DNA of 64,000 nucleotides from Thermoleophilia bacterium (GTDB lineage: Bacteria > Actinomycetota > Thermoleophilia > UBA2241). This document shows positions 1 through 64,000 of this stretch, in pieces. The position numbers were made by a program, and so were the translations under genes. The notes under the pieces were generated by a model. That model searched no databases. It saw nothing but the letters and a program-made list of their open reading frames with translations, and had not been told where the DNA came from. Each line of letters begins with the position of its first letter. The first letter of the stretch is position 1. The stretch spans positions 736,868-800,867 of the forward strand of contig JAXGLO010000001.1 in NCBI GenBank assembly GCA_040769125.1, given 5' to 3'.

Positions 1-1246
1 CCACAGTGATGTCGCTCATGCCCCGGCGGTAGATCAGCCACATCCAGGACGGGTCCGGCGGGGCGACCGCCAGCTGCAGGGTGTAGCCCTCCGGTATCCA
101 GGTGGGCAGGACGGTCCAGGACGACGTCCGCCGGGGCAGCTCGGAGACGGGGAAGGCGCGCTCCCCGAGGTCGATGCCGTACTTTCTTGGCGTATCGGTG
201 GGTCGCCGTTCGCTGTACCCGTCGGGTGCGTAGGTGAAGTCCGGCTTCATCGCGAAGGTCGCGGGGTCAACCGGCTCGTTGACGCGCAGGTTCCGGATGT
301 GGAAAGGCTTGAGCTCGAGCCGGTCGGCGCCGTGCGACCCGGGGACTGCGCTCAGTCGCAAGGTGATGCCGTACCGCTTGTCGACGATCGCAACGTAGAG
401 CGGTTTTCCGCCGCTGCTGTGAATCACGGCCCGGTAGGCGGGCCGACCATGGTAGACGGCGTCGGTAAGCACCACGTTCGGCTGCTCCTGGGTGAGCGCC
501 GTTCGCAGCTGACTCGAGAGCAGCCAGATCTGCTGGACGTCGCGTGGGCCGATCAGGATGCGGCCACCCACGATGACCAGCCCGCGGTAGTAGCGGTAGC
601 GTAACGCTACCGTCTGGCGCGTCACCGGGTTCACCGACCAGGCCTTCGACTGCGTGAAGCCGGTCGCCCCATCGACGACAACACGCCTTCTGACCATCGC
701 GGCAGACATCATCATCTCGCGCTTGAAGCGCGCCGGCGTGTTGCTGCTCCTGGCCGAGAGCCAGCCCTTGCTCAGATCCCTGTAGTCGGGGAGATAGTGG
801 ACGTCGAAAGACCTGTCCCCATTGCTCGTCGCCGCGAAGTCGACCAAGCTGATCTGCGCGCCGCCCCTGCCGGGAGCTGCATCGAAGATGAACGTGCCCT
901 GCAGGGAGTTCACCCGGGTGAGGCCCGCGTCGATCACGGCGACGAGCCTGGCGGCGTTAGCCGGGGGCGGGGCAGCCTGCTCGACGTCGGGGAACCCAGT
1001 CAGGCTCACGACGGCGACCAGCGCCAGCAGCGCCGCGAACCCTACGGCGGCCAGGAAGGACGGCCGGCGCAGCCGGTTCGTCGGTCTCGCATCCTGCCGG
1101 GCGGCACCGCGCTCACGGTCGATGCCCGAGAGCGCCGGCTCGAGGCGTTCCAGCATGGCTGTGTCCGGCTCGGGCAGGTCGACGGCCTGCTCCAGCAGCT
1201 CGCCCAGCTGGGGGTTTCGCCTTCCTCTGACGTCCTGAGTGCTCAT
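1..1246 (-). CDS. Putative membrane-anchored anti-sigma factor; partial, C-terminus runs off the window
   Basis: The minus-strand frame is open from the ATG at 1246 to the window edge and was absent from the ORF track because it has no stop in the window. Its ATG overlaps the sigma gene stop (ATGA). The product has a short cytoplasmic N-terminus, one TM helix (LAAVGFAALLALVAVVSL) and a large extracytoplasmic domain. The position directly after an ECF sigma gene is typical of anti-sigma factors. Confidence 0.55.
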   Translation of the reverse strand, partial: MSTQDVRGRRNPQLGELLEQAVDLPEPDTAMLERLEPALSGIDRERGAARQDARPTNRLRRPSFLAAVGFAALLALVAVVSLTGFPDVEQAAPPPANAARLVAVIDAGLTRVNSLQGTFIFDAAPGRGGAQISLVDFAATSNGDRSFDVHYLPDYRDLSKGWLSARSSNTPARFKREMMMSAAMVRRRVVVDGATGFTQSKAWSVNPVTRQTVALRYRYYRGLVIVGGRILIGPRDVQQIWLLSSQLRTALTQEQPNVVLTDAVYHGRPAYRAVIHSSGGKPLYVAIVDKRYGITLRLSAVPGSHGADRLELKPFHIRNLRVNEPVDPATFAMKPDFTYAPDGYSERRPTDTPRKYGIDLGERAFPVSELPRRTSSWTVLPTWIPEGYTLQLAVAPPDPSWMWLIYRRGMSDITV

Positions 1247-1854
1247 GACTCCTCCGTCCGGGGCGAAGTCGGCTGGGCCGACGGCGCGCGGCCGAGGGCC
1301 GCGCGGAACTTCCCGCGCGCTCGCTGCAGCCGGGAGCAGACGGTCCCTGGCGAGGTGCCGGTGATCCCGGCGACGCTTCGGTAGTCGTAGCCGTCGCGGT
1401 CGATCAGCAGGAGGACGAGACGCTGCTTCGGTGGCAGCTGCGCGAGCGCCTTCGCGATGAGGTCTCGTTCCTCAACCTCGTCGATCGCATCGCTCCCCCT
1501 CTGAGCGCCGCTGCCGACGTCATCCGGCAGCGGCTCCTCGGGGTGCCGGCGTCTGGTGCGCAGCTGCTCGAGCGCCGCCGTGTACGCGATGCGGTGCAGC
1601 CAGGTGCCGAGCGTGGACTGCCCGCGGAATCTGGGCAGGGCGCGATAGGCGCGCAGGAAGGTCTCCTGGAGTGTGTCGCGGCTGAGCTCGTCGTCCTGCA
1701 CGACGTAGAAGACGATCGCCCGAAGCCCGGGCTCGTACTTGCGGACGAGAGCCGCGAACGCTTCGTGGTCGCCGCTCTTCGCTGCCTCGAGCACATGATC
1801 GGGAAGCTCTCGCGACAGGGCGTCGCCGTCGACCGCGCTTCCGCCTGCTGACAC
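1243..1854 (-). CDS. ECF (sigma-70 family) RNA polymerase sigma factor
   Basis: Sigma regions 2 and 4 are visible (EAFAALVRKYEPGLRAIVFYVV ... LQETFLRAYRAL ... LPPKQRLVLLLIDRDGYDYRSVAGITGTSPGTVCSRLQRARGKF). The maximal ORF reaches 1998; I favour the GTG at 1854, which has a purine-rich SD-like sequence upstream. Confidence 0.8.
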   Translation of the reverse strand: MSAGGSAVDGDALSRELPDHVLEAAKSGDHEAFAALVRKYEPGLRAIVFYVVQDDELSRDTLQETFLRAYRALPRFRGQSTLGTWLHRIAYTAALEQLRTRRRHPEEPLPDDVGSGAQRGSDAIDEVEERDLIAKALAQLPPKQRLVLLLIDRDGYDYRSVAGITGTSPGTVCSRLQRARGKFRAALGRAPSAQPTSPRTEES

Positions 1855-1983
1855 TCGTTCGCCCCCTCTCGACGCCGCTCGCGGCAGTTGTCGGAGTCTC
1901 AGCCTGAATCTCAGCCCGAATACTACAGACGCGGCTTCCACCCGGCTCCTCTCGACCGCTTTCCTCATTAGATGCCGGGAGAG

Positions 1984-2110
1984 GCTGAAAGCATCCATGT
2001 GGTGCTGAAAGCGTCCACGCTGGTGCCGCCGAAAGCATCAACGCGGCGCTGAACGCATCCACGCGGTGCTGGAAACGTCCACGCGAGGCTTAACGCATCC
2101 ACGCGGCGTG
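1984..2110. repeat. Tandem array of about six ~20-21-nt repeats (consensus near GCTGAAAGCATCCACGCGGT) between the sigma and kinase genes
   Basis: Read directly in the sequence: gctgaaagcatccatgtggt / gctgaaagcgtccacgctggt / gccgccgaaagcatcaacgcggc / gctgaacgcatccacgcggt / gctggaaacgtccacgcgagg / cttaacgcatccacgcggcg. Confidence 0.8.
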
Positions 2111-2167
2111 GCCGCTCGATGAGAGGCTTCTCATTCGTGTCTCACGGCCTTCTCATGCTGGTCGCCC

Positions 2168-3169
2168 ATGATTCTCTCCGTACTCTGCAGTTTTCATAGC
2201 CAAGGCGGCAAAGCCATGCACGTGATGATGCCCTTCATGACTTGTACTCAGCCTCAGCCCGACAGCTGGACGGCGCCGGATGCATCCTGGGGCTTCCGCG
2301 AGGGCGACGAGATCGCTCCCGGGCGTCATGCGGTGCGCCTGCTCGGCGGCGGGGTTCGTTTCGAGGCGTATCTCGCCTGGGACGATCGGCTCCATGCACT
2401 CGTGGTCGCCAAGATGCTGCGTCCTGATCAGGTGGACGAGCCGGAGGCCCTCGCGGCGATGGCCGCGGAGGCTCAGGCGCTGGAGAGTCTGCAGCACCCC
2501 GTCATCGTACGCGCGTTCGACGCCGTGATCGACGGGGCCCGACCGCATCTCCTGCTCGAGCACCTCGACGGCCCACATCTTTCGACGGTGCTGCGCACGT
2601 CCGCGATCTCCATCGAGCAGGTGCTCCCGCTGGGGCTCCAGCTCTGCTCCGCGGTGCACTACATGGGCACACAAGGCGTCGTCCATCTGGATATCAAGCC
2701 GCGCAACGTCATCATGATGGGGCCGCCGCGGCTCATCGACTTCAGCCTCGCCCTGCGAACCGAGGAGCTCGCTCGAGTCTCGTCGCCGCTCGGCACGCCG
2801 AACTACATGGCGCCGGAGCAGTGCGACCCCTCCCTCTTCCGCCAGCTTGGCGGCGCCACCGACGTGTGGGGCATCGGCGTGACGCTCTACTGGGCGCTGG
2901 CGCAGCGCTCGCCGTTCCCGGAGCCGTCCTCAGATGAGAGCGCTCCGCTCGAGGAGCGCTACCCTCAGCTCGTGTACAGGCCGGTGCCGCTTCCGGCCGA
3001 CGTGACGCCGGCGCTCGCCGAGCTCGTCGAGACGATGCTCGCGCCGCTCCCCGAAGAGCGTCCGGCGGCATGGCAAGTTGCGGCCGAGCTGGAGCCGCTG
3101 GTAGCGGCGCTCCCCAGTCCTCGGCTCGGCCGGTTCCGGGTGAACAGCAGGAAGCGGGCGCGATGGTGA
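2168..3169 (+). CDS. Ser/Thr protein kinase (Hanks type, catalytic domain only, atypical motifs)
   Basis: Gly-rich loop LLGGGVRFEAYLA, VAK lysine, catalytic loop HLDIKPRN (HLD in place of HRD), DFS in place of DFG, and the APE motif (GTPNYMAPEQ). The real start may be a downstream Met (2216 or 2225). Confidence 0.8.
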   Translation: MILSVLCSFHSQGGKAMHVMMPFMTCTQPQPDSWTAPDASWGFREGDEIAPGRHAVRLLGGGVRFEAYLAWDDRLHALVVAKMLRPDQVDEPEALAAMAAEAQALESLQHPVIVRAFDAVIDGARPHLLLEHLDGPHLSTVLRTSAISIEQVLPLGLQLCSAVHYMGTQGVVHLDIKPRNVIMMGPPRLIDFSLALRTEELARVSSPLGTPNYMAPEQCDPSLFRQLGGATDVWGIGVTLYWALAQRSPFPEPSSDESAPLEERYPQLVYRPVPLPADVTPALAELVETMLAPLPEERPAAWQVAAELEPLVAALPSPRLGRFRVNSRKRARW

Positions 3170-3254
3170 GAACCTTCTCACCCCCGTCTCATCGGCGTTT
3201 CATGTGCAGGCGGCAGAGTGATAGCGACCTGCAAAGGCAGTTGTAGGAGGCAGC

Positions 3255-3647
3255 ATGACCACTCGCTTCATCCTTATCCTGACTATCGTTGCGCTCGTTC
3301 TCGGGGGCGTCGCTGCAGCGTTCGTCCAGGCGGGGTCTGGTGACGACTCCGGCTCACCGCTCGCGCCCGTCTCGACGTCGCCCGATCCGGCGCAGGAGCC
3401 CGATCCCGTGAAGACGTCCGTCAACAGCGACGCTCGCCACGACGACGTCGAGTCCGAGATGGAGGCATTCGAGGCCGACTGGGACGACGATGACCAGGGC
3501 GACGACGACAACACCCTCGCCAGCACGCCCAGCGTTCCCAGCGCGCGTAGCACTCCGAGCGTGCGCAGCAAGCCCAGCGCACCCAGCAAGCCGAGCGTAC
3601 GCAGCACACCGAGCGCTCCCAGCGCTCCAAGCGCCGCCACCAACTGA
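3255..3647 (+). CDS. Small membrane-anchored protein with an acidic region and a Pro/Ser hexapeptide-repeat tail
   Basis: AGGAGG RBS 6 nt upstream of the ATG. N-terminal TM helix (FILILTIVALVLGGVAAAF), a D/E-rich segment, then STPSVPSARSTPSVRSKPSAPSKPSVRSTPSAPSAPSAA encoded by an 18-nt periodic DNA repeat. Confidence 0.6.
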   Translation: MTTRFILILTIVALVLGGVAAAFVQAGSGDDSGSPLAPVSTSPDPAQEPDPVKTSVNSDARHDDVESEMEAFEADWDDDDQGDDDNTLASTPSVPSARSTPSVRSKPSAPSKPSVRSTPSAPSAPSAATN

Positions 3648-3803
3648 GAAACCAGTGAAGCGACCTGTCTCATGAGGCTTCGAGGATGCCGCGAGGGGGA
3701 GCGGTACCGATCCCTCTCGCGGCCGACCCATTGGCGCAGGCACCACCTCTGCGTTACGGTGAGAAGGTAGGGTCACGACGAACTGCGATAGGGAGGCGCG
3801 CGA

Positions 3804-4172
3804 ATGACCCGCATCGCCATCATCGCCATCGCTGCTCTGCTGGTCCTCGGCGTTGTGGGCACCACTCTCTCGAGAGCTCAGAATCGGGACCCGGGGCCGG
3901 CGATCATGCTCGAGAAGGAGCCCACCGGCGGCAACGAGTCCGGCCAAGACAAGGACGGCGGTGCTCGCGCCGAGGACGACGTGCGCGGTTATTACGAGGA
4001 CGCGGCGGTGAGCGACGACCGGGACGACGGGTTCACCGTCGCGCATCCGCAGCCCGTCGGGGGCGGCAACGTCCAGCCGGACGACGACGGCTGGGACGAC
4101 GACGGACCAGGCGATGACGGACGGGATGACGACGGACCGGACGACGATGACGACGGACCGGACGATGACTGA
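3804..4172 (+). CDS. Small membrane-anchored protein with an extremely Asp-rich C-terminal tail (paralogous architecture to 3255..3647)
   Basis: GGGAGG RBS. N-terminal TM helix (IAIIAIAALLVLGVVG) followed by low-complexity sequence DDDGWDDDGPGDDGRDDDGPDDDDDGPDDD. Confidence 0.6.
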   Translation: MTRIAIIAIAALLVLGVVGTTLSRAQNRDPGPAIMLEKEPTGGNESGQDKDGGARAEDDVRGYYEDAAVSDDRDDGFTVAHPQPVGGGNVQPDDDGWDDDGPGDDGRDDDGPDDDDDGPDDD

Positions 4173-4183
4173 CCCCACCCTGC

Positions 4184-5824
4184 TTGGGGGCGGGCGCCAC
4201 GACGCTGTGGAGTGACTGGATGGCTGGAGGGAGCGGGATTCCTCCGTCGCGGCCGACGGGCGGAGCGCAGGTCCTTGCGATCTTCGGGCCCGCTACGCCT
4301 TGGGCCGACAAGACCCTCAGCTATGAGGGGGATCAGTTCGTCCTCGAGGACCACGGCCCTATCGCCCCCGAGGTCGTTCTCTGGCACGACCAGCAGGGCA
4401 ACCTGGTGTGGCCGTACGAGGGGCTACGGAAATGGGCGCTTGGGGTGGCCTCGCGGCCGGCTTCGACAATCCGCCCGGTCGAGAGCTGTGCGGACAACCG
4501 GTGCGACGCGGACAACCGGTGCGCTGCGGATAATCGGTCGGTGGTTACGAACGACGAGCCCGCGGAGAAGAGCGAGTCGCGGACTCGGAGCAGGGCTCTG
4601 CTGCTGCCGGCCGTCTTCCTGATCGGGTTCGCTCTCGTCGGAGTGGTCGCGACGGTCGCCAAGGGCGGCTACCTCCGCGACGGTATCGGCATCGCCTGCG
4701 CGGCGATGGCCGGGGCCTTGGCCGTCCTCGGCGTCGTGAGCCTGGTTCGGCCGTCGGCGCTCAGCCGAAGCGCAGCTGCTTCCTCCTTCTCCCGTCTCTC
4801 ACCTGGTCGGCTCCCGCTGATCCTCGCCTGCCTGTGCGCGGCGTTCCTCGCCCTCGCCGCCGTGCTCTGGTGGCTGCCGCACTACGAGGTCATCGTTCCT
4901 GCCGACAAGCGTGTGGCGCTCGATGAAGCGCCGGCGCTGGTCGTTACGGTGAAGAACCGCGGCCTCCTGTCGGGTACCTACAAGGCCGTTTACCGGCTGG
5001 CGGGTCGAGCGGCGTCCTCTGTTGAGCTGGCGCTCAACGCCGGGCAGGAGCAGGCGGTTGCGTTGTCGCTGCCTCGAGACAGTCAATGCGGCCCGTACGT
5101 GCTGGAGCTGGGTTCGACGACGATCCCGGTGGAGGTGGTCCGCCCGGCCAGGTTCAGCGTCGGGCGGCTGAAGGCCGATCCCTCGGTCACCAAGGTCCGT
5201 CAGGCGGTAAAGGTGGTCGCCTCCGTCAAGAACGCCGGTGGTATCAGCGGAACCTTTCCAGGAGTCTTGCTGGCCAACGGGAGAAAGGTGAGCACGCGAC
5301 CCGCGGAGATTGGGGCTGGAGGCAGCGCAACGATTACGTTCGTCGTCTTGCCGGGCTCGCGAGGGCTCTGCCGTCTCCAGCTCGGCGACGCACGAACGAC
5401 CGTCATGGTGGTGCAGCCGGTGCGGCCACCGAACGGCAAGGTGCTTCATCGCCGGATTCGTGGCGGGAGGGCGCACCTCACCGTCAAGAACGCGAACGGG
5501 ATCGACGCGATGGTCATCCTGACGAGGGCCAAGTCGCCGAGGAAACCCGCTCTGGCGGTCTACGTGCGAGGACGCGGGAGCGCCAGCGTCCACAACGTGC
5601 CCGACGGCCGGTACATCGTGTGGGACTGTATCGGACGTGACTGGAACGCCCATACCAAGGGCTTTCTCGCCACCGAGGAGTACTCGCGGTGGCGCGACCC
5701 GCTGGTGTTTGCGACGAAGCGCCTGCCGGGTCGGGTGCGCTGGAAGAACTGGGCGCTCACGCTGGGAAGCGGCCCAAGCGAGAAGGCCGTCGTGACGTCG
5801 TCACGGCAGTTCCCGGAGCTGTAG
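4184..5824 (+). CDS. Polytopic membrane protein with CARDB-like (VKNxG) extracellular repeats
   Basis: Hydrophobic helices (LLLPAVFLIGFALVGVVATV, IACAAMAGALAVLGVVSLV, LILACLCAAFLALAAVLWWL) are followed by repeated VTVKNRG / VKNAGG / LTVKNANG beta-rich segments typical of CARDB domains. The ORF starts with TTG at 4184; the ATG at 4220 is an alternative start. Confidence 0.6.
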   Translation: MGAGATTLWSDWMAGGSGIPPSRPTGGAQVLAIFGPATPWADKTLSYEGDQFVLEDHGPIAPEVVLWHDQQGNLVWPYEGLRKWALGVASRPASTIRPVESCADNRCDADNRCAADNRSVVTNDEPAEKSESRTRSRALLLPAVFLIGFALVGVVATVAKGGYLRDGIGIACAAMAGALAVLGVVSLVRPSALSRSAAASSFSRLSPGRLPLILACLCAAFLALAAVLWWLPHYEVIVPADKRVALDEAPALVVTVKNRGLLSGTYKAVYRLAGRAASSVELALNAGQEQAVALSLPRDSQCGPYVLELGSTTIPVEVVRPARFSVGRLKADPSVTKVRQAVKVVASVKNAGGISGTFPGVLLANGRKVSTRPAEIGAGGSATITFVVLPGSRGLCRLQLGDARTTVMVVQPVRPPNGKVLHRRIRGGRAHLTVKNANGIDAMVILTRAKSPRKPALAVYVRGRGSASVHNVPDGRYIVWDCIGRDWNAHTKGFLATEEYSRWRDPLVFATKRLPGRVRWKNWALTLGSGPSEKAVVTSSRQFPEL

Positions 5825-5935
5825 CGGCGTGCGGGCGGCGGTCGGTTTGGTCTGGCGACGAGGCGCTGCGTGCTTGAGCACGCTCGGCGCCGTCGACGCC
5901 GTCCCGCTCTCGGCGGCAGTCCGGCAGGAAAGGCG

Positions 5936-7465
5936 ATGACCACGAGCAGGGGCACTACAGGCCGCGGAAGTCCGCCCGGGGGAGCCGGCACGCCGCGCTC
6001 CGGGCGCAAGCCCCTTCTGCGCCTGCCCTCCAGACTGGCCCTGACCGGCATCCGCACGCGTATCCTCCTGGGCTTCATCGTGATGCTCGCGATCGCCACG
6101 GCGGCGTCGCTCTTCGTTGCCTACGAAGTGGTCCAGACCAGACTGCACGAGCGTATCGACAGCGACCTTGCCCGAGAGGCTGAGGAGCTGCGGAAGATCG
6201 CGGCCGGCAAGGACCCCGCCACCGGCCGTAGTTTCGGCCAGAACGCGGCCAGGATCTTCAGGGTCTACTTCGACCAGACTTCACCGACGACGGGCGAGGT
6301 TGCACTCACGTTCGTCGATGGAAGCGAGTTCCTGCGCAGTCGCTCAGTCTCTGCCTCTTCCTCTCCGTCCTACCGCCTCGATACCGATGAGCAGCTCGTC
6401 TCCCACTGGAAGGCTCTCACGGAGCCGGAGCGCGACGGCGTCGACACGCCTGCCGGGAGAGTGGAGTACCTCGCCCTACCCCTGAAGGGCGACGGCCGCG
6501 TGCTCGGTACCTTCGTCGTCGCCGCATTCACCGATGTGCTGCAAGGCCCCTACAACGATGCGTTCCTGGCGGCCGGGGTCGTCGGCGTGGCGGTGCTTCT
6601 CATCGGCTCCCTGCTCGCCTGGCGCATGGCCGAGAGCGTCCTGCAGCCGGTCAGCGCGTTGACGCAGACGGCGCAAGGCATCTCCGAGACGGACCTGACG
6701 CAGCGGATCGAGGTGCGCGGTCACGACGAGCTCGCCGGCCTCGCTGCTACCTTGAACGCAATGCTCGACCGGCTCGAGCGGACCCTGTTGAGTCAGAGGC
6801 GCTTTCTCGACGATGCGGGGCACGAGCTGCGCACCCCGATCACGATCGTCCGTGGGCATCTCGAGCTGCTCGAGGACGACCCTGAGGAGCGGCGGGCGAC
6901 GCTGGATCTCGTGATGGATGAGCTCGACCGCATGACGCGTATGGTCAACGATCTCATCCTGCTCTCGAAGGCCGAGCGTCCCGACTTTCTTAAGCTTGAA
7001 GCGGTCGAGGTGGCGGTGCTGACCGACGAAGTCCTGACCAAAGCGCGTGCGCTGGGAGCGCGGGGCTGGCGGCTCGACGCTTGCGGCAAAGGCGTTATCA
7101 CGGTGGACCGCCAGCGCCTCACCCAGGCGCTCGTGCAGCTCGCGCAGAACGCCGTCACGTACACGCAGGAGGGGGATGAGGTCTCGCTTGGGTCCGCCGT
7201 CGAGGGCGGTGAGGCGCGCTTCTGGGTGCGCGATGACGGCCTCGGCATCGCGGTGGCCGACCAGGAGAGGATCTTCGAGCGCTTCGAGCGCGGCGGGGCC
7301 AGAGGGCCGAGCGGCGGCTCTGGCCTGGGTCTCTCGATCGTGCGCGCGATCGCCGGGGCGCACGGCGGCCGGGTGGATCTGTTCAGCGCCCCCGGCGCGG
7401 GCTCGTTGTTTACAATCGTGGTGCCCGTCGACGGGCCTCGCGGCACGGGGAAGGAGGAAGGATGA
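5936..7465 (+). CDS. Sensor histidine kinase (HAMP-HisKA-HATPase_c)
   Basis: H-box LDDAGHELRTPITIVRGHLELL and ATP-lid motifs DDGLGI ... GGSGLGLSIVRAIAGAHGG. TM helix LLGFIVMLAIATAASLFVAY. I place the start at ATG 5936 (RBS AGGAAAGG); the track ORF begins at 5870. Confidence 0.85.
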   Translation: MTTSRGTTGRGSPPGGAGTPRSGRKPLLRLPSRLALTGIRTRILLGFIVMLAIATAASLFVAYEVVQTRLHERIDSDLAREAEELRKIAAGKDPATGRSFGQNAARIFRVYFDQTSPTTGEVALTFVDGSEFLRSRSVSASSSPSYRLDTDEQLVSHWKALTEPERDGVDTPAGRVEYLALPLKGDGRVLGTFVVAAFTDVLQGPYNDAFLAAGVVGVAVLLIGSLLAWRMAESVLQPVSALTQTAQGISETDLTQRIEVRGHDELAGLAATLNAMLDRLERTLLSQRRFLDDAGHELRTPITIVRGHLELLEDDPEERRATLDLVMDELDRMTRMVNDLILLSKAERPDFLKLEAVEVAVLTDEVLTKARALGARGWRLDACGKGVITVDRQRLTQALVQLAQNAVTYTQEGDEVSLGSAVEGGEARFWVRDDGLGIAVADQERIFERFERGGARGPSGGSGLGLSIVRAIAGAHGGRVDLFSAPGAGSLFTIVVPVDGPRGTGKEEG

Positions 7466-8136
7466 GCCGCATTCTGATAGTCGAAGATGAGGAGCGCATC
7501 GCCTCCTTTCTCGCGAAAGGCCTCCGTGCGCAGGGCTACGTCACCGACATCGCGGCGACCGGCAGCGATGGGCTGGCACGTGCGTTGAGCGGCGACGCCG
7601 ACCTCGTGATCCTCGACATCGGCCTGCCCGACCGGGACGGCTTCTCGGTTCTCAGGGAGCTGCGTCAGTACGACCGGCGCCTCCCGGTGGTGATCCTCAC
7701 CGCCCGCGACGACGTGGAGGACAAGGTCGCCGGGTTCGACGAAGGCGCCAACGACTACGTCACCAAGCCGTTCAAGTTCGACGAGCTCCTCGCGCGCGTG
7801 CGCGTCCGCCTGCGCGAGGGCGAGCGCGCTCCCGCTGAGACGGTGATGCGCGTCGGCGACCTCGCCCTCGATCTGCGGACGCGCCGCGCGCGCGTTGGGC
7901 AGAGGGAGGTCGAGCTGAGCGCCCGCGAGTTCGCCCTCGCCGAGCTTCTCTTCCGGCATCCGGGCCAGGTGCTGAGCCGCGAGCAGATACTCAACAACGT
8001 GTGGGGCTACGGCTTCGACCCGGGTTCGAACATCGTCGACGTCTATATCGGGTATCTGCGCAAGAAGCTCGGGCGCGACTCCATCACGAGCGTTCGCGGC
8101 ATGGGGTACCGGCTGGAGAAGAAGGAAGCCGGCTGA
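7462..8136 (+). CDS. OmpR-family response regulator
   Basis: Receiver domain (ILIVEDE ... LVILDIGLPDRDG ... VVILTARDD ... DDYVTKPF) plus a winged-helix output domain (LSAREFALAELL ... GYRL). It overlaps the kinase gene by 4 nt (ATGA). Confidence 0.9.
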   Translation: MSRILIVEDEERIASFLAKGLRAQGYVTDIAATGSDGLARALSGDADLVILDIGLPDRDGFSVLRELRQYDRRLPVVILTARDDVEDKVAGFDEGANDYVTKPFKFDELLARVRVRLREGERAPAETVMRVGDLALDLRTRRARVGQREVELSAREFALAELLFRHPGQVLSREQILNNVWGYGFDPGSNIVDVYIGYLRKKLGRDSITSVRGMGYRLEKKEAG

Positions 8137-8254
8137 GCCGGTCGCTCCGCTCGCCGGCCGGCGTTCGTTGCCGTGCGACTGGATCAGGCGGTTAGCCGGC
8201 GGAATCCGCGCTTGTCAGGCGTGCTCACGCAGCGGCGAACGAGATGTTCAGGTA

Positions 8255-8332
8255 CTCGCGGCCGGCCGCTCGTGAGGCCGCCGGCGCCACGGCGAGTCAG
8301 CTTGACCCGCTTGTCAGTGGTCGGCAGTCCGC
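8255..8332. repeat. Copy a of an ~80-nt GC-rich repeat element that abuts toxin-antitoxin modules
   Basis: ctcgcggccggccgctcgtgaggccgccggcgccacggcgagtcagcttgacccgcttgtcag... aligns with the elements at ~30756 and ~31287. It ends directly at the brnA stop codon. Confidence 0.6.
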
Positions 8333-8336
8333 TTCT

Positions 8337-8570
8337 TCAACGTGCCCTCTGTCTCTGCTCGAGCCGCTCGGCGATCCAGACCTTGATGATGGACTGGCGG
8401 GTCACCCCGAGGCGCCTCGCCTCGCGGTCGAGCGACTCGACCATCCAGACGGGGAAGTCGACGTTGACGCGCCGCTGCTCGTGGCCCGGTCGCCGGGCTG
8501 CCTTGAGGTCGAGCTCACCGCTCACGTCCTCGCCGGCGTCGAAGCGCCTGTCGAACTCGTTATCCTTCAT
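8337..8570 (-). CDS. brnA: BrnA-type (ribbon-helix-helix) antitoxin
   Basis: The VNVDFPVWMVESLDREARRLGVTRQSIIKVWIAERLE motif is characteristic of BrnA (COG3514). I place the start at the Met of MKDNEF (8570); its ATG would overlap the stop of an intact brnT. Confidence 0.75.
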   Translation of the reverse strand: MKDNEFDRRFDAGEDVSGELDLKAARRPGHEQRRVNVDFPVWMVESLDREARRLGVTRQSIIKVWIAERLEQRQRAR

Positions 8571-8821
8571 AGAGCGCCACCTCCTCAGCACGCGAGCGGC
8601 GCACCGAGATCAGGCGGATGGCCTCACTGCGGTAGGGTGATGACCGCCGACCAGTGCTTGCCGTCGATCACGCCCACAACCAGGAAGCGCAATTCGTCCG
8701 AGGTGCGGGCCGGGATTTCGATAAGCAGCTCGTCGAGCCACAGCGCCTGCGCGGCCACGAAGTCGATACCGTGCTTGGCCTGATTGGCGCGGCTCTTGCG
8801 CTCGTCGAGCTCGAACTGCAA
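8560..8821 (-). pseudogene. brnT: BrnT-family (DUF497) toxin gene interrupted by a +1 frameshift near its 3-prime end
   Basis: MQFELDERKSRANQAKHGIDFVAAQALWLDE ... FLVVGVIDGKHWSAVIT matches the BrnT N-terminal and core. The in-frame ORF stops after ITLPQ at 8624, but shifting one base restores the expected C-terminus ...ITYRSEAIRLISVRRSRAEEVALYEG*, whose stop overlaps the brnA ATG. An extra C in the run atcaccCtaccg explains the break. Confidence 0.6.
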
Positions 8822-9097
8822 TGCGGCCTCAGCTGCAGTTACAGTATAGAAAGTATACCTTTACGGCGTAGGAAGCAACCCTTGTTGCGGTTGGATGGTC
8901 ACTTTCTGCCGCTGGGATTCTTCGAGCATTCGCTGTGCCTCAGCGGCAATCGGCGCGCTGTGGAATAACTCCTTCAGGCCATCCGGCATTGTGGCCGTAC
9001 CGATCTACCTTGCCGTGATCGCTGTACTCTGGATCATCAGCGCGGCGCAGGCGCGGTGGTTCATCTATAGCGCTGACTTGGTCTGGAGTTCGGGGCA

Positions 9098-9457
9098 TCA
9101 CCCGCAGTCGCGTACCGACTGTCGGGTTGAGGCTCTAGTTGGGCGGGAAGCGGGGACGAGACGTACCTCGACCTTGCAGCCCACCGCTCGGGCGTACTTT
9201 TTCAGCGTCTCCACCGAGGGCGAGTGTTTGCTGAGGCCCTCCAGTCGGGAGACGGCGCTCTTCGTGGTGCCCATGCAGGCAGCTACCTGCTCCTGGGTGA
9301 GGCCGGCCTGGGCACGGGCGGCGAGAAGCTCGCGGACGAGTGCGTATTCGTCGGCGCGCTCAGCGTAGGCCTCGGCGAAGCCGTTGCGCTTCATGGCGCG
9401 GGCGAGGAACTCATCGTGGTCATGGGCGACCGCGTGGTACCTCTGCTCAGCCATCAC
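9098..9457 (-). CDS. HigA-like XRE-family HTH antitoxin
   Basis: HTH motif LTQEQVAACMGTTKSAVSRLE. The start overlaps the stop of the upstream toxin-like ORF, the layout of higBA and Gp49-type pairs in which the toxin comes first. Confidence 0.7.
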   Translation of the reverse strand: MMAEQRYHAVAHDHDEFLARAMKRNGFAEAYAERADEYALVRELLAARAQAGLTQEQVAACMGTTKSAVSRLEGLSKHSPSVETLKKYARAVGCKVEVRLVPASRPTRASTRQSVRDCG

Positions 9458-9647
9458 GTACCTCCTTCATGCGCCGGCGGGCGATCATGAGATCGTGCTT
9501 GGGCGTCACCCAAGGGGGCATGCGTAGGTCGGGACCGAGCTCAATGAGCAGCTCGATGAGGCGCGCGTAGTCGGCGAGGATGCCGGCCGGCCAGCGTTCG
9601 ATCTCCGCTAGGAGACGCTCGTTGAAGTGCTCGACGGAGTACGGCAT
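9447..9647 (-). CDS. Degenerate HigB-like (phage Gp49/DUF891-type) toxin, internally truncated to 66 aa
   Basis: The N-terminus MPYSVEHFNERLLAEIERWPAGILADYARLIELLIELGPDLRMP and the C-terminus IARRRMKEVRDG resemble the two ends of the ~110-aa Gp49-like killer family. The central beta-sheet core of roughly 45 aa is missing. Confidence 0.5.
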   Translation of the reverse strand: MPYSVEHFNERLLAEIERWPAGILADYARLIELLIELGPDLRMPPWVTPKHDLMIARRRMKEVRDG

Positions 9648-9814
9648 GGATGTAAGTTAGCGGATATGAGAACTCAGGCCAAGGACGAGACCGAAACGCC
9701 CTGCCGATCCCCTCGCGCGGCGCCGCGTTTCCTGCGGATTGAGCAAGCTATCAGCTACTTGTGGTACTCTTTGCCGAGTCACTGCAGAGATAAATCCCTG
9801 CAAATCAGCGCTTT

Positions 9815-9890
9815 GCCCTCGTAGCTCAGTGGATAGAGCACAGGTCTCCTAAACCTGGTGTCGAAGGTTCGATTCCTTCCGGGGGCACCA
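9815..9890 (+). tRNA. tRNA-Arg (anticodon CCT)
   Basis: Cloverleaf read in gccctcgtagctcagtggatagagcacaggtctCCTaaacctggtgtcgaaggttcgattccttccgggggcacca: 7-bp acceptor stem, D-arm GCTCAGTGGATAGAGC, anticodon loop cuCCUaa, T-arm GGTTCGATTCC, encoded CCA. Confidence 0.85.
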
Positions 9891-10020
9891 CCATAAGTAT
9901 CCGTGTGCGTACCTTGTCGGCCTTGGGCAGTACGAGGAAGCCTCGGTCTTCTTCCTCGCTTTGGCCGTCGGCGACAGGCGACTAGATGGAGACACCCAGG
10001 TAGTCTCTGACGCTGGCCCG

Positions 10021-10365
10021 TCACTCTTCAGGGACTGGCTCTTCCCCACAGTAGCGGGTGAGCGCAGCCTCAAGACCATCTTGGTCGGGCGTTGCCAGGT
10101 GAGCCTTCGTTTGGATCTTGGCCAGGGATGCGGATTCGAGGTGCACCCAGTCGATGGCGGCCAGCTTTCCATTTGCTATGGAATGCGTCGCGACGCCCGA
10201 CCCTAGCCGGCGAACATTGTCGGCTTCCATGGTTAGAAGTGGTCCGCGCGGAGCCTTCTTGTCGACGCCGACGGCGGCTATGAGCGCGGATCCCATGACG
10301 GGCGTGATCAACAGAATGCCTGCCCCGAGGCCTACCTCGTGTCCCGGCTTGCAATGGTCCATCAC
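10021..10365 (-). CDS. FmdE/FwdE-family domain protein, apparently N-terminally truncated
   Basis: Contains the FmdE-like motif DHCKPGHEVGLGAGILL (GHxCPG-type). The reading frame is open upstream to ~10470 with no ATG, GTG or TTG start, which suggests a remnant next to the tRNA. Confidence 0.4.
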   Translation of the reverse strand: MMDHCKPGHEVGLGAGILLITPVMGSALIAAVGVDKKAPRGPLLTMEADNVRRLGSGVATHSIANGKLAAIDWVHLESASLAKIQTKAHLATPDQDGLEAALTRYCGEEPVPEE

Positions 10366-10475
10366 CTCACGTGGATAGCAGCCTTGGATGTCTGCCAGGC
10401 TTCCCTCTGCGATAGCTGCACGCGCGAAGCAGTCGGAGTTTGCTACAAAGTCTACAGTTATAGCATAATATGTGA

Positions 10476-13400
10476 ATGGATGTGAATGACGGACAGCGCA
10501 ATTGGCTCAACGTTCGAGAGGTCGCTCAGCGGTTGGGCGTGCACGAGAACACAGTGCGGAATTGGACCAAGAAAGGCCTGCTGTCGGCAGCTCGCTTACC
10601 CGGATCCAGGTTCCACAGGTACGACCCGGGAGACGTAGAGAGACTCCTTCTTCAGAGAAAAAGCACTCCGACCTCGCTGTCGCGGCAGCGACTGACTATA
10701 GGGCCAGAACTTGTCAACGCCGGTCAGTTGCGCGCGTGGGCGGGAACGCGTGAGGCTCAGGCTGTGTTCCCCGAATTGATTCGGCGGCTCCTTACGCACA
10801 CGCCTGGCGTAACAAACATATCCATTCGGGCAGGCGATTCCGTGTCTGCACCTGGATGGGATGGTTGTGCGACCTCAGCCGGAACGACTTTCCTGCCGGC
10901 AGGCGAGTTGCGCTTTGAGTTCGGAGTCGATAAGTCGCCGAGGCGGAAAGCCGATCACGACTACAAGGTTCGTGTTCGCCAGCTCGATGGCGAGCCTTCT
11001 AATGCCACGTTCATCTTCGCGACGCCCCGACGGTTCAACAACGCATCAAAATGGGCTGAGAGCAGACAGTCGGAAGGTGCTTTTGCAGGCGTTCGCGTGC
11101 TCGATGCGGACGACCTAGAAGGCTGGCTGCAGACCACGCCCGTTGTCCATCAGTGGATTTCGGAACAGCTCGGCCGGAGGCCAAGCGATGCCCGGACTCT
11201 CGATGAATGGTGGGCTCGGTTTCGAGAGCGTACGAAGCCTCCTCTCCATCCTGGCATTTTCCTAGCGGGCAGAGAGCGCGAGCAGAAGATGCTGGGCGAG
11301 TTCCTTGAGGGCCCACCGGGCGTTCTTTCAGTTCGTGCTCCTTGGCGCGATGAGGCGATCGCGTTCGTGGCGGCAGTGACGGCTGCTCGAGCGAGCCAGG
11401 GCTTGGTGGACTCCATTGGGGTCATCATCAGTTCCGCCGAGGCGTGGGACCGGGTTGTCGATCAGGTGGGGTATGGCACCCTGCTGCCTCTCATCGAGGC
11501 CCCAGGAGTGGCGCGGGCATTGGATCGTGGACATCACGTCATCCTCCCGATTGCGCTGGACGCGATACCTCGAGGCGACACCATCGACCTTCCGCGACCA
11601 GATCGCAACGGCATAATAGAACTTCTCGAAGAGGCTGGGATCTCGTCGCACCGTGGGCACAGGCTTGCTGCCCTGGCCAGGCGCAGCATGCCTTCCTTCA
11701 TTAGGGAGTTGGCGGTCGATCGCACCCTGAATCGTCCGGAGTGGGCCAGCCCTCATGCTGCGCACATTGTGGCTCCTCTCGTCCTTGTGGGTTCATGGAC
11801 AGATACCGAGGCTGACGTCGGAATCGTCGAGAGACTAGTCGGGAGGTCTTGGTCAGACATTGAGCGCACACTACGTGCGCTGAGTGCCACGGAAGATCCG
11901 CCGTTCCTCAGTCGAAGCCGGCGGTGGTATCTCGCTTCGCCACAGGAAGCCATTCTCGTGCTTGCAAGTTTGATTACGGCCGAGGACCTCGCTCGCTGGC
12001 GCGAGGCAGTGTTCGATGTTCTCCTGGAGGTGGACCCCCGGCTGGATCTGAGTCCCCATGATCGCTCCATGGCTGCCGTGACCGGATCAGTGCGCCGCTT
12101 TTCGGGCGCCTTGCGCAAGGGGATCGCTCAAGGTGTCGCTCTTGTTGGGACCCTGTATGACTACCGATTGAGTGGCGGGCAATGCGGCGCAGATCATGCT
12201 CGGGTGCTCGTGCGCGAGATTCTGACTCGTGCGAATGCCGACACAACAGGCCGCACCTGGCAGTCACTCGAGGATGTGCTTCCGCTTTTAGCTGAAGCGG
12301 CGCCGAACGAGTTTCTTGAAGCAGTTCACCTTGATCTCGACCGGGAGGAGCCACTCTTGCGCGACATGTTCCAGGATCGCGATGAGGGTGACCCACTCTC
12401 CTCCTGGTCACCGCACACGGGTCTACTCTGGGCACTTGAGGTGCTCTGCTGGTCTCCCGACTATTTGGCGGATGCGACTTGGGCTCTAGCTCGGCTGGAC
12501 GCCATTGATCCTGGAGGCAGGTTGTCCAATAGGCCATTGAGGAGCTTGGGTAGCGTCCTCGCAGGGCGGGTGCGCCAGACCTGCGCATCGCTCGAAACGC
12601 GTGTGTCGGCTGTGAAAGCAATCTGCCAGCGTGTGCCCGAGACGGGCTGGCAGCTGCTCCTTGCCCTTTGGCCCAGTCATGATTCATGGGCCATGCCGCC
12701 CGTCTCGCCTAAGTTCGAGGACTGGGAACCGGAGAGCAAGAACGTCCTCTTTGTCGAGTACGTCGAGTTCATTGGCGAGCTTGTCCGGCTGGGCGTTCAG
12801 ATGGCCGGCCATGATGCGGTGCGATGGGCTGAGCTGAGCGGCAGGCTCGGCTCACTTCCTCCTAGCGAGCGCGACGAACTGCTGGCGGCTTTCGAGGAGG
12901 TAGTCCAGGATCCGGAAGGCTTCAACAAAGATGAGCGACTCCTGTTATGGGAGCAGCTGCGCCAAACGGTGGAGCGTCACAGGCGCTACCCCACAGCGGA
13001 TTGGTCTCTGAAAAGAGCGCCGCTGGTGCGAATGCAGGCCATTGTTGATCATCTGGAGCCGGTCGATGCAGCGGCACGACTTGCCTACCTGTTTGACTGG
13101 CGTCCTGATTTACCCGGGGTCAATCCGCTCGATCACACCGTGTACGACCGCGAGCTTCTTGATCGCCAGACCCGCGCCCTCGTCGAAGTTTTGCATGACT
13201 CGATCGGCGGCCTCGATCGGCTAGTAGGGCGAAGCCCAGCCCCGGAGATGGTGGGGCGGGCACTTGCCGGAGTCGATTCAGAGGACCTGATTCCTGACTT
13301 GCTGGCATGGATTGTCTCTGATGATGAGAAGCGGCAGAAGTGTGCGAGCGCATGGGCTGTACGGAAGATTCAGGATCACGGAGTGGCGTGGCTGCGCATG

Positions 13401-14453
13401 GCGTTGGCCCTGGAGGGCGCTGCACTTCCAGCGTGTCGCGAGCAGCTTGCGCTCAGCGCAACGCCTAACAGGGAGGTGTGGGACTTGCTGGCAGAGGTCG
13501 ACGCAGAATTGAGCGACGCCTACTGGCAGCAGGTGAGCATATGGCAGCTCGCTCCCGGGGACGTTGAGCGCGCAGTGACTGAGCTGATGTCTCGCGGGCG
13601 GCCATGGGCGGCTCTGGCGCCAATTGCTCTTCATATTCACGATGCCGACGAGGCCACCATTATGGTCACCCCAGATCTCGTGCAGGGGCTGCTTGACGCG
13701 ATGCTGCGTACGGCTCCGGGAGACGCCGCGTCCCAGGCTCCTGGGGATGAAGTGGAGATTCTCCTCGACTACCTAGAGAGCCATGTTGACGCAAGCGTTG
13801 TCGCCCGCTACGAGTTCGGCTTTTTTCCATTACTGGAGTACTGGCGCCAGCCTCGCTCGCTGTTCGCGGTGCTCGCTCGTGATCCGGATGAGTTTGTTGC
13901 GCTGGTACAGCTGGCTTATCGCGGTAAGGACGAGTCAAAGCGCTCGCTAGACGAGCGCGATCAGGCATTAGCGCGGTGTGCCTTCCGGGTTCTTGAGCAC
14001 TGGAAAGGCACCTTCCCTGGGTATGAGGGCGGGACGCTTCGCATGGACGGACTGAGGCAATGGGTTCGACAGGCTCGGGACGCCTTGGCGGAATCCAACA
14101 GGGCAGATATCGGAGACGAGCAGATTGGTCAGGTTCTTGCGCGAAGCGCCGTCGGTGCCGATGGCATTTGGCCAGCGGAAGGCGTGAGGGAACTGATCGA
14201 GGAGATCGGCAGCGAGGGGCTGGAGACGGGCCTGTACATCGGTCTCCGCAATCAACGTGGCGTCACTAGCCGGAGGCCGTTCGAGGGCGGACAGCAAGAA
14301 CGCGATCTGGCGGCGAAATATCGTGCCTGGGAGAAGCAGACAGCGGGGCGGTGGCGTCGTACGAGCCGCCTTCTGCGGTGCGTGGCCGAGAGCTACGAGC
14401 GAGATGCCCGGCGCTGGGATGATGACGCAGAGCTGTTGGCTGATACGGACTGA
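10476..14453 (+). CDS. Large (1325 aa) protein with an N-terminal excisionase/MerR-type HTH and a C-terminal region of unknown function
   Basis: Uninterrupted 3978-nt ORF. The N-terminal motif LNVREVAQRLGVHENTVRNWTKKGLL ... RYDPGDVERL is HTH_17-like. The remainder is alpha-helical and Trp/Leu-rich. It contains a P-loop-like but lysine-less segment, LEGPPGVLSVRAPWRDEAIAFVAAV. I find no intact Walker A, helicase or nuclease motifs. Confidence 0.85.
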   Translation: MDVNDGQRNWLNVREVAQRLGVHENTVRNWTKKGLLSAARLPGSRFHRYDPGDVERLLLQRKSTPTSLSRQRLTIGPELVNAGQLRAWAGTREAQAVFPELIRRLLTHTPGVTNISIRAGDSVSAPGWDGCATSAGTTFLPAGELRFEFGVDKSPRRKADHDYKVRVRQLDGEPSNATFIFATPRRFNNASKWAESRQSEGAFAGVRVLDADDLEGWLQTTPVVHQWISEQLGRRPSDARTLDEWWARFRERTKPPLHPGIFLAGREREQKMLGEFLEGPPGVLSVRAPWRDEAIAFVAAVTAARASQGLVDSIGVIISSAEAWDRVVDQVGYGTLLPLIEAPGVARALDRGHHVILPIALDAIPRGDTIDLPRPDRNGIIELLEEAGISSHRGHRLAALARRSMPSFIRELAVDRTLNRPEWASPHAAHIVAPLVLVGSWTDTEADVGIVERLVGRSWSDIERTLRALSATEDPPFLSRSRRWYLASPQEAILVLASLITAEDLARWREAVFDVLLEVDPRLDLSPHDRSMAAVTGSVRRFSGALRKGIAQGVALVGTLYDYRLSGGQCGADHARVLVREILTRANADTTGRTWQSLEDVLPLLAEAAPNEFLEAVHLDLDREEPLLRDMFQDRDEGDPLSSWSPHTGLLWALEVLCWSPDYLADATWALARLDAIDPGGRLSNRPLRSLGSVLAGRVRQTCASLETRVSAVKAICQRVPETGWQLLLALWPSHDSWAMPPVSPKFEDWEPESKNVLFVEYVEFIGELVRLGVQMAGHDAVRWAELSGRLGSLPPSERDELLAAFEEVVQDPEGFNKDERLLLWEQLRQTVERHRRYPTADWSLKRAPLVRMQAIVDHLEPVDAAARLAYLFDWRPDLPGVNPLDHTVYDRELLDRQTRALVEVLHDSIGGLDRLVGRSPAPEMVGRALAGVDSEDLIPDLLAWIVSDDEKRQKCASAWAVRKIQDHGVAWLRMALALEGAALPACREQLALSATPNREVWDLLAEVDAELSDAYWQQVSIWQLAPGDVERAVTELMSRGRPWAALAPIALHIHDADEATIMVTPDLVQGLLDAMLRTAPGDAASQAPGDEVEILLDYLESHVDASVVARYEFGFFPLLEYWRQPRSLFAVLARDPDEFVALVQLAYRGKDESKRSLDERDQALARCAFRVLEHWKGTFPGYEGGTLRMDGLRQWVRQARDALAESNRADIGDEQIGQVLARSAVGADGIWPAEGVRELIEEIGSEGLETGLYIGLRNQRGVTSRRPFEGGQQERDLAAKYRAWEKQTAGRWRRTSRLLRCVAESYERDARRWDDDAELLADTD

Positions 14454-14567
14454 GTGCCGCGCAGTCGGCAGCACTACTGACACCGGCTGGCGCTGGCTTC
14501 ACGCCGGCAAGCTCGCGAACCGGCCGTACATCAGGCGCTTCTGCGCTCCTCAGACGTCGTGTAGGCC

Positions 14568-14677
14568 TGTGCACGGCGCCTGGCTCGCAGCCGAATCCTG
14601 CTTACGAGTCGCTCCTTAATGGCTTGTCGCGATCTCGTTACCGCAACCTCCGTCACCCAGCAGTGATAGCGTGCCAG
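14568..14677. repeat. Copy 1 of a ~110-nt imperfect direct repeat (about 80% identity to 19053..19162)
   Basis: tgtgcacggcgcc...cgagtcgctcct...cctccgtcacccagcagtgatagcgtgccag; the final ~40 nt are nearly identical between copies. Confidence 0.75.
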
Positions 14678-14721
14678 CCGATTGACAGGCGCATATTCCT
14701 TCCGGATAGGGGGGTGTTGAT

Positions 14722-15669
14722 GTGACGCGCAAGCGTTGGCTCATGCTTGTTGCCGTGGCGGCCGTGGCGATCATCGCCGGTGTGCTGGCGTGGGGGCTGA
14801 GTGGCTCAACGCTCACGGCCACCGTAGTCGACAAGCGAACCGGCGAGCCGCTGCCGAAGGTCGTCGCTAAGGTGGACGATGAGTCCATCTCTACGTCAGA
14901 TGGACGAGTCGACGTCAAGATTGCGCTCGGGACGCACACAGTCGAGTTTGCAGCGGCGGGCTACGAGACCGTCTCGCGCACAGTGGAAGCGCGCATCTTC
15001 CGCGCGGCCGATCTTGGCGAAGTGCCCCTGCGCAATGCAGATCTGGTCATCAAGGTGGTCGAGAACTTCCCCGGTGAACCACCGGTCAAGGCGGCCAGGC
15101 TTGAGGTCGCCGGTGAGACCAGCATGGTGCGACGGGGTGACGCGGTGACAATCGAGGGCCTGGCAATCGGCCCGACTACGCTGAAGGCTACAGCCAGGGA
15201 CTACGAACCTACGAACGTCGAGCTCGAGCTAACGCCGGGGTCGAACGAAGTCGTTGTCAGCCTGACCCCCGAGATGCTCGTTGTCGTGCGGCGGGCGATA
15301 CAGGCCTCTTTCGACCACGACCACTTGCTGAACTGGGAGCTCCTGCATCCGGATCGCCAACGGCTGCACGGCTCGCGGGCCGCATACCTCAAGAAGAGGC
15401 GAAGGGCTGTTGATGAGCTGCTCGACGAGGGCATCGTCCCCCAGCGCTTTAAGGTCTTGACCCCCTTCTTCGTCAAGCGCTACCACGACAAGGCCACCGG
15501 CAAGACTTACAAGGATGCCTACCGCGTGCCCATCACGATATGGGCGGGAGCCCCTCAGCTGGCCATCTTCAACATGAAGTCGATGGCCGTGACACAGGAC
15601 AGCTACTGGGTGAAGACGGATGAGGGTCGCTGGGTAAGCCTCGGTGACGGTGAATCGGTGGACAAGTAG
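14722..15669 (+). CDS. Membrane-anchored protein with carboxypeptidase-regulatory-like (Ig-like) domains
   Basis: N-terminal TM/signal anchor WLMLVAVAAVAIIAGVLAW, then TATVVDKRTGEPLPKVVAKVDD ... GTHTVEFAAAGYETVSRTVEA, which is typical of CarbopepD_reg-like folds. Confidence 0.75.
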   Translation: MTRKRWLMLVAVAAVAIIAGVLAWGLSGSTLTATVVDKRTGEPLPKVVAKVDDESISTSDGRVDVKIALGTHTVEFAAAGYETVSRTVEARIFRAADLGEVPLRNADLVIKVVENFPGEPPVKAARLEVAGETSMVRRGDAVTIEGLAIGPTTLKATARDYEPTNVELELTPGSNEVVVSLTPEMLVVVRRAIQASFDHDHLLNWELLHPDRQRLHGSRAAYLKKRRRAVDELLDEGIVPQRFKVLTPFFVKRYHDKATGKTYKDAYRVPITIWAGAPQLAIFNMKSMAVTQDSYWVKTDEGRWVSLGDGESVDK

Positions 15670-15809
15670 AGTCCCGGCCTCTCGCCCAGAACAGCATCGT
15701 GAAGCAGGGGAACGGCGGTCTCGCAAAGTCATCACTGTGTGGAGTGCCGGCGCCGCTGGCGTGACCTTCCCTATTGGCAACGGTGTGTCGAATAGAGCGC
15801 CCTGTACAG

Positions 15810-16118
15810 GTGATCTTGAGGGCAGATAGGTTGAGGGGTGGTGTGGCGGGCTTTGGTCTGGTGCTTGTGTCAGCGGGACTTGCTTCCTGCAATGGGAGAG
15901 CTGTCGTGTCGTACTCCAAGGCTGGAGCGAGGAGGCCGGCATGCCTGACCTGTGCGAGACGCTTCTACTCGAGAGCAGCTGGACGTCCTGATTGCGGAGC
16001 TTACGGCGCTGCGCTTCGAGATGCCTCTGTTGAAGGACCGGTGAGGGAGCGTTGGGCGTGCGGCATCCTGCAGTTCAGCCGAAGCGAAGGGCCGTTCGAG
16101 GAGCGAGGCGATGAGTGA
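15810..16118 (+). CDS. Putative small Cys-rich lipoprotein
   Basis: The GTG at 15810 gives a signal peptide ILRADRLRGGVAGFGLVLVSAGLASC with lipobox L-A-S-C. The stop TGA overlaps the ATG of the next gene (gATGAgtga). The track ORF starts at ATG 15774. Confidence 0.35.
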   Translation: MILRADRLRGGVAGFGLVLVSAGLASCNGRAVVSYSKAGARRPACLTCARRFYSRAAGRPDCGAYGAALRDASVEGPVRERWACGILQFSRSEGPFEERGDE

Positions 16119-16821
16119 CCCGGTCGATGTCCTTGAACCCAATCCGATCTTAGGGTTGATCAAGTTCGGCGCCGCTGCCCACCTGCGCGAACTGTGCCTC
16201 CAAGGGCGCCTTTTCATGAATGCGCTGAACTACTTCAGGCAGCTGAATGATGATCCGGCGCGAGGCGACGGCGATGAGGGCCTCATGTACTGTTATCAGC
16301 CCTCTCGTACTGCAGTGGAGGTCCGAGCGAAAGGCACCTGGCAACGAGTCGGGGGTATCGTTGGTCCCATCAAGTGCCGCGAGGGGAACGGCACGAACGG
16401 GAACCTGTTCTGCATGTTCGCGCTCAGAGCAAGCCATGCTGTGGCCTTTGCTGAGGCGAGGCGCCCGCTCATCGACGAGCGAAACCGGGCTTTCGGAGAC
16501 AGCGCTGTCGTCATCACTGACGTCGACGAGTTCCTGCGGCGTGTGACCGTCGCCACAGAGCGGGAAGGTCTGAGGCTGTACGCAAGACCTGTTAACTACG
16601 TCAACCAGCACAGCTACCATGGGCCCATGGGGTTCTTTCGCAAGTTCTCCGACTACTCATATCAGAGCGAGTTCCGACTGCTGGTCAAACCAGGGTGCAC
16701 TGGCCCGCGCTCCCTTGAGTTGGGCTCGATCGAGGACATCGCGGTGATGGTGGCCTCGGAGAGCATCAACAGCCTGCTCCGGGTGAGATCGGATGACGGA
16801 GGAGTGTACGGCCCTCCATGA
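16111..16821 (+). CDS. Hypothetical protein (236 aa), candidate effector
   Basis: Clean ORF coupled to the upstream ORF. Its N-terminal pattern LGLIKFGAAAHLRELCLQGRLFMNALNYFRQL resembles conserved N-termini of several phage-defence-associated families, but I cannot assign it to one. Confidence 0.7.
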   Translation: MSDPVDVLEPNPILGLIKFGAAAHLRELCLQGRLFMNALNYFRQLNDDPARGDGDEGLMYCYQPSRTAVEVRAKGTWQRVGGIVGPIKCREGNGTNGNLFCMFALRASHAVAFAEARRPLIDERNRAFGDSAVVITDVDEFLRRVTVATEREGLRLYARPVNYVNQHSYHGPMGFFRKFSDYSYQSEFRLLVKPGCTGPRSLELGSIEDIAVMVASESINSLLRVRSDDGGVYGPP

Positions 16822-16888
16822 TGCCGCGCCGTGCGCTGATGGTGGCGATGTGATGTCAGTAGGGGCTGTCCAAAGAACGGAGGGATTG

Positions 16889-17458
16889 ATGATTGTTCTG
16901 GATGTTCGGCTCGTTGGCTGCGAGTTCGAGGAGGCTGACGTCGCCGCCGTGCGCCGCGAGTCCACCTCGGTCTTGGCGCTGAGGGCGACTGGCCGGGGTT
17001 CGACAGGGGCCGGCCCAGGGCTCGAGGTCACAACGGTCATCTACTTTATTGGCGGGTCTTTCGTGGGCTTTGTGCTCGAGAAGGTCTTCGACGCCGTCTG
17101 GGAGCGGCTGAGGAGTGCCTGGACTCGCTTTCGTGACGACCGCAGGAGTCGGCAGCGGTCTGATCCGACCTTCGGCAGGGTGGTCATCCGCACGGATGAT
17201 ATGGAGGTCGAGATCAGGCGTCTGGACGCCGACATTGAGCCCCCCGATCTCAGCGGGCTCCTTGAGCTAGTCGCGAATCGTCTCGAGAGCGGGTCACTTC
17301 GCGAGGTGCCCGTCGACAGCATCACGATCCCGCCGCCGCGCTCGGTGGGAGGTCCTCGCGACCGGGCTCAGGATTCGCAACTCTGGTATGTGGTGGCTCG
17401 CTCGATTGAGGGGCGCTGGGGACTCTACGATGCCGGCGAGGATCGCTGGCTGGACTGA
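16889..17458 (+). CDS. Hypothetical protein (189 aa from the ATG at 16889)
   Basis: Strong RBS (ACGGAGGG, 5 nt before the ATG at 16889). Longer in-frame alternatives at 16853 and 16793 overlap the preceding gene. One hydrophobic segment, VTTVIYFIGGSFVGFVL. Confidence 0.55.
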   Translation: MIVLDVRLVGCEFEEADVAAVRRESTSVLALRATGRGSTGAGPGLEVTTVIYFIGGSFVGFVLEKVFDAVWERLRSAWTRFRDDRRSRQRSDPTFGRVVIRTDDMEVEIRRLDADIEPPDLSGLLELVANRLESGSLREVPVDSITIPPPRSVGGPRDRAQDSQLWYVVARSIEGRWGLYDAGEDRWLD

Positions 17459-17661
17459 ACTGGTGGCGCCAACGTCCTTGATCTGGGCCTGGCGCTCGTT
17501 TCTCAATTAGCCTTCGGGCTTGCCAGCACGCCGTTGGTAGCAGCTCCACGTGCAGATCTTCTTACCTGGGTGGATGTTATGGAAGCCTGTGCAGCGAGGC
17601 TTTCGTGAGAACGGGCGCCCTCCCGCGCTTTAGTAGGTACGATGATCGATGTAATGAGGCG

Positions 17662-18864
17662 ATGAAAGGGCGGCGTGTGGAATACCGCATCACAGCAGAG
17701 GAACGGATCCCTAACAGTGGAGAGGATCGCACCCCCCGCTACCAGTTTAATATTACTGGTGGTCGCAATGAGACTGTGTGCTCTATACATGCATTGGGAT
17801 CTCTCAAAGCATGCGGATCTCTCAGTGAAATCGACTGGGAGGAAGTACTGAGTATGGTAGCGATCGATCAGATCGAGAGGACGCTCTTGGCAGATGCGCT
17901 CGACTGGTCGATCAATCCTTACCGTTGGGAGGTCAGTGATGAAGAGACCATCTTGAACGTAGACCGCGTCTCGAAGCTATGCGACATGCGCCTTCCGGCC
18001 AAGCCAAGAGGATTTCTATGTGCGGCCACAGAGACAGGCGATCCTGAGCCCACGACTCTGCCACTTTGCATGACGTGCGATATGCCGGACGCGCGCCTTG
18101 TCTGCAGTGGCTTGGTGCATCCGGTGACAGCCCTATCTAAAGCAGACGCCGACACGCTCTCACTCTCGGGCAATAGCGCGACTGCCGCGGACAATGTCGG
18201 TTTCAAGCGGAGCGTCACGAGAGCGTTTTGCGAGGCCCATCCCGAGTCTCAAGACTGGAAGAAATGTCGCCCGTGGCTCAGAGGCTGCTGGTACAGGATT
18301 GTTGATACGAGCGAAGCCGCGCCGTCACCTGACAGTGCCGCACCTAGGCGCATCGTGGATGAAGTCGGATACTTGCGCCTTGTGTACGCCGATCGTTTCC
18401 GGGTGAAGGCGAGTGAATTCTGGCCAAATCGCGATCCCAGTGCATATGCTGTCCTTCTTGATGATTCGTGTACGTCTCCTCGTCAGTTTGCGCACAACAT
18501 AGTCGTTTTGGACGATGTGCTCAGTGCCATGAATCCTCACGAGCAGCTGGCTGAAGACCGCAGGAAAAACGGCAGCCGTGTGAATGGAATCACGGCCATG
18601 GGTCGTGTCCTTGAGGATTGTATTGACGGTACAGACTGCTCTTACGTCAAGCCACTTCAGGCGTTGAAGACCGTTCGCAACTCCTTCTCGCACCAGCCTG
18701 GTGCCAAGTTGCTGGAAGCCCTGGGGACGCTCGGGGTTCAGTCCTATCCGCCCCACGATTGGCAGATCGCTTGGTGGCAAGTCGCCGCATCCGTGGCTCA
18801 GGCGCTCGCATCGATTCGATGGATACTCCAGACAACTAATGTCGACGATCCACAGGAAAGTTAG
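17662..18864 (+). CDS. Cys-rich protein with a C-terminal HEPN-like Rx4H motif (Abi-like)
   Basis: Start at MKGRRV (GAGG RBS). Several CxxC-type clusters in the N-terminal half. Near the C-terminus LQALKTVRNSFSHQPG fits the R-x4-6-H HEPN RNase signature seen in Abi_2/AbiD-like proteins. Confidence 0.7.
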   Translation: MKGRRVEYRITAEERIPNSGEDRTPRYQFNITGGRNETVCSIHALGSLKACGSLSEIDWEEVLSMVAIDQIERTLLADALDWSINPYRWEVSDEETILNVDRVSKLCDMRLPAKPRGFLCAATETGDPEPTTLPLCMTCDMPDARLVCSGLVHPVTALSKADADTLSLSGNSATAADNVGFKRSVTRAFCEAHPESQDWKKCRPWLRGCWYRIVDTSEAAPSPDSAAPRRIVDEVGYLRLVYADRFRVKASEFWPNRDPSAYAVLLDDSCTSPRQFAHNIVVLDDVLSAMNPHEQLAEDRRKNGSRVNGITAMGRVLEDCIDGTDCSYVKPLQALKTVRNSFSHQPGAKLLEALGTLGVQSYPPHDWQIAWWQVAASVAQALASIRWILQTTNVDDPQES

Positions 18865-19052
18865 ACGAGGTGATTTCCCTCTCGCGTTCTCGTGTCGCCG
18901 CTGAAGCGGGTTTCCTCTGATTATGGCGCTTCCGTTGCTTGGCGCGGGAGCGTTGTGGCTTGTCACCAAGTGCCTCGGCGCATTGGCGATAGTCGTCGGA
19001 TAATAATGACTTTGCAGATGCCTCTTCTTGCGGCTGACAGATCGTGCATACT

Positions 19053-19162
19053 TGTGCACGGCACCCGGTTCGCAGGCGAATCCCCCTCGCGAGTCGCTCC
19101 TCAACAGCCTGCCTCGCTCTTGCGGCCGCAGCCTCCGTCACCCAGCAGTGATAGCGTGTCAG
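19053..19162. repeat. Copy 2 of the ~110-nt imperfect direct repeat
   Basis: tgtgcacggcacccggttcgcaggcgaatccccctcgcgagtcgctcct...cctccgtcacccagcagtgatagcgtgtcag. Confidence 0.75.
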
Positions 19163-19253
19163 GTAATCGGTAGGCGCTCATTCCCTCCGACCGTGTATCT
19201 ACGTCCGCGGCATCGATGAGCGCCGTAGGGGCGGCGTAGCAGCGAGGTGAGAT

Positions 19254-25223
<5,970 letters not shown>

Positions 25224-25436
25224 GCGGCGGCAGCGTCAGGAGGTCGGCTGCAAGGGGCGGCGCTGTTTACGTGCGTCTTGACGCCTGGCTTTGGCAGGTG
25301 CCGGCGGCCCGCCGATAGGACGCAGAGCCGGCTCAGGCGCGGGCGCGTCGGTCGTCGGCTGAGCCGTCCTCCATGACGGCCGCAGCGAGCCGTGCACCTT
25401 GATTCTCAACGCGCTCTGTGTACAATTCAGTCACTG

Positions 25437-25480
25437 CTCCCCGTCGTCCGGGCTTCGGCCCGAACTGACGGGGTTTTTTT
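25437..25480 (+). terminator. Putative rho-independent terminator (GC hairpin followed by a T7 run)
   Basis: ccgtcgtccgggcttcggcccgaactgacgggg followed by ttttttt. Confidence 0.4.
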
Positions 25481-25488
25481 GGAGGCGC

Positions 25489-26112
25489 ATGGATTCGGCT
25501 CGCGTCATCGTGTTCCTTGACTACCAGAACGTCTACAACGGTGCTCGTGAGGCGTTCGGTCTGCGGGCTAAGGCCGGTCGCTACGGCCAGATCGACCCTC
25601 TCCGCTTGGCAAGGCTGATCGCCGACCGTCATCCGGAGGAGAGTCACGTCGCCGGTGTGCGTGTGTACCGGGGGCGCCCCGAATCGGCCAAGCAGCCGAA
25701 GGCGTACGGCGCCAACATGCGTCAGTCGGACGCCCAAAAGAAGCGTGGCGGCGGCCTGGTCAAGATCATTACGCGCACCTTGCGCTACCCTTGTAGCTGG
25801 CCTCATGAGCCGGCCCAGGAGAAGGGCATCGACGTGGCGCTGGCCGTCGACTTCGTCACCATGGCCATCAAGGGTGAGTACGACATCGGTGTGCTCATGT
25901 CGACCGACACCGACCTCATCCCGGCGCTCGAGGCAGTGATTGCCCTCGGTGGTCACCCCTACCCGCGCTGCGAGGTCGCGGCTTGGTCGAGTCCTGGCAC
26001 GTACTCTCGTCGTCTTCAGGTGCCCGGCAAGAAGCTCTGGTGCCATTGGCTCTGCCGTGAGGACTACGCCAAAGCCGAGGACCTCACCGACTACAACCGG
26101 CACGGCTCCTAG
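25489..26112 (+). CDS. NYN-domain (LabA-like) protein, putative RNase
   Basis: VIVFLDYQNV ... EKGIDVALAVDFV ... VLMSTDTDLIPALE are NYN/LabA hallmarks. GGAGG RBS before the ATG at 25489 (the track ORF starts at TTG 25399). Confidence 0.75.
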   Translation: MDSARVIVFLDYQNVYNGAREAFGLRAKAGRYGQIDPLRLARLIADRHPEESHVAGVRVYRGRPESAKQPKAYGANMRQSDAQKKRGGGLVKIITRTLRYPCSWPHEPAQEKGIDVALAVDFVTMAIKGEYDIGVLMSTDTDLIPALEAVIALGGHPYPRCEVAAWSSPGTYSRRLQVPGKKLWCHWLCREDYAKAEDLTDYNRHGS

Positions 26113-26410
26113 CACACCCCTGTTCTTGCCGGCCTCAGGTGGCGCTGGCTCTGGGCGGCAAAGCGTCGGCTAACGCTAAGGAGCGCCTGCAGGGGCGCGT
26201 AGTATCGGCGCCCAGTACGTTTTCAAGACCTGTGCACAGGGCGAGTAGATTACGACGTAGCACAAGACATGTCGTTTCCGCGTCGTCGCGGCCAACGTTA
26301 GTGTCCTAAGGCGTGGTGTACGAAGAATCTCAGAGTGGTCGCCTTGAAGAAGAGGTGACCACTGCTCCATCCTCGAGGGTGGCTAAGCCCATAGGATCGA
26401 GGAGGAGTCA

Positions 26411-26641
26411 GTGACCAAGGACAACATGGACTATCTCGCCTGGCTGTGCAAGCAGCTGGCCGAAGCAGAGCCCGATCTGCTGCGCGAGATGGTGCGCACG
26501 CTCGCCGAGAGCCTCATGAGCGCCGAGGCCGACGCCCTCTGCGGCGCCGCCTTCGGCGAGCGCAGCGCAGGGCGCGTGAATCGCAGGAACGGCTACCGTC
26601 CCCGCCCTGTCAATGACGGTCCAAAGTGGACCCCTTTGTGA
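26411..26641 (+). mobile_element. 5-prime fragment of an IS256-family (mutator-type) transposase gene
   Basis: LMSAEADALCGAAFGERSAGRVNRRNGYRPR matches the conserved N-terminal block of IS256 transposases. Only 76 codons remain before a stop. Confidence 0.6.
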
Positions 26642-26678
26642 CGGTCCAAAACGGACCCCCCTCATCAAGTTCGTAGCA

Positions 26679-26876
26679 TCAGCCTCCCTTCGCCTTGACG
26701 ACGCCGGCCTTACGCTTGTCCTTGAGTCGGTAGCTCTCGCCGCGTAGGACCAGTACCTCGCTGTGATGCACGAGGCGGTCGACCAGTGTGGCGACGGCCA
26801 CTGAACTTCGGCGTGTGCGCCACGTCGACTCCCTTCTGGACGCTGATGCGTCCACTTTCAGGGACTCAAGACTCAA
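26679..26876 (-). mobile_element. 3-prime fragment of an IS21-family istB (helper ATPase) gene
   Basis: LVDRLVHHSEVLVLRGESYRLKDKRKAG matches the conserved IstB C-terminus. The N-terminal ~200 codons are absent. Confidence 0.6.
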
Positions 26877-27037
26877 CGAAACCGCGTCAACTCCACAGTC
26901 CCCGCGGAATGCGGAGGCGCTGCGCGACGTGTCCTGATGCTTGTTTACGCCCTGCTGGCAGCCAGAAACTAGCCCAGAAGGGCGTGTTCGGTAGCTTCAG
27001 AGTGGTTCTCTAGGCCATCAGCGGAGCTCTCGCGTGC

Positions 27038-27685
27038 TTAGACGGCGTTTTGCGGGGGAGATGCGTCGTCTCCGCCGACCTTCCCGCCGCAGTGCGGGCA
27101 GAACGGCAGGGCGCTGGACATCATGCCGCCACAGTTCGGGCACACGGATACGGCATTGCCGCCTGCGTCAGGAACACCAGACACATCAGCCTTCACCGGC
27201 CGCGATCGCCCGACCCACATGAGCACGCCACCGAAGCCGACCATTGCGATGCCGACGATGATCGAACTCTGCCGCCTCTCCATCCTGCCGAGGTTGACTA
27301 CACGCCCGTGCTCGCCCTCCACCGTAACGTCGTAACAAGCGAAGAAGCCGAAGGCGAGTATCACACCGAGTACCACGAGCATGAGGCCACCAAGGCTGGC
27401 GATCTTCTGGACGGCGTTGCGACCGTCGGCTGTGGCTGTCTTCTTCGTGGCCGCCGGCTTGGCTGGAGCCGATAGCGGCGGCGGACTCTGTGCTAGTCGC
27501 GCTGCCTGACCACCTACCATCGCCCGTGTGCCTTCGTCTTTCCAGGTGAGGGCGCCTTGCGCGTCGTAGGTCATCACATCCGTGGCCGTGATCTGCCTGT
27601 GCCCCTCGAGCAGATAGACGCCGTTCTCATAGGTGATGGTCTTGCCCGCCAGATCGGTGGACGGTCCGAATGTGGCAATCAGCAT
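27038..27685 (-). CDS. Membrane protein with a C-terminal zinc ribbon
   Basis: Two TM helices (LGGLMLVVLGVILAFGFFACY; SSIIVGIAMVGFGGVLMWV) and CPNCG...CPHCG at the C-terminus. Confidence 0.6.
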   Translation of the reverse strand: MLIATFGPSTDLAGKTITYENGVYLLEGHRQITATDVMTYDAQGALTWKDEGTRAMVGGQAARLAQSPPPLSAPAKPAATKKTATADGRNAVQKIASLGGLMLVVLGVILAFGFFACYDVTVEGEHGRVVNLGRMERRQSSIIVGIAMVGFGGVLMWVGRSRPVKADVSGVPDAGGNAVSVCPNCGGMMSSALPFCPHCGGKVGGDDASPPQNAV

Positions 27686-28047
27686 GCAGCCCCCTCGCTA
27701 GCTCGCGACGTCCACCGCACGAACCCCGCAGTGTTGGCGTCTGCTCTCGGCTCAGCTTCGATGATACTCCAGCGTCCGGCCGGATAGTTCGGCTCCATCG
27801 ACGTAAACGCTAGCTGTCGGGACTCTAAGACCGAACTATCCGAGCCTGTCACTCGCGTGTCTTACTCTAGGCACATCGCGCTTATGAAGCAGCGGGCTGA
27901 GAGAGGGGTGGCGCAATGACCTTGGCGGCCGCTCATTGGCCCGCGGTCGCCCCCTGTCGGCGGCGGCTCACTGGTCGGCGGCCTCTCATAGGCGTCAGGG
28001 ACGAGGCGGACGCGAGGACCGCCTCGTCCCTGCAACGCCCATCTGTT

Positions 28048-29457
28048 CTACTGCTGCTGCTTGCCCGCGCCGAAGGCCTGCCTGAGCTCCTCCTCCTGCT
28101 CCACGGAGAGGTTGGAGCGCACGAGCTTGGCGTTCGTGCCCTCGACCGCTGCCATGAACTTGTCCTCCGTGAGCTGCTTGATGATGAGGAACCAGCCGGC
28201 CTTGCCCGGCGGCACTGCGTCGCCCATCTGCTCCAGCACCCGGCTGTCGAGGCCCGTCTTGCCGAGCTTGCCGAAGAGCGCCCCCATCCCAGCGCCGAGC
28301 GCCATGCCGAGGAACGGCATGAAGAACAGCAGACCGAAGAGCATGCCCCAGAAGGCGCCGCCCATGGCGCCCGCGCCGACCAGGCGATGACCGTGCTTGA
28401 CGTGCGGCTTGCCGTCGGGGTCGCGGACCACTTGGGCCGCGTCCTCCAGCTGGACGATCATGTCCTTCTGCATCTGCGCCAGCTTCTCGCCGAACTGGTC
28501 GGCCTCGAGCTCGCTCTCGAAGCCGAGGACCATCATCTCACTCAAACCAACTCCTCCTTCATTTTGTTGCGTTCCTGAATCGAACTCTTCTCGCCGTGGC
28601 TCAGAGACGCCGGAGAGCTGCTCGGCGAGCAGCACCCAGAGAGCCCCGAGCAGCGAGTCGCAGCGCAGCTCGAAGCCGCTCTTCGGTCGCAACTGGGGGG
28701 AGAGGTGCTCGCCGAGCGATTCGTTGATCTCGCGGTAGAGGAAGTACTCAAGCGGCTCCAGGTAGCGTTCGTGGTCGAGGGAGGAGCTGCACCAGCGTCT
28801 GAATTGAGCGAGGTCGTCGGGGCTGAGCGTGAATTCTTCGCGCAGGATCGAGACCTGCGTGGTCTCCGCATCTCCGGGCCACCGATACACGAGATCGACC
28901 GCCTGCCCATCCTCGCTCCAGCTCACCAGCTGCCGCACGCGGTCGATGTCGGCGCTGCGGTAGGCGTCGAGTAGTTCGACGAGTCCGCCTATCCGGCGGA
29001 TAGCGCGACGCCAGTCGGCGTGGTGTTCGCCTGCCCGCGCCCGGCTGTCTGTTGACGCAGGCTTGATCGGCAAGCTGGAGACACCGAGCCTTCCGTAGCG
29101 GGTGGCGAAAGCGGCCAGGGCCTCGAGGCTGGCGTCGTCTTCGCCGAGCGGCAGGCGTGCGAACTCGAGGTGCAGATCGCGGTTCTGGCGAAGCGGTTCG
29201 TAGGGGTTGCCGTGCGCGGGAGTGAGCAGCCAGGGCCCTGCGGGGTCGTCGTGAAAGCGCGTCGATAGATGCACGGCGTCCGGCCACTTGAGCTCGTAGT
29301 CACGGTGCCACTCGCAGGGTGCTTCGGGGCGCATCCAGCTGAACTGTATCGCCGGCTCACTCGTGCTTTGACGGTAGCTCTCCGTGCCTCTCCTTTGGCA
29401 GGGGGACATGTCACAGACATAATATAGTCGAGATGCCTCGAACCGGTAATGATTCAA
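28048..29457 (-). CDS. Two-domain protein: an unknown ~270-aa N-terminal domain (paralog of 46385..47167) fused to a DUF1269-like glycine-zipper membrane domain
   Basis: Residues ~28-290 are about 85% identical to the 260-aa protein at 46385..47167. The C-terminal part GAGAMGGAFWGMLFGLLFFMPFLGMALGAGMGALFGKLG ... is DUF1269-like. Confidence 0.7.
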   Translation of the reverse strand: MNHYRFEASRLYYVCDMSPCQRRGTESYRQSTSEPAIQFSWMRPEAPCEWHRDYELKWPDAVHLSTRFHDDPAGPWLLTPAHGNPYEPLRQNRDLHLEFARLPLGEDDASLEALAAFATRYGRLGVSSLPIKPASTDSRARAGEHHADWRRAIRRIGGLVELLDAYRSADIDRVRQLVSWSEDGQAVDLVYRWPGDAETTQVSILREEFTLSPDDLAQFRRWCSSSLDHERYLEPLEYFLYREINESLGEHLSPQLRPKSGFELRCDSLLGALWVLLAEQLSGVSEPRREEFDSGTQQNEGGVGLSEMMVLGFESELEADQFGEKLAQMQKDMIVQLEDAAQVVRDPDGKPHVKHGHRLVGAGAMGGAFWGMLFGLLFFMPFLGMALGAGMGALFGKLGKTGLDSRVLEQMGDAVPPGKAGWFLIIKQLTEDKFMAAVEGTNAKLVRSNLSVEQEEELRQAFGAGKQQQ

Positions 29458-29612
29458 TCGTTTGGGGTCTCGACTGGCTGAATCCGATGCTCCCAGTAAG
29501 ACCTAAGCGACGGAACGGCTTGCGCCGGTCGCCTACGCGACCCCTGAGGAGCTCTTGCTGGCTGTCACCCGTCTGGTGACAGGGCCGAGTGCCGGGAGGG
29601 CGCATCCTCTCC

Positions 29613-29933
29613 TCATCCGGCAGCGCGCGCCCGCTCGACGACCTCGACGATCTGGCGCCGATCAAGGGTTATGAAGTCGATCACGCTACCGTCGCGCTTG
29701 ACTATCCTGACGCGGTTCGGGATGAGGCCGAGGGTGTTCTCGAGGGTGGCGGAGGCGATCTCGCTCATCAGGATCTCCTCGCTGGTCCCGTGCCCCAGAA
29801 CACGCGCCTCGAAGAGCAATCGCTGGTCGGTGACGGTCAGCCGCCCTCTCCAGCCGGCCGATCCGCCGCCCCGATACATACGCGCCCAGTGGCGTGCGAT
29901 GACGCTCTCACCAGGCTTGAGCTCGAGCTTCAC
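29613..29933 (-). CDS. Bacterial PH/GRAM-like domain protein
   Basis: 106-aa ORF with a YdbS/bPH-like pattern (GRLTVTDQRLLFEARVLGHGTSEEILMSEIASA). Confidence 0.55.
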   Translation of the reverse strand: MKLELKPGESVIARHWARMYRGGGSAGWRGRLTVTDQRLLFEARVLGHGTSEEILMSEIASATLENTLGLIPNRVRIVKRDGSVIDFITLDRRQIVEVVERARAAG

Positions 29934-30103
29934 GCCTCCCCCTCAGTCGTCTGTGCCGCTCATGAGGCGCCTCTCGCGGAGGCGCCCCTGCGGCGCTTCG
30001 TCCGTTCAGCGCACCGCGCGTAACCTGCGCGGGCTGTCGCCTCAGGATACAACCGCAGCACCCCGCCGCGTCATGTTGACGCGTTTGTTAGACCCACCGC
30101 ACA

Positions 30104-30394
30104 TCAGATCGCGCCACGGTCGAGCAGGCGCGCGCCGTGCTGGATCGTGGCGATCTCGACGACATCTGCCTTGCGGCGGTAGATCACGCGATAGGATCCG
30201 ACGATCAGCTCGCGCATGTCGTCGCGCTGCAGCTCGGGCACGATGCGTCCCGAGTCGGGGAACTGGGCAAGGGATCTCACGCGGTCGAGCAGCTGCTCAA
30301 GCCAGGCCAGGGCTACAGTCTGGTCGTCGGCGGCGATGTAGGCTACAGCCTCGTCGACCTGCTCGTCGGCCAGCGGCGACCAGACGAGCTTCAC
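30104..30394 (-). CDS. parE: ParE/RelE-family toxin
   Basis: VKLVWSPLADEQVDEAVAYIAADDQTVALAWLEQLLDRVRSLAQFPDSGRIVPELQRDDMRELIVGSYRVIYRR. GTG start overlapping the antitoxin stop (GTGA). Confidence 0.8.
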   Translation of the reverse strand: MKLVWSPLADEQVDEAVAYIAADDQTVALAWLEQLLDRVRSLAQFPDSGRIVPELQRDDMRELIVGSYRVIYRRKADVVEIATIQHGARLLDRGAI

Positions 30395-30672
30395 TTCAGG
30401 TAGCGCTCGCGCAGGCGGGCCTCGACCGTCGCATGCGGGATGCTCATGCCGGCGTCGAGCTGCGTCTCGGCGGTGCGCACGTCGCGCAGCAGGGCGATCT
30501 CGTCGATGAGCGTCTCGTAGGTCGCAACGTCGAGCAGCACGGCGGCACTGCGCCCGTGCTGGGTGAGCACGACGGGGCGCTTGGTCTTCTGCACCTGTTC
30601 GATTACGGCCGACGTGTGTGAGCGGAACTCGGTCACCGGACGAACGTCGGCCGAGGGACGAAAGAGTGCCAT
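30391..30672 (-). CDS. phd: Phd/YefM-family antitoxin
   Basis: RPVVLTQHGRSAAVLLDVATYETLIDEIALLRD, the typical Phd/YefM fold signature. Confidence 0.85.
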   Translation of the reverse strand: MALFRPSADVRPVTEFRSHTSAVIEQVQKTKRPVVLTQHGRSAAVLLDVATYETLIDEIALLRDVRTAETQLDAGMSIPHATVEARLRERYLK

Positions 30673-30755
30673 GGCAATCTCCTGGTCGATACGCTAACAC
30701 GTACAGGATAACGTATCGAACTTCGATGCGAAAGGGAGTTGAGCCTAGCGTACCG

Positions 30756-30836
30756 CGGATGAGCTGCGAGCGCGCCGGCCACCCGTGAGGCCGCCGGCGC
30801 TCCTGCGAGTCAGGCTGATCCGCTCGTCAGGCGGCA
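30756..30836. repeat. Copy b of the ~80-nt repeat element; it overlaps the last four codons of higA
   Basis: ggatgagctgcgagcgcgccggccacccgtgaggccgccggcgctcctgcgagtcaggctgatccgctcgtcaggcggca. Confidence 0.75.
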
Positions 30837-31150
30837 TTGAGCGGCTTGATCCTCTCGATGTCGGCCTTGATCGCCTGGGCTGCGTCCCAGAGGTCTACCG
30901 CGCGCTGCGCGTTCAGCCAGAACTCCGGCGAGTTGCCGAACAGGCGGGACAGGCGCAGTGCCATCTCCGGGCTGAGCGACCGCCGCTCACGCAGCAGCTC
31001 GTTCACCGTCTGGCGGGAGACTCCCAGCGCTTCGGCGAGCCCGGCGACCGTGAGCCCGTAGTCGGGCAGGAAGTCCTCGCGCAGCATCTCACCGGGATGG
31101 GTCGGCCGGCGACACATACCGCCGGTGTTCGCAATGCTCATCGTGCGCAC
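30827..31150 (-). CDS. higA: HigA-family HTH antitoxin (orphan)
   Basis: HPGEMLREDFLPDYGLTVAGLAEALGVSRQTVNELLRERRSLSPEMALRLSRLFGNSPEFWLNAQ is a close match to the HigA/VapI family. Confidence 0.85.
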   Translation of the reverse strand: MRTMSIANTGGMCRRPTHPGEMLREDFLPDYGLTVAGLAEALGVSRQTVNELLRERRSLSPEMALRLSRLFGNSPEFWLNAQRAVDLWDAAQAIKADIERIKPLNAA

Positions 31151-31157
31151 CTCGCCT

Positions 31158-31217
31158 TCAGTGGTAGTCGGTAAGGTAGAACTCCTGTGTGCGCTTGTCC
31201 GCGAACGTCTTGATCAC
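31158..31217 (-). pseudogene. higB: 19-codon remnant of a higB (plasmid-maintenance killer, RelE-like) gene
   Basis: (V)IKTFADKRTQEFYLTDYH* joins the conserved HigB N-terminus (IKSF.HKGLE.LF) directly to its C-terminal DYH; about 70 internal codons are missing. Confidence 0.45.
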
Positions 31218-31286
31218 GAAGACGAGTGTAACGCGTCACGTGACAATAGTCAAGGGTGACGCTGGGCTGTCCGTCTAACATTGGGC

Positions 31287-31366
31287 GAATGAGCTGCGAG
31301 CGCGCCGGCCGCTCGTGAGGCCGCCGGCGCCTCTGCGAGTCAGGCTGATCCGCTCGTCAGGCGGCA
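31287..31366. repeat. Copy c of the ~80-nt repeat element
   Basis: gaatgagctgcgagcgcgccggccgctcgtgaggccgccggcgcctctgcgagtcaggctgatccgctcgtcaggcggca is nearly identical to copy b. Confidence 0.75.
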
Positions 31367-31431
31367 CGTCCTCCGCGGCGGCTACGGCAGTCGGAGCAAT
31401 CGGCGCTGCACGCCAAGCTCGTGCTCAGGCA

Positions 31432-32043
31432 TCACCGCATCGGCTGCCGTATGACCGTCCTCCATCGCTCCGGCCGAGCCCTGCGTATGTTGCTCAGGTA
31501 GATCTCGTGATGCTTGCCGAACCGACTGTAGCCCGACTCGTCGATGAAGTTGTGTACGCGTTCGATGGTCGGGCCCTCGGCCGAGAACGGACCCACGTGC
31601 AGCGTCTGTGCGGCGAGCCCCTCGTGGAACTCCTCGAAGCGGATCCGCGACAGAGCCGGAAGCGACTTCTTGGCGGCAACAGCCGAGAGCGTCGTGGCGA
31701 CGAGGTCTGCCGTCACGACCGGCGGCTGCATGATCATCATCGTCCATAGCCAGGCCGAGCGATCCTCATCGGTGAACGAAGACACATCCTCAGACCACCA
31801 GAGGCCCTCGAGCGGCATCACGGAGTAGTCCAGCTGATCCGGCCCGCGCTTGACGGCGAACTTGAGCGCATACGAGAGCGAGAACAACGCTTCCAGCGCT
31901 TCTTGATACGCGGGCGTGGTGTTTGGGTCGCCGGCGCCGTCGATCATGAGGAAGTTCATGGGCGGCACATCCACCGATGAGACGTTTCTTGCCGACGGAC
32001 GGTAGAAGACGGCGAGCTCCCGTTTGAGGTCGATCTTCTCCAT
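31432..32043 (-). CDS. GyrI-like small-molecule-binding domain protein
   Basis: VMPLEGLWW ... HVGPFSAEGPTIERVHNFIDESGYSRFGKHHEIYLSNIRRARPERWRTVIRQPM. Confidence 0.8.
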   Translation of the reverse strand: MEKIDLKRELAVFYRPSARNVSSVDVPPMNFLMIDGAGDPNTTPAYQEALEALFSLSYALKFAVKRGPDQLDYSVMPLEGLWWSEDVSSFTDEDRSAWLWTMMIMQPPVVTADLVATTLSAVAAKKSLPALSRIRFEEFHEGLAAQTLHVGPFSAEGPTIERVHNFIDESGYSRFGKHHEIYLSNIRRARPERWRTVIRQPMR

Positions 32044-32089
32044 GAGACCCCCTGAGTACGGCTAACGCCGGGTGCACGACCTGCGAGCT

Positions 32090-32482
32090 TTATGAGCCTT
32101 CCGGGTTCAGTGATGAGTGGTGCTCCACGATCTTCCAGCCACTCTCTGCCCATTGATAGACGAACGTGTATCGCGCCTCCACCGTGGCGCGCCCTTCGTC
32201 CTCGCTGTCGATCTGGAAGTTGTAGAGTCCGGAGTTGACGGCAACGCCACCCAGTACTCGTGCGTAGGCTTCCACGGCCATGCCGACGGGATGCTTCGGC
32301 AGAAACTCCCTCTCGAAGTATCCGTGTATCTCCCGATGTCCTTTCTTGACGTCGCCATTGAACGTCGCGAGCAGGATCGCATCTCTCGCATAGAGGGCGG
32401 TCACTTGAGATGGGTCGCCGGTTTCCAAAGCTGCAAACCAGCGGTCCAGCAACTTCTCGACATCCTTGATGAGGCTGCTCAT
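32090..32482 (-). CDS. SnoaL-like/NTF2-fold (DUF4440-type) protein
   Basis: LLDRWFAALETGDPSQVTALYARDAILLATF ... ARYTFVYQWAESGWKIVEHHSS. Start placed at MSSLIKD; the track ORF extends to 32566. Confidence 0.6.
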   Translation of the reverse strand: MSSLIKDVEKLLDRWFAALETGDPSQVTALYARDAILLATFNGDVKKGHREIHGYFEREFLPKHPVGMAVEAYARVLGGVAVNSGLYNFQIDSEDEGRATVEARYTFVYQWAESGWKIVEHHSSLNPEGS

Positions 32483-32974
32483 GAAGTCCCCTGATCTCGT
32501 GGTTGGGTGTGTATGGATCGTGAAGCCGAACGTCTCGCGCGTAGCCTGTGCGGGCTGTGGCTTCATGTCGTCACAGAGACCGTTGACCGCGTCAGATTGA
32601 CACGCCTGTCAGATCGCACTCCTGGTGAGGTGACAACTGCATCACGCTCATCGAGTGAAGGCGTTCCGCACTCGAGCAACTCATCGACACAGACAGCCTC
32701 TTTCTGCATAAGACCCTACACCGAGGCGGAGCGTCCGTGGAAGGCAGGCTGAACGGTGCGGCTCACGAAGCGGTGCGGCTCACGAAGCGATCGGCGACGG
32801 GAAGTGGGAGGGCGTGACCGTCGTCGTGGCGCTCTGGTTGTTCTGGCGCACTCGTCGGGGAGGAGGGGGGTGCGATGTGGCGCCGGGCTGCGAGCGGGTG
32901 GTGCTGTGGCGCCGGGCTGCGAGCGGGACGTGCTGTGCTGCCGGGCTACGGCCGCGCGCTGCCGCGCGGCGGCG

Positions 32975-34012
32975 CTACGGCCGCGCGGTGCCGCGTGGCG
33001 CCGACCGGCGACGCAGGGCGAAACCAAGCGCTACGGCGACCGCGAGCACAATGAGCGCTCCGATGATGCCGGAGAGGCTGGTGCCGGCGGCTGCGTTCGC
33101 CCCGTCTGGCTCGTCGCCTTCGCTCGACTTCAGGCTGTAGTCGGGCAGGATCGCCGTCTTCGCTTGCGCGTCGGCCGCCGCCTGGTGGGTGCCGGAATCG
33201 GCGACGAGTTCCTCCTCGGTCCCGGTGACCTTGGCGATGGACCATTCGAGGCCATCCGGGTACGCCGATGCGTACCACGACAGAACGCCGCCGGTGACGA
33301 GCGCGGCCACGGCGAGACCGATGACGACGGGCTTGAGCCGCAGGCCGCGCAGCGGCGTACGCGTAGCGCTGCGCTCGAGGAGCCCCGGCTCGGCGCGCCG
33401 GACGAAGAGCACCACGGCGGCGGTTATGAGACCTTCGACCACCCCGATGGCGAGATGGATCGGCAGCATCATGAGGGCGAAACTCCCGAAGGACAGCTCG
33501 GTGATGCCCGACGCGGTCGTCTCGACGACCACGCCGAACGCACCGAGGAGCAGGCCGAGAACAGCGGCGAGCACGCTTCCGGCGACGACGCGCGACCGGC
33601 TGAGGTCGGTGCCGGCGCCGGTGATCTTGCGGTAGACGAGCGGGTAGGCGATGAAGGCCGGGAAGAAGCCCAGGTTGAAGACGTTCGCTCCCAGCGCGAG
33701 CAGCCCGCCGTCGGCGAAGAAGAGCGCCTGCACGGCGAGGATCGAGGCCATCACAAGGAAGGCGGCCTCCGGCCCTAACAGGATCGCGAGGAGGAGGGCT
33801 CCGCCGATGTGGCCGCTCGACCCCGTGCCGGGGATCGTGAAGTTGATCATCTGCGCCGCGAACACGAACGCCCCGGCGACGCCCATGAGCGGGACCTTGC
33901 TCTCGTCGAGGTTCTCGCGGACCTTACGTGCGCTGTAGGCGACGGTCACCCCGGTGGCCACCCACATCGCGCCACCTACGGCGGGCGAGAGAAGAGCATC
34001 TGCCATGTGCAT
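32975..34012 (-). CDS. cbiM: ECF-type Ni/Co transporter substrate-capture component (CbiM/NikM fused to a CbiN-like C-terminus)
   Basis: N-terminus MHMADALLSPAVGG; the Met-His N-terminus is needed for metal binding. GAAGGAG RBS before this ATG. Polytopic TM core and a C-terminal PDGLEWS-containing extension. Confidence 0.8.
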   Translation of the reverse strand: MHMADALLSPAVGGAMWVATGVTVAYSARKVRENLDESKVPLMGVAGAFVFAAQMINFTIPGTGSSGHIGGALLLAILLGPEAAFLVMASILAVQALFFADGGLLALGANVFNLGFFPAFIAYPLVYRKITGAGTDLSRSRVVAGSVLAAVLGLLLGAFGVVVETTASGITELSFGSFALMMLPIHLAIGVVEGLITAAVVLFVRRAEPGLLERSATRTPLRGLRLKPVVIGLAVAALVTGGVLSWYASAYPDGLEWSIAKVTGTEEELVADSGTHQAAADAQAKTAILPDYSLKSSEGDEPDGANAAAGTSLSGIIGALIVLAVAVALGFALRRRSAPRGTARP

Positions 34013-34284
34013 CGGGCGGCTCCTTCGACGTTCGTCCGCCCGGCGAACCCACCCCTGCGGGGCGGGAGCGCCGCGTCCATGTGCTGCCGTGTTACGGACA
34101 GACAAGTCGTGCTACTATGCCGCGACTGTACGGGAATCTCGCGCGGACGTCAAGAGGTACACAGACCGTGGCACGACGAGAGCCGGGGGGTTGCTTGGCA
34201 TGGCATGCTCAGAGCTCACAAGTGACATGATGTGGGCGCTCGGCCGGCTCGTGACGGGCACGAAGAATGGAGAACGGAGGCGTG

Positions 34285-34701
34285 ATGGCGAACGTGGTGC
34301 GGTTCGGGGTGTCGATCGATGAGCGCCTGCTCGAGCGGTTCGACGCGCTCATCGCCGAGAAGGCCTACGTGAACCGCTCGGAGGCGCTCCGCGATCTCAT
34401 CCGCGCCTCGCTCGTCGAGGAGCAATGGGAGAAGGACGAGGGCGAGGTCGTCGGCACCGTAACGCTAGTCTACGACCATCACACCAGCGATCTCACCGAG
34501 CGGCTCGCCGAGAGCCAGCACAGCCATCACAAGGAGATCGTGTCGACGCTGCACGTCCACCTCGACGCGCACAACTGCCTCGAGGTGGTCGTCCTTCGCG
34601 GCGCGGCGCCGGACCTCAAGCGCATCGCCGACGGGCTCATCGGCACCAAGGGCGTGAAGCACGGCAAGTTTGTCGCCACGACGACCGGTGAGCTCGCCTG
34701 A
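34285..34701 (+). CDS. nikR: Nickel-responsive transcriptional regulator
   Basis: RHH N-terminus ([19 protein letters not shown]) and a C-terminal metal-binding domain with the HxxxxH ... H ... C signature ([26 protein letters not shown]). GGAGG RBS. Confidence 0.85.
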
Positions 34702-34713
34702 GCGAGGTGCCCC

Positions 34714-35526
34714 TTGTCGTCCGTCGCCACAGGTCTCTCCACCCTCGGCCGGCTCGACCGGTTGGCGCGTCAGGACACCGCCGTCCACCGCGTCGACCCG
34801 CGCGCCAAGGTCCTCGCCACGGCCGTCTTCATCGTCTGCGTGGTCTCGTTTGACCGGTACGAGGTCCTCGGCCTCGTGCCGTTCGTTCTCTTTCCCGTGG
34901 TACTGGCGGCGGAGGGCGACATCCCGTTCGGCTTTCTGGGGCGTCTGCTCCTCATGGTCTCGCCCTTCGCCCTGCTCGTGGGCGCGTTCAACCCGCTGCT
35001 CGACCGCGAGCTCGTTACGGTGGCCGGCGGTCTCGAGATCGCCGGCGGATGGGTCTCGTATGCGTCGATCCTGATGCGCTTCCTGCTGACCGCGGGGGTG
35101 GCGCTGGTGCTGACGGCGACGACCGGCTTCGCCGGAGTCTGCCTCGCGCTCGAACGCTTTCGCGTGCCCGACGTCCTGGTGACACAGCTGCTGCTCCTGT
35201 ACCGCTACGTCTTCGTGCTCGGCGACGAGGCGCTGCGCATGACGCGGGCGCGCTCGCTGCGCGCTGTCGGACGCCGCGGCACCGGCATGCGCGTGTACGC
35301 GCAGATGCTCGGGCAACTGCTGCTGCGCACCTTTGCCCGCGCTCAGCGCGTGTACCAGGCGATGACCTGCCGCGGCTTCGACGGCCGTGTGCGTATCGCC
35401 CGTCAGCTGCGTCTTCAGGTGTCCGACGTCGTCTTCGTCGGCGGCTGGTCGGCGGTGTTCGTCCTGTTCCGGCTTGTCGATGTGACGACGCTGATCGGCG
35501 ATCTCGTCACGGGGGTCGGGGGGTGA
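34714..35526 (+). CDS. cbiQ: ECF transporter transmembrane (T) component
   Basis: CbiQ family signature with the conserved ARxLR region (RMTRARSLRAVGRRGTG). Confidence 0.85.
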   Translation: MSSVATGLSTLGRLDRLARQDTAVHRVDPRAKVLATAVFIVCVVSFDRYEVLGLVPFVLFPVVLAAEGDIPFGFLGRLLLMVSPFALLVGAFNPLLDRELVTVAGGLEIAGGWVSYASILMRFLLTAGVALVLTATTGFAGVCLALERFRVPDVLVTQLLLLYRYVFVLGDEALRMTRARSLRAVGRRGTGMRVYAQMLGQLLLRTFARAQRVYQAMTCRGFDGRVRIARQLRLQVSDVVFVGGWSAVFVLFRLVDVTTLIGDLVTGVGG

Positions 35527-36368
35527 GCCACCACACGATCACGGTCGTGGACCTGAGCTTCTCGTACCCCGACGGGACGAAGGCGCTGGACGGCGTCTCG
35601 TTCGAGGTCGAGCACGGCGAGGCCATCGCCGTGGTCGGCGCTAATGGTGCCGGAAAGTCGACGCTGCTCATGCACCTGAACGGGCTGCTCACAGCGTCGC
35701 ACGGTTCCGTCGACATCGGCGGCACGCCGGTGACGAAGGGGACGCTGGATGCGATCCGGCGGACGGTCGGCATGGTCTTTCAGGATCCGGACGACCAGCT
35801 CTTCATGCCGACCGTCGCCGAGGATGTGGGCTTTGGCCCCCTCAACATCGGCCTGCCGCCCGAGGACGTGGAGCGTCGCGTCGACGACGCGCTGGCCCGC
35901 GTCGACGCGGCGGGCCTCAAGGATCGGGCGCCGTACCATCTCTCGGGGGGCGAGAAGCGCGCCGTCGCGATCGCCACGGTGCTCGCCATGGAGCCGGCGA
36001 TCCTCGTCATGGACGAACCGTCGAGCGGCCTCGACCCCAGGGCGCGCCGGCGGGTGATCGGCCTGCTCCGCTCCTTCGAGCACACGCGTATCGTCGCTAC
36101 ACACGACCTCGACCTGGCGGCCGATCTCTGCGAGCGGACCATCGTCATGAGCGCCGGCCGCATCGCTGCCGATGGCCCGACGCGCGAGGTGTTCGGCGAC
36201 GATGCGCTGCTCGAGGCGTGCGGGCTCGAGCGGCCGCTGGGCATGCAAGCTTGCCCGGTCTGCGGCGCGAAGAGCGGGCCGACAGGCGGGCCGGCGCTGT
36301 CGAGTGCCGAGCCCGCCGAGCCGAACACCGTGCCCGCCGAGCCGAACACCGTGCCCGCCGAGGGCTGA
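35523..36368 (+). CDS. cbiO: ECF transporter ATPase component
   Basis: Walker A GANGAGKST, signature LSGGEKRAV, Walker B LVMDEP. GTG start overlapping the cbiQ stop. The C-terminus has a 21-nt tandem duplication (AEPNTVPAEPNTVPAEG). Confidence 0.85.
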   Translation: MSHHTITVVDLSFSYPDGTKALDGVSFEVEHGEAIAVVGANGAGKSTLLMHLNGLLTASHGSVDIGGTPVTKGTLDAIRRTVGMVFQDPDDQLFMPTVAEDVGFGPLNIGLPPEDVERRVDDALARVDAAGLKDRAPYHLSGGEKRAVAIATVLAMEPAILVMDEPSSGLDPRARRRVIGLLRSFEHTRIVATHDLDLAADLCERTIVMSAGRIAADGPTREVFGDDALLEACGLERPLGMQACPVCGAKSGPTGGPALSSAEPAEPNTVPAEPNTVPAEG

Positions 36369-36503
36369 CGTTCGAGCCTGCCGGGCTGGTCGGCGAGATC
36401 GACGCACTCGACCACCGGGGTGTGCCGGTGGTTGACGCTGGATGGTGGGGGACAGCGTACGCGCCGGGGGCTTGTGCTCACGCCCCCGGCGCGTATGCTC
36501 CAG

Positions 36504-37775
36504 TCAGCCCGCCAGCGCTGCGCGAGGCTCCAGCGGCCCGGGGCCGTGCATGCGGGCGACGACTCCGTTGTCGAGCAGCCGCAGGCACTCGGACAGGGTC
36601 ATCTCGGTTCCCAGCTGCCCCATGAGGATGCCCGCGTTGGCGGTGCGGCCGATGAGCACGAAGCCGGTGAGCCGCCCGTCGGCGAACACGAAGCGTCGGT
36701 GGGAGTCGTAGTGCGGCTCGGAGATCACCTCGACCGTTGAGCCGGGCTCGCGCCCTCGTCCGTCGCCCCCGCAGATGGCCCCCAGGCCGAAGAAGCTGAG
36801 CGAGTTCATCGACACCGTGCCCGCATACGCCAGGTCGGCTCCGGCCATATTCGCGCCCGCGATCGCGCCTTGTTCGGTGGCGTTGGGCCAGATCGCGTAC
36901 GATGCGCGGGTACCGGTGAGCCGGTCGGTGGGCATCGCTACATCGCCCGCGGCCCAGACGTCGGACACCGATGTGCGCAGGCGGTCGTCGACCTCGATCG
37001 CCCCGTTGCACAGTGTGAACTCGGGCGGGACGAAGCTCGTGTTGGGATGCACGCCCTTGCCCATGAAGACGAGGTCGCACGGCACCACTTCGCCGGTATC
37101 GAGCTCGAGCCCCTGGCAGCCGCCGTCATCGCCGTGCAGGAGCCGGGCGGCCGACGCGCCGAAGATGAACCGCACGCCGCCCTCCTCCAGCCGACGCCTG
37201 AGCACGTCGGCGCTCTCGTGGTCGAACTGCTGCGAGAGGATGTGCTGCGAGGTCACGATGATCGTGATGTCCTGCCCGTGCTCGGCGAGGGCGCCCGCCG
37301 TCTTCAGGCTCACCAGCCCGGCGCCCAGCACCGCCACGCGTTTGCGCTGCCCATCGATAGCGGCAAGCAGCGCCTCGGCGTCTGCCATGGTGCGCATCAC
37401 GAACACGTCGCCCGGCCCCGCGCCCTCGATCTCCTGGCGGTTGGCTGAGGCGCCGCTGGCGATCAGCAGCTTGTCGTAGCCGATCGCTGAGCCGTCATCG
37501 AGGTCGATCTCGCGCTCGGCAGGGCGTAGACCGGTGACCCGCTTGCCGCCCACGAACTCGATACGGAGCCGTTCGTTGTGGTCGGCGGGACGGATGCGCA
37601 TGCGCTCGGGGGTAGTCTGGCCCCCCACGAAATACGTGGTGAGGCAGCGCGAGTACGCCTGCTCGCGCTCCTCACTCACGATCGTGACCGAGCCGTCGGG
37701 GTCTCTGGCGCGGATGGCGTCAGCGGCAAAGACACCTGCAGCGCTGTTTCCGATGATGACGTAGCGCATCGCCAT
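36504..37775 (-). CDS. FAD-dependent pyridine nucleotide-disulfide oxidoreductase
   Basis: Two Rossmann dinucleotide-binding motifs (VIIGNSAAG; VAVLGAGLVSL) and AAGDVA, typical of NADH oxidase/CoA-disulfide reductase-like proteins found with cooS. Confidence 0.85.
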   Translation of the reverse strand: MAMRYVIIGNSAAGVFAADAIRARDPDGSVTIVSEEREQAYSRCLTTYFVGGQTTPERMRIRPADHNERLRIEFVGGKRVTGLRPAEREIDLDDGSAIGYDKLLIASGASANRQEIEGAGPGDVFVMRTMADAEALLAAIDGQRKRVAVLGAGLVSLKTAGALAEHGQDITIIVTSQHILSQQFDHESADVLRRRLEEGGVRFIFGASAARLLHGDDGGCQGLELDTGEVVPCDLVFMGKGVHPNTSFVPPEFTLCNGAIEVDDRLRTSVSDVWAAGDVAMPTDRLTGTRASYAIWPNATEQGAIAGANMAGADLAYAGTVSMNSLSFFGLGAICGGDGRGREPGSTVEVISEPHYDSHRRFVFADGRLTGFVLIGRTANAGILMGQLGTEMTLSECLRLLDNGVVARMHGPGPLEPRAALAG

Positions 37776-39673
37776 CAGATTCCAAGTGCGGTGCGCTTCG
37801 CCTTGATGTGTTCCACCATCGCCTCAGCCGCTTTCACCGGGTCGGGCTCCACGAGGAAGACGCCGCCGGTGAGCGACGTGAGATCCTCGGTCAGCACCTT
37901 CACCACGGTGGGGCCGCCGAGTACGTAGGGCGCCATGCCCACGTGCGTGAGCAGCCCGAGGTCCACGGCCCACGTGCCGATGGAGATGGCCTTCTCGTGT
38001 GAGAGCTCGGGCGCCGACGCCGCCACGGGCAGGTCCTTCACGGCCACGCCGAGGTACGCCGCCAGTGCGCCGAGCAGGTCGCCGATGCGGCTGTTGTCCA
38101 CGCAGCTGCCCATGTGCAGCACCGGTGGCAGCGGCTGGCCGAGGCCGGCGGCCTCTCCCACGGCGGTGAGCACCGCGCGGAGGCCATCGCCGGCGTAGTC
38201 GGCGGCGCCCTGCGGGTTCATCAGGCCCACCTTGCCGCAGGCGTGTGCGGCGCAGCCGGTGACGACCACCAGCACGTTCTGGCGCACAAGCTCCTTGGCG
38301 ATGGTGACGATGTTGCGGTCCTGCGGGAAGCGCGGGTTGTTGCACCCCACGATGCCCACCGCGCCCAGCACGTTGCCGGCCACGATGTTGTCGACGAGCG
38401 GCTTGAGCGGGCTCTCGGCGTCGATCGCCGAAAGCGCTCCGACGATCGCCTCCACGGAGAAGCCGCCCCACATCTCGCACTTGTCGCTCGGGATGTCTAC
38501 ACGCGCGAGGTCGCGGCTCTTGTAGGCCTCGATGCCCATCCGCACGATTGCCGCGGCGTCTTCGTCGGCGGTCTTGGCGTCGAACGGAACGTACTCGGCG
38601 CCGGGGATCTTGCCGATCTCGTGCGTCGTGACGACCTTGGTGTGGTAGCACGCGGCGATCTGCGGCAGCGACGGCATGATGCACTGCACGTCCACGACCA
38701 TGAGGTCGACCGCGCCGGTGATGATGGCCAGCTCCTGCGAGAGGTAGTTGCCTGCTGCGGCGATGCCCTGGCGCATCAGCACTTCGTTGCCGGTGCAGCA
38801 CAGCCCGGAGAGCTGGATGCCGGCGGCGCCCGCCGCTACGGCCTCGGGCTCGAGCTTGCGCGCCCACTCCACGATCTTCTCGGAGAGGAACGGCACGTGC
38901 CCGTGCACGATGATGTTGACCTTGTCCTTCGCCAGCACGCCGAGGTTGGCCTCGGTCTTCACCGGCTGGGGCGTGCCGAATACGATGTCCTGCACGTCCG
39001 TGGCGAGCTTGAGTCCGGAGTAGCCGTCCACAAGCCCCATCCTCAGCGTGTTCAGCAGGATGCTCACCGGATCCGCGTCGCAGCCCATGGTGGTTGCGTG
39101 CATCACGCGGCGGATCTCCTGGTCGGGCGAGCGGGGCAGGATGCCGAGCTCGCCCCACGCCTCCACCCGCTCGGCCGGCGCCATGGCCTTCAGGTAGGCG
39201 TTGGGCTCAGAGCCGGCGGCGAACGTGCCGAGGATGAAACGCGCTACCTCCTTGGCGAGCGCGTACTTGTCTTTGCCGTCGGCCTCGATGCCGAGCGCCG
39301 ATGCGATGGCGCCGAGCTTAGCCTCGTCGGTGATGTCGTACGGAGCGGCTTTGTCGGCGGCCAGCTCGAGGATCTCCACCGTCTCGTACGCGTGGTCCAC
39401 GTGCGTGGCGGCGCCGCCGGTGGTGCTGCGCAGCAAGTTGCGCGCAACGATCGTGTCGGCCGACGCGCCACAGATCCCTGCGCTCGGCTCGCCGAACGGG
39501 TTGATACGGCAGGGGCCCTGCAAGCAGTTCCGGCAGCATACGCCGAGCTCGCCAAAGCCGCACTGCGGCTGCTGGGCGTCGTATCGGTCCCAGGTGATCT
39601 GAACGCCCTCGGCATACGCCTTGTCGATCATCTTGCGCGACGCCGGGTCGATTGATTTACGGAAGCTGTCCAC
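37775..39673 (-). CDS. cooS: Anaerobic Ni-dependent carbon monoxide dehydrogenase catalytic subunit
   Basis: N-terminal Cys cluster CGFGELGVCCRNCLQGPCRI and the conserved CooS/AcsA core across ~630 aa. Confidence 0.95.
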   Translation of the reverse strand: MDSFRKSIDPASRKMIDKAYAEGVQITWDRYDAQQPQCGFGELGVCCRNCLQGPCRINPFGEPSAGICGASADTIVARNLLRSTTGGAATHVDHAYETVEILELAADKAAPYDITDEAKLGAIASALGIEADGKDKYALAKEVARFILGTFAAGSEPNAYLKAMAPAERVEAWGELGILPRSPDQEIRRVMHATTMGCDADPVSILLNTLRMGLVDGYSGLKLATDVQDIVFGTPQPVKTEANLGVLAKDKVNIIVHGHVPFLSEKIVEWARKLEPEAVAAGAAGIQLSGLCCTGNEVLMRQGIAAAGNYLSQELAIITGAVDLMVVDVQCIMPSLPQIAACYHTKVVTTHEIGKIPGAEYVPFDAKTADEDAAAIVRMGIEAYKSRDLARVDIPSDKCEMWGGFSVEAIVGALSAIDAESPLKPLVDNIVAGNVLGAVGIVGCNNPRFPQDRNIVTIAKELVRQNVLVVVTGCAAHACGKVGLMNPQGAADYAGDGLRAVLTAVGEAAGLGQPLPPVLHMGSCVDNSRIGDLLGALAAYLGVAVKDLPVAASAPELSHEKAISIGTWAVDLGLLTHVGMAPYVLGGPTVVKVLTEDLTSLTGGVFLVEPDPVKAAEAMVEHIKAKRTALGI

Positions 39674-39675
39674 GG

Positions 39676-40167
39676 TTACACCTCCTCCTGCCGTAGATAG
39701 GTGACGACGAAGTCACGCTTCTTCTCGCGGCTGAACTCCTCGACCTCGGCCGCGTGCAGCGCGCCCGTTGGGCATGCGGCGACGCACGCAGGCCCTTCCA
39801 GATGGACGCACAGGTCGCACTTCACGGCCTTGTGGTCGGCGCCCTGTGTGACCGCACCGAACGGGCAGGTCATCACGCACATCCAGCACCCGACGCACTT
39901 GTCGGCGTCGCACAGCACCGTGCCGCTCTCGTCGCGGTAGAGCGCTCCGCTCATGCACGCGCGCATGCACGCCGCGTCGGTGCAGTGCCGGCACTGCAGC
40001 GGGAAGCGCAGCCCGCCGTCCTCCAGCACCGTGATGGATACGGGTGGGCGTTCGCCGGCCAGCACGGCCCCCAAAAAGCTCCCCGCCGTGCTGTGTGCGG
40101 CGGCACATGCTAGTTCGCACGTGTGGCAGCCGAGGCACTTCTGGATGTCTACCAGGACTCCTCGCAT
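39676..40167 (-). CDS. cooF: 4Fe-4S ferredoxin-type iron-sulfur protein (CooF-like)
   Basis: Multiple CxxCxxCxxxC(P) clusters. Confidence 0.85.
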   Translation of the reverse strand: MRGVLVDIQKCLGCHTCELACAAAHSTAGSFLGAVLAGERPPVSITVLEDGGLRFPLQCRHCTDAACMRACMSGALYRDESGTVLCDADKCVGCWMCVMTCPFGAVTQGADHKAVKCDLCVHLEGPACVAACPTGALHAAEVEEFSREKKRDFVVTYLRQEEV

Positions 40168-40200
40168 GGCTCCTAACCCCCCTTCAACTTTCGTTGTTGC

Positions 40201-40986
40201 TCATTCGTCTTCAAGCCGCTCCCTGATGGTGTGGAGCAGCCGCCTGAACGCCTCCTTCTCCTCCTCGGTAAGAACGTCGTATGCCGAGCTCCCGTCGCGG
40301 TCCGACAGGCGCACCCGCTCGATAGTCGGCAGCGCTCCGATGAGGGGCCGCTCGCCGAGCGCCGAGGTGATGAAGTCGAGGTCGTCCGGGGTGGCCACTT
40401 TGTTGGCGAGCCATAGTATCCGTTCGACGCCGATCTCGGCGCACATGCGCTCGATCTCAAACCCACATTGCACCGACCGCACGCCCGGCTCCACCACCAC
40501 GAGCATCGCGTCTACGCTGCGCGCGGTGGCCCGGCCGAGGTGCTCCACACCGGCCTCCATGTCCATCAGGAGCGTCTCGTCCCGCGCCAGCACGAGTTCG
40601 TCGACGAGCGAGCGGATGAAGGTGGACTCGGGGCACGCACAGCCGCCGCCTCCACGGGAGGCCGCACCCACCACCAGCAGATGGAGCCCCCGGACGGGAT
40701 AGGCGAATCGCTCGGCGACATCTGACACATCCGGGTTGAGCGTGAAGATCTGACCCGAGCTCCTGACCTTGGCGCCGGTGCGCTCCTCGATCAGGCCGAC
40801 CTCCTCGGCGACGGTGGTGATCTGCGCCTGCTCGGCACGTGGGATGCCGAGCGTGGAGGCCACGTTGGCGTCGGGGTCGGCATCAAGAAGGATGACCCGC
40901 TCGCCATCGTCGGCGAGCAGGAGGGAAAACACAGTTGCGACGGTCGTCTTGCCGACGCCGCCTTTACCAGTGATCGCTAGTTTCAG
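40201..40986 (-). CDS. cooC: CODH nickel-insertion accessory ATPase (MinD/ParA family)
   Basis: Reading upstream of the track Met, the frame encodes (L/M)KLAITGKGGVGKTT, the canonical CooC Walker A. It would have to start at a CTG at 40986, with GGTGG 9 nt upstream. A nearby ATG with a strong RBS lies in a different frame and terminates after 8 codons. Confidence 0.75.
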   Translation of the reverse strand: MKLAITGKGGVGKTTVATVFSLLLADDGERVILLDADPDANVASTLGIPRAEQAQITTVAEEVGLIEERTGAKVRSSGQIFTLNPDVSDVAERFAYPVRGLHLLVVGAASRGGGGCACPESTFIRSLVDELVLARDETLLMDMEAGVEHLGRATARSVDAMLVVVEPGVRSVQCGFEIERMCAEIGVERILWLANKVATPDDLDFITSALGERPLIGALPTIERVRLSDRDGSSAYDVLTEEEKEAFRRLLHTIRERLEDE

Positions 40987-41112
40987 GGCTGACCACCACC
41001 CACGATCATCTGAGCTTCCTCCCGCTTATACAGTATACCCCGAAACGTACCCCGAAACGGTCCGGAAGCTGCGGATTTGGTGAGCAAGAGCAGGCGCGAC
41101 AGGCAAGACAGA

Positions 41113-42270
41113 CTACGTTGCATTCACGACTCGATTTCTTCCAGTCTCTTTTGCCTTGTACAGGGCATTGTCACTTTCACGCATCGCATCATCGATATCG
41201 CCGGCACTCTGGGGGATAAAGGTCTTGATGCCGGCACTCGTGGTAATCCGGATGTTCGGGCCAATAACGAGTTCCTGAATTGCCAGACGTATCCGCTCCG
41301 CCAGGCTAGTTGCGCCGTCGCTATCTTCGAGTGTCAGGAGCGCAAACTCCTCGCCCCCGATACGGGCAAAAAGGTCATACGGGCGAATCTTCTGATGAAT
41401 GGTCTCCACAAACGATTTCAGAACGACGTCGCCTTGCTGATGGCCATAGGTATCGTTGACTCTCTTGAAATGATCGATATCCAGCATGATGATCGAGGCG
41501 GCGAGGCTGCGTCTGACTGCATAGCTGAGGATCTCGGTGCTCTTGTCGAAGAATGATCTTCTGTTCAGAGCGCCGGTCAAAGGGTCGGTGGTTGCGGCGA
41601 TGATCAGTTTTTTGTCGGTTTCCTCCTTGGCCAAAACCATGAACCCGATGTTGGAGACAATCGTCGATATGAACAAGAGGAGAAATGTTGTGGTCTGGGG
41701 ACCGGCTGAGGTGAGCAGGCTGAAGCTGACTACGTGCGCGGACCATGTTCGCACCAAAAACGCTACCCCGAGCACAACAAAGATTGCTCCGATAGCGAAT
41801 CTCAGACGTTCCTTCCAGCCGCCACGCAACAGCATGATGCCGCCCAGCACGAACATGCATGAGAGGATGATGCTCGACACGATGACGTAGCGTGATTCCG
41901 GCAAGGCACTCGAAGGGATCGCATACACAGCCACAAACGTAACGGCCCCTAGTGCAGCGACAAGACGAAAAGACCAGATAAATCTGACGGATGCCTTTTC
42001 GAGGATACAAAATGCTGTCATTTGAAGTGCATATCCTGCATATATGATTATGTTGCCGACACATCCAGAAAGCCAGAATGGAATAGCTTCACGCAGATAC
42101 AACAGGCAATATCCGGCAGTCAGGCACGACAGTCCTGAAATGAATATCATTAGGGAATGTGTTTTGTTTCTCTGCCTGTCATAAAGTAGCAGCAGAATGA
42201 GCACGAGTGCATTGGCAATCGAAATCAATATCAATGTGGTTTTTACATCAAGTAGAGCGAATGAATGCAT
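41113..42270 (-). CDS. Membrane-bound diguanylate cyclase (multi-TM sensor + GGDEF)
   Basis: About 7 TM helices, then a GGDEF domain with RIGGEEF. The region is visibly AT-richer than its flanks. Confidence 0.85.
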   Translation of the reverse strand: MHSFALLDVKTTLILISIANALVLILLLLYDRQRNKTHSLMIFISGLSCLTAGYCLLYLREAIPFWLSGCVGNIIIYAGYALQMTAFCILEKASVRFIWSFRLVAALGAVTFVAVYAIPSSALPESRYVIVSSIILSCMFVLGGIMLLRGGWKERLRFAIGAIFVVLGVAFLVRTWSAHVVSFSLLTSAGPQTTTFLLLFISTIVSNIGFMVLAKEETDKKLIIAATTDPLTGALNRRSFFDKSTEILSYAVRRSLAASIIMLDIDHFKRVNDTYGHQQGDVVLKSFVETIHQKIRPYDLFARIGGEEFALLTLEDSDGATSLAERIRLAIQELVIGPNIRITTSAGIKTFIPQSAGDIDDAMRESDNALYKAKETGRNRVVNAT

Positions 42271-42550
42271 TTGCCCTCCCTGTTATTTGATAAGCACAAC
42301 ACCCGTCCGTGGGGAATAGGAGACCCAGTAATGCAACTATGTCGGCAGTCTTCATATTCCTGCGCTCAACGTGCCTGCGCTTCAGCTGCGCGCTGAGCAC
42401 TGTGCATATCAGAATACCGTGTGTTGCGTCAGCTGGAAGCGCGCGTCAGGCTCCACGCGTTCCGTCCGTGTCTTCCACGAACGGCCATCCAGCCAGATGT
42501 CGAGAGAGAAGGATGGCGCTGATCGTCTGGGTGAAGGTGGCAACTGTTAA

Positions 42551-42644
42551 CGCTGGTCTCTGTCAACGCCGGTCTCAAACTGACCCAGCTCAGCCGGTCT
42601 CGAACTGATCCAGCTCAGCCGGTCTCGAGCTGACCCAGCTTCAG
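42551..42644. repeat. Three tandem ~25-nt repeats (GCCGGTCTCGAACTGAYCCAGCTCA), then TCTTGG microrepeats
   Basis: ccggtctcaaactgacccagctca / gccggtctcgaactgatccagctca / gccggtctcgagctgacccagcttca, then gccgtcttggtcttggtcttggcgtctttggc. Confidence 0.7.
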
Positions 42645-42838
42645 GCCGTCTTGGTCTTGGTCTTGGCGTCTTTGGCTGAGAGCCTGCCGGCCTTGCGTTT
42701 GTCGCGCAGGCGGTGGCTTGAGGCGGGGGGGAGCACTACAGGAGCACTACAGGGGAGCGCTACATGCGCGCGCTTCCGGTGTCTACCTACGGAGCTCGCG
42801 GCGTCCGCTCGATGCATTTGCTCGGGGGCAGCGCTCGG

Positions 42839-43636
42839 TCAGCCGGTTCCCAGCGCCTCGCGCGCATGCTCCGATGGCCGTGGGTAGTAGGGCCCATCGA
42901 AGCGCTTCGTGCTGATGGCGTGCGACGGACAGCGGTTGTAGCAGCGCCAGCAGCCGAAGCAGCGCTCCTGGTCGAAAACGGGGTACGGCGTGAGCGCGAT
43001 CGCGTTGTAGGGACATCCTCGCTCGCACGTGCCGCACCTCGTGCATGTCGCCGCGTCGACCCGCTTCTCTCCCATGCGGTCACGTGCAGTCGTGCGTGGA
43101 CGCTGTGGCATGAGGCGCGAGAGACGCGGTACTTCGACCGCGGCGAGGCTGGACACAGACGAGGGTAGTGAATCGACGAAGCGCTCGAAGGAGCGCATCC
43201 TCGCATGGCTTGGCTGATTTCCGAAACCCAGGCCGCGCGCGATCATGGGCGGATACGACTCCGGCATGCGAAGTGAGTGGGAGGCGACGACCGTGAACCT
43301 GGCGCTGCTCGCGGCTGCGATGAAGTCGGATGCGGTGCGCGCGCTCATAAGCCCATAGGTGTTGAGGCAGAAGGCCGGCTTTGCCGCCTGGTCAGGCAGG
43401 CCGGCCAGGTAGCGGATGAAGCGCTCGGGGATGCTGCCGAAGTCGGTGAACGTCGCTAGACCGACCGCATCATAGGCGGCAAGATCGGCGCCAGGAACCA
43501 CGGTGATGTCGACAAGGTCGACCGGGATGCTAAGACGTGCGGCGATGAACTTGCAGGCAAGCTTCGTATTGCCCGAACCCGAGTAGTAGCAGATGGCCCA
43601 ACGGATGGCCCGGCTACCTAGAGCGTCGTGCATCAT
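42839..43636 (-). CDS. Flavodoxin-like domain fused to a 4Fe-4S ferredoxin domain
   Basis: N-terminal flavodoxin-like motif ICYYSGSGNT and C-terminal CTRCGTCERGCP ... CFGCWRCYNRCP. Confidence 0.75.
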   Translation of the reverse strand: MMHDALGSRAIRWAICYYSGSGNTKLACKFIAARLSIPVDLVDITVVPGADLAAYDAVGLATFTDFGSIPERFIRYLAGLPDQAAKPAFCLNTYGLMSARTASDFIAAASSARFTVVASHSLRMPESYPPMIARGLGFGNQPSHARMRSFERFVDSLPSSVSSLAAVEVPRLSRLMPQRPRTTARDRMGEKRVDAATCTRCGTCERGCPYNAIALTPYPVFDQERCFGCWRCYNRCPSHAISTKRFDGPYYPRPSEHAREALGTG

Positions 43637-43699
43637 CGGCTGGCTGGTGGATCGGCAACTAGTTTGCAGCGCCGCAACCCACTCAAAGGTAGCAACGAT

Positions 43700-45085
43700 T
43701 CAGCAAACCCGATTTCGACCCTCGCTTTTCGCTCTATACAATAAATCGTCGGCCTTCTGGATGGTGCGTTCGACAGACTCACCTTGTTCAAACTCACTGA
43801 CGCCAATACTGACAGTAACTTGTCCAACCCCATCAAACTCATGATTTGAGATACGCTCCCGAATCCGTTCGGCAACGGCTCTACCAGATTCTAGATCTGT
43901 ATGAGGGCAGATAATAACAAATTCCTCTCCACCCCATCGTCCTGGTATGTCTGAAAGTCGTGTCGCATCTGTCAGTATTTTGGCGACTTCTATCAATACC
44001 CTGTCTCCGACTAGATGTCCATAACGGTCATTGACTTTCTTGAAATGATCTATGTCTATCACAAGGATTGAGCAGGGAGTCCCGTACCGTTCGAATCTAT
44101 GCATTTCGTTGAGAAGGGCTTCATCGAGCGCACTCCGATTCTTGATTTGAGTCAGAGAATCTGTTTGGGACACTTGCTCAAGGTCAAAGATATTGCTCGA
44201 CACGTGAGATGCCATGGCCGCAAATGCATTGGCTATTCTGCCTATCTCATCGTTTCTGAATTCTCGTGCATCGAAATTGTATTCGCCGCTATGCATCTGC
44301 TTGACCCATCCAGACAGCCTATTAAGCGGCCTGATGACATCTTTTTTAATTAGTCCGTAGCCAAGGAATACCATCGCGATAATGACTATCGATAGCGAAA
44401 GGGCAATTGCCTGATAGATTGTTTGCTTACTCTCTACATCGCTGACTTCTTGCTCTGTACGGGAATCAAGCAATTTATAGAATTTGTCGATTTCTTCCAT
44501 GATTCTAGATTTTGCTTGATAGTAAGCCTCACTGAAAACGATGTTTCGAGCTAGAGTCGAGTCTGGCTTTGCTTTTACGCTGTAGGTGCCTTCGTTATCT
44601 TGGTAGAGTCCTTGAAGAGCATTGAATGCTCGAGTTTCCAGTTTCATTAAATCGTCGGAAAGTCCTTTTGCATCTCGAAGTAGATTAAGTTCTGCTTCTG
44701 AGAAGTGTAAGGCTTTCATTTTATCAATGAGAGATATCTTTCTCCCGTTAGTACTTTTGTAATTCTTATGGGCAGAAATAAAGTCCCAATAAATGTTCTC
44801 ATAGTTATCCGGCCGTGGTGATTTGCCGTCACGAATAGCAGATATCTCTTTGAAGTATTCTAAAAACCGCTGATCACCAGTTATAACATAGGTACGCGCC
44901 ATGCGGGTGAGGTCGTCGGAACTGCGTCGCAACTCTTCAGCTAGTAAGCGTGACTCATAGCGACGTTTTTGTAATTCGTTAAGAGTATGTCCACTATCTG
45001 ATACCAACCACAGCGTAACCGCAAGAATAAACAACGACAAAAGCACCACTGAGTAATAGAGGACGGTTTTGTTAGTAATAGTCAT
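43700..45085 (-). CDS. Diguanylate cyclase with periplasmic sensor, HAMP and GGDEF domains
   Basis: N-terminal TM, ~250-aa periplasmic region, second TM, HAMP, GGDEF (RWGGEEF). AT-rich region. Confidence 0.85.
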   Translation of the reverse strand: MTITNKTVLYYSVVLLSLFILAVTLWLVSDSGHTLNELQKRRYESRLLAEELRRSSDDLTRMARTYVITGDQRFLEYFKEISAIRDGKSPRPDNYENIYWDFISAHKNYKSTNGRKISLIDKMKALHFSEAELNLLRDAKGLSDDLMKLETRAFNALQGLYQDNEGTYSVKAKPDSTLARNIVFSEAYYQAKSRIMEEIDKFYKLLDSRTEQEVSDVESKQTIYQAIALSLSIVIIAMVFLGYGLIKKDVIRPLNRLSGWVKQMHSGEYNFDAREFRNDEIGRIANAFAAMASHVSSNIFDLEQVSQTDSLTQIKNRSALDEALLNEMHRFERYGTPCSILVIDIDHFKKVNDRYGHLVGDRVLIEVAKILTDATRLSDIPGRWGGEEFVIICPHTDLESGRAVAERIRERISNHEFDGVGQVTVSIGVSEFEQGESVERTIQKADDLLYRAKSEGRNRVC

Positions 45086-45708
45086 CGTATCCTCACACGT
45101 ATATAAGCAGATTGCTTATGGCGCGTATGCACTGCCGAACGTTGCATCCTTGCGTTGTGCCCTTGAGCTTAAGCGCGCTCCTCTGCGCGGTTCCTATACG
45201 AGTTTCCCCGATTCGAGCGCGCTTCCTGCTGGAATCGCGGGCTGAACACATGAGAGTTGCGCACCTGCTGTCTAAGTGTCTCCTGCATGTGAAGATGCAC
45301 CACGGTCGGGGTGATCCTGTGCACGAGCTTGAATCCGTAGTGCGCGTACATGCGTTGGTTATCTTCGGCTTCGATCCCAGATTCATGAGAGCGCCAATAC
45401 GGTCGCCATCATCCATGAGCGCCGGCTGCGGTTCGCTGCCCGACCTGGTCATCGAGGCTCGGGAGCTACTTCGGCTACGTTGAAGACCGGGTGCCACCCG
45501 GCAACAATCATGATGGCGGTGAGCTTCCGCGCCTGTGTGCTGCTCCTGGCCCGGGTCGAGTGGGGCGATAATGCGCATCATTCTCGCTGCGCGCAACCAC
45601 GGCAGTGGTCCCATGCGCATCCGCCAGCTGCATCGTGCCGGCCTGTATGGTGCGCCGCATCACCATCCGGGCGCATGTGTCCGGATCGATGTCGGCGACC
45701 CCTCCGGC

Positions 45709-46221
45709 TCACTCAGTCGAGCTCGTCTCATGCTGTCTCCGAGCCAGTCTTGGGAAGAACCGACCCGTCCTCCGCTGGTAGTCGACATACGATCGCCCGA
45801 AGAGCTGAACCATGAGCGTCTCTTCATACCGAATCACATAGTGCCAGATCGGGTGAAGAAGCAACGCCCACAGAATGAAGATAAAGCTGTTGAGATAGAC
45901 AGCGAGGCCAAAGTTGAACACCGACAGAAACGCCGCGTAGAGGGGATGACGAACATACCGGAAGGCCCCTCGCGTCGAGAGCTTGTTGCCTCTCTCTGAA
46001 GCGGGTAAGGATCTTGCGCTCCAGATGATCAGGGCAAGCGTGGCTACCCCGGACACAAGAAGCACGGAGCTCCGGAAGAGTCGGCTTTCTGACAACGCGG
46101 GTGGGTCGAGTCGTTCGTTGGCTTGATACGCGACGAACAGCAGCGCAAGGCTAACCAGCAACCCGGCAGGCCCGCTCCCGAAGATCTTGCTGCACCGTGA
46201 TGGACGCTTGCTCATGGTCAA
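45709..46221 (-). CDS. Isoprenylcysteine carboxyl methyltransferase (ICMT/PEMT) family membrane protein
   Basis: Conserved RYVRHPLY and the C-terminal E..L motif of the ICMT family; 4-5 TM helices. Confidence 0.75.
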   Translation of the reverse strand: MTMSKRPSRCSKIFGSGPAGLLVSLALLFVAYQANERLDPPALSESRLFRSSVLLVSGVATLALIIWSARSLPASERGNKLSTRGAFRYVRHPLYAAFLSVFNFGLAVYLNSFIFILWALLLHPIWHYVIRYEETLMVQLFGRSYVDYQRRTGRFFPRLARRQHETSSTE

Positions 46222-46384
46222 CGTTCCGACTGCACCATCGTCGGCCTAACACGGATCAGACAGTCTGCACGAGCCCCCCGCGCTGCGCGAGCCCACCGGC
46301 GCCGAGCAAGCTCGACTCGCACGAGGATTACCTGATCAACCGCCTCAGCGACTTCCCCGAGCCTACCGTCGAGAAGTTCATCGG

Positions 46385-47167
46385 CTAGATGCCGGCGATT
46401 CGCTTGGCGAGCATCACGTAGAGAGCTCCCAGCAGCGAGTCGCAGCGCAGCTCGAAGCCGCTCTTCGGTCGCAACTGGGGGGAGAGGTGCTCGCCGAGCG
46501 ATTCGCTGACCTCGCGGCAGAGGAAGTACTCGATCGGCTCCAGGTAACGTTCGTGGTCGAGGGAGGAGCTGCGCCAACTTTTGAACTGAGCGAGATCAAC
46601 AGTGTCGGTCGTGAGGATTTCGCGCAGGACCGAGACTTGCGTGGACTCCGTGTCTCCTGGCCACAGATACACGAGATCGATCGCCCGCTCGTCCTCGCTC
46701 CAGCTCACTAAGCGCTGCGCACGCTCGATGTCGGCGCTGCGGTAGACGTCGAGCAGTTCGACGAGGCCGCCGATCCGACGGATCGTGCGGCGCCAATCGG
46801 CGTGGTGTTCGCCTGCCCGTGCCCGGCTGTCTGTTGACGCGGGCTTGATCGGCAAGCTGGGGACGCCGAGCCTTCCGTAGCGGGAGGCGAAGTCGGCCAA
46901 GGCATCAAGACTGGCGTCGTCTTCGCCGAGCGGCAGGCGTGCGAACTCGCGGTGCAGGTCGCGGTGGTGGCGCAGCGGTTCGTAGAGGCTGCCGCGCGCG
47001 GAGCAGAGCAACCAGGGCCCTGCGGGGTCGTCGCGGAAGGACGTCGATAGGTGCACGGCATCCGGCCACTTGAGCTCGTAGTCACGGCGCCACTCGCAGG
47101 GTGCCTCGGGGCGCATCCAGCTAAACTGTATCGCCGGCTCACTCGTGCTTTGGCGGTAGTTCTCCAC
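46385..47167 (-). CDS. Stand-alone paralog (260 aa) of the N-terminal domain of 28048..29457
   Basis: About 85% identical to residues 28-290 of the 469-aa protein. RBS AAAGGAG followed by a GTG start. It lacks the DUF1269 extension. Confidence 0.65.
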   Translation of the reverse strand: MENYRQSTSEPAIQFSWMRPEAPCEWRRDYELKWPDAVHLSTSFRDDPAGPWLLCSARGSLYEPLRHHRDLHREFARLPLGEDDASLDALADFASRYGRLGVPSLPIKPASTDSRARAGEHHADWRRTIRRIGGLVELLDVYRSADIERAQRLVSWSEDERAIDLVYLWPGDTESTQVSVLREILTTDTVDLAQFKSWRSSSLDHERYLEPIEYFLCREVSESLGEHLSPQLRPKSGFELRCDSLLGALYVMLAKRIAGI

Positions 47168-47443
47168 GCATCTCCTTTAATTTGGATACGACACACATCA
47201 AGTGTAGTCCATATGTCCCAAGTCGGCCATGATGAGCAGGATGCTGAGGCCGGACGCATTGGTGGAACGAGTCTCGTTCGCAACGCGGTGCAGAGGCTGC
47301 TCCGGCAGGCGGGCTGCGGTAGCCTGTCGTTTCATGCGGCTTGCTGCGTATCACCACGGTCCTGCCCCTCGGCGGGTGGACATACCCCGCGGTGAGCGCG
47401 GGAGGCGGCAGGATCTGGCAGCGAAGTGGGGAGGAGGGTCTGA

Positions 47444-48097
47444 GTGCATCTCTACGACGTGCTCATGCTCGCCCTGTTCGTCCTCCTGGCCTGGAGAGGC
47501 GCCCGCCGCGGCCTCGTGCGCATGCTCGTCGGCCGCCTGGCGGCCTTCGCCCTGGGCGTGCTGCTCGCCTTCCGTCTCCGCGACCCACTCGGAGCCTGGC
47601 TCGCCACGGTCTTTCCGAGACTGAGCCTGACGGCAGCGCAGATCGTCGCCTTCCTCGCGATCGTGCTGCTCGTCGGCGTTGCCATCCGCCTCGGAACCGC
47701 CCTCCTTACCGGAGCGATCAGGCATGTGCCCGTGGTCGGCGGCCTCAATTGCCTCGGCGGACTGCTCGCCGGTGTGGCGCTGGGCCTGCTCGGCGTCTGG
47801 CTACTCACGACCTGCCTGCTCCTGCTGCCTGCCTCGGTGGCGCCCTTTGTCGCCGGCGTGCACCATTCCAGGACGGTCCAGCTCGTGCGCAGCCTCACGC
47901 CGCAGTGGAGCAGCAGCCTCCGCGCTCATGCGCACCTCGAGCCGGAGATCCCCACGTGCATGGGGAAAGAATCTGCTGCGGGGGCAACTACAACGGGCCG
48001 GATCGGAGGTTCCCACGCACGCGGGGCTAGACTGAAACCCTGCCCTACCGGTCACACGTGGACGATCCGGGTTCTTGAGTGGCTGAAGGAGATCTGA
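47444..48097 (+). CDS. cvpA: CvpA-family (colicin V production) membrane protein
   Basis: N-terminus MHLYDVLMLALFVLLAWRGARRGLVRMLVG and 4 TM helices, typical of CvpA. Confidence 0.7.
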   Translation: MHLYDVLMLALFVLLAWRGARRGLVRMLVGRLAAFALGVLLAFRLRDPLGAWLATVFPRLSLTAAQIVAFLAIVLLVGVAIRLGTALLTGAIRHVPVVGGLNCLGGLLAGVALGLLGVWLLTTCLLLLPASVAPFVAGVHHSRTVQLVRSLTPQWSSSLRAHAHLEPEIPTCMGKESAAGATTTGRIGGSHARGARLKPCPTGHTWTIRVLEWLKEI

Positions 48098-48218
48098 TGT
48101 ATACGCTTCAGGTTGCTGCAGTGCGTCAGACGGTAGAAGCAGTCCCAGAGCGCCGGCGGCGAGACTCCGGAAGCCACCTCCGGCTTCGAGCCGGTCGTCG
48201 AGAGGCACGAGGGCGCCT

Positions 48219-49205
48219 TTGAAGGCGGCTTGGCGTCATTCGCCGAGGGGCATGAAGGCGTCTGAGCCTCAGAAGGCGGCTTGGCGGAGGCGGCCGTGGA
48301 GGGGGCTCTGGCTGTTTACGGTGTGTCTCGCCGTCACCATTACGTACATGAAGGTCCTCATTCCGCGCCTCGGAGCTCCTGATGCCAATGCCACGCTCTT
48401 CTATCCCACCCTGTTCTTCCTCTGGGGCTTCTCTTTCATCAACATCTTCCAGTTCTGGCCGTTCCGGCGATTGAGGCAGCCGTGGTGCGGCCTGGCCAGC
48501 GTCGCCCTCGGTTGGGTCGTGATTGTTCCCCTGTGGGCATGGCTGACGAAGGTCGTGGACCCGTACGCGGCCAACGCGATGGTCGTCTACACGCTCTTCT
48601 TCGTGTTCACACTCGCCTGGTTCTCTGATGATGTGACGTCGGCGATCCCGGTTCCGCAGCCTCTCAAAGGGATCGTGCTCGTCGGATGCAGCATGCTCCT
48701 GGGGTGGCTCGTTTACACGCAGATCGGGGTCCTGCCTCAGGCGTGGCTGTTCTTCATCCCGATGTGGCTCTTCTACTTCTTCGAGCTCTGGCCGGTTCCG
48801 AGCGGCGCACCGAGGGCTCTCCGTGTCGCATTCTGGGTAGCGGCGGTGCTCGGGGGTACCCTGCTGCTGAACTGCATCCACAATCTGGTCGGTGCACCGG
48901 TGTCCGGCGCGGTGGGCAGCGACCTTGAATCCATCGTCTGGGCCGGCATGACGCCCTTCTACGTCATGGAGGTCGTCGGTCTGCCAGGGCGCCAGCCGTG
49001 GAAGGGCATGAGGTGGATCCTCGGCATCTTCGCACTGGCCGTCGTGATCGGCGTCCTCTACTACTGCGTGATCCATGCGCCCGATTGGTGGATGTCGCGG
49101 TGGATCTTCGTGCTCTGGGCCTGGATCGTCGCCTTCCAGTGGATGACCTGGCCGTGGCCGGCGAGGGAGACAGCTGAGCGCGTAGCGGGCGAAGGAGGTA
49201 ACTGA
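48219..49205 (+). CDS. Trp-rich polytopic membrane protein of unknown function
   Basis: At least 8 hydrophobic helices. The start may be an internal Met. Confidence 0.6.
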   Translation: MKAAWRHSPRGMKASEPQKAAWRRRPWRGLWLFTVCLAVTITYMKVLIPRLGAPDANATLFYPTLFFLWGFSFINIFQFWPFRRLRQPWCGLASVALGWVVIVPLWAWLTKVVDPYAANAMVVYTLFFVFTLAWFSDDVTSAIPVPQPLKGIVLVGCSMLLGWLVYTQIGVLPQAWLFFIPMWLFYFFELWPVPSGAPRALRVAFWVAAVLGGTLLLNCIHNLVGAPVSGAVGSDLESIVWAGMTPFYVMEVVGLPGRQPWKGMRWILGIFALAVVIGVLYYCVIHAPDWWMSRWIFVLWAWIVAFQWMTWPWPARETAERVAGEGGN

Positions 49206-49337
49206 GCGCGCGGCGGGCGCGGACACGGCTGGATAGACGGCGCGTGTGGTGCACGCCGGATCGGCTGAGCCACTGAGCTGATGCCCTCACCTGCCAACGC
49301 GCTCGCCAGCCCTCGCACCCGGCTCGGCACCTTCGTT

Positions 49338-49385
49338 TGCCCAAAAAGAAGGGGCGAGCCCGGTTAGGGCTCGCCCCTGTTCGTG
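49338..49385. terminator. Bidirectional rho-independent terminator
   Basis: aaaaagaaggggcgagcccggttagggctcgcccctgttcgtg: a perfect 11-bp GC stem flanked by an A-run on one side and a T-rich tract on the other, between convergent genes. Confidence 0.55.
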
Positions 49386-49518
49386 TTGCGCCGTCCAGCG
49401 CTGCACCTCGTCGGGTACGTCTGTCATGAACGCCACCTCTTTCTCGCACTCATCATGAATGCGTACTAAGGGTGGCTTCAAGAATCAGGGGAGCAGGATA
49501 CGACGGCGTTCAGGGGCG

Positions 49519-50856
49519 TTAATAGACCGTGATTCGGTTTCTTCCCTTCACTTTTGATTCATACAGGGCTTCATCGGCCTCTTGGTACAGGGCCTCAAAA
49601 CTCTTGTCCTTCTCATAGAAGGTTACCCCGATGCTGCTGCTTATGGTCACAGTACCTGCCACGCCCTTGATATCCCTATGCATCCGTAAGCGAATATCCT
49701 CAAGCTTCTTATTAACGAAATCGGCCTTGCGCTCAAATGGAAGATACAGCATGAACTCATCCCCGCCGAGCCTGGCTACTATGTCTGTTTCGCGTACCGA
49801 GTTCTTCAGTATTGCCGCTGTGGTTGCAAGAACCTCGTCTCCTATTTGATGACCGAGAACATCGTTAACACTCTTGAAGTTGTCCAGATCCATAACTACA
49901 AAAGCTCCACCTTTATACAGCTTGCTTTTGATTATGGAGGTGATCGCATGAGTGCCGCCGGCTCGATTGTATATCCCCGTCAGTCCATCGGTTCTTGATT
50001 TTTCTATCAGGGTCTGTCTGGCAGTGAACACGAAACCCATGATGATGCCTACAGCCAGGGAAACGGCGACAAAGGCGAGTACCCTAAGCGATAGGCCGGA
50101 TTTGCTGTACCAACCATGTTGCGGCGCGATAGATAGCCTGAAGTCCACATTGGATATGGAAAAGTCGGAAGATATGAAGTCGTCGTTTTCTGAGCTTCTA
50201 CCGGAGTAGATATCATGGTATTCTCCACTATCCGGCATTCTTTTCTCTAAAATGAAATCATAGTTTAAGTTATCGTGCAGGTTATTGGTACTCCTGGATA
50301 TTACATCCGGGAACCTCATGGTTACTGATACCAATCCGCTATATTGTGGTTTGGATTGAGCATCAGGCAGTCTAACTGCTAGTCTGGCAGAGAAGGCCTT
50401 ACCGCCCTGTTGCAAATCATATGGACCAGTTAGGATTACTTCATCTGATTCTATTGCCAACTCAGCATCGTGAGCGCTTTTGTTTTCAGGACTCAATAAG
50501 TTCAAGCCAACAATGGATTCATTGCCTTCCAATGGATAGACTATCTTCACTATTGAGTCTGGAGCATAGAGTATGTTATAAATACTGGGATTGCTAAGTA
50601 TCCGTTCCCCTATAAGCGCCGGATCTACATTCTTTCCGTTAGCTCCGAATACTAAGGCTCTAAGCTCATATACTGAACTAATACTCAGCATGAACTCATC
50701 TTTTAAAGAAGCAACTTGGTTGTCCAAGACAGAAGCCGCCTCAAGTTTAAATAGAGCTCTTTCGTCGGACACCAGATTGATTATGTATAATGTGCTAATG
50801 ACGAGAGCAATACATGTTGAAAAGAATGCTACTTTGATTCTTTTGTCGCGCCACAT
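49519..50856 (-). CDS. Diguanylate cyclase with an extracytoplasmic sensor domain (CHASE-like) and GGDEF
   Basis: N-terminal TM, large periplasmic domain, second TM, GGDEF (RLGGDEF). Strongly AT-rich. Confidence 0.85.
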   Translation of the reverse strand: MWRDKRIKVAFFSTCIALVISTLYIINLVSDERALFKLEAASVLDNQVASLKDEFMLSISSVYELRALVFGANGKNVDPALIGERILSNPSIYNILYAPDSIVKIVYPLEGNESIVGLNLLSPENKSAHDAELAIESDEVILTGPYDLQQGGKAFSARLAVRLPDAQSKPQYSGLVSVTMRFPDVISRSTNNLHDNLNYDFILEKRMPDSGEYHDIYSGRSSENDDFISSDFSISNVDFRLSIAPQHGWYSKSGLSLRVLAFVAVSLAVGIIMGFVFTARQTLIEKSRTDGLTGIYNRAGGTHAITSIIKSKLYKGGAFVVMDLDNFKSVNDVLGHQIGDEVLATTAAILKNSVRETDIVARLGGDEFMLYLPFERKADFVNKKLEDIRLRMHRDIKGVAGTVTISSSIGVTFYEKDKSFEALYQEADEALYESKVKGRNRITVY

Positions 50857-51678
50857 GTGAGCTATCCCTCTCGGACTGTCTGAACAACAGTTGGCACATG
50901 GACATGTCGGAGTTGTGCCGTGTCTTCACGGCGGATTCCGAGGTAAGTGGTGGAGCGAAGCGTAGTTCTATTAACGATCTTGGCCATCTTCCGTGCTGCG
51001 CACGGCGCTTCGGAGTTGTGGCGCTTGGCGTCGGTCAGCCGTGGACCTGCCCAGTTGCCGGGACTCTGCCGGCTGGTCGCCGCGATGCTGTGGGGCACCC
51101 CCTGTTGCTCCCTCACTGAGGTGGACCGACCTGATGGTAGTTTGGGCGCCTGGATGAGTGATGTCATGCGAGTGTCGGGATGCTCATGCCGCCGGCGCGA
51201 TCACCGCGAAGCGGCAGCGTTTGAGGTTTAGTGCATGCCCTACCACGTACGGGTGAAATTCATGCATTCGCTGATGGTGTATGCCGTGAGTTGGGTCTCA
51301 CCGGGCTCGATGTGTTTTGGATCTTCTGGGGTTCGGGGTTAGTGCTCGAGCACAGACGCCATGTGAGGCTGGTCGGCCTGTCGCTGCAGGCGAGATGGTG
51401 TTTCGTGGGAAGCCGTTTCAGTTTCATAGTGAAGAGATCGATCTGATACGCGTCTCCCATAAGGATCGGCTGTCGGCCGAGGTGTTGTGCGAATTGTGAG
51501 GAGGTCGTTGGGCGTGGGTGGCGGGGTGCCTCTGGCTGCTTCGCTCTGAGAGCAACTTGTCCAGGTAGCGGCCCGCGGGTGCATGCGCTGACCTGTTGCT
51601 TTCCGAAGCGGCTGTCCTGAGCTGCGGCTATCGCGGCTGATACAGTCCTCTTGGGTCCAGAATGAGGCAGGGGGAGCT

Positions 51679-52233
51679 ATGGGACTGTTCGGGAGGCGCA
51701 AGGAGCGACATGGCGGAGAACGGAAGTCCGGGCAGGTGCGTGTCGAGGACGATCGGGTGGCAGCGCTGCTCGCGACTTACGACCCCAATACAGAACTGAG
51801 TCCGGACGACGCTGCGGAACTCGGGGCCAAGATCCGTGCTGTTTATGACAGCAACCCTGATGGCGGCGCCTTCGATGGGCTGTACCCGGTGCTTAGGCGG
51901 CTGGAGCAGGAGTCAGGCTTGGTCCGCGGGAGGCACTACACCGAATGGGTCCCTACGCTCGACGAGCTACGGAGCTCTAGGGATGACGATGGCGCTTTGG
52001 CGCTCCTCCTGGAGTGCATCGATGCGGCGGAGCGTGCCGCCCGCGTCGCGGGGATGGAGCCGGCGCCGGGCTACACCAAGCGAGCGGCTGTGATCTACCG
52101 CCGTCGCAAGGACTACGCCAGCGAGATTCAGGTGTTGGAGCGCTGGGAAGCGGCCGCTCCTCCAAGGTACAAAGGGGCCATGAAGGAGCGTCTCGCTGCC
52201 GCCAGGAAGCTGCAGGAGAAGCATCAAGGGTGA
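51679..52233 (+). CDS. Hypothetical protein (184 aa)
   Basis: Clean ORF with GGGGGAG-like SD. No recognisable domain. Confidence 0.55.
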   Translation: MGLFGRRKERHGGERKSGQVRVEDDRVAALLATYDPNTELSPDDAAELGAKIRAVYDSNPDGGAFDGLYPVLRRLEQESGLVRGRHYTEWVPTLDELRSSRDDDGALALLLECIDAAERAARVAGMEPAPGYTKRAAVIYRRRKDYASEIQVLERWEAAAPPRYKGAMKERLAAARKLQEKHQG

Positions 52234-52559
52234 CGTGGAAGCTCAGCCTCAACGTCGGCTGCCGCACGTTTCCTGCGGATTGAGTTCACATGGCCAGTGA
52301 ACAGCGCGCACACTGTCCCTTTTAGACGCGCGCTACAAGTAATGTGGCCACACTCGCATCGGTTGCGGCAACACACAGGCGGTGCATCGGAGCGCCGACA
52401 AGCAGGGCGGTGCGCCTGAGCGACCATAAGTAAAGCGGTGTACCGGAGCGTCGGCAGCCGGTGCCCGAGGGGGCCCTCTTGCGTAGAGGCTGCCCGCTGA
52501 CGGCGGCGGCGCTGCCGTGCCGGCGCGTTTTGGCGATCGCAGGGATTGACCGGAGCGCC

Positions 52560-52770
52560 GGCTTGCCTATACTCTGTTGAGGATTACTCTCAGCTGCTGG
52601 GAATCCGGTCAAAGGCCGGAGCTGCCCCGCAACTGTAGGCGCAGACGATCACCGCATTGTGCCGCCGTCTCACGACGTGAAGGCACGGTCGGTAGTCCGA
52701 AGCGCAAGCCAGGTACCACGGCTGGGAGTGCATCGCGAATAGACCTCGAGGGAGGGCTGCGGTGAGCTTG
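52560..52770 (+). ncRNA. Cobalamin (B12) riboswitch upstream of the cbi operon
   Basis: The conserved core gggaatccggtcaaaggccggagctgccccgcaactgtagg plus a downstream gaaggcacggtcgg B12-box-like segment. Position is ~50-250 nt upstream of cbiA. Confidence 0.6.
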
Positions 52771-52817
52771 CGTACTCTTCGCATCGCGTCGCCGGAGGTA
52801 CTCCGGGGCGCGGTTCT

Positions 52818-54350
52818 TTGATCCCCGGGCTGCACGCCTCCATTAATGTGCCACGCGTGGTCGTGGCTGCGCCACGGAGTGGCGAGGGAAAGACCACCGT
52901 CGCGCTTGGGCTGATGGCTGCCCTTCGCCAGCGAGGGCTGGCCGTGAAGGGGTTCAAGGTGGGCCCGGATTACCTTGATACCGGCTATCAGCGGTTCGCT
53001 GCTGGGGCGCCGGGGCGGAATCTCGATCTCTTCATGATGGGGGAGACTGCCGTCCTTCGCGCGCTCGAGGGTGACGACGACGTGGCGGTGATCGAGGGCG
53101 TCATGGGGCTTTTCGACGGGCACCACGACGTGACGCTGAAGACCAGCACCGCCGACGTGGCGAAGCATGTGGGCGCGCCGGTCATCCTTGTGACGGACGC
53201 GTCGCGCATGGCGGCCAGCGCGGGGGCGCTGGCGCTCGGCTTCCGGACATTCGACAGCGAGATCCGCCTCGCCGGGGTCATTCTGAACCGCTGGCGCCCG
53301 GGTCGGAAGAAGGCGCCCGTGGAGGCCGCTCTTGCCCGGGCGGGCGTCGAGACGCTCGGCTACATCCCTGCCGCCGATGATGTCGCGCTGCCGTCGCGCC
53401 ACCTGGGGCTCGTCGTCGCCGACGAAGTGGCCGACCAGACGGCGGCGACGATGGCGCTGCTCGGCGAGTTCGTGGAGCAGCACGTCGATGTCGATCGCGT
53501 GCTCGCCATTGCGGGAGAGGCGCCGGATCTCGGGGTTCTGGATCTTGGGACGCAGGGTGCGAAGGCGCCGGGCTCGAAGGGGCCGGCGCCCGGGGCGCAT
53601 GCGGACGGGACGAATTCAGACGGCGCGCATCCTGATTGGTCGCATACCGACGAGGTGTACTCCGGCGGTACGTACCCCGACGGTGTGTCCCCCGACGGGA
53701 AGTATCGCGGCCTGCGGATCGCCGTCGCCTGGGACGCGGCCTTCGCCTTCTACTACGCGGACAACCTCGATCTGCTGCGGGCGAAGGGCGTGGAGGTCGT
53801 GCCGTTCAGCCCGCTGAGCGCCGCCGAGCTGCCCGTCTGCGACGGGCTCTACCTCGGCGGCGGCTACCCCGAGCTGCACGCGCAGGCGCTCTCGATGAAC
53901 GAGGCCCTGCGGAGCAACCTCACGGCGGCCATCGCCGCGCAACTGCCGACGTACGCCGAGTGTGGCGGCCTCGTCTACTTGTGCGAGTCGCTCACCGATC
54001 TGGATGGCCGGACGTGGCCGCTCGTCGGTGCGCTCCCCGCCGCCGCCACGATGCACAGTCGCCTCCAGGCGCTGGGCTACCGCGAGGCGCGCCTCCACGG
54101 CGATTCGCTCCTCGGTCCGGCCGGCGCCGTCGTGCGCGGCCATGAGTTCCACTACGCCTCCTGCGATCTCACGCCGGCCGCCAGCCCTGCGTACTGGGTG
54201 GACGGATCGCCGGAGGGCTACGCCGCCGGCGACCTCTTTGCCTCATTCATCCATCTGCATTTCGCGGGTGTTCCAGCCGCTCTCGATCACTGGCTTGAGC
54301 GCTGCCTGGCGTACGCCCGCGAACGATGCCCCGGAGGTTCAGTGCTTTGA
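52818..54350 (+). CDS. cbiA: Cobyrinate a,c-diamide synthase
   Basis: N-terminal P-loop-like PRSGEGKTTVALGL and the C-terminal glutamine amidotransferase domain with CGGL. Confidence 0.9.
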   Translation: MIPGLHASINVPRVVVAAPRSGEGKTTVALGLMAALRQRGLAVKGFKVGPDYLDTGYQRFAAGAPGRNLDLFMMGETAVLRALEGDDDVAVIEGVMGLFDGHHDVTLKTSTADVAKHVGAPVILVTDASRMAASAGALALGFRTFDSEIRLAGVILNRWRPGRKKAPVEAALARAGVETLGYIPAADDVALPSRHLGLVVADEVADQTAATMALLGEFVEQHVDVDRVLAIAGEAPDLGVLDLGTQGAKAPGSKGPAPGAHADGTNSDGAHPDWSHTDEVYSGGTYPDGVSPDGKYRGLRIAVAWDAAFAFYYADNLDLLRAKGVEVVPFSPLSAAELPVCDGLYLGGGYPELHAQALSMNEALRSNLTAAIAAQLPTYAECGGLVYLCESLTDLDGRTWPLVGALPAAATMHSRLQALGYREARLHGDSLLGPAGAVVRGHEFHYASCDLTPAASPAYWVDGSPEGYAAGDLFASFIHLHFAGVPAALDHWLERCLAYARERCPGGSVL

Positions 54351-54718
54351 GCAGCGCCCTCATCATTCTCGGTCACGGGAGTCGCAACCCCGCCGCCGCC
54401 GAGCAGTTCATGGGTCTCATCGACCAGCTCAGCGCTCGCCAGAGCGACCCCGTCTACCCTGCGTTCATGGAGCTGGCCACCCCGTCGCTGGCGGATGCCG
54501 TCGCCGAAGCCGTAGACGCGGGCGCTTGTGAAGTGACGGTGCAACCCTGCTTTCTCTTCGACGGCATCCACATCCGTCGTGACATCCCGGAGATGCTCGC
54601 CCAGTTCGCCGCGCGGCACCCCGATGTGACCTTCCGCTACGGGCGGCCATTGGGTCCCGATACGCGCGTGGCCGACATTCTCCTCGAGCGCGCCGGGGAG
54701 GCGACATGTCTGGCCTAA
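54326..54718 (+). CDS. cbiX: Sirohydrochlorin cobaltochelatase (short CbiX type)
   Basis: LIILGHGSR ... FLFDGIHIRRDIPE are typical CbiX(S) motifs. Confidence 0.75.
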   Translation: MPRRFSALSSALIILGHGSRNPAAAEQFMGLIDQLSARQSDPVYPAFMELATPSLADAVAEAVDAGACEVTVQPCFLFDGIHIRRDIPEMLAQFAARHPDVTFRYGRPLGPDTRVADILLERAGEATCLA

Positions 54719-55332
54719 GCCCCCACGAGATCGAGGCGCGCAGCATGGAGATCATCGACGGCCTGCTGCCGGCCATCTCATGGTCCGCCGGCGAACGAGC
54801 CGTGGTGAAGCGGCTTGTGCATACCTCGGGAGATCCTTCGCTGGCCGACGAGGTCCGGTTCAGCGCCGGGGCGGTCGAGGCCGGCGTAGAGGCGCTGCGC
54901 GCCGGGTCGATTGTCTTCACCGACACACACATGGTGCGCATCGGTGTGAACGGCGATCGCGTGCGCGCGCTCGGCGGCGACGTCGAGTGCCTCATCTCGG
55001 ACGAGCTGATCGTCGCGCGCTCGGCGGCGGCCGGCAAGACCCGCGCCGCGTGCGCCATGCGGGCCTTCGGGCCGCGGCTCGACGGTGCGGTCGTCGCTCT
55101 CGGCAACGCGCCTACGGCCTTGCGCGAGGTGCTGGCGCTCGCCTCCGAGGGTGTGGCGCGCCCCGCGCTCGTGATCGGGATGCCGGTGGGGTTTGTGGAC
55201 GCGGCCGAGTCCAAAGAGGCGCTCATCGCCTCCGCACTCACATTTATTACTGTCCAGGGAACCCGCGGCGGCAGCCCGCTTGCCGCGGCTACGGTCAACG
55301 CGCTGTTACGTGTGCTCGAGGCTGGCGTTTGA
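54706..55332 (+). CDS. cbiC: Cobalt-precorrin-8 methylmutase
   Basis: CbiC/CobH signature (IFTDTHMVRIGVN ... ALGNAPTAL). Confidence 0.9.
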   Translation: MSGLSPHEIEARSMEIIDGLLPAISWSAGERAVVKRLVHTSGDPSLADEVRFSAGAVEAGVEALRAGSIVFTDTHMVRIGVNGDRVRALGGDVECLISDELIVARSAAAGKTRAACAMRAFGPRLDGAVVALGNAPTALREVLALASEGVARPALVIGMPVGFVDAAESKEALIASALTFITVQGTRGGSPLAAATVNALLRVLEAGV

Positions 55333-57089
55333 CCGACGTGACGCGAGAGCTTCGGACAGGTCTTACGTCGGGGACCTGTGCCGCCGCCGCGGCGAAAGCC
55401 GCGGCGGCGGCTCTCGCGGACACTTTCCTCGAGGAAGTCACTGTATTCCTGCCCGGCGGCGAGCCGGTCACGCTCGCCGTCGCTGAGGTAGAGCGGCTCG
55501 GCGAGGGCCGCGCCCGCGCCTCCGTCGTCAAGGACGCGGGCGACGATCCGGATATCACCAACGGCATGACCGTCGTCGCCGAGGTTGAGCGACGAGATGA
55601 TGCCGACGACGGCGATCTGGTGTGCTTTGCGGCGGGGCCGGGCGTAGGGACCGTCACCTTGGCGGGGCTACAGCTCGCGCCCGGCGAGCCGGCTATTAAT
55701 CCAGTCCCGCGAGCCATGATCGCCGCCGCCGTCGCCGAGGTCCTGCCGGACGTGCGCGTCTGCGTGACGGTGAGCATCCCCGGCGGGGAGGAGATTGCGC
55801 GCCGCACCTTCAATCCCCGCCTCGGCGTCGAGGGCGGGCTCTCGGTGCTCGGTACGTCGGGGCGTGTTGTTCCGAAGTCGGAGGATGCCTGGCTGCGCTC
55901 GCTGCTGCCGCAGGTGCAGATCGCGCTGGCCGACGGCCGCCACACCGTCTATCTTGCGCCCGGGCGTTTCGGTGAGGTGGCGGCGCGCACCCATTTCGCC
56001 GCCGCCGAGACGGCCGTCGTGCAGTGCTCCAACTTCGTCGGTGATCTGCTCGATCACTGCGTGGAGTCCGGCGTCGACGAGGTGGTGCTGATCGGCCACG
56101 CAGGGAAGCTCGTCAAGGTTGCCGCCGGGCTGTGGAACACTCACAGCCGCTACGGGGACGCGCGGTTGGAGACGGTGGCGGCGCTGGCGGCCGCCGCAGG
56201 GGCGCCGCCGCCGCTTGTCGTTCGCCTGCTCGACCTGCCGACCGCCGAGGCTGCCGTGGCCGTGCTCGCCGAGACCGGCTTCGATGCGGTGTGGGACGAT
56301 GTCGCCGATCGCGTTGTGATGCGCGCCGCGGAGCGCGCCGCACGCGGCGCGGCCGGCGGCGCGCCGCCGCGCTTCGCCTGCGCGATCGTGGGCTACGACG
56401 GCGCGGTGCTCGGCCGCTCGAGCACGCTGCGCGCGGCGGCCAGCGAGACGCCGCTCGCCCCGGCTCTGTCGCTCACCGTGGTTGGCACCGGCCCGGGCGC
56501 GCAGGAGTGGATCACGCCGGCCGCCTGGCGCCTGGTCAGGCGCGCCGAGGTCGTGGCCGGCGGCCGCCGGCAGCTGGAAGCCTTCGCCCCCGAGGGGGCG
56601 CAGCAGATCATCATCGGCGCCAGGATGGAAGAGCTGGCGGCGGCGCTGAGCGCCTGCGCCGGCCGCCGCATCGTCGTGCTGGCCAGCGGCGACCCGGGCT
56701 TCTTCGGTATCTCCGCAACTCTGCGCCGCCTGCTGCCCGACGCGCACATCGTGGTGCTGCCCGGCATCAGCTCGATCCAGCTCGCCGCCGCCCGTCTCGG
56801 CCGGCCGTGGCACGACATGAGGCTGGTGAGCGCGCACGGTTCGGATGTGAAGCCGGTGGTCGACGCCGTCGCGTCATCCCCTCGCGTGCTTGCCCTCTGC
56901 GACGCGCGGCACACGCCGCAGGCGCTGGCCGCGGAAGTCGTGGCGGCTGGGTTCGCCGCCGAGCTGACTGTGCTCGAGCGTCTCGGTGAGCCGGATGAAC
57001 GCATCACCAGCGCCGCCGCGGCCGAGATCGCAACCGGCGAGTTCGACGGCCTCTCGATCGTCTTCATTGAAAGAGAGGAGATCGCGTGA
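55329..57089 (+). CDS. cbiD: In-frame CbiD-CbiE fusion (cobalt-precorrin-5B C1-methyltransferase + cobalt-precorrin-7 C5-methyltransferase)
   Basis: The CbiD region (LRTGLTSGTCAAAAAKAA ... GTSGRVVPKS) runs without a stop into the CbiE region (LTVVGTGPGAQEWITPAA ... LASGDPGFFGIS). TTG/GTG start overlapping the cbiC stop. The 769-aa track ORF 54780..57089 is the same frame extended upstream over cbiC. Confidence 0.75.
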   Translation: MTDVTRELRTGLTSGTCAAAAAKAAAAALADTFLEEVTVFLPGGEPVTLAVAEVERLGEGRARASVVKDAGDDPDITNGMTVVAEVERRDDADDGDLVCFAAGPGVGTVTLAGLQLAPGEPAINPVPRAMIAAAVAEVLPDVRVCVTVSIPGGEEIARRTFNPRLGVEGGLSVLGTSGRVVPKSEDAWLRSLLPQVQIALADGRHTVYLAPGRFGEVAARTHFAAAETAVVQCSNFVGDLLDHCVESGVDEVVLIGHAGKLVKVAAGLWNTHSRYGDARLETVAALAAAAGAPPPLVVRLLDLPTAEAAVAVLAETGFDAVWDDVADRVVMRAAERAARGAAGGAPPRFACAIVGYDGAVLGRSSTLRAAASETPLAPALSLTVVGTGPGAQEWITPAAWRLVRRAEVVAGGRRQLEAFAPEGAQQIIIGARMEELAAALSACAGRRIVVLASGDPGFFGISATLRRLLPDAHIVVLPGISSIQLAAARLGRPWHDMRLVSAHGSDVKPVVDAVASSPRVLALCDARHTPQALAAEVVAAGFAAELTVLERLGEPDERITSAAAAEIATGEFDGLSIVFIEREEIA

Positions 57090-57754
57090 CGCATCCGGAT
57101 GCATTGACCGGCTGCGCCGATGTCGTCGCGCCGGGGCTGCCTGACGAGCTCTTCGTGCGGGGCGACGCGCCCATGACCAAAGCGGAGGTGCGCGCCGTGA
57201 CGATGGCGGCGGCGCGCCTGCGCTCCGGCGACCGCGTGCTCGACGTCGGCGCCGGCACCGGCAGCCTCTCCATCGAGGCGGCGCTGCTTTGCCCCGAAGG
57301 CGAGGTCGTCGCGCTCGAGCGTAACCCCGCCGCCTTGACCGTGCTGCGCCAGAACGTGGAGCGGTTCGGGCTCGACAACGTCGTGGTCGTCTCCGGCGAA
57401 GCGCCTGCGGCGTTCGCCGGCCTCGCTCCGTTCGATCGCGTGCTGCTCGGCGGCAGCGGCGGCAAGCTGTCGGCGATTCTCGAGGCGCTGCCGGAGCTGC
57501 TGCACCCCGGCGGTCGCGTCGTGGCCAATACGGCCTGCCTCGAGAGCACGGCGAAGGTGGCGGCGGCGCTTCGCCGGCCGCCCTGGTCCGCGTTCACATG
57601 CTCTCAGGTGAGCGTGGCTCGCGGAGTTCCCGCGGGGCAGCTTCTGCGCTTCGAGGCGCTCAATCCGGTCTGGGTGATGTCGGCTGTTGTCGGATGTACG
57701 CAGGTCGGAGGTACGCAGGTCGGAGGTACGCAGGTCGGAGGTGCGCCGTCATGA
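57086..57754 (+). CDS. cbiT: Cobalt-precorrin-6B C15-methyltransferase (decarboxylating)
   Basis: SAM-binding VLDVGAGTGSLSIEAA. The C-terminus carries a 15-nt x3 tandem repeat (TQVGGTQVGGTQVGG). Confidence 0.85.
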   Translation: MTHPDALTGCADVVAPGLPDELFVRGDAPMTKAEVRAVTMAAARLRSGDRVLDVGAGTGSLSIEAALLCPEGEVVALERNPAALTVLRQNVERFGLDNVVVVSGEAPAAFAGLAPFDRVLLGGSGGKLSAILEALPELLHPGGRVVANTACLESTAKVAAALRRPPWSAFTCSQVSVARGVPAGQLLRFEALNPVWVMSAVVGCTQVGGTQVGGTQVGGAPS

Positions 57755-58452
57755 AGCCTGCCATCTACGGTGTCGGCGTGGGCCCTGGGGATCCGCGTCT
57801 GCTGACCCTTCAGGCGATCGAGGTGCTGCAGAGCTGCCGCGTGGTCATGGCGCCGGCGCCGCGACGCGGCGCCGAGAGCCTGGCGCTCAAGATCGCCGCG
57901 ACCCACCTCGGCGAAGACTGCCACGTCGTGACCGCGCATCTCCCCATGAGTGAGGATCGTGCCACGGTCGAGCCCTTCTGGGAGGCGGCGGCGAAGACGT
58001 TGCTGCACGCCGCTGAGGAGGAGCCGCCCGTCGCCTTCATCACGCTCGGTGACGCCCTGTTCTACAGCACATGGAGCTACTTGCTGGCCGCAGTGCGCCG
58101 GCTGTCGCCCGACACGGCTGTAGAGACCGTTCCCGGCGTTACGGCCATGGCGGCCTGTGCGTCCGTCCTCGGCTGGCCGCTGGCGGAGGGGCGTGACCCG
58201 CTCCTGGTGTGGCCCGACGCGCCGCCGGCCGACCCGGGCGCCATCCTCGATCTCGCTCCCAACGTGGTGTTCATGAAGGCCGGCCGGCATCTCTCGGCGC
58301 TGGCCGACCTGGCCGACCGCCCGGGGGTCGAGGCTGTCGCGATACGCCGGGCGTCGCAATCGAGCGCGGAGACGACGACCGATCTGCGGTCCTGGGTCGG
58401 CAGCAAGGAGTACTTCACGACTGTGCTGGTTCATCGGGAGGAGAACACATGA
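57751..58452 (+). CDS. cbiL: Cobalt-precorrin-2 C20-methyltransferase
   Basis: IYGVGVGPGDPRLLTLQAIEVL N-terminal signature. ATGA overlap with cbiT. Confidence 0.85.
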   Translation: MKPAIYGVGVGPGDPRLLTLQAIEVLQSCRVVMAPAPRRGAESLALKIAATHLGEDCHVVTAHLPMSEDRATVEPFWEAAAKTLLHAAEEEPPVAFITLGDALFYSTWSYLLAAVRRLSPDTAVETVPGVTAMAACASVLGWPLAEGRDPLLVWPDAPPADPGAILDLAPNVVFMKAGRHLSALADLADRPGVEAVAIRRASQSSAETTTDLRSWVGSKEYFTTVLVHREENT

Positions 58453-59201
58453 TCTGGTTCGTCGGCGCCGGGCCCGGTGACCCCGAGCTCATCACCGTCA
58501 AGGGTCGCCGTCTTCTCGAGGAGGCCGACCTCGTGCTCTACGCTGGCTCGCTCGTGCCGACCGCGCTGCTGAGCTGGACGCGCGACGACTGCGAGTGCTA
58601 CGACAGCGCGCCGCTGGCTCTCGGCGATCAGATCGATCTCATGGCCGCGGCTCACGCCATCGGCAAGAAGGTCGTGCGCCTGCACACCGGCGACCCGAGT
58701 CTCTATGGCGCCATCGGCGAGCAGATGCGCGCCCTCGACGCGCTCGGCATCGAGTATGCCGTGGTACCGGGCGTGAGCTCCTTCGTCGCTGCGGCCGCGG
58801 TGCTGCCCGCCCAGCTGACGCTGCCCGGTGTCTCGCAGACCGTGATCATCACGCGTCAACCGGGCCGTACACCGGTCCCCGAGGGGCAGGATGTCGCCTC
58901 TCTGGCGGAACATCGCGCGACGATGGCCCTCTTTCTCTCCGCCGGCGACCTGGAGGGGACGACGGCGGCGCTGCGCGAGCACTACCCGCCGGAGACCGCG
59001 GCGGCGATCGTGCAGCGCGCGTCATGGCCGGAGCAGGTCGTGCTGCGCGGCTCGCTGGCGACGATCGCCGCGCAGGCGGCGGAGGCCGGCGTCACGCGCA
59101 CGGCCATGCTGCTCGTCGGGGATGTCTTGCACAACGAGGGCGAGCCCTCGCTGCTCTACGATCGCGGTTTCACGCACGGGTATCGCAAGGGCGGCGCGTG
59201 A
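58449..59201 (+). CDS. cbiF: Cobalt-precorrin-4 C11-methyltransferase
   Basis: MIWFVGAGPGDPELITVKGRRLLEEADLVLYAGSLV. Confidence 0.9.
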   Translation: MIWFVGAGPGDPELITVKGRRLLEEADLVLYAGSLVPTALLSWTRDDCECYDSAPLALGDQIDLMAAAHAIGKKVVRLHTGDPSLYGAIGEQMRALDALGIEYAVVPGVSSFVAAAAVLPAQLTLPGVSQTVIITRQPGRTPVPEGQDVASLAEHRATMALFLSAGDLEGTTAALREHYPPETAAAIVQRASWPEQVVLRGSLATIAAQAAEAGVTRTAMLLVGDVLHNEGEPSLLYDRGFTHGYRKGGA

Positions 59202-59214
59202 GGGGAGAGCCGGC

Positions 59215-60048
59215 GTGATCGACTTCTCGCGAAGCGGTCCGATCGCGATCGTCGTCGCCTCTCCCGAGGGGGCGTGGCTCGGCCTCGCGCTTCGCGAGCG
59301 CTTCGCCGATCCGCGGCGAGTGACCCTGTGGGCGGCGAGGCCGTACTTCATCGGCCTGCACCTGTATGAGCGCAGCCTGCGCGACTTCGTAGGCGGCATC
59401 TGGGCCGATCACGCGGCGATCATTGGCGTCATGGCGAGTGGCATCGTGGTCCGGGCTATTGCGCCGCACGTGAGTAGCAAGTACAGCGATCCGGCAGTGG
59501 TCGTCGTCGACGATGCCGGGCGCTACGTGATCTCCTTGCTCTCGGGGCACGAGGGCGGAGCCAACACGCTGGCCGAACAGATCGCTGCGGAGACGCGCGG
59601 CTTGGCGATCGTGACGACCGGCAGCGAGGCGCAACGGCGGCTTGTGGTGGGCGTCGGAGCACGCAAGGGCGTGACCGAGGAGCAGGTGCTGGCGGCGCTG
59701 GACCAGGCGTTGGCGGAGGCCGGCAAGGAGCGCACGGACGTGCGCGCCCTGGCCACCATCGACATGAAGAAGGACGAAGCGGGCATCCTCGCCGCCGCTC
59801 AGCGGCTCGGCGTGCCCGTGCAGATCATCGACCGGGAGCGCATTCGCACGCTGCAGGGCGTGCTGCGTAAACGGAGTTTCGCTGAAGAGATTACGGGAGT
59901 GGCTGCGGTATGCGAACCAGCGGCGATGCTGGCCGGTTGCCAGACACGACTCCTCGCGGCACGCACGGTGCGGGACGGGGTGACGGTGGCACTGGCCCAG
60001 GACATCTGTGGCTTGTCGGCCTGGGGCCGGGCGGACGAGAGCACATGA
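59215..60048 (+). CDS. cbiG: Cobalt-precorrin-5A hydrolase
   Basis: CbiG N- and C-terminal domains (VVGVGARKGV ... AVCEPAAMLA). GTG start. Confidence 0.75.
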   Translation: MIDFSRSGPIAIVVASPEGAWLGLALRERFADPRRVTLWAARPYFIGLHLYERSLRDFVGGIWADHAAIIGVMASGIVVRAIAPHVSSKYSDPAVVVVDDAGRYVISLLSGHEGGANTLAEQIAAETRGLAIVTTGSEAQRRLVVGVGARKGVTEEQVLAALDQALAEAGKERTDVRALATIDMKKDEAGILAAAQRLGVPVQIIDRERIRTLQGVLRKRSFAEEITGVAAVCEPAAMLAGCQTRLLAARTVRDGVTVALAQDICGLSAWGRADEST

Positions 60049-60725
60049 CGACGGCGGCGGCGACGGCGCTGACCGCCGCCGACGTGATCGTCGGTTATCG
60101 ACCGTACGTGGACCTGGTCGCCGACCTCGCGACGGGCAAGCGCACGGTCGTGAGCGGTATGCGCCAAGAGGCCGCGCGCGCCGAGGCGGCGGTGGCGGAG
60201 GCGACCGCCGGCGCCCGCGTGGCCGTTGTCAGCACCGGCGACGCCGGCGTGTACGGCATGGCAGGGCTCGTGCTCGAGCTGCTGCCGGAGGGATCGATGG
60301 TGACCGTCGAGATCGTGCCCGGGGTGACGGCGGCCAGCGCCGCCGCCGCGTGCCTGGGGGCGCCGCTCATGAACGACTTCGCTGTGGTGAGCCTGAGCGA
60401 TCTGCTCACCCCGATCGAGGTGATCGAGCGGCGGCTCACGGCCGCCGCCGACGGCGACTTCGTCGTGGCGCTCTACAACCCGCGCAGCACGAAGCGGCAC
60501 GAGCCGCTGCGGCAGGCGTTGAGTATCCTGCGCGCGCGGCGTGACGCGGCCACCCCTGTGGGCCTCGTTCGTCACGCGCTGCGTGACGGCCAGGAGGTGC
60601 GCGTGACGACGCTCGCCGAGCTGCGCGAGGGGGACGTCGACATGATGAGCATCCTCATCGTCGGCAACAGCGCGACGTGTGTGCGCGACGGCCGCATGGT
60701 GACGGCGCGAGGGTACCGGACGTGA
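59910..60725 (+). CDS. cbiH: Cobalt-precorrin-3B C17-methyltransferase (start uncertain)
   Basis: LWLVGLGPGG ... VVSTGDAGVYGMAG. No ATG or GTG lies just upstream of the GPG motif, so the gene either starts at an upstream ATG or TTG inside cbiG or uses a non-canonical start. Confidence 0.75.
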   Translation: MRTSGDAGRLPDTTPRGTHGAGRGDGGTGPGHLWLVGLGPGGREHMTTAAATALTAADVIVGYRPYVDLVADLATGKRTVVSGMRQEAARAEAAVAEATAGARVAVVSTGDAGVYGMAGLVLELLPEGSMVTVEIVPGVTAASAAAACLGAPLMNDFAVVSLSDLLTPIEVIERRLTAAADGDFVVALYNPRSTKRHEPLRQALSILRARRDAATPVGLVRHALRDGQEVRVTTLAELREGDVDMMSILIVGNSATCVRDGRMVTARGYRT

Positions 60726-62416
60726 TCCTGGTCCTCGGGGGAACGAGCGATGCTCGCGCCGTGGCTGCGGCGCTCGGCGCGGCCGGGTTCGCGGTGCGCC
60801 TCAGCGTGGTGACCGAGTACGGCGCCCGGCTGGCTGCAGCCGACGCGCCGCAGGTGCGCAACGGTGCGCTCGACGACGAGGGGCTCGAGAGGCTCCTCGA
60901 CGAGGCTGCGGCCGTCGTCGATGCTACTCATCCGTTCGCGGAGGAGATCTCGCGGCAGGCCGCGCGCGCCTGCGGCCGGCGCGGCCTGCCGTACCTTCGG
61001 TATGAGCGGCCTGCCGGCGACGTGCCCGACGGCGTGCTCACGGCTAGCGACGCCGCTGAGGCGGCGGATCTCGCCGTGCGGGCGGCGCTGGCGGAGCCCT
61101 CCAAGGCGCCTACGAGCCCTTCGACGGCGCCTGCGGACTCCTGCGCCGCGCCCACGAGTCCCTCCACGGCGCCCACGATCTTTCTGACCGTGGGCAGCAA
61201 GTCGGTGGCGACGTATGCGGACGCGGCACATGCGGCCGGCGTCCGCGTCGTGGCGCGTGTCCTGCCCATTGCGGAGTCGGTGAACGCCTGTATGGCGGCT
61301 GGGCTCGAGCCGCGCGACATCGTCGCCATGCAGGGGCCGACGAGCGCCGTGCTCGATGCGGCGCTCTTGCGCCACTTCGGCGCGCGCGTCCTCGTCACCA
61401 AGGAGAGCGGCGCCGCCGGCGGATTCGACGAGAAGCTCCGCGCCGCCGAGCTGGCCGGCGCCACGGCGGTCGTTGTGGCGCGGCCGGCGGCGCCGTCTGT
61501 GGATCAGACGGCCGGGTCGGCAGCGCTATCTATGGACCAGACGGCCACGCCGGCAGCGCCGCGCGCGGACCAGGCAGCCGCGCCGGCGGCGCCGTCTGCG
61601 GACCAGACAGCCGCGCCTGCGCCTGCCGACGATCGAGCGGCGCCGGTCGTCGGCGCCTCAACGGCCGGCGCTTCGACTGCTGGTTCCCCAACCACCGGCG
61701 CCTCAACCGCCGACGCTTCGACTGCCGGCCCCTCGACCGCCGACGGGTGGGCGCCGGCGAGCGCGACGACGCCATCCGAGGTCGTTGCCTGGCTCACCGG
61801 CGTCTCGGGTGTCGGCCGGCCGGATGATCAACCGCAGCCACGTCGGGCCGACGGCGGCACCGTTACGGCGTCGGCCGGTGCCCGGCCCGCTCGTCGTCTC
61901 CGGCGCGGCATCCTGCAGCTCTATACGGGTGACGGCAAGGGCAAGACGACCGCCGCCGTGGGCCTCGCGCTGCGGGCTCGAGGCGCGGGGCTGGCCGTGA
62001 CCTTCATCCAGTTCGTGAAGGGCGGCCGCGAGAGCTCCGAGCTGGCGCCGCTGCGCGCCGCCGGCGTCCGCGTTGTGCGGCCGGCGTCGGCCAGAACCGG
62101 GCTGCTGCGCGACGGCGTTACTCCCGGGGACCGCGCCGCCGCAGCCGCCGCGTGGGCGGCGGCCCGGGCGGCGCTCTCCGACCCGGCGCTCGACGTGGTC
62201 GTCCTCGACGAGCTTCATGCCGCCCTGCGGTACGGGCTCGTCGAGATCGATGAGGTGCTCGCCGCTCTCGAGGCGCGGCCTGCGCATCAGGAGGTGGTCG
62301 CGACCGGCCGCGGCGCCCCCGAAGAGCTCCTCACCGTCGCTTCCCTGGTGACCGAGATGGTCCCGGTGCGCCATCCGCACCCTGCCATCCCTGCCCGCAG
62401 AGGAGTGGAACTGTGA
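60722..62416 (+). CDS. cbiJ: Fusion of precorrin-6A reductase (CbiJ) and cob(I)yrinic acid a,c-diamide adenosyltransferase (CobO-type), joined by a repetitive Ala/Pro/Ser/Thr linker
   Basis: N-terminal VILVLGGTSDARAVA (CbiJ/CobK). The C-terminal GILQLYTGDGKGKTTAAVGLALRARG ... VVLDELHAALRYGLVE is the CobA/CobO ATP:corrinoid adenosyltransferase P-loop. Between them sits a low-complexity linker with internal repeats (DQTA...; GASTAG...). Confidence 0.8.
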   Translation: MILVLGGTSDARAVAAALGAAGFAVRLSVVTEYGARLAAADAPQVRNGALDDEGLERLLDEAAAVVDATHPFAEEISRQAARACGRRGLPYLRYERPAGDVPDGVLTASDAAEAADLAVRAALAEPSKAPTSPSTAPADSCAAPTSPSTAPTIFLTVGSKSVATYADAAHAAGVRVVARVLPIAESVNACMAAGLEPRDIVAMQGPTSAVLDAALLRHFGARVLVTKESGAAGGFDEKLRAAELAGATAVVVARPAAPSVDQTAGSAALSMDQTATPAAPRADQAAAPAAPSADQTAAPAPADDRAAPVVGASTAGASTAGSPTTGASTADASTAGPSTADGWAPASATTPSEVVAWLTGVSGVGRPDDQPQPRRADGGTVTASAGARPARRLRRGILQLYTGDGKGKTTAAVGLALRARGAGLAVTFIQFVKGGRESSELAPLRAAGVRVVRPASARTGLLRDGVTPGDRAAAAAAWAAARAALSDPALDVVVLDELHAALRYGLVEIDEVLAALEARPAHQEVVATGRGAPEELLTVASLVTEMVPVRHPHPAIPARRGVEL

Positions 62417-63948
62417 CGACATCGCCTGCGCGCGCGATCATGATGACGGGCACCGGCTCGCACTCGGGAAAGACCGTGCTTGCCGCCGCCCTGTGCCGCC
62501 TGTATGCGCGCCGCGGCTACCGCGTTGCTCCCTTCAAGGCGCAGAACATGGCGCTGAACTCATACGTCACGGCTGAGGGCGGCGAGATGGGGCGCGGCCA
62601 GGCGTATCAGGCCATGGCGGCCGGGGTCGCGCCTCACGTCACGATGAACCCGATTCTGCTCAAGCCGAGCTCGGCTACCGGAAGTCAGGTGATCGTGCTT
62701 GGCCGTCCCGTCGGCCACATGAAGGTACGCGAGTACCACGCCTATCAGCCACACGTGTGGCCTACTGTGACCGATGCCTACGAGCAGCTGGCCGCCGCGA
62801 ACGATCTCATCGTCATCGAGGGCGCCGGCAGCCCGGCCGAGATCAACCTCCGCAACCAGGACATCGTCAACATGGCGGTCGCACGGTACGCGCGCTGCCC
62901 GGTGCTTCTGATCGGAGACATCGACCGCGGCGGCGTCTTCGCCTCGCTGGTCGGGCACATGGAGCTGTTCACGCCCGAGGAGCGCCGGCTGGTGCGGGGA
63001 TTCGTCATCAACAAGTTCCGCGGCGACGCGAGCCTTCTCGAGAACGGGATCGAGCTCCTGTGCGAGCGGACGGGCGTGCCGACGCTCGGGGTGGTGCCGA
63101 TGCTCACCGACTGGCGCGGCGAGGAGGAGGACTCACTCGGGATCGACGACCGGCGGGCGCGAGCCAAGCGTGACGCACCGCTGCAGATCGCCGTGGTGCG
63201 CCTGCCGTTCATCAGCAACTACACCGACTTCGACGTCCTTGCGGACGAGCCGGATGTGAACGTGCGGTACGCGACCGTGGCCGCCGATCTCGCCGGCGCC
63301 GCGGCAATCGTGCTGCCCGGCACCAAGAGCACGATCGCCGATCTCGACTGGCTCCGGCGGAGCGGGGTGGCGGCGGCGATGCAGGCTGCTGCCGCCGCCG
63401 GCACTCCGGTGATCGGCGTCTGCGGCGGCTACCAGATGCTCGGCAGCCGCATCCTCGATCCCGAGCGGGTGGAGTCGGACGCCGGCGCGGTCGACGGGCT
63501 CGGCCTGCTCGATGTGGAGACGACCTACGCCGGCGAGAAGCGCACGATGCGTGTGGAGGGCGAGGTGCTGGCCGGCTCGCCTGCGGCCGCCGGCCTCCTC
63601 GGGCCACCCGGCACCCGCGTGAGCGGCTACGAGATCCACATGGGGCGCACCAGATTGGTGGACGGCGCGGCGCCGCTGCTGCGGCTGCGCGACACGGACG
63701 GCGCGCAGCGCGACGACGGAGCCGTCTCGGCCGACGGTGCGGTGTGCGGAAGCTACGTCCACGGCCTCTTCGACCATCCGGACGTACGCGCCGCTTTCCT
63801 GGACGGGCTGCGCGCCCGGCACGGCCTGCCGTTGCGCGGAGCGAGCGCGGCCTCCCCGTCGGACGACGGTATCGATCGTCTCGCCGATCACGTCGAGGCG
63901 CACCTCGACACTGACCTGCTGGCCACCATCGTCGGTTTGGAGCTGTGA
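62413..63948 (+). CDS. cbiP: Cobyric acid synthase
   Basis: IMMTGTGSHSGKTVLAAALCR N-terminal domain and the C-terminal GATase with CGGYQMLG. Confidence 0.9.
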   Translation: MTTSPARAIMMTGTGSHSGKTVLAAALCRLYARRGYRVAPFKAQNMALNSYVTAEGGEMGRGQAYQAMAAGVAPHVTMNPILLKPSSATGSQVIVLGRPVGHMKVREYHAYQPHVWPTVTDAYEQLAAANDLIVIEGAGSPAEINLRNQDIVNMAVARYARCPVLLIGDIDRGGVFASLVGHMELFTPEERRLVRGFVINKFRGDASLLENGIELLCERTGVPTLGVVPMLTDWRGEEEDSLGIDDRRARAKRDAPLQIAVVRLPFISNYTDFDVLADEPDVNVRYATVAADLAGAAAIVLPGTKSTIADLDWLRRSGVAAAMQAAAAAGTPVIGVCGGYQMLGSRILDPERVESDAGAVDGLGLLDVETTYAGEKRTMRVEGEVLAGSPAAAGLLGPPGTRVSGYEIHMGRTRLVDGAAPLLRLRDTDGAQRDDGAVSADGAVCGSYVHGLFDHPDVRAAFLDGLRARHGLPLRGASAASPSDDGIDRLADHVEAHLDTDLLATIVGLEL

Positions 63949-64000
63949 TGACTGAGCTACCGGAGATCGTACCCGGAATCGTCTACCTGGTCGGAGCCGG
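63948..64000 (+). CDS. Start of a uroporphyrinogen-III/precorrin methyltransferase-like gene (partial)
   Basis: MTELPEIVPGIVYLVGAG fits the VYLVGAGPGD N-terminus of SUMT-family enzymes. Only 17 codons lie in the window. Confidence 0.4.
   Translation, partial: MTELPEIVPGIVYLVGA

Follow-up and report, generated by a model that had tools for sequence, protein, structure and literature searches.

A mosaic defence-island-like segment downstream of tRNA-Arg in a Thermoleophilia bacterium, with a candidate single-gene STAND-like module and a separate HEPN-like protein

The window analysed here, a stretch of 64,000 nucleotides from a Thermoleophilia bacterium, contains a segment between 10.4 and 26 kb whose left landmark is a tRNA-Arg gene. 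Its features are summarized in Table 1. The G+C content is about 0.58-0.64 over 10-22 kb, compared with 0.66-0.70 in the flanks. Five genes on the same strand, designated G1, G2, G4, G5 and G6, precede a complete type I restriction-modification (R-M) operon, in which HsdM, HsdS and HsdR are all present, and a gene for a NYN-domain protein. The tRNA, the lower-GC segment, these five ORFs and the downstream hsdMSR and NYN genes had been described in an initial annotation and were all recovered in our analysis. The same annotation called the genes a compact cluster, which they are not: the gaps from G1 through G2, G4, G5 and G6 to hsdM measure 268, 441, 67, 146-203 and 389 nt. GC3 also varies, at 0.65 for G1, 0.79 for G2, 0.73 for G4, 0.76 for G5 and 0.60 for G6, and at 0.85, 0.69 and 0.89 for hsdM, hsdS and hsdR; a core histidine kinase and response regulator, taken for comparison, have 0.83-0.88. 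An att-type direct repeat of the tRNA-Arg 3' end was sought within 9.7-33 kb and none was found, and no integrase was seen among the ORFs examined. Several sequencing runs, from the same population or closely related ones, gave the identical gene order from G1 to G6.

Table 1. Features of the segment downstream of tRNA-Arg (positions in the window)
Feature	Position	Strand	Basis and remarks
tRNA-Arg (anticodon CCT)	9815-9890	+	ARAGORN; Rfam tRNA 70 bits
G1, stand-alone 1325-aa protein	10476-14453	+	HTH, PD-(D/E)xK-fold, Walker-A-less STAND/AAA+-like domain (both folds predicted), ~765-aa conserved C-terminal region
G1 aa 10-61, excisionase/MerR-type HTH	10503-10658	+	Pfam HTH_17 3.6e-10, MerR_1 1.7e-7; PADLOC mad1 1.3e-9 (HTH only)
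G1 aa ~81-231, restriction-endonuclease (PD-(D/E)xK) fold	10716-11168	+	Predicted structure
G1 aa ~256-560, AAA+/STAND-like alpha/beta domain and helical/winged-helix modules, no Walker A	11241-12155	+	Predicted structure
Direct repeat copy 1, ~150 nt, G1-G2 gap	14557-14704	+	77% identity to copy 2
G2, 315 aa, N-terminally anchored, CarboxypepD_reg/Ig-like repeats	14722-15669	+	Pfam PF13620 1e-8, two stretches; hydrophobic N-terminus
30-codon remnant of conserved 83-aa ORF	15952-16044	+	Matches its C-terminal 27 aa, synonymous changes
G4, 236 aa, uncharacterised cross-phylum family	16111-16821	+	44 homologues; phrog_26561 2.5e-21
G5, 189 aa, one hydrophobic segment (VTTVIYFIGGSFVGFVL)	16889-17458	+	ORF; no family matches
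G6, 419 aa, N-terminal alpha/beta domain, Cys-rich middle, C-terminal helical HEPN-like domain	17605-18864	+	ORF, homologues, AF2
RNSFSH, Rx4-6H motif of G6	18676-18693	+	Conservation, AF2 model
Direct repeat copy 2, G6-hsdM gap	19042-19189	+	77% identity to copy 1
Type I R-M operon, complete	19254-25223	+	Pfam, PADLOC
hsdM	19254-20837	+	PADLOC MTase_I 5e-228
hsdS	20821-22092	+	PADLOC Specificity_I 1e-80
hsdR	22089-25223	+	PADLOC REase_I E=0
NYN-domain gene	25399-26112	+	Pfam NYN 3.8e-10; PADLOC candidate HEC-09 2e-10

Searches of all six annotated ORFs against Pfam, NCBIfam, PADLOC and PHROGs returned only the HTH, CarboxypepD_reg and two PHROGs of unknown function. No PADLOC defence HMM matches G4, G5 or G6, and PDB profile searches with G1, G4 and G6 matched the HTH of G1 only. 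G1, G4, G5 and G6 find no family in PADLOC, Pfam or NCBIfam other than a generic HTH, in line with the initial annotation. The accompanying view that the proteins hold no recognisable motifs stands at the sequence level and fails at that of structure, where the modelled G1 combines a nuclease fold with a STAND-like one.

The Ig-like character suggested for G2 is borne out by its Pfam repeats; its C-terminal half has no assignment. No relatives of G2 were found in a search of plasmid records or beside G1, G4 or G6 relatives in other loci; it would be an unrelated membrane-anchored Ig-like protein and a module of its own. Downstream of G2, a lipobox mini-protein coupled to G4 had been proposed (15774-16118, + strand). 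The ORF does contain an LASC string, and we judge that it is no gene: gene finders do not report it, G+C is flat over its codon positions and non-coding in composition (0.635/0.617/0.583, where every real gene here has a GC2 of 0.42-0.50), and its frame is not conserved in L016. The DNA 5' of G4 is conserved with locus L016 across indels of lengths not divisible by three. The conserved frame is instead that of an 83-aa ORF, intact upstream of G4 in L016 and L045, of which the remnant is seen here.

Members of the G4 family share the motifs KFG..H, G.LYMN..YF..LE.D..R.D..EG and FRKFS.F.YQSEFRL. Relatives occur at 15 genome loci in at least eight phyla and on 11 plasmids, where their neighbours are variable and often of defence type; none was found in IMG/VR scans. 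The alignment of 29 members gave no credible Pfam match and no PDB match. The motifs may resemble those of DUF2971, for which Pfam returns no match to G4 at E<=5. G5 adjoins G4 only here and in L016, with 78% amino acid identity between the two copies of G5; it was rejected as an obligatory partner of G4, the gene 3' of G4 being unrelated in L045 and L046 and at loci further removed. The sequence shared with L016 extends from 15967 to 17531 at 76.6% nucleotide identity. G4, the small membrane-type G5 and the decayed upstream 83-aa ORF would together form a 1.56-kb cassette that is carried on plasmids and in defence islands. In L045, a homologue of the NYN protein (74% identical) lies 6 kb from the G4 homologue.

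The true start of G6 is probably M20, at 17662. The protein has 13 close homologues and 478 cluster representatives by profile search, and the family is marked by seven invariant cysteines and an invariant arginine. The RNSFSH string reported earlier is indeed present, and the 13 close homologues keep its R, N and H without exception. Among 79 diverse members the Arg is found in 79/79, a His 5-7 residues after it in 79/79 and an Asn directly after it in 45, which points to a HEPN-type Rx4-6H motif with a polar residue after the Arg. In the AF2 model the C-terminal domain has a pLDDT of 75-90 (77-90 around the motif); R358-N359 close helix 345-360, H363 sits in the loop and the next helix covers 367-375. 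This predicted placement agrees with the HEPN definition, which includes the position of the motif at a helix end and the following loop (PMC3710099). HEPN toxins rank top in a Foldseek search with scores that are not significant, and Pfam scans of each member of the alignments of 13 and 79 sequences gave nothing credible, no HEPN model matching in the 79. The earlier HEPN-like call is therefore backed by conservation and position of the motif and weakly by the fold search.

The closest known proteins to the C-terminal domain of G6 are the HEPN RNase toxins (HEPN/MNT toxins, HepS and Abi-type HEPN proteins). G6 is set apart from these by an N-terminal alpha/beta domain unique to it and by the region with seven invariant Cys, and it has no adjacent antitoxin or MNT partner. 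The three independent G6 neighbourhoods all differ, that of L010 being housekeeping-like, and G6 was not found in IMG/VR scans. A 1248-aa protein beside the G6 relative in L011 was considered as a G1 relative and rejected, being negative by tblastn and HMM. G6 would be a separate, stand-alone protein; we infer that its Cys-rich, probably metal-binding region and its N-terminal domain control the C-terminal HEPN-like RNase, as in abortive infection.

As the initial annotation had it, the N-terminal HTH alone is recognisable to Pfam in G1. The HTH is missing or swapped in homologues from Shewanella, Adhaeribacter and Ralstonia and absent from the PHROG profile; proteobacterial homologues have a different N-terminus in its place or simply lack the HTH. 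The AF2 model of G1 (pLDDT 87.7, pTM 0.80) shows the predicted folds of aa 62-560. The alpha-beta-beta-beta-alpha-beta core of PD-(D/E)xK enzymes is present in the model of aa 81-231, with D129 (GWDG), E148 (FEFG), K158, D162, R166 and D210 invariant and the first five kept across phyla. The motif reads D...ExG, an invariant Gly taking the canonical catalytic Lys position, and K158 on the next helix may replace the missing Lys. The central domain is modelled with a STAND/AAA+ NTPase fold. Walker A (GxxxxGK[ST]) is absent from its P-loop-equivalent segment in 12 diverse and 120 close homologues, and the seven Walker A-like chance motifs seen in homologues are all at non-homologous positions. 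With neither the canonical Lys nor Walker A, the two domains may both be catalytically inactive. The sole hint of helical repeats in the C-terminal region is a weak Pfam match to HEAT_2 (E 0.15); TPR gave no match at the sequence level.

G1 represents a large family: the sampled matches yield at least 889 homologues (90%-identity clusters), each about 1320 aa long. It ranges over Actinomycetota, Proteobacteria, Bacteroidota and prophages, and includes 24 plasmid records (Proteobacteria, Bacteroidota and Arthrobacter) and six IMG/VR contigs; the body of G1 matches phrog_18693 at 1e-138. The sources annotate the relatives as HTH regulators only, and a literature search found nothing on the PHROG id or on the protein accessions. 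Ten independent annotated neighbourhoods were compared (an eleventh, L020, has no annotated features), and the neighbours differ in every locus. One contains DISARM-like genes, PLD and NERD, another Mrr_cat and PemK, another a reverse transcriptase with SLATT, Shedu and DUF2357, and another an integrase and TrwC. Relatives in prophages lie beside terminase or endolysin, those on two plasmids adjoin ParA/ParB or ParB, and others occur beside integrases and a relaxase.

Among curated Avs and other defence HMMs, PADLOC matches G1 by mad1 alone, and NCBIfam and Pfam by the HTH alone. Mad1 is a component of MADS, and its match spans just the 50-aa HTH. Membership of G1 in MADS was rejected: NCBIfam MAD1 reaches 15 bits where the cut-off is 80, and other mad genes are absent. 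hsdM was likewise rejected as mad2, since the type I methyltransferase model (5e-228) fits far better than mad2 (5e-50).

The systems closest to G1 are the antiviral STAND (Avs) proteins, namely the nuclease-effector Avs1-3/Avs7, the SIR2-STAND Avs5 and KpAvs8. By analogy, G1 could be a self-contained single-gene module that works like an Avs protein. Its C-terminal region, which we assume to be the sensor, would recognise a ligand from the invader; the NTPase-dead STAND-like core would mediate, with no hydrolysis, a change of conformation or oligomeric state; the FokI/Mrr-like nuclease-fold domain would then cut DNA, and the HTH would serve as a DNA tether or in autoregulation. Unlike Avs, the G1 family has no Walker A at the P-loop position and is not matched by the PADLOC Avs models, its actinobacterial members have the additional N-terminal HTH, its nuclease motif is ExG without the canonical Lys, and its putative sensor has no TPR match. 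KpAvs8, whose Walker motifs are degenerate, is reported to be a functional Avs (PMC13581612) and is a precedent for an Avs-like G1 without Walker A. The nearest relatives of the nuclease fold are FokI/Mrr-type PD-(D/E)xK domains (AF1548, the FokI cleavage domain, MspJI, BspD6I and the type ISP enzyme LlaBIII), from which G1 differs by the invariant Gly for Lys and by an invariant K158/D162/R166 triad on the next helix instead. We tentatively suggest, at somewhat less than even odds, that G1 typifies a large, cross-phylum, unannotated class of NTPase-dead STAND-like immune receptors, in which a non-canonical nuclease-fold effector (with the HTH in actinobacteria) is coupled to a large sensor and switched on without nucleotide hydrolysis, and that, separately, G6 is a new HEPN family gated by a Cys-rich metal/redox module.

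G1 could also be a DNA-binding protein that serves the regulation or maintenance of mobile elements, for example in the stability of plasmids or ICEs, in exclusion or in the control of transcription, with its nuclease-like and STAND-like domains as inactive scaffolds. The excisionase/MerR-type HTH, the Gly in place of the catalytic Lys, the lack of Walker A, the partition genes, integrases and relaxase beside its relatives, and their annotation as HTH regulators only are all consistent with such a role. We regard it as unlikely all the same, as the HTH is dispensable in Shewanella, Adhaeribacter, Ralstonia and the PHROG profile, defence genes recur as neighbours, and the conserved body of 1250 aa far exceeds known regulators of mobile elements; moreover, the invariance across phyla of polar residues in the nuclease-fold pocket speaks for a functional site. 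If G1 and its relatives are instead immune sensors, about a thousand or more large proteins have been overlooked, being invisible to searches that rely on the NTP-binding motif. They occur in soil Actinomycetota, on rhizobial and Shewanella plasmids and in prophages; the family would be a natural test case for signalling by a STAND scaffold without ATP, and would extend innate-immunity-like receptors in soil lineages that have received little study, for instance Gaiellales and Solirubrobacterales.

Two direct repeats of about 150 nt, with a perfect core of 27 nt where none is expected by chance, bracket G2-G6 exactly. This block (14.7-18.9 kb) could have moved as one piece, and the flanking repeats would suit a single mobile cassette that recombination at these repeats had brought between G1 and hsdM and that functions as one unit without G1. 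That history seems improbable: the repeat is found at this locus only, G4-G5 in L016 have boundaries of their own without G2 or G6, G6 relatives are found without G2, G4 and G5, and the 23% divergence between the copies argues against a recent single insertion. The repeat has no copy in any other fetched locus and no Rfam match; as a dispersed element it was rejected, the single match in a metagenome scan being a chance 20-mer.

Whether the genes belong together was judged from 10 annotated G1, about 20 G4 and three G6 independent loci. G2, G5 and G6 occur in none of the 10 G1 neighbourhoods (0/10). A G4 relative occurs in one, on the Photobacterium plasmid L037, 5 kb away on the opposite strand. 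The other cluster genes are absent from the G4 and G6 loci, with the exception of L037 and of G5 in L016, and profile-HMM searches of all fetched loci revealed no co-occurrence beyond G1 and G4 on L037. Conservation of the neighbourhood across genomes, proposed in the initial annotation as a check, thus fails, since the genes do not travel together. This lack of co-occurrence largely refutes the reading of the genes as one undescribed, multi-component system of defence or abortive infection, in which G1 would be the sensor, G6 the HEPN effector and the small genes accessories, a reading that we consider very improbable despite the shared strand, the lower-GC island beside R-M and NYN genes, the identical arrangement across sequencing runs and the Photobacterium plasmid with both relatives within 6 kb, most genes being 268-441 nt apart, strongly different in GC3, and the coupled mini-gene being no gene.

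The differing neighbourhoods, the negative HMM co-occurrence (L037 excepted), the large gaps, the heterogeneous GC3 and the separate boundaries of the L016 cassette lead us to regard the modules as independent. We therefore favour, with a probability of roughly 60%, a horizontally assembled mosaic defence island 3' of tRNA-Arg, in which at least four independently distributed modules, the Avs-like single-gene G1, the separate HEPN-like G6, the G4 cassette and the unrelated G2, adjoin the complete type I R-M operon and the NYN gene. What survives of the candidate defence system is a defence-island-like, compositionally mosaic segment beside R-M genes and a HEC-09 match, with cargo uncharacterised beyond a generic HTH; the biochemical activities of the island genes, and any anti-phage role, are putative throughout. 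The case cautions that a shared strand within an island does not in itself make neighbouring genes a system.

The G4 and G6 families are further unannotated candidates that recur beside R-M systems. In the PrrC/RloC-type arrangement, stand-alone abortive-infection genes lie in or beside type I R-M loci. Here hsdMSR is likewise flanked by G4, G6 and the NYN gene, although neither sequence nor fold relates them to PrrC or RloC, and G4 has no recognisable domain. Stand-alone abortive-infection genes in or beside type I R-M loci are also described in PMC3710099. In L035, the G4 relative lies between hsdM and hsdS.

The G+C content of the window is generally 0.66-0.75 and falls to 0.58-0.64 at about 9-22 kb. 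A tRNA gene in this stretch is followed by G1, G2, G4, G5 and G6 and then by hsdM, hsdS, hsdR and a NYN gene (Table). PADLOC identifies the hsd genes beside the cluster as a complete type I restriction-modification (R-M) system, and the NYN protein hits its candidate HEC-09. The setting described in the initial annotation (tRNA, lower GC, same-strand ORFs, hsdMSR plus NYN) is confirmed. However, the cluster is not compact as was claimed, because the gaps between genes are 268, 441, 67, 146-203 and 389 nt, and a lipobox mini-protein coupled to the 236-aa G4 product is unsupported. This ORF was left out by the gene callers. Its G+C is flat across codon positions (GC1/GC2/GC3 of 0.635/0.617/0.583), whereas all real genes here range over 0.42-0.50 in GC2 and are higher in GC3. 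Its frame is not conserved: the DNA upstream of G4 aligns with L016, a locus carrying the same cassette, across indels whose lengths are not divisible by three. A different frame is kept 5' of G4, where 30 codons remain of an 83-aa ORF; L016 and L045, a locus with a G4 homologue, have this ORF intact. A separate ORF between the tRNA and G1, called at 113 aa by gene finders, has no match in PADLOC.

Features of the island and of the rest of the window (window positions)
Feature	Position	Length	Strand or remark
tRNA-Arg(CCT)	9815-9890		
ORF between tRNA and G1	10021-10365	114 aa	- strand
G1	10476-14453	1325 aa	same strand as G2-G6
Direct repeat, first copy	14557-14704	~150 nt	G1-G2 gap
G2	14722-15669	315 aa	same strand as G1
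Mini-protein ORF (rejected)	15774-16118		
Remnant of 83-aa ORF	15952-16044	30 codons	5' of G4
G4-G5 cassette shared with L016	15967-17531		
G4	16111-16821	236 aa	same strand as G1
G5	16889-17458	189 aa	same strand as G1
G6	17605-18864	419 aa	same strand as G1; homologues begin at M20 equivalent (17662)
Direct repeat, second copy	19042-19189	~150 nt	G6-hsdM gap
NYN gene	25399-26112		
Two 21-nt copies	26614-26659		3' of NYN gene
Direct repeat	30755-30836, 31285-31366	82 nt	either side of ORF 30785-31174
Tandem repeat	32754-32787	17 nt x2	perfect; start of ORF 32756-33778
Tandem repeat	32863-32949	29 nt x3	start of ORF 32756-33778
Low-GC patches	41000-46000, 49000-51000		G+C down to 0.43-0.45
GGDEF diguanylate cyclase	41113-42270		in low-GC patch
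GGDEF diguanylate cyclase	43700-45085		in low-GC patch; also HAMP, CHASE3

The six genes had been proposed as one undescribed defence or abortive-infection system, a claim that was to be judged by their co-occurrence in other genomes. When profile HMMs were run across all fetched loci, members of different families turned up together in just two places: the window's own locus and one Photobacterium plasmid, where the relatives of G1 and G4 are on opposite strands and 5 kb apart. A single multi-gene system is therefore not supported. A mosaic defence island with several uncharacterised, independently mobile candidates is the best reading of the region, and the functions we infer for its genes are all predictions. 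The GC3 values, 0.60 in G6 and 0.65 in G1 versus 0.85-0.89 in hsdM and hsdR, fit a mosaic origin.

G4 has 44 word-indexed homologues and 11 plasmid relatives. Its relatives have no constant neighbour and are spread over Acidobacteriota, Nitrospira, Proteobacteria, Bacteroidota, Fibrobacterales and other groups. It has strongly conserved motifs and matches phrog_26561, with no match in Pfam or PDB. Elsewhere its neighbours include an AAA_15/21 ATPase, a PLD nuclease, DUF6602, Mrr, a type ISP enzyme, a ParB-MTase, PIN_10, DUF5677, MmeI_N and a NYN homologue. The slot between hsdM and hsdS is a classic position of abortive-infection genes. In locus L035 (CASEYP010000033.1, ~2030-7982) a G4 relative occupies this slot within a type I R-M operon. 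The NYN homologue, 74% identical to that of the window, is at 9171-9521 of L045, about 6 kb from the G4 homologue in this other metagenomic island, which suggests that the two loci share a hotspot with exchangeable cargo. G5 follows G4 only in the window and in L016 (78% amino acid identity; 76.6% nucleotide identity over the cassette); the gene 3' of G4 in L045, L046 and distant loci is unrelated to G5. The N-terminus of G2 is hydrophobic and the protein contains CarboxypepD_reg repeats, in agreement with its earlier description as an Ig-like membrane protein; the searches found no G2 relative close to members of the other families.

A profile search with G6 recovered 478 cluster representatives, mostly of 370-420 aa. 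No two of the neighbourhoods examined for G6 relatives are alike, and G1, G4 and G5 are absent from them. Seven cysteines and one arginine are invariant across 79 diverse members; a histidine lies 5-7 residues past this arginine in all 79, and an asparagine directly follows it in 45. The Cys-rich character and the C-terminal motif noted before hold, the latter as Rx4-6H. The HEPN-like assignment is consistent with the AlphaFold2 model (overall pLDDT 62.7), in which the C-terminal helical domain is confident (75-90), the N-terminal alpha/beta region moderate and the Cys-rich middle poor: R358-N359 closes a helix and H363 lies in the next loop, which is where HEPN active sites are described to lie (PMC3710099).

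The most interesting candidate of the island is G1, a variant like the antiviral STAND (Avs) proteins and not a categorically new system. As first annotated, only an N-terminal HTH_17/MerR motif is recognisable at the sequence level, and a PADLOC match to mad1 is to this same HTH. The body of the protein (aa 80-1318) matches phrog_18693, of unknown function, at 1e-138. Fold comparison of the structure predicted for aa 62-560 places a STAND/AAA+ fold from aa ~256-470 onwards, matching ClpB NBD1 (9.3), EfAvs5 SIR2-STAND (9.0 over 255 residues), Dark (8.4), PAB2304 (8.2), TIR-NLR (7.7), CED-4 (7.4), Apaf-1 (7.3), ORC/Cdc6 and RFC. D129 (GWDG), E148 (FEFG), K158, D162, R166 and D210 are among the residues that stay unchanged in homologues down to 25% identity; in the (D/E)xK motif the canonical lysine is replaced by an invariant Gly150. 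No family member has GK[ST] at the P-loop position, which reads APWRDEA in actinobacteria and GESPAEV, AESPQDV, ASSKDEA or SETAEEV elsewhere, so that the STAND-like module is very probably NTPase-dead. A nuclease-fold domain is followed by a STAND-like core and then by a conserved C-terminal region of about 765 aa. This order, and the occurrence of the family on prophages, on plasmids and in defence islands, give G1 the appearance of an Avs protein, but it lacks Walker A and has no Avs HMM match. For KpAvs8, an Avs whose Walker motifs are degenerate, function has been reported (PMC13581612). G1 would be a STAND protein of Avs-like build that lacks Walker A and has a nuclease-fold domain, a candidate member of Avs belonging to a large unannotated family.

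This family has at least 889 homologues, which differ very little in length; the best 120 are at 47-57% identity, and the sources include MAGs of Gaiellaceae, Solirubrobacterales, Thermoleophilaceae and Streptosporangiaceae. Relatives at 26-40% identity are present in 24 plasmid records (Rhizobium, Shewanella, Cupriavidus, Ralstonia, Adhaeribacter, Arthrobacter), and others on six IMG/VR contigs. In every annotated neighbourhood they stand alone among differing neighbours: integrase and TrwC relaxase; integrase, Mrr_cat and PemK; NERD, PLD and a DISARM-like Eco57I-MTase/SNF2/DEAD-MZB set; ParB or ParAB on plasmids; DUF2357, a group II intron, a reverse transcriptase with SLATT, and Shedu; ImmA/IrrE, a PDDEXK protein and DUF4238; or IS5 elements. 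In prophages they are directly upstream of the terminase, next to an endolysin, or near a C5-methylase or an AAA_15/21-DUF3696 ATPase. A DUF4238 gene adjoins or is near the relatives on two unrelated plasmids, L018 (Adhaeribacter, 11996-13237) and L037 (Photobacterium, 9433-10239), the latter also holding a G4 relative. The intact 1325-aa ORF is found in the window and several Logan assemblies. An NCBI assembly (1.84-Mb contig) with identical G2, G4, G5, G6 and hsdM has G1 only as a 586-aa C-terminal call (P0326, start M740), which may reflect a frameshift or an assembly error.

Several repeats were also observed. The two copies of the ~150-nt direct repeat lie precisely on either side of the G2-G6 block. 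They share 77% identity and a perfect core of 27 nt, CCTCCGTCACCCAGCAGTGATAGCGTG, and their two-sequence fold contains three compensatory pairs. The repeat has no Rfam match and is unique to the window locus. The 21-nt copies, TGACGGTCCAAA(G/A)(T/C)GGACCCC, are 25 nt apart and might represent an operator or a terminator-like element. Further downstream, the copies of the 82-nt repeat are 94% identical, and the tandem repeats lie opposite a CbiM/PDGLE gene. The low-GC patches are probably another horizontally acquired segment.

Follow-up and report, generated by a model that had tools for sequence, protein, structure and literature searches.

In the NLR/STAND receptors of animals, plants and bacteria, nucleotide exchange or binding is thought to license oligomerisation. 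The antiviral STAND NTPases Avs3 and Avs4 carry N-terminal nuclease effectors, and a structure of Avs4 is available (8dgf). Avs5 (AVAST type 5, SIR2-STAND; 9nc9, 9jap) couples a SIR2 effector to a functional ATPase, with Walker motifs described in both papers. Precedent for a dead NOD is provided by KpAvs8 of the PD-lambda-4 family, an Avs-type receptor with degenerate Walker motifs that is probably ATPase-independent (10.64898/2026.01.04.697583, Extended Data Fig. 10), and by the inactive STAND domains of BREX, the iSTANDs BrxB/BrxF, PglW and type-4 PglZ, which have STAND/ORC-Cdc6-like folds, have lost both Walker A and Walker B and are non-enzymatic (PMC12839542). Two further defence proteins, DSR2, with a SIR2 effector and a HEAT-repeat sensor (PMC11263360), and Upx, with a PD-(D/E)xK effector and terminase as the sensed component (PMC13601566), resemble the protein described below in being single large polypeptides in which an effector is placed under a big sensor without ATP hydrolysis.

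The gene studied here encodes 1325 amino acids and, as the preliminary description had stated, exceeds every other gene of the window (the whole stretch of 64,000 nucleotides that was analysed) in size, the runners-up being ORFs of 1044 and 769 aa. Full-length homologs share 47-57% identity with its product, and the assigned ATG is supported by a promoter-to-ATG spacing that is kept across related loci. The domain content had been called essentially unknown, and past the N-terminal HTH the protein was indeed recognised by nothing in Pfam, NCBIfam, PADLOC or a PDB sequence search; in the same way, no PADLOC, Pfam or NCBIfam defence model matched the core of the query or of six distant members. 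The domain order established from conservation and structure models (Table 1) is an optional DNA-binding head, a PD-(D/E)xK nuclease, an NBD, a helical bundle, a winged helix and a HEAT/ARM solenoid. Avs proteins with a nuclease, Avs3 and Avs4 among them, show this same succession of effector, NOD and repeat sensor.

Table 1. Features of the gene and its upstream region, in window coordinates.
Feature	Residues	Position	Strand	Basis or remark
tRNA-Arg(CCT)		9815..9890	+	586 nt upstream of gene; ARAGORN; Rfam tRNA 70 bits
Operator-like direct repeat TACAA-AGTC-TACAG		10444..10457	+	overlaps promoter -35/spacer; window version of family element CACAA-AGTC-CACAA
-10 box CATAAT		10464..10469	+	6 nt before ATG; promoter scan TTGCTA-18-CATAAT
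Coding sequence	1325 aa + stop	10476..14453	+	ORF call, full-length homologs
HTH_17 (excisionase/BldC/MerR-type) head, accessory and modular	10-61	10503..10658	+	profile and PDB matches
Predicted PD-(D/E)xK (Mrr/FokI-like) nuclease domain	~77-250	10704..11225	+	putative catalytic D129, E148, K158 and invariant R166
Predicted inactive NBD (AAA+/STAND Rossmann-like core), no P-loop	~262-372	11259..11591	+	structure model
Segment previously called P-loop-like, LEGPPGVLSVRAPWRDEAIAFVAAV	277-301	11304..11378	+	helix end, GPPG turn, b1, short connector, a1
GHHVILPIAL, strand b4 at the sensor-1 position, after conserved G352-H353	352-361	11529..11558	+	DSSP strand 354-360
Helical bundle (R402, R403, R410) and winged helix (H-S-H-H-S-S), completing the NOD	~377-420 and ~426-486	11604..11933	+	
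HEAT/ARM-like alpha-solenoid, presumed sensor/scaffold	~489-1325	11940..14450	+	structure model
Hyper-conserved C-terminal module, R1261-G-x-T-x-R1266 ... G1271-G1272-x-x-E1275	1196-1325	14061..14450	+	conservation peak

With somewhat better than even confidence, we read the gene as encoding a single-polypeptide, NLR/Avs-like immune nuclease whose NOD has no nucleotide-binding loop, and the most likely role of its family is phage defence of bacteria. Before activation, the dead NOD together with the solenoid would keep the nuclease domains of separate copies apart. An invader-derived ligand on the solenoid would then free the NOD surfaces for self-association without nucleotide exchange, bringing the FokI/Mrr-like nuclease domains together for DNA cleavage, and the outcome would be either destruction of the invader DNA or abortive infection. 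An HTH_17 head bound to the promoter repeat would ensure tight autorepression of a potentially toxic nuclease, and in other lineages the same end may be reached with HigA/HipB/DicA-type XRE heads, or with no head at all.

While the layout is that of Avs3 and Avs4, the family differs from both in the loss of Walker A and the lack of a dependable Walker B, in a HEAT/ARM-like sensor with invariant motifs in place of variable TPR, in its optional DNA-binding head and in a defence role that is predicted; nor did the query match any Avs, NACHT or NB-ARC model at the sequence level. Compared with Avs5, the protein has a nuclease as effector and no P-loop. Degeneration in Avs8 concerns one homolog, EcAvs8 retaining the motifs, whereas here the loss is family-wide, and the PADLOC PD-lambda-4 models did not match the query. 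The iSTANDs of BREX have no helical bundle at the C-terminus and are encoded in BREX/BR loci of several genes, while the present protein has bundle and winged helix and is encoded by a single gene; identity as a BREX iSTAND was rejected on this retained bundle and winged helix, the absence of PglZ, PglX and BrxC neighbours and the absence of any PADLOC Brx match. DSR2 differs in its SIR2 effector and in having no NOD. Upx, in which a beta-rich sensor stands at the N-terminus, the nuclease at the C-terminus and a STAND fold is missing (PMC13601566), was rejected as well, because the order here is the opposite, the sensor all-helical and a STAND-like NOD present. PADLOC gave no sequence match to either DSR2 or Upx.

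The nuclease domain shows the alpha-beta-beta-beta-alpha-beta core of the PD-(D/E)xK fold, and its best matches were the type IIS and type IV restriction enzymes FokI, BspD6I, MspJI and AspBHI. D129, E148, K158 and R166 are kept in 138-143 of 143 divergent representatives, with D129 and E148 at the expected strands (142/143). The canonical (D/E)xK lysine is replaced, position 150 (+2) being G or S, and the invariant K158 lies on the helix following the E148 strand, a known variant type; its catalytic role is thus only assumed. Since these four residues are near-invariant and the HTH is dispensable, the domain is likely to be the effector. The preliminary description had overlooked this domain, which holds the most conserved residues of the family.

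The predicted effector (residues 77-250) shares one polypeptide with a C-terminal helical-repeat sensor (residues 489-1325). Conserved patches of the solenoid fall at residues 601-700 (SPHTGLLWALE, DPGGRLSNRP), and residues 750-1100 are the least conserved. In the C-terminal module, G1271 and G1272 are found in 143/143 representatives, E1275 in 142, G1262 in 135 and R1261 in 133, and the RGxTxR...GGxxE motif forms a loop between helices in the structure model (model B positions 723-731). The near-invariance of E655 and of RGxTxR...GGxxE may reflect a ligand that is conserved or an interface within the molecule. Near-invariant motifs of this kind are unusual for an arms-race sensor. A bolder extension of the immune-nuclease reading, which we hold to be doubtful, is that the family forms a major unrecognised prokaryotic NLR-like branch, in which the NOD is a purely structural, nucleotide-independent switch family-wide and the solenoid motifs (E655, DPGGRLSNRP, RGxTxR...GGxxE1275) bind a conserved ligand (for example a small molecule, some feature of nucleic acids or a factor from the host) instead of forming a fast-evolving phage-protein interface. 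If true, such a nucleotide-independent branch would be invisible to surveys seeded on NTPase motifs, and its conserved-ligand sensing would differ from the mode of the characterised Avs proteins.

The same conservation would fit a constant ligand such as DNA, and it is in this form that the best-surviving rival can be put: a restriction-like, DNA-sensing nuclease in which solenoid and winged helix grip DNA directly, in the way of condensin HEAT subunits, the dead NOD is only a structural spacer and foreign or modified DNA is cut by the FokI/Mrr/MspJI-like domain in a type IV/IIS-like manner. The restriction enzymes heading the nuclease matches, the DNA-binding condensin HEAT subunit among the top solenoid matches, the DNA-binding heads on many members and the complete type I R-M system that adjoins the gene downstream in the window are all consistent with it. 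However, R-M neighbours are not kept at other loci and no methyltransferase recurs as a partner, matches to helical-repeat proteins are generic, and a mere spacer would hardly be expected to keep an NBD, a helical bundle and a winged helix, so that we consider this explanation unlikely.

The family is very large and unnamed (6,503 clusters at 50% identity), is patchily distributed over at least eight phyla and is found on tRNA/tmRNA-linked islands, on plasmids and rarely in prophages; phrog_18693 was matched at an E-value of 1e-138. In the window, the tRNA-Arg(CCT) gene is the probable integration site of an island carrying the gene: GC content drops from 0.68 to about 0.60 over roughly 8 to 22 kb. 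The window contains no repeat of the tRNA 3' end that could stand for an attR. A complete type I R-M system downstream of the gene adds to the conflict or mobile setting. At 33 of 60 related loci a tRNA or tmRNA is found no more than 10 kb away, many different tRNAs being involved, and at five (L002, L008, L009, L010, L020) it stands directly upstream in the same orientation. A minimal island, L053, has tRNA-Gly copies on both sides of the gene. Of 80 loci examined, 15 had integrases and four had serine recombinases. Defence-type neighbours at related loci comprise GajB, a DRT RT-helicase, PDC-S53/S15/S68 and mad3, and plasmid copies occur amid Abi, SIR2, RES-Xre, AbiEii, RT-SLATT, Shedu and DUF4238 genes. 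As many chromosomal copies sit beside plain housekeeping genes (pyruvate kinase, CysRS, SmpB), this enrichment is moderate, not overwhelming, and no conserved or obligate partner gene was found across the related loci.

These settings also suit a gene that serves the mobile element itself, be it a plasmid or an integrative element: as a module for addiction, exclusion or competition among elements, its autorepressed toxic nuclease would keep the element stable or attack competing ones. On plasmids of Arthrobacter and Shewanella the family gene adjoins partition genes, on one of Thalassospira it is bracketed by TA pairs, it is cargo of many tRNA-/tmRNA-integrating elements including the minimal island, and several of its alternative heads are antitoxin-like (HigA, HipB). 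This reading, which overlaps largely with a defence role and is hard to separate from it by sequence, nevertheless lacks a cognate antitoxin gene and a conserved partner, and some 1,300 aa with a sensor-like solenoid are atypical of addiction toxins; we regard it as unlikely too.

Because Pfam, NCBIfam and PADLOC all lack a model for the core, thousands of genomes annotate these proteins only as 'helix-turn-helix protein' or 'excisionase'. Such labels mislead, and a family model would set them right and bring in a candidate defence system made of one gene, notably abundant in under-studied soil Actinomycetota.

The preliminary description had proposed a degenerate STAND-like scaffold on the strength of two segments, read as the relic of a Walker A/B pair that had lost its lysine. 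Both segments exist at residues 277-301 and 352-361, and the structure model does show the NBD, helical domain and winged helix of a STAND/Avs NOD, with an AAA+/STAND NTPase fold in the region concerned (b1 283-288, a1 291-307, b2 315-318, b3 335-338, b4 354-360, b5 368-371). The fold was therefore borne out, without a phosphate-binding loop; the motif assignments were wrong. In the model, GPPG (279-282) precedes b1 and does not lie between b1 and a1, and it is weakly conserved (G 36/78, P 27/78, P 38/78). GHHVILPI is a strand at the sensor-1 position (G352 113/143, H353 132/143, V355 125/143). The Walker-B position is in fact on b3, LLPL-I-E (335-341), where residue 341 is D/E in 75/143 and otherwise a gap or another residue.

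The b1-to-a1 connector consists of four residues in 177 of 190 family proteins, with the consensus [AGS]-[DE]-[ST/W]-R-[ED]-E and without a Gly-rich loop or Lys. Homologs with an intact GxxxxGK[ST] at this place had been sought, and none was found between b1 and a1 among 78 proteins from the loci and 269 from databases; the only two strict regex matches fall at about residue 1160, inside the solenoid. On these grounds, the protein is judged from alignment and model to have a NOD whose nucleotide-binding loop has been lost throughout the family, and not, as first supposed, a local relic in one protein. No NACHT, NB-ARC, AAA or Avs profile in Pfam, NCBIfam or PADLOC matched the query or six distant members at E-values up to 1, and hhalign gave a probability of <1% against a neighbouring Walker-A-positive STAND-like protein. 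A P-loop-deleted family with full NOD scaffold, effector and sensor would offer a natural test of scaffold-only gating and of substitutes for the nucleotide.

It might be envisaged that the NOD is not dead and acts as a ligand-gated switch, binding a nucleotide or phosphorylated ligand non-canonically, for instance via R291, H353, R402, R403 and R410. Besides H353, several arginines near the former active site show strong conservation (R402 128/143, R403 126/143, R410 140/143), and an acidic residue is frequent at the Walker-B position. That acid, however, is not invariant, and in place of a Gly-rich loop the four-residue connector runs into an acidic helix cap ([DE]-[ED]) that would make phosphate binding electrostatically unfavourable, leaving the proposal distinctly improbable.

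The excisionase-type HTH claimed for the N-terminus was confirmed by matches of residues 10-61 to Pfam HTH_17 (E-value 3.6e-10; 40.4 bits against a cut-off of 27) and to MerR_1, with further matches to NCBIfam HTH_BldC (5e-7) and excise (6e-6) and to PADLOC mad1 (1.3e-9), and, in the PDB, to Xis Gp37 and BldC. As its scores remain below the curated cut-offs of TIGR01764 excise (26.5 against 28.8) and NF033787 BldC (29.4 against 77), the head is a member of the HTH_17 superfamily and not an excise or BldC equivalog. An excisionase identity was rejected because this HTH is not a small stand-alone protein but forms one polypeptide with a 1,250-aa core; the ORFs scanned between 4 and 30 kb of the window included no cognate integrase. 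MADS Mad1 was likewise rejected, the PADLOC mad1 match being limited to the HTH (residues 9-62) and NCBIfam MADS1 scoring 15.2 bits against a cut-off of 80; the downstream ORFs in the window had no PADLOC match, and thus no neighbouring mad genes were found. The suggested fusion to a DNA-binding head holds for this protein but does not define the family, since other members carry an XRE/HigA-type domain (HTH_3, of antitoxin or repressor type, HigA/HipB/DicA-like), a LexA-like domain, a small beta-rich domain or nothing, and the head-less class of about 1,260 aa predominates among divergent representatives.

A transcription factor of STAND type, comparable to AfsR/SARP, LAL or MalT (the last a STAND regulator from bacteria; PMC10427625), with the solenoid sensing, the NOD multimerising and the HTH as output, would account for the N-terminal HTH, NOD-like module and repeat sensor and for a conserved DNA element tied to the HTH, but is very improbable, given that the HTH is missing from a large part of the family while the nuclease residues are near-invariant, that the sole conserved element found lies at the gene's own promoter, with no conserved adjoining operon to regulate, and that known regulators retain intact Walker motifs.

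That element, the 14-mer CACAAAGTCCACAA, was found with up to two mismatches at the same position in 47 of 60 HTH_17-headed loci (29 exact), whereas the 16 loci whose head is of another type or missing all had at least five mismatches; random 210-nt windows gave 1/1,853 at up to two mismatches. The head shares its HTH_17 match with BldC and Xis, although these are small, stand-alone proteins and the head is fused to a large core. BldC occupies direct repeats, the kind of element that is paired with the head, in the form of head-to-tail multimers (PMC5859096). This precedent, the strict pairing of element and HTH_17 head and the antitoxin- or repressor-type nature of the alternative heads argue for autoregulation, and most likely the head binds the CACAA-AGTC-CACAA repeat at its own promoter; the pairing could in part mirror shared descent in Actinomycetota and Chloroflexota. 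Related loci show the geometry of the window promoter, TATACT or TATCAT followed after 6-8 nt by the ATG, and a -10 box 6 nt from the ATG predicts a leaderless mRNA. Head and direct-repeat promoter would together make up a compact autoregulated expression cassette. The window copy of the 14-mer has three mismatches, with an identical C-to-T change in both half-sites.

Two AlphaFold2 models, each built from 121-sequence alignments, covered residues 66-560 (pLDDT 92.6, pTM 0.85) and 540-1325 (pLDDT 92.5, pTM 0.81) of the large protein, and both were confident. Its domain architecture, which we regard as firmly assigned, comprises an N-terminal head, a PD-(D/E)xK (Mrr/FokI-like) nuclease domain at about residues 77-250, a NOD made up of an NBD, a helical bundle and a winged helix, and a HEAT/ARM-like solenoid from about residue 489 to the C-terminus. 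The protein is best classed as an NLR/Avs-like effector-NOD-sensor protein in which the NOD is inactive across the whole family.

The preliminary description had placed the largest gene of the window, encoding 1325 aa with an excisionase-type HTH, at 10476-14453. Both statements were borne out for this plus-strand ORF, as the next largest ORFs encode 1044 and 769 aa, and Pfam HTH_17 (40.4 bits; cut-off 27) and MerR_1 were matched by residues 10-61. The HTH scored slightly under the NCBIfam cut-off of 'excise' and far under that of BldC, it was matched by the HTH-only PADLOC model Mad1, and searches of PDB sequences with the protein or with a 30-sequence profile returned only the HTHs of mycobacteriophage Xis and BldC. 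The rest of the protein was without a match in Pfam, NCBIfam, PADLOC or PDB sequences, and six phylogenetically distant members had no Pfam/NCBIfam match outside their heads.

Two peptides, which are indeed present at residues 277-301 and 352-361, had been read as the relic of a Walker A/B pair without its lysine. The intuition about the fold held, while the assignment of the motifs did not. The model places the GPPG turn (279-282), weakly conserved among relatives, ahead of strand b1 (283-288, VLSVRA), and GHHVILPI is strand b4, the sensor-1 strand, in which G352-H353 are strongly conserved. A very short connector joins b1 to helix a1 (291-307); it has four residues in 177/190 family proteins (PWRD, DWRD and GSRD, for example), and its consensus, [AGS]-[DE]-[ST/W]-R-[ED]-E, contains neither a glycine-rich loop nor a lysine and has an acidic helix cap. 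The Walker-B position is taken by b3 (335-338, LLPL) plus I-E, and roughly half of the divergent members keep the acid at residue 341. A search for homologues with an intact GxxxxGK[ST] had been suggested; none of 78 loci-derived and 269 database proteins has a Walker A at the NBD position, and a strict Walker A regular expression matched twice, both times near residue 1160 in the solenoid. As judged from these proteins, loss of the P-loop is a trait of the whole family and not of this one protein.

Conservation was counted over 143 divergent full-length representatives with 31-50% identity to the query. Within the nuclease domain, D129 and E148 were each retained in 142, K158 in 138 and R166 in all 143, and within the solenoid and C-terminal part the counts were 142 for E655 and E1275 and 143 for G1271 and G1272. 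The best-conserved stretches are the nuclease domain (76-250), the C-terminal 130 residues and, within the solenoid, a patch at 601-700 with the motifs SPHTGLLWALE and DPGGRLSNRP; residues 750-1100 are the least conserved. Residue 150, the canonical lysine position of (D/E)xK, is G or S, and K158 sits on the next helix; D129, E148 and K158 are taken as a putative active site. The invariant solenoid motifs are atypical for arms-race sensors and may form an interface for autoinhibition or bind a conserved ligand.

A role of the family in conflict or defence is probable. Nuclease-bearing Avs proteins suggest a specific activation scheme, put forward tentatively: a ligand derived from the invader would bind the solenoid, self-association would be driven by NOD surfaces, and the FokI/Mrr-like nuclease domains, a type that generally must pair, would go on to cleave DNA. 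With the P-loop lost, the switch would be nucleotide-independent or would operate via another ligand. Alternatively, the protein could be a restriction-like nuclease that senses DNA directly; the gene could serve its mobile element selfishly, as an addiction or exclusion module; or the NOD could act as a non-canonical nucleotide switch. A STAND-type transcription factor is the weakest reading, given an HTH that is dispensable and nuclease residues that are invariant.

Precedents for the P-loop loss are KpAvs8, for which degenerate Walker motifs have been reported (10.64898/2026.01.04.697583), and the inactive STAND domains known from BREX proteins (PMC12839542). BREX iSTAND proteins, however, lack the helical bundle and are encoded in multi-gene loci, and the protein studied here differs from them on both counts. 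It lies outside BREX iSTAND, Upx and DSR2, each excluded as a home family on architecture, and outside MADS, membership of which was excluded since the PADLOC mad1 match covers the HTH only and is accompanied by no mad neighbours. By the defining NTPase motifs, the family is also outside Avs. No named family with this architecture was found in the literature, and neither there nor in the library models (Pfam, NCBIfam, PADLOC) was a name for the family found.

A word-indexed search with the protein gave at least 889 relatives; among the matches listed, these were of ~1,320-1,340 aa with 47-57% identity, came mostly from Actinomycetota MAGs and were named just 'excisionase family' or 'helix-turn-helix'. 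An exhaustive HMMER search of 1.84 billion representatives with the head-less core (residues 80-1279) returned 6,503 clusters at 50% identity (E up to 1e-3), or 2,874 (E up to 1e-30), in two main length classes, near 1,260 and 1,325 aa. From residue 740 on, one 586-aa database protein (P0121) showed 100% identity to the query over the matched stretch, which spans positions 661-1200 of the 1200-aa core query, indicating that the exact sequence is already in public assemblies as a gene cut by a contig end. A single-sequence scan of genome contigs gave no matches, relatives there being recovered only by an alignment-based scan, which confirmed 469 in species-representative genomes of Actinomycetota, Chloroflexota, Bacillota (Paenibacillus, Aneurinibacillus), Cyanobacteria (Microcoleus), Acidobacteriota, Planctomycetota and others. 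The family gene was also present on 24 plasmids, from Rhizobium, Shewanella, Cupriavidus, Ralstonia, Thalassospira, Adhaeribacter, Arthrobacter and others. Although phrog_18693 (unknown function) aligns with residues 80-1318 (E 1e-138), a main niche as a phage gene was ruled out by the scarcity of the core in viral contigs, where it occurred in about 3-5 of 2.9 million from IMG/VR and, as one weak match, in GenBank phage records.

The head, upstream of core residue 77, varies among members. Most from Actinomycetota and Chloroflexota carry HTH_17, the Rhizobium and Shewanella plasmid members and the related locus L065 an HTH_3/XRE head scoring as HigA, HipB/Y4mF or DicA, locus L067 a LexA-like wHTH, and Acidimicrobiia members a beta-rich head of about 75 aa; in Bacillota, Cyanobacteria, Shewanella BA175 and others it is absent. 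At the Acidimicrobiia loci L057, L059, L064 and L071, the HTH is swapped for this small domain, e.g. LIVDLGFPTADGVVRGSLAISDLDDLVVEVGDTIEVMDSGEGPYEAEVVEV... Long N-terminal extensions (database proteins P0170, P0186, P0188 and others) were ruled out as informative fusions, since they contain just extra HTHs and one TPR. Most likely, the heads hold expression low.

The HTH_17-headed loci share a new conserved cis-element, the direct repeat CACAA-AGTC-CACAA(T), present in three tandem copies in some and followed by 4-6 nt, a -10-like box (TATACT, TATCAT or CATAAT), 6-8 nt and the ATG. The 14-mer occurred with at most 2 mismatches in 47/60 of these loci (exactly in 29) and in 1/1,853 random 210-nt windows, and 0/16 loci with another head or none came closer than 5 mismatches; part of this head-element association may be owed to shared descent. 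The window has the same geometry, which speaks for the start codon as annotated and would make the mRNA leaderless. An inverted-repeat operator was looked for upstream of the gene, was not found and was dropped, the conserved element being a direct repeat. BldC-type HTH proteins form head-to-tail multimers on direct repeats (PMC5859096), and on this analogy the simplest reading is that the HTH_17 head would autoregulate its own promoter. The start codon is also spanned by a tandem 10-mer, ATGTGAATGG then ATGTGAATGA (10470-10489), its sole occurrence in the window (0.04 expected by chance); it yields a two-codon mini-ORF (ATG TGA) directly before the real ATG and is absent from related loci.

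Features of the window, with positions in nucleotides
Feature	Position	Strand	Remarks
Histidine kinase	5870-7465		HAMP/HisKA/HATPase_c; just upstream of the island
Response regulator	7462-8136		OmpR-type; just upstream of the island
Direct-repeat copy	10444-10457		TACAAAGTCTACAG; geometry as in related loci
-10-like box	10464-10469		CATAAT; agrees with promoter scan; ATG at 10476
Large gene	10476-14453	+	1325 aa; largest ORF
Four co-oriented ORFs	14722-18864		Unknown function; between large gene and hsdM
hsdM	19254-20837		N6_Mtase + HsdM_N
hsdS	20821-22092		One clear TRD match
hsdR	22089-25223		HSDR_N, SWI2_SNF2, T1RH-like_C
Cobalamin riboswitch	52598-52718	+	Rfam RF00174, 54 bits

Clustering of the ORFs flanking 80 loci gave no conserved partner gene. 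Tyrosine integrases (15 loci) and serine recombinases (4 loci) recurred, and a tRNA or tmRNA, of many different tRNAs, lay within 10 kb in 33/60 loci. The 143 nearest neighbours in 41 loci included UvrD/AAA_30 helicases, integrases, TrwC, FRG and ResIII, with PADLOC matches to GajB, DRT RT-helicase, PDC-S53/S15/S68 and mad3 amid ordinary housekeeping genes. Of the plasmid copies, that of Thalassospira stands amid Abi, SIR2, RES-Xre pairs and AbiEii, that of Rhizobium amid RT-SLATT, Shedu and DUF2357, and that of Adhaeribacter amid ImmA/IrrE, PDDEXK and DUF4238, while others adjoin partition genes. The enrichment of defence genes near the family gene is moderate. Given these mobile-element surroundings and the lack of a conserved partner, the gene acts as autonomous cargo of diverse mobile elements. 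At locus L053, two same-strand tRNA-Gly(CCC) copies (8722-8795 and 14081-14152) flank essentially the family gene alone (10001-13933), suggesting a minimal island of one gene whose tRNA attachment site has been duplicated. At seven loci of Micrococcales and Propionibacteriales genomes (L023, L024, L026, L028, L031, L034, L036), a 1389-aa protein with an intact Walker A (GPAGIGKT) and a restriction-endonuclease-like N-terminus is encoded about 300 nt downstream on the same strand; it has no detectable homology to the family (hhalign probability <1%), which ruled it out as an active paralogue, and its gene could be another defence gene of the island, of the classical STAND type.

A tRNA-Arg(CCT) precedes the window's large gene by 586 nt, GC falls from ~0.68 to ~0.60 over 8-22 kb, and the 3' end of the tRNA has no attR-like copy elsewhere in the window. 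Downstream, four ORFs of 315 aa (CarboxypepD_reg), 236 aa (phrog_26561, unknown function), 221 aa and 419 aa, with no PADLOC or other defence match and none adjoining the family gene in other genomes, precede a complete type I R-M system. The window neighbours (these ORFs, hsdMSR and the response regulator) were ruled out as operon partners, as none co-occurs with the family gene elsewhere. Locus L065 has an hsdM/hsdR pair, 62-64% identical to that of the window, near its family gene. A 148-nt direct repeat (14557-14704 and 19042-19189), its two copies 77% identical and sharing a 27-nt core, CCTCCGTCACCCAGCAGTGATAGCGTG, without mismatch, brackets the four ORFs before hsdM and has no Rfam match; it could be a duplicated promoter/leader region or mark the two ends of a cassette that was inserted. 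Stop and start codons overlap in the two-component system (5870-8136). Beside the cobalamin riboswitch, low-GC patches at 44-46 kb (GC 0.50) and 50-52 kb (GC 0.53) may be further horizontally acquired segments.

Follow-up and report, generated by a model that had tools for sequence, protein, structure and literature searches.

A diverged pair of 148-nt non-coding repeats ahead of an accessory block and a Type I restriction-modification operon: a possible duplicated promoter/operator segment

In a high-GC actinobacterium, the -10 motif TANNNT is present at 91% of mapped start sites, and the -35 element is much weaker (PMC6614810). Promoter-operator regions that are duplicated or shared can bring adjacent defence operons under a single regulator, as with the BrxR/WYL operators found ahead of BREX and further defence systems (PMC9122601), and the stoperators of Cluster A mycobacteriophages are repeated cis sites in temperate actinophage genomes (PMC9283540). 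Here we describe a repeat pair in a 64,000-nucleotide stretch of a Thermoleophilia bacterium genome, which we call the window. As in the shared operators of BrxR/WYL and of the C-proteins of restriction-modification (R-M) systems, a short dyad site lies just upstream of defence-type operons, including an R-M operon, and the locus belongs to a defence-island-like region. As read from its sequence, the pair is most likely a duplicated promoter region, real but fairly ordinary. Our tentative reading, to which we assign a probability of roughly 40%, is that, through this duplicated promoter/operator segment, hsdMSR and an accessory block each have the same internal promoter.

Two diverged copies in intergenic DNA

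Copy A of the repeat (14557-14704, plus strand) lies in the 268-nt gap between the genes for a 1325-aa protein (10476-14453, plus strand) and a 315-aa protein (14722-15669, plus strand). It begins 104 nt past the stop of the former and ends 18 nt short of the GTG of the latter. Copy B (19042-19189, plus strand) lies in the 389-nt gap between the gene for a 419-aa protein and hsdM, beginning 178 nt past the upstream stop and ending 65 nt short of the hsdM GTG, so that the start-to-start spacing from copy A to copy B is 4485 nt. The two copies align without gaps over 148 nt with 77% identity (blastn E=5e-29), and their 34 mismatches, 26 transitions and 8 transversions, are evenly spread. Outside the 148 nt, the similarity drops at once to background on both sides, and no gapped extension was found. 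The earlier note had described two ~80% identical copies at 14568-14677 and 19053-19162, each between the stop of an upstream gene and the start of the following one. This placement is correct, and the 110 nt in question contain 21 mismatches (81% identity), with the repeat extending further, to 148 nt. Because two independent Logan assemblies (L001 and L002) span both copies at 100% identity, the repeat pair is not an assembly artefact.

The mismatches are distributed 13/12/9 over the three codon positions, and the best-frame amino-acid identity of 71% is below the nucleotide identity. The open reading frames that overlap the repeat have flat GC1/GC2/GC3 values, unlike real genes, and no pseudogene remnant was found by blastx. 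Taken together, these results indicate that the repeat is non-coding. Judged from the alignment, the two copies are diverged paralogous non-coding segments.

Exact, mismatch-tolerant, profile and covariance searches each gave a copy number of exactly two in the 64 kb. No true homolog of the repeat was found in the public collections searched, and the core matches were three chance ones. A 20-nt core had no match in species-representative genomes and one match, a chance one, in the JGI metagenome collection, and the core gave nothing in plasmid and phage collections. Every public contig with the locus comes from the same strain and has the same arrangement. These searches show the element to be unique to this locus among the collections searched. 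With two copies in 64 kb and no true match in the related sequences and collections searched, it is not the generic multi-locus element against which the earlier note had cautioned.

The 1325-aa protein upstream of copy A has an N-terminal excisionase/BldC-like HTH, and the rest of it matches phrog_18693 (unknown function). The first gene past copy A, also on the plus strand like those that follow, encodes the 315-aa protein, which carries a CarboxypepD_reg (Ig-like) domain and a hydrophobic stretch at its N-terminus. Next come a 236-aa protein of phrog_26561 (16111-16821; unknown function) and a protein with no family match that is 189 aa long according to the Logan contigs (16889-17458; 221 aa from the longest open-reading-frame start at 16793). 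The last gene before copy B encodes the 419-aa protein (17605-18864), which has an RNSFSH (Rx4H, HEPN-like) motif near its C-terminus and no family match. The accessory block contains one Ig-like membrane protein, a pair of orphan proteins and one protein bearing a HEPN-like Rx4H motif. Copy B is followed by a Type I R-M operon, hsdMSR (19254-25223, plus strand), composed of hsdM (19254-20837), hsdS (20821-22092) and hsdR (22089-25223). The copies do bracket the block exactly, as had been stated for a five-gene cassette. However, the only relative of the block's first gene stands alone elsewhere, in a different context, and the five-gene cassette is therefore not a conserved unit.

The invariant core and its promoter-like motifs

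A 27-nt core, CCTCCGTCACCCAGCAGTGATAGCGTG, is identical in both copies (14647-14673 in copy A and 19132-19158 in copy B, plus strand). It is the longest identical run between the copies and exceeds the prediction of uniform divergence (permutation P=0.013), and a 37-nt segment contains only 2 mismatches (P=0.04). A near-identical tract therefore exists as claimed, but it is really 37 nt with 2 mismatches rather than 40 nt, and the core quoted for it is 27 nt. The core occurs twice in the window even when 3 mismatches are allowed, versus 0 expected. Outside the core the sequence has diverged by ~28%, and the 95 nt on its 5' side are 72% identical between the copies, for which a promoter alone does not account. 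An identical core would be produced equally well by a short gene-conversion tract.

The core contains an extended -10-like motif, TGATAGCGT (TGnTAnnnT), which we consider a putative promoter element. It is located at 14664-14672 in copy A, 50 nt before the GTG at 14722, and at 19149-19157 in copy B, 97 nt before the hsdM GTG at 19254, on the plus strand in both. It is overlapped by a short dyad, GTCAC-N6-GTGAT (14652-14667 in copy A and 19137-19152 in copy B), which is a candidate operator. Within the window, the dyad has exact matches in these copies alone; allowing 1 mismatch gives 4 sites versus 3.7 expected, which is no rarer than chance, and its arms are 4-5 bp. The 5' terminus of the repeat carries an inverted repeat, CGTGTA-N6-TGCACG in copy A (14558-14575) and CGTGCA-N6-TGCACG in copy B (19043-19060), whose arms are conserved and whose spacer is not. 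A stem found in copy B only (19173-19224, -18.6 kcal/mol) pairs GGCGCTCATT (19173-19182, in the repeat) with GATGAGCGCC (19215-19224, outside it), and its counterpart in copy A lacks significance. The dyad, the inverted repeat and the stem are all read on the plus strand.

The motif TGNTANNNT has 18 occurrences on both strands of the 64 kb, 9 of them in intergenic DNA, which makes up 16% of the window (binomial P=8e-4). This excess arises mostly because the motif is depleted in genes (9 observed versus 33 expected inside genes, and 9 versus 7 between genes). Eight of the nine intergenic sites, both core sites included, lie 19-149 nt ahead of a gene or tRNA start on the same strand. The core has the sigma-70/HrdB features of a TANNNT -10 with an upstream TG at a suitable distance ahead of both genes. 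A TTGACA-like -35 hexamer 16-19 nt upstream of the -10 is absent from both copies; read directly, the hexamers at these spacers (AACCTC, CAACCT, GCAACC and CGCAAC) match TTGACA at no more than 2 of 6 positions. A consensus promoter scan gave no site in either copy. Three sigma-70-like sites in all were found between 9.6 and 27 kb, and of these only the one at 10440-10469 heads the co-directional array; no intrinsic terminator was found between the units. Since no canonical internal promoter is seen in this region, any internal promoter must be non-canonical. A shared promoter or leader is the best supported of the three readings offered in the earlier note, with TGATAGCGT in the core, although what is present is a motif without a -35 hexamer.

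The nucleotide homology of hsdMSR to 81 relatives begins inside hsdM (at 19276 or later) and is confined to the coding block, which indicates that the sequence ahead of hsdM is local. This would be as expected if a horizontally acquired operon had been placed behind a resident promoter segment. No small regulator gene (WYL, C-protein or other) was found, and the only nearby HTH is the N-terminus of the 1325-aa protein.

In the reading we favour, an old duplication of a promoter-bearing intergenic region, specific to the lineage, would have left one copy at the head of each of two transcription units, copy A ahead of the accessory block (from the 315-aa to the 419-aa protein) and copy B ahead of hsdMSR. 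The extended -10 in the core would drive transcription, with predicted starts ~7 nt downstream, near 14679 and 19164, and leaders of roughly 43 and 90 nt. The dyad over the -10 may be the operator, placed where a repressor would block RNA polymerase. Both units would then share an internal promoter and operator and could be turned on and off as one, without depending on the leaderless promoter at 10440-10469 ahead of the entire co-directional array. For the regulator, the HTH of the neighbouring 1325-aa protein is a candidate, though a guess only. If the core is a working promoter/operator, the horizontally acquired Type I R-M system and the uncharacterised accessory block would come under joint control, which would be a hint of a role for the block as a module for defence or an accessory to R-M. 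The core would also offer a concrete site for fishing out the regulator, and the locus would exemplify the re-use of a resident promoter segment for expressing genes newly captured in an island.

Alternative explanations

The repeat might instead be a functionless relic, a serious though rather unlikely contender. A 148-nt spacer would have been copied once by illegitimate or homologous recombination during assembly of the island, for example upon capture of hsdMSR, and would have drifted since, the identical 27 nt being a short gene-conversion patch or chance. The transition-rich and evenly spread mismatches resemble neutral drift, the searches made revealed no structure, coding signal or homolog, and the P values of the core are modest and would be explained by gene conversion. 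However, a rare promoter-type motif falls within the conserved tract, suitably spaced from both start codons, and both copies hold the same position relative to the following gene. As only a duplication relic, the element would have no wider significance.

A cis-acting RNA is a more doubtful alternative. The repeat would stand once ahead of each downstream unit in a long polycistronic transcript from 10476, serving as a processing or stability site, an antitermination site like phage put/nut, or a translational control element. Consistent with this, the genes from 10476 to 25223 are all co-directional and no terminator-like site was found between the units. The plus-strand consensus fold, derived from two sequences only, has 37 pairs, none broken, and 3 double changes. 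Its energy is lower than that obtained with randomly mutated partners (z -1.9 and -1.65, P ~0.04-0.05), the minus strand gives no signal in the same comparison, and the 5' hairpin has conserved arms but an unconserved loop. However, 3 or more compensatory pairs also arise in 36-40% of random-mutation controls (P ~0.4), and the column-shuffle z is -1.25. The single-sequence fold z-scores (-0.3, -0.3, -0.8 and +0.2) are not significant, and the minimum-energy folds of the two copies differ. The element had no Rfam match, whether at gathering thresholds or with E relaxed to 10, and a covariance-model search of 1.13 Mb of related loci brought up no additional member. The small structured RNA put forward earlier seems doubtful, given the lack of an Rfam match, z-scores of -0.3 to -0.8 and compensatory changes at the level of random mutation.

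We consider a recombination scar improbable. Site-specific recombination between two homologous but diverged sites would have brought in the accessory block, leaving attL-like and attR-like copies whose 27-bp identity could still allow excision. An identical core between 72%-identical arms is the product expected from such sites, and the copies bracket the block exactly in a lower-GC island that adjoins a tRNA-Arg. The locus also follows a protein from a phage-associated family, and the cargo downstream of that family differs among relatives. The identical crossover core of attL/attR pairs is matched by the 27-nt core, a feature that is not specific on its own. However, scans of the block and of the larger open reading frames across the window turned up no recombinase domain, there is no attC-type dyad or foldable strand, and only 11 nt, all in copy A, resemble the tRNA. 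All contigs on record share one arrangement, with no empty site or junction, and the block is not a conserved unit elsewhere. Furthermore, the sign of the GC skew flips at copy B rather than at copy A; the block thus resembles its upstream neighbour, and hsdMSR is the odd one out. The identical core between diverged arms is compatible with the att-like scar of the earlier note. However, this compositional break falls at copy B instead of around the cassette, no recombinase was seen in the cassette or the large open reading frames scanned, dyad and attC features are absent, and neither an empty site nor a variant lacking the cassette is among the contigs on record.

Very unlikely is a more far-reaching version, in which the 148-nt element would be the cargo-entry site of a phage-like family of integrative elements in Actinomycetota, with recombinase-less defence modules captured by recombination at the 27-bp core and gaining the promoter of the element. 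The family would be marked by the 1325-aa HTH protein (phrog_18693), and captured modules would be bracketed by diverged copies. If true, this would represent an integron-like capture-and-expression platform with no known integrase.

Two specific candidates were rejected. For an integron attC site, no IntI tyrosine recombinase was found in the larger open reading frames scanned, no GTTRRRY/RYYYAAC was present at the ends on direct reading, and top- and bottom-strand ssDNA folds were not significant. For the template/variable repeats of a DGR, only 6 of the 34 mismatches have A in copy A, the spectrum is mainly T/C and C/T, and no reverse-transcriptase domain was found in the larger open reading frames scanned. 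A generic dispersed REP/BIME/MITE repeat present twice by chance is hardly credible, since, although the element is intergenic, about the size of a small MITE and has a short 5' hairpin, there are two copies in 64 kb, the core has no true match in genome, metagenome, viral, plasmid or phage collections, and terminal inverted repeats and flanking duplications are absent on direct reading (the TCGTG... end is not the inverted repeat of the ...TCCG end), as is a palindromic body (ssDNA and RNA fold z-scores -0.3 to -1.0).

Comparison with known systems

The repeat resembles REP/BIME/MITE elements in being non-coding, intergenic and ~150 nt long, but it has two known copies, lacks a palindromic core and terminal inverted repeats, and has no counterpart in the databases searched. 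Like attL/attR pairs and integron attC sites of the VCR type, the copies are direct repeats of ~100-150 nt with ~80% identity that bracket a block and share an identical core. Unlike those systems, the locus has no integrase, R''/R' (RYYYAAC/GTTRRRY) boxes, imperfect dyad or foldable strand, and, in place of a single promoterless open reading frame, the block spans 4.5 kb and holds 4-5 genes; there is no array. Stoperators (PMC9283540) and phage put/nut sites are likewise oriented, repeated and intergenic, and the 1325-aa protein belongs to a PHROG family. However, stoperators are 13 bp long, number a dozen or more and have a known repressor, compared with two 148-nt copies here, and put/nut RNAs have defined structures, which are unsupported in this repeat.

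The duplicated promoter/operator that we favour can be compared with the operators of BrxR/WYL and of R-M C-proteins. The present locus differs from them in having no WYL, C-protein or other small regulator gene, in its weak dyad, and in a putative duplicated unit of 148 nt, far longer than an operator. Compared with the extended -10 promoters of high-GC actinobacteria (PMC6614810), the repeat has no recognisable -35 and its start sites are predicted; it resembles them in carrying TGATAGCGT in its core at a plausible distance from both start codons, and the same class of motif precedes a tRNA and several other genes in the window.

Extent of the repeat and its gene context

Copies A (14557-14704) and B (19042-19189) of the non-coding repeat align without gaps over 148 nt at 77% identity (blastn E=5e-29), with 34 mismatches comprising 26 transitions and 8 transversions. 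The copies are 4485 nt apart, start to start; outside the 148 nt, similarity falls to background at once, and no gapped extension was found. Both copies are contained, at 100% identity, in each of two independent Logan assemblies, which rules out an assembly artefact. The ungapped alignment and the concordant assemblies confirm that the imperfect direct repeats described in the earlier note are real. The identity of about 80% given there holds over its coordinates (81%), but the repeat begins 11 nt earlier and ends 27 nt later. The quoted core was borne out by a 27-mer that is the same in both copies (14647-14673 and 19132-19158) and has no third match in the window with up to three mismatches allowed. 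Profile and covariance searches found only two copies of the repeat in the window.

From 10476 to 25223, every gene lies on the plus strand; tRNA-Arg(CCT) is located at 9815-9890. The 1325-aa protein encoded immediately upstream of copy A (10476-14453) carries an excisionase/BldC-like HTH in its first 60 residues, followed by an end-to-end match to phrog_18693 (function unassigned, E=1e-138). The block between the copies encodes a 315-aa protein with a hydrophobic N-terminal stretch and a CarboxypepD_reg (Ig-like) domain, a 236-aa protein matching phrog_26561, a 189-aa protein with no family matches, and a 419-aa protein (17605-18864). The 419-aa protein contains RNSFSH (Rx4H, a HEPN-type motif) about 60 residues before its C-terminus and has no sequence matches in Pfam, NCBIfam, PADLOC, PHROG or PDB; the GC content of its gene (0.57) is below that of its neighbours. 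The gap between the 315-aa and 236-aa genes is unusually long (441 nt, 15670-16110). It overlaps a 114-aa ORF (15774-16118) that has flat GC1/2/3 and that public assemblies do not call; a further regulatory or RNA feature may therefore lie in the gap. The hsdM, hsdS and hsdR genes follow the 419-aa gene on the plus strand (19254-25223), and a gene for an NYN-domain protein (predicted RNase; 25399-26112) lies directly after hsdR on the same strand. A sigma-70-like match covers the annotated TTG start of the NYN gene, and its true start is therefore probably further downstream.

Other repeats were also observed in the window. An 82-nt GC-rich direct repeat (30755-30836 and 31285-31366; 94% identical, 530 nt apart) contains the palindrome GCGCCGGCC...GGCCGCCGGCGC, has a third copy at 62% identity (8242-8323), and may be a REP-like or terminator-like element. 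A 300-nt direct repeat (28605-28904 and 46387-46686; 85% identity) lies within two minus-strand genes, encoding a 469-aa DUF1269 protein (28048-29457) and a 260-aa ORF (46385-47167), and probably represents paralogous domains. Four tandem copies with a 33-nt period (61483-61620) lie within the gene at 60677-62416, and repeats with a period of 20/44 nt (1984-2106) are found at the start of an ECF sigma-factor gene (1243-1998, minus strand). The window further contains a cobalamin riboswitch (Rfam RF00174, 54 bits; 52598-52718) 5' of a 510-aa gene (52818-54350), and CbiM and CbiQ cobalt-transport genes (32975-35526).

A predicted promoter in the conserved core

Divergence between the two copies is uneven: permutation of the 34 mismatches gives P=0.013 for the 27-nt identical run and P=0.04 for a 37-nt stretch with only two mismatches. 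The core holds TGATAGCGT, a match to the extended -10 pattern TGnTAnnnT, lying 50 nt ahead of the 315-aa gene's GTG and 97 nt ahead of that of hsdM. Both strands of the window hold 18 sites of this pattern against 25 expected. Half of them (9/18) are intergenic, compared with an intergenic share of 16% of the window (binomial P=8e-4), an excess that is mainly depletion within genes. Eight of the nine intergenic sites have a same-strand start 19-149 nt ahead; for the tRNA-Arg one, the distance is 45 nt. No -35 hexamer was found for the motif in the core; high-GC actinobacteria normally have TANNNT and a weak -35 (PMC6614810). The dyad GTCAC-N6-GTGAT (4-5 bp) overlaps the -10-type motif, and a second dyad at the 5' end of the repeat, CGTGYA-N6-TGCACG, has conserved arms and a variable spacer; neither is statistically remarkable alone.

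Based on these sequence features, we tentatively favour, with a probability of roughly 0.4, the reading that an intergenic regulatory segment specific to this lineage was duplicated long ago; its conserved core would be an extended -10 promoter overlapped by an operator. In that case, one internal promoter and one control would be common to the accessory block and to hsdMSR, which was acquired horizontally. The rare -10-type motif, which the invariant core places at plausible distances from both start codons, argues for this reading, whereas the missing -35 and the failure to find a regulator argue against it. The shared promoter for the block and hsdMSR suggested in the earlier note is supported by the -10-type motif ahead of both starts, but not by a -35 hexamer. 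It is possible, though unlikely, that the repeat is instead a functionless relic of duplication. Its mismatch spectrum is drift-like and a gene-conversion patch would account for the core, but the coincidence of the core with a promoter-type motif favours the duplicated promoter and operator.

In the scanned region of 9.6-27 kb, one canonical sigma-70-like promoter alone, TTGCTA-18-CATAAT (10440-10469), heads the 15-kb co-directional array, and no intrinsic terminator was found between the array units. With its end 7 nt ahead of the ATG at 10476, this promoter implies a leaderless mRNA of the 1325-aa gene. Its -10 region CAGTTATAGCAT and CAGTGATAGCGT in the core agree in 10 of 13 positions, a likeness that may be fortuitous.

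RNA folding of the two copies

RNAalifold on the plus strand of the two copies gave 37 pairs, none broken, with three double changes, and the minus strand gave no signal. The plus-strand consensus energy lay below that of partners mutated at random (z -1.9 and -1.65, P about 0.04-0.05), but at least three compensatory pairs arose in 36-40% of the random-mutation controls. For the small structured RNA suggested in the earlier note, the energy signal is thus marginal and the compensatory pairs do not exceed the controls. Column shuffling gave z = -1.25 for the consensus fold, and the single-sequence minimum-energy folds of copies A and B are unlike. The covariation analysis comprised two sequences only, because the six public contigs with the locus (Logan; 99.8-100% identical to the window) all have one arrangement, with no cassette-less or variant strain among them. 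The plus-strand fold signal is too weak as a foundation. Searches of Rfam gave no match to the element, whether at gathering thresholds or with E up to 10. A cis-acting RNA within one long transcript is therefore quite unlikely: the co-directional array without terminators and the marginal plus-strand signal are consistent with it, but Rfam was empty and covariation was no higher than in controls.

In copy B, 19173-19182 in the conserved 3' block forms a stem with 19215-19224 outside the repeat (GGCGCTCATT with GATGAGCGCC, loop of 32 nt; -18.6 kcal/mol, P<0.0005), 30 nt 5' of the hsdM start. Shuffled sequence does as well as the counterpart in copy A, so a leader hairpin is not a shared feature, and a common hairpin hiding the ribosome-binding site in both copies was rejected. 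The right arm of the copy B stem contains the ATG opening a 7-codon mini-ORF (19216-19239). The stem may act as an attenuator or be left over from a former gene start.

Comparison with other loci and known systems

The 1325-aa family has 889 matches at E<=1e-10, about 1320-1340 aa long, in Actinomycetota MAGs; carriers are metagenome-assembled genomes of Thermoleophilia, Solirubrobacterales and Gaiellaceae, and the best relative shows 57% identity. No relative was found in PDB. At four loci of homologs with 54-55% identity, the element is absent and the downstream genes are unlike in all four; one locus has a serine recombinase. The variable downstream genes and the recombinase suggest that the 1325-aa gene belongs to the conserved backbone of a mobile or phage-like element with variable cargo. 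Searches of IMG/VR with the 1325-, 419- and 236-aa proteins found no relatives. The only relative of the 315-aa protein (68% identity) is solitary, in another context and without the element upstream, and the five-gene cassette is therefore not a conserved unit.

HsdM relatives with 71-88% protein identity occur in Binatia, Planctomycetota, Acidobacteriota, Chloroflexota, Proteobacteria and other phyla. At 80 hsdM loci, and likewise in the relative that was nearest among those retrieved with flanks (87%), nucleotide homology runs from inside hsdM (position at least 19276) to the hsdR stop, and the element is absent; the 87% relative has AAA_13 and AAA_14/DUF4143 genes between hsdS and hsdR. 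GC content in the region of the array is below that of its surroundings. GC skew, positive between 10.4 and 19.1 kb, turns negative across hsdMSR, and the change of sign at about 19100 places a compositional break at copy B, not at copy A. The skew change and the homology confined to the coding block point to a recent horizontal spread of hsdMSR. The att-like insertion scar considered in the earlier note is very unlikely. Its identical core between diverged arms and its exact bracketing of the block were upheld, but no recombinase domain was found among the larger ORFs scanned across the window, no empty site is on record, and the compositional break lies at copy B. It is highly improbable that the element works like an integron, as a site where defence cargo is captured and expressed within an actinobacterial element related to phages.

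Several other origins were rejected. For a tRNA-derived att site, the tRNA-Arg T-arm/acceptor matches the 3' end of copy A over 11 nt only (ATTCCTTCCGG) and copy B not at all, and no second occurrence of the tRNA-Arg 3' end was found within 32 kb. One plus-strand frame is open in both copies, and a 63-aa ORF lies at 19028-19219. A coding remnant or small ORF was rejected, since mismatches are distributed 13/12/9 over codon positions without third-position bias, the best frame has 71% amino-acid identity, below the 77% nucleotide identity, and the ORFs overlapping the copies have flat GC1/GC2/GC3, unlike real genes. No pseudogene remnant was found by blastx against all retrieved proteins. A DGR template/variable pair was ruled out because the mismatch spectrum is not adenine-specific. 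An attC- or MITE-like nature was rejected, as RNA and ssDNA fold stability is close to that of shuffled sequence (z -0.3 to -1.0), and the repeat ends are not mutual inverted repeats as in a MITE. A larger segmental duplication was likewise rejected, since tblastx between the block and its two flanks gave scattered low-score noise only.

Among representative genomes of 185,579 species, none matches the 20-nt centre of the core; among 241 million JGI metagenome records, one does, within a gene with dissimilar flanks. This match is attributed to chance, as is one equally unrelated match of an 18-mer of the core in IMG/VR; blastn against plasmid and phage collections found nothing. A dispersed repeat, which the intergenic position and MITE-like size would suit, is hardly credible with two known copies only and databases searched without a true match; as far as searched, the element is not a generic many-locus repeat.

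The element is an orphan sequence without a family, yet of a familiar kind. Phage stoperators (PMC9283540) are of another size and copy number, and attL/attR and chromosomal-integron repeats resemble it in geometry only. The element also resembles the C-protein operators of restriction-modification systems. Both BrxR and C-protein systems have regulator genes, whereas the element is without such genes. The closest behaviour is that of the shared promoter-operator segments of defence islands, such as the BrxR operators (PMC9122601).
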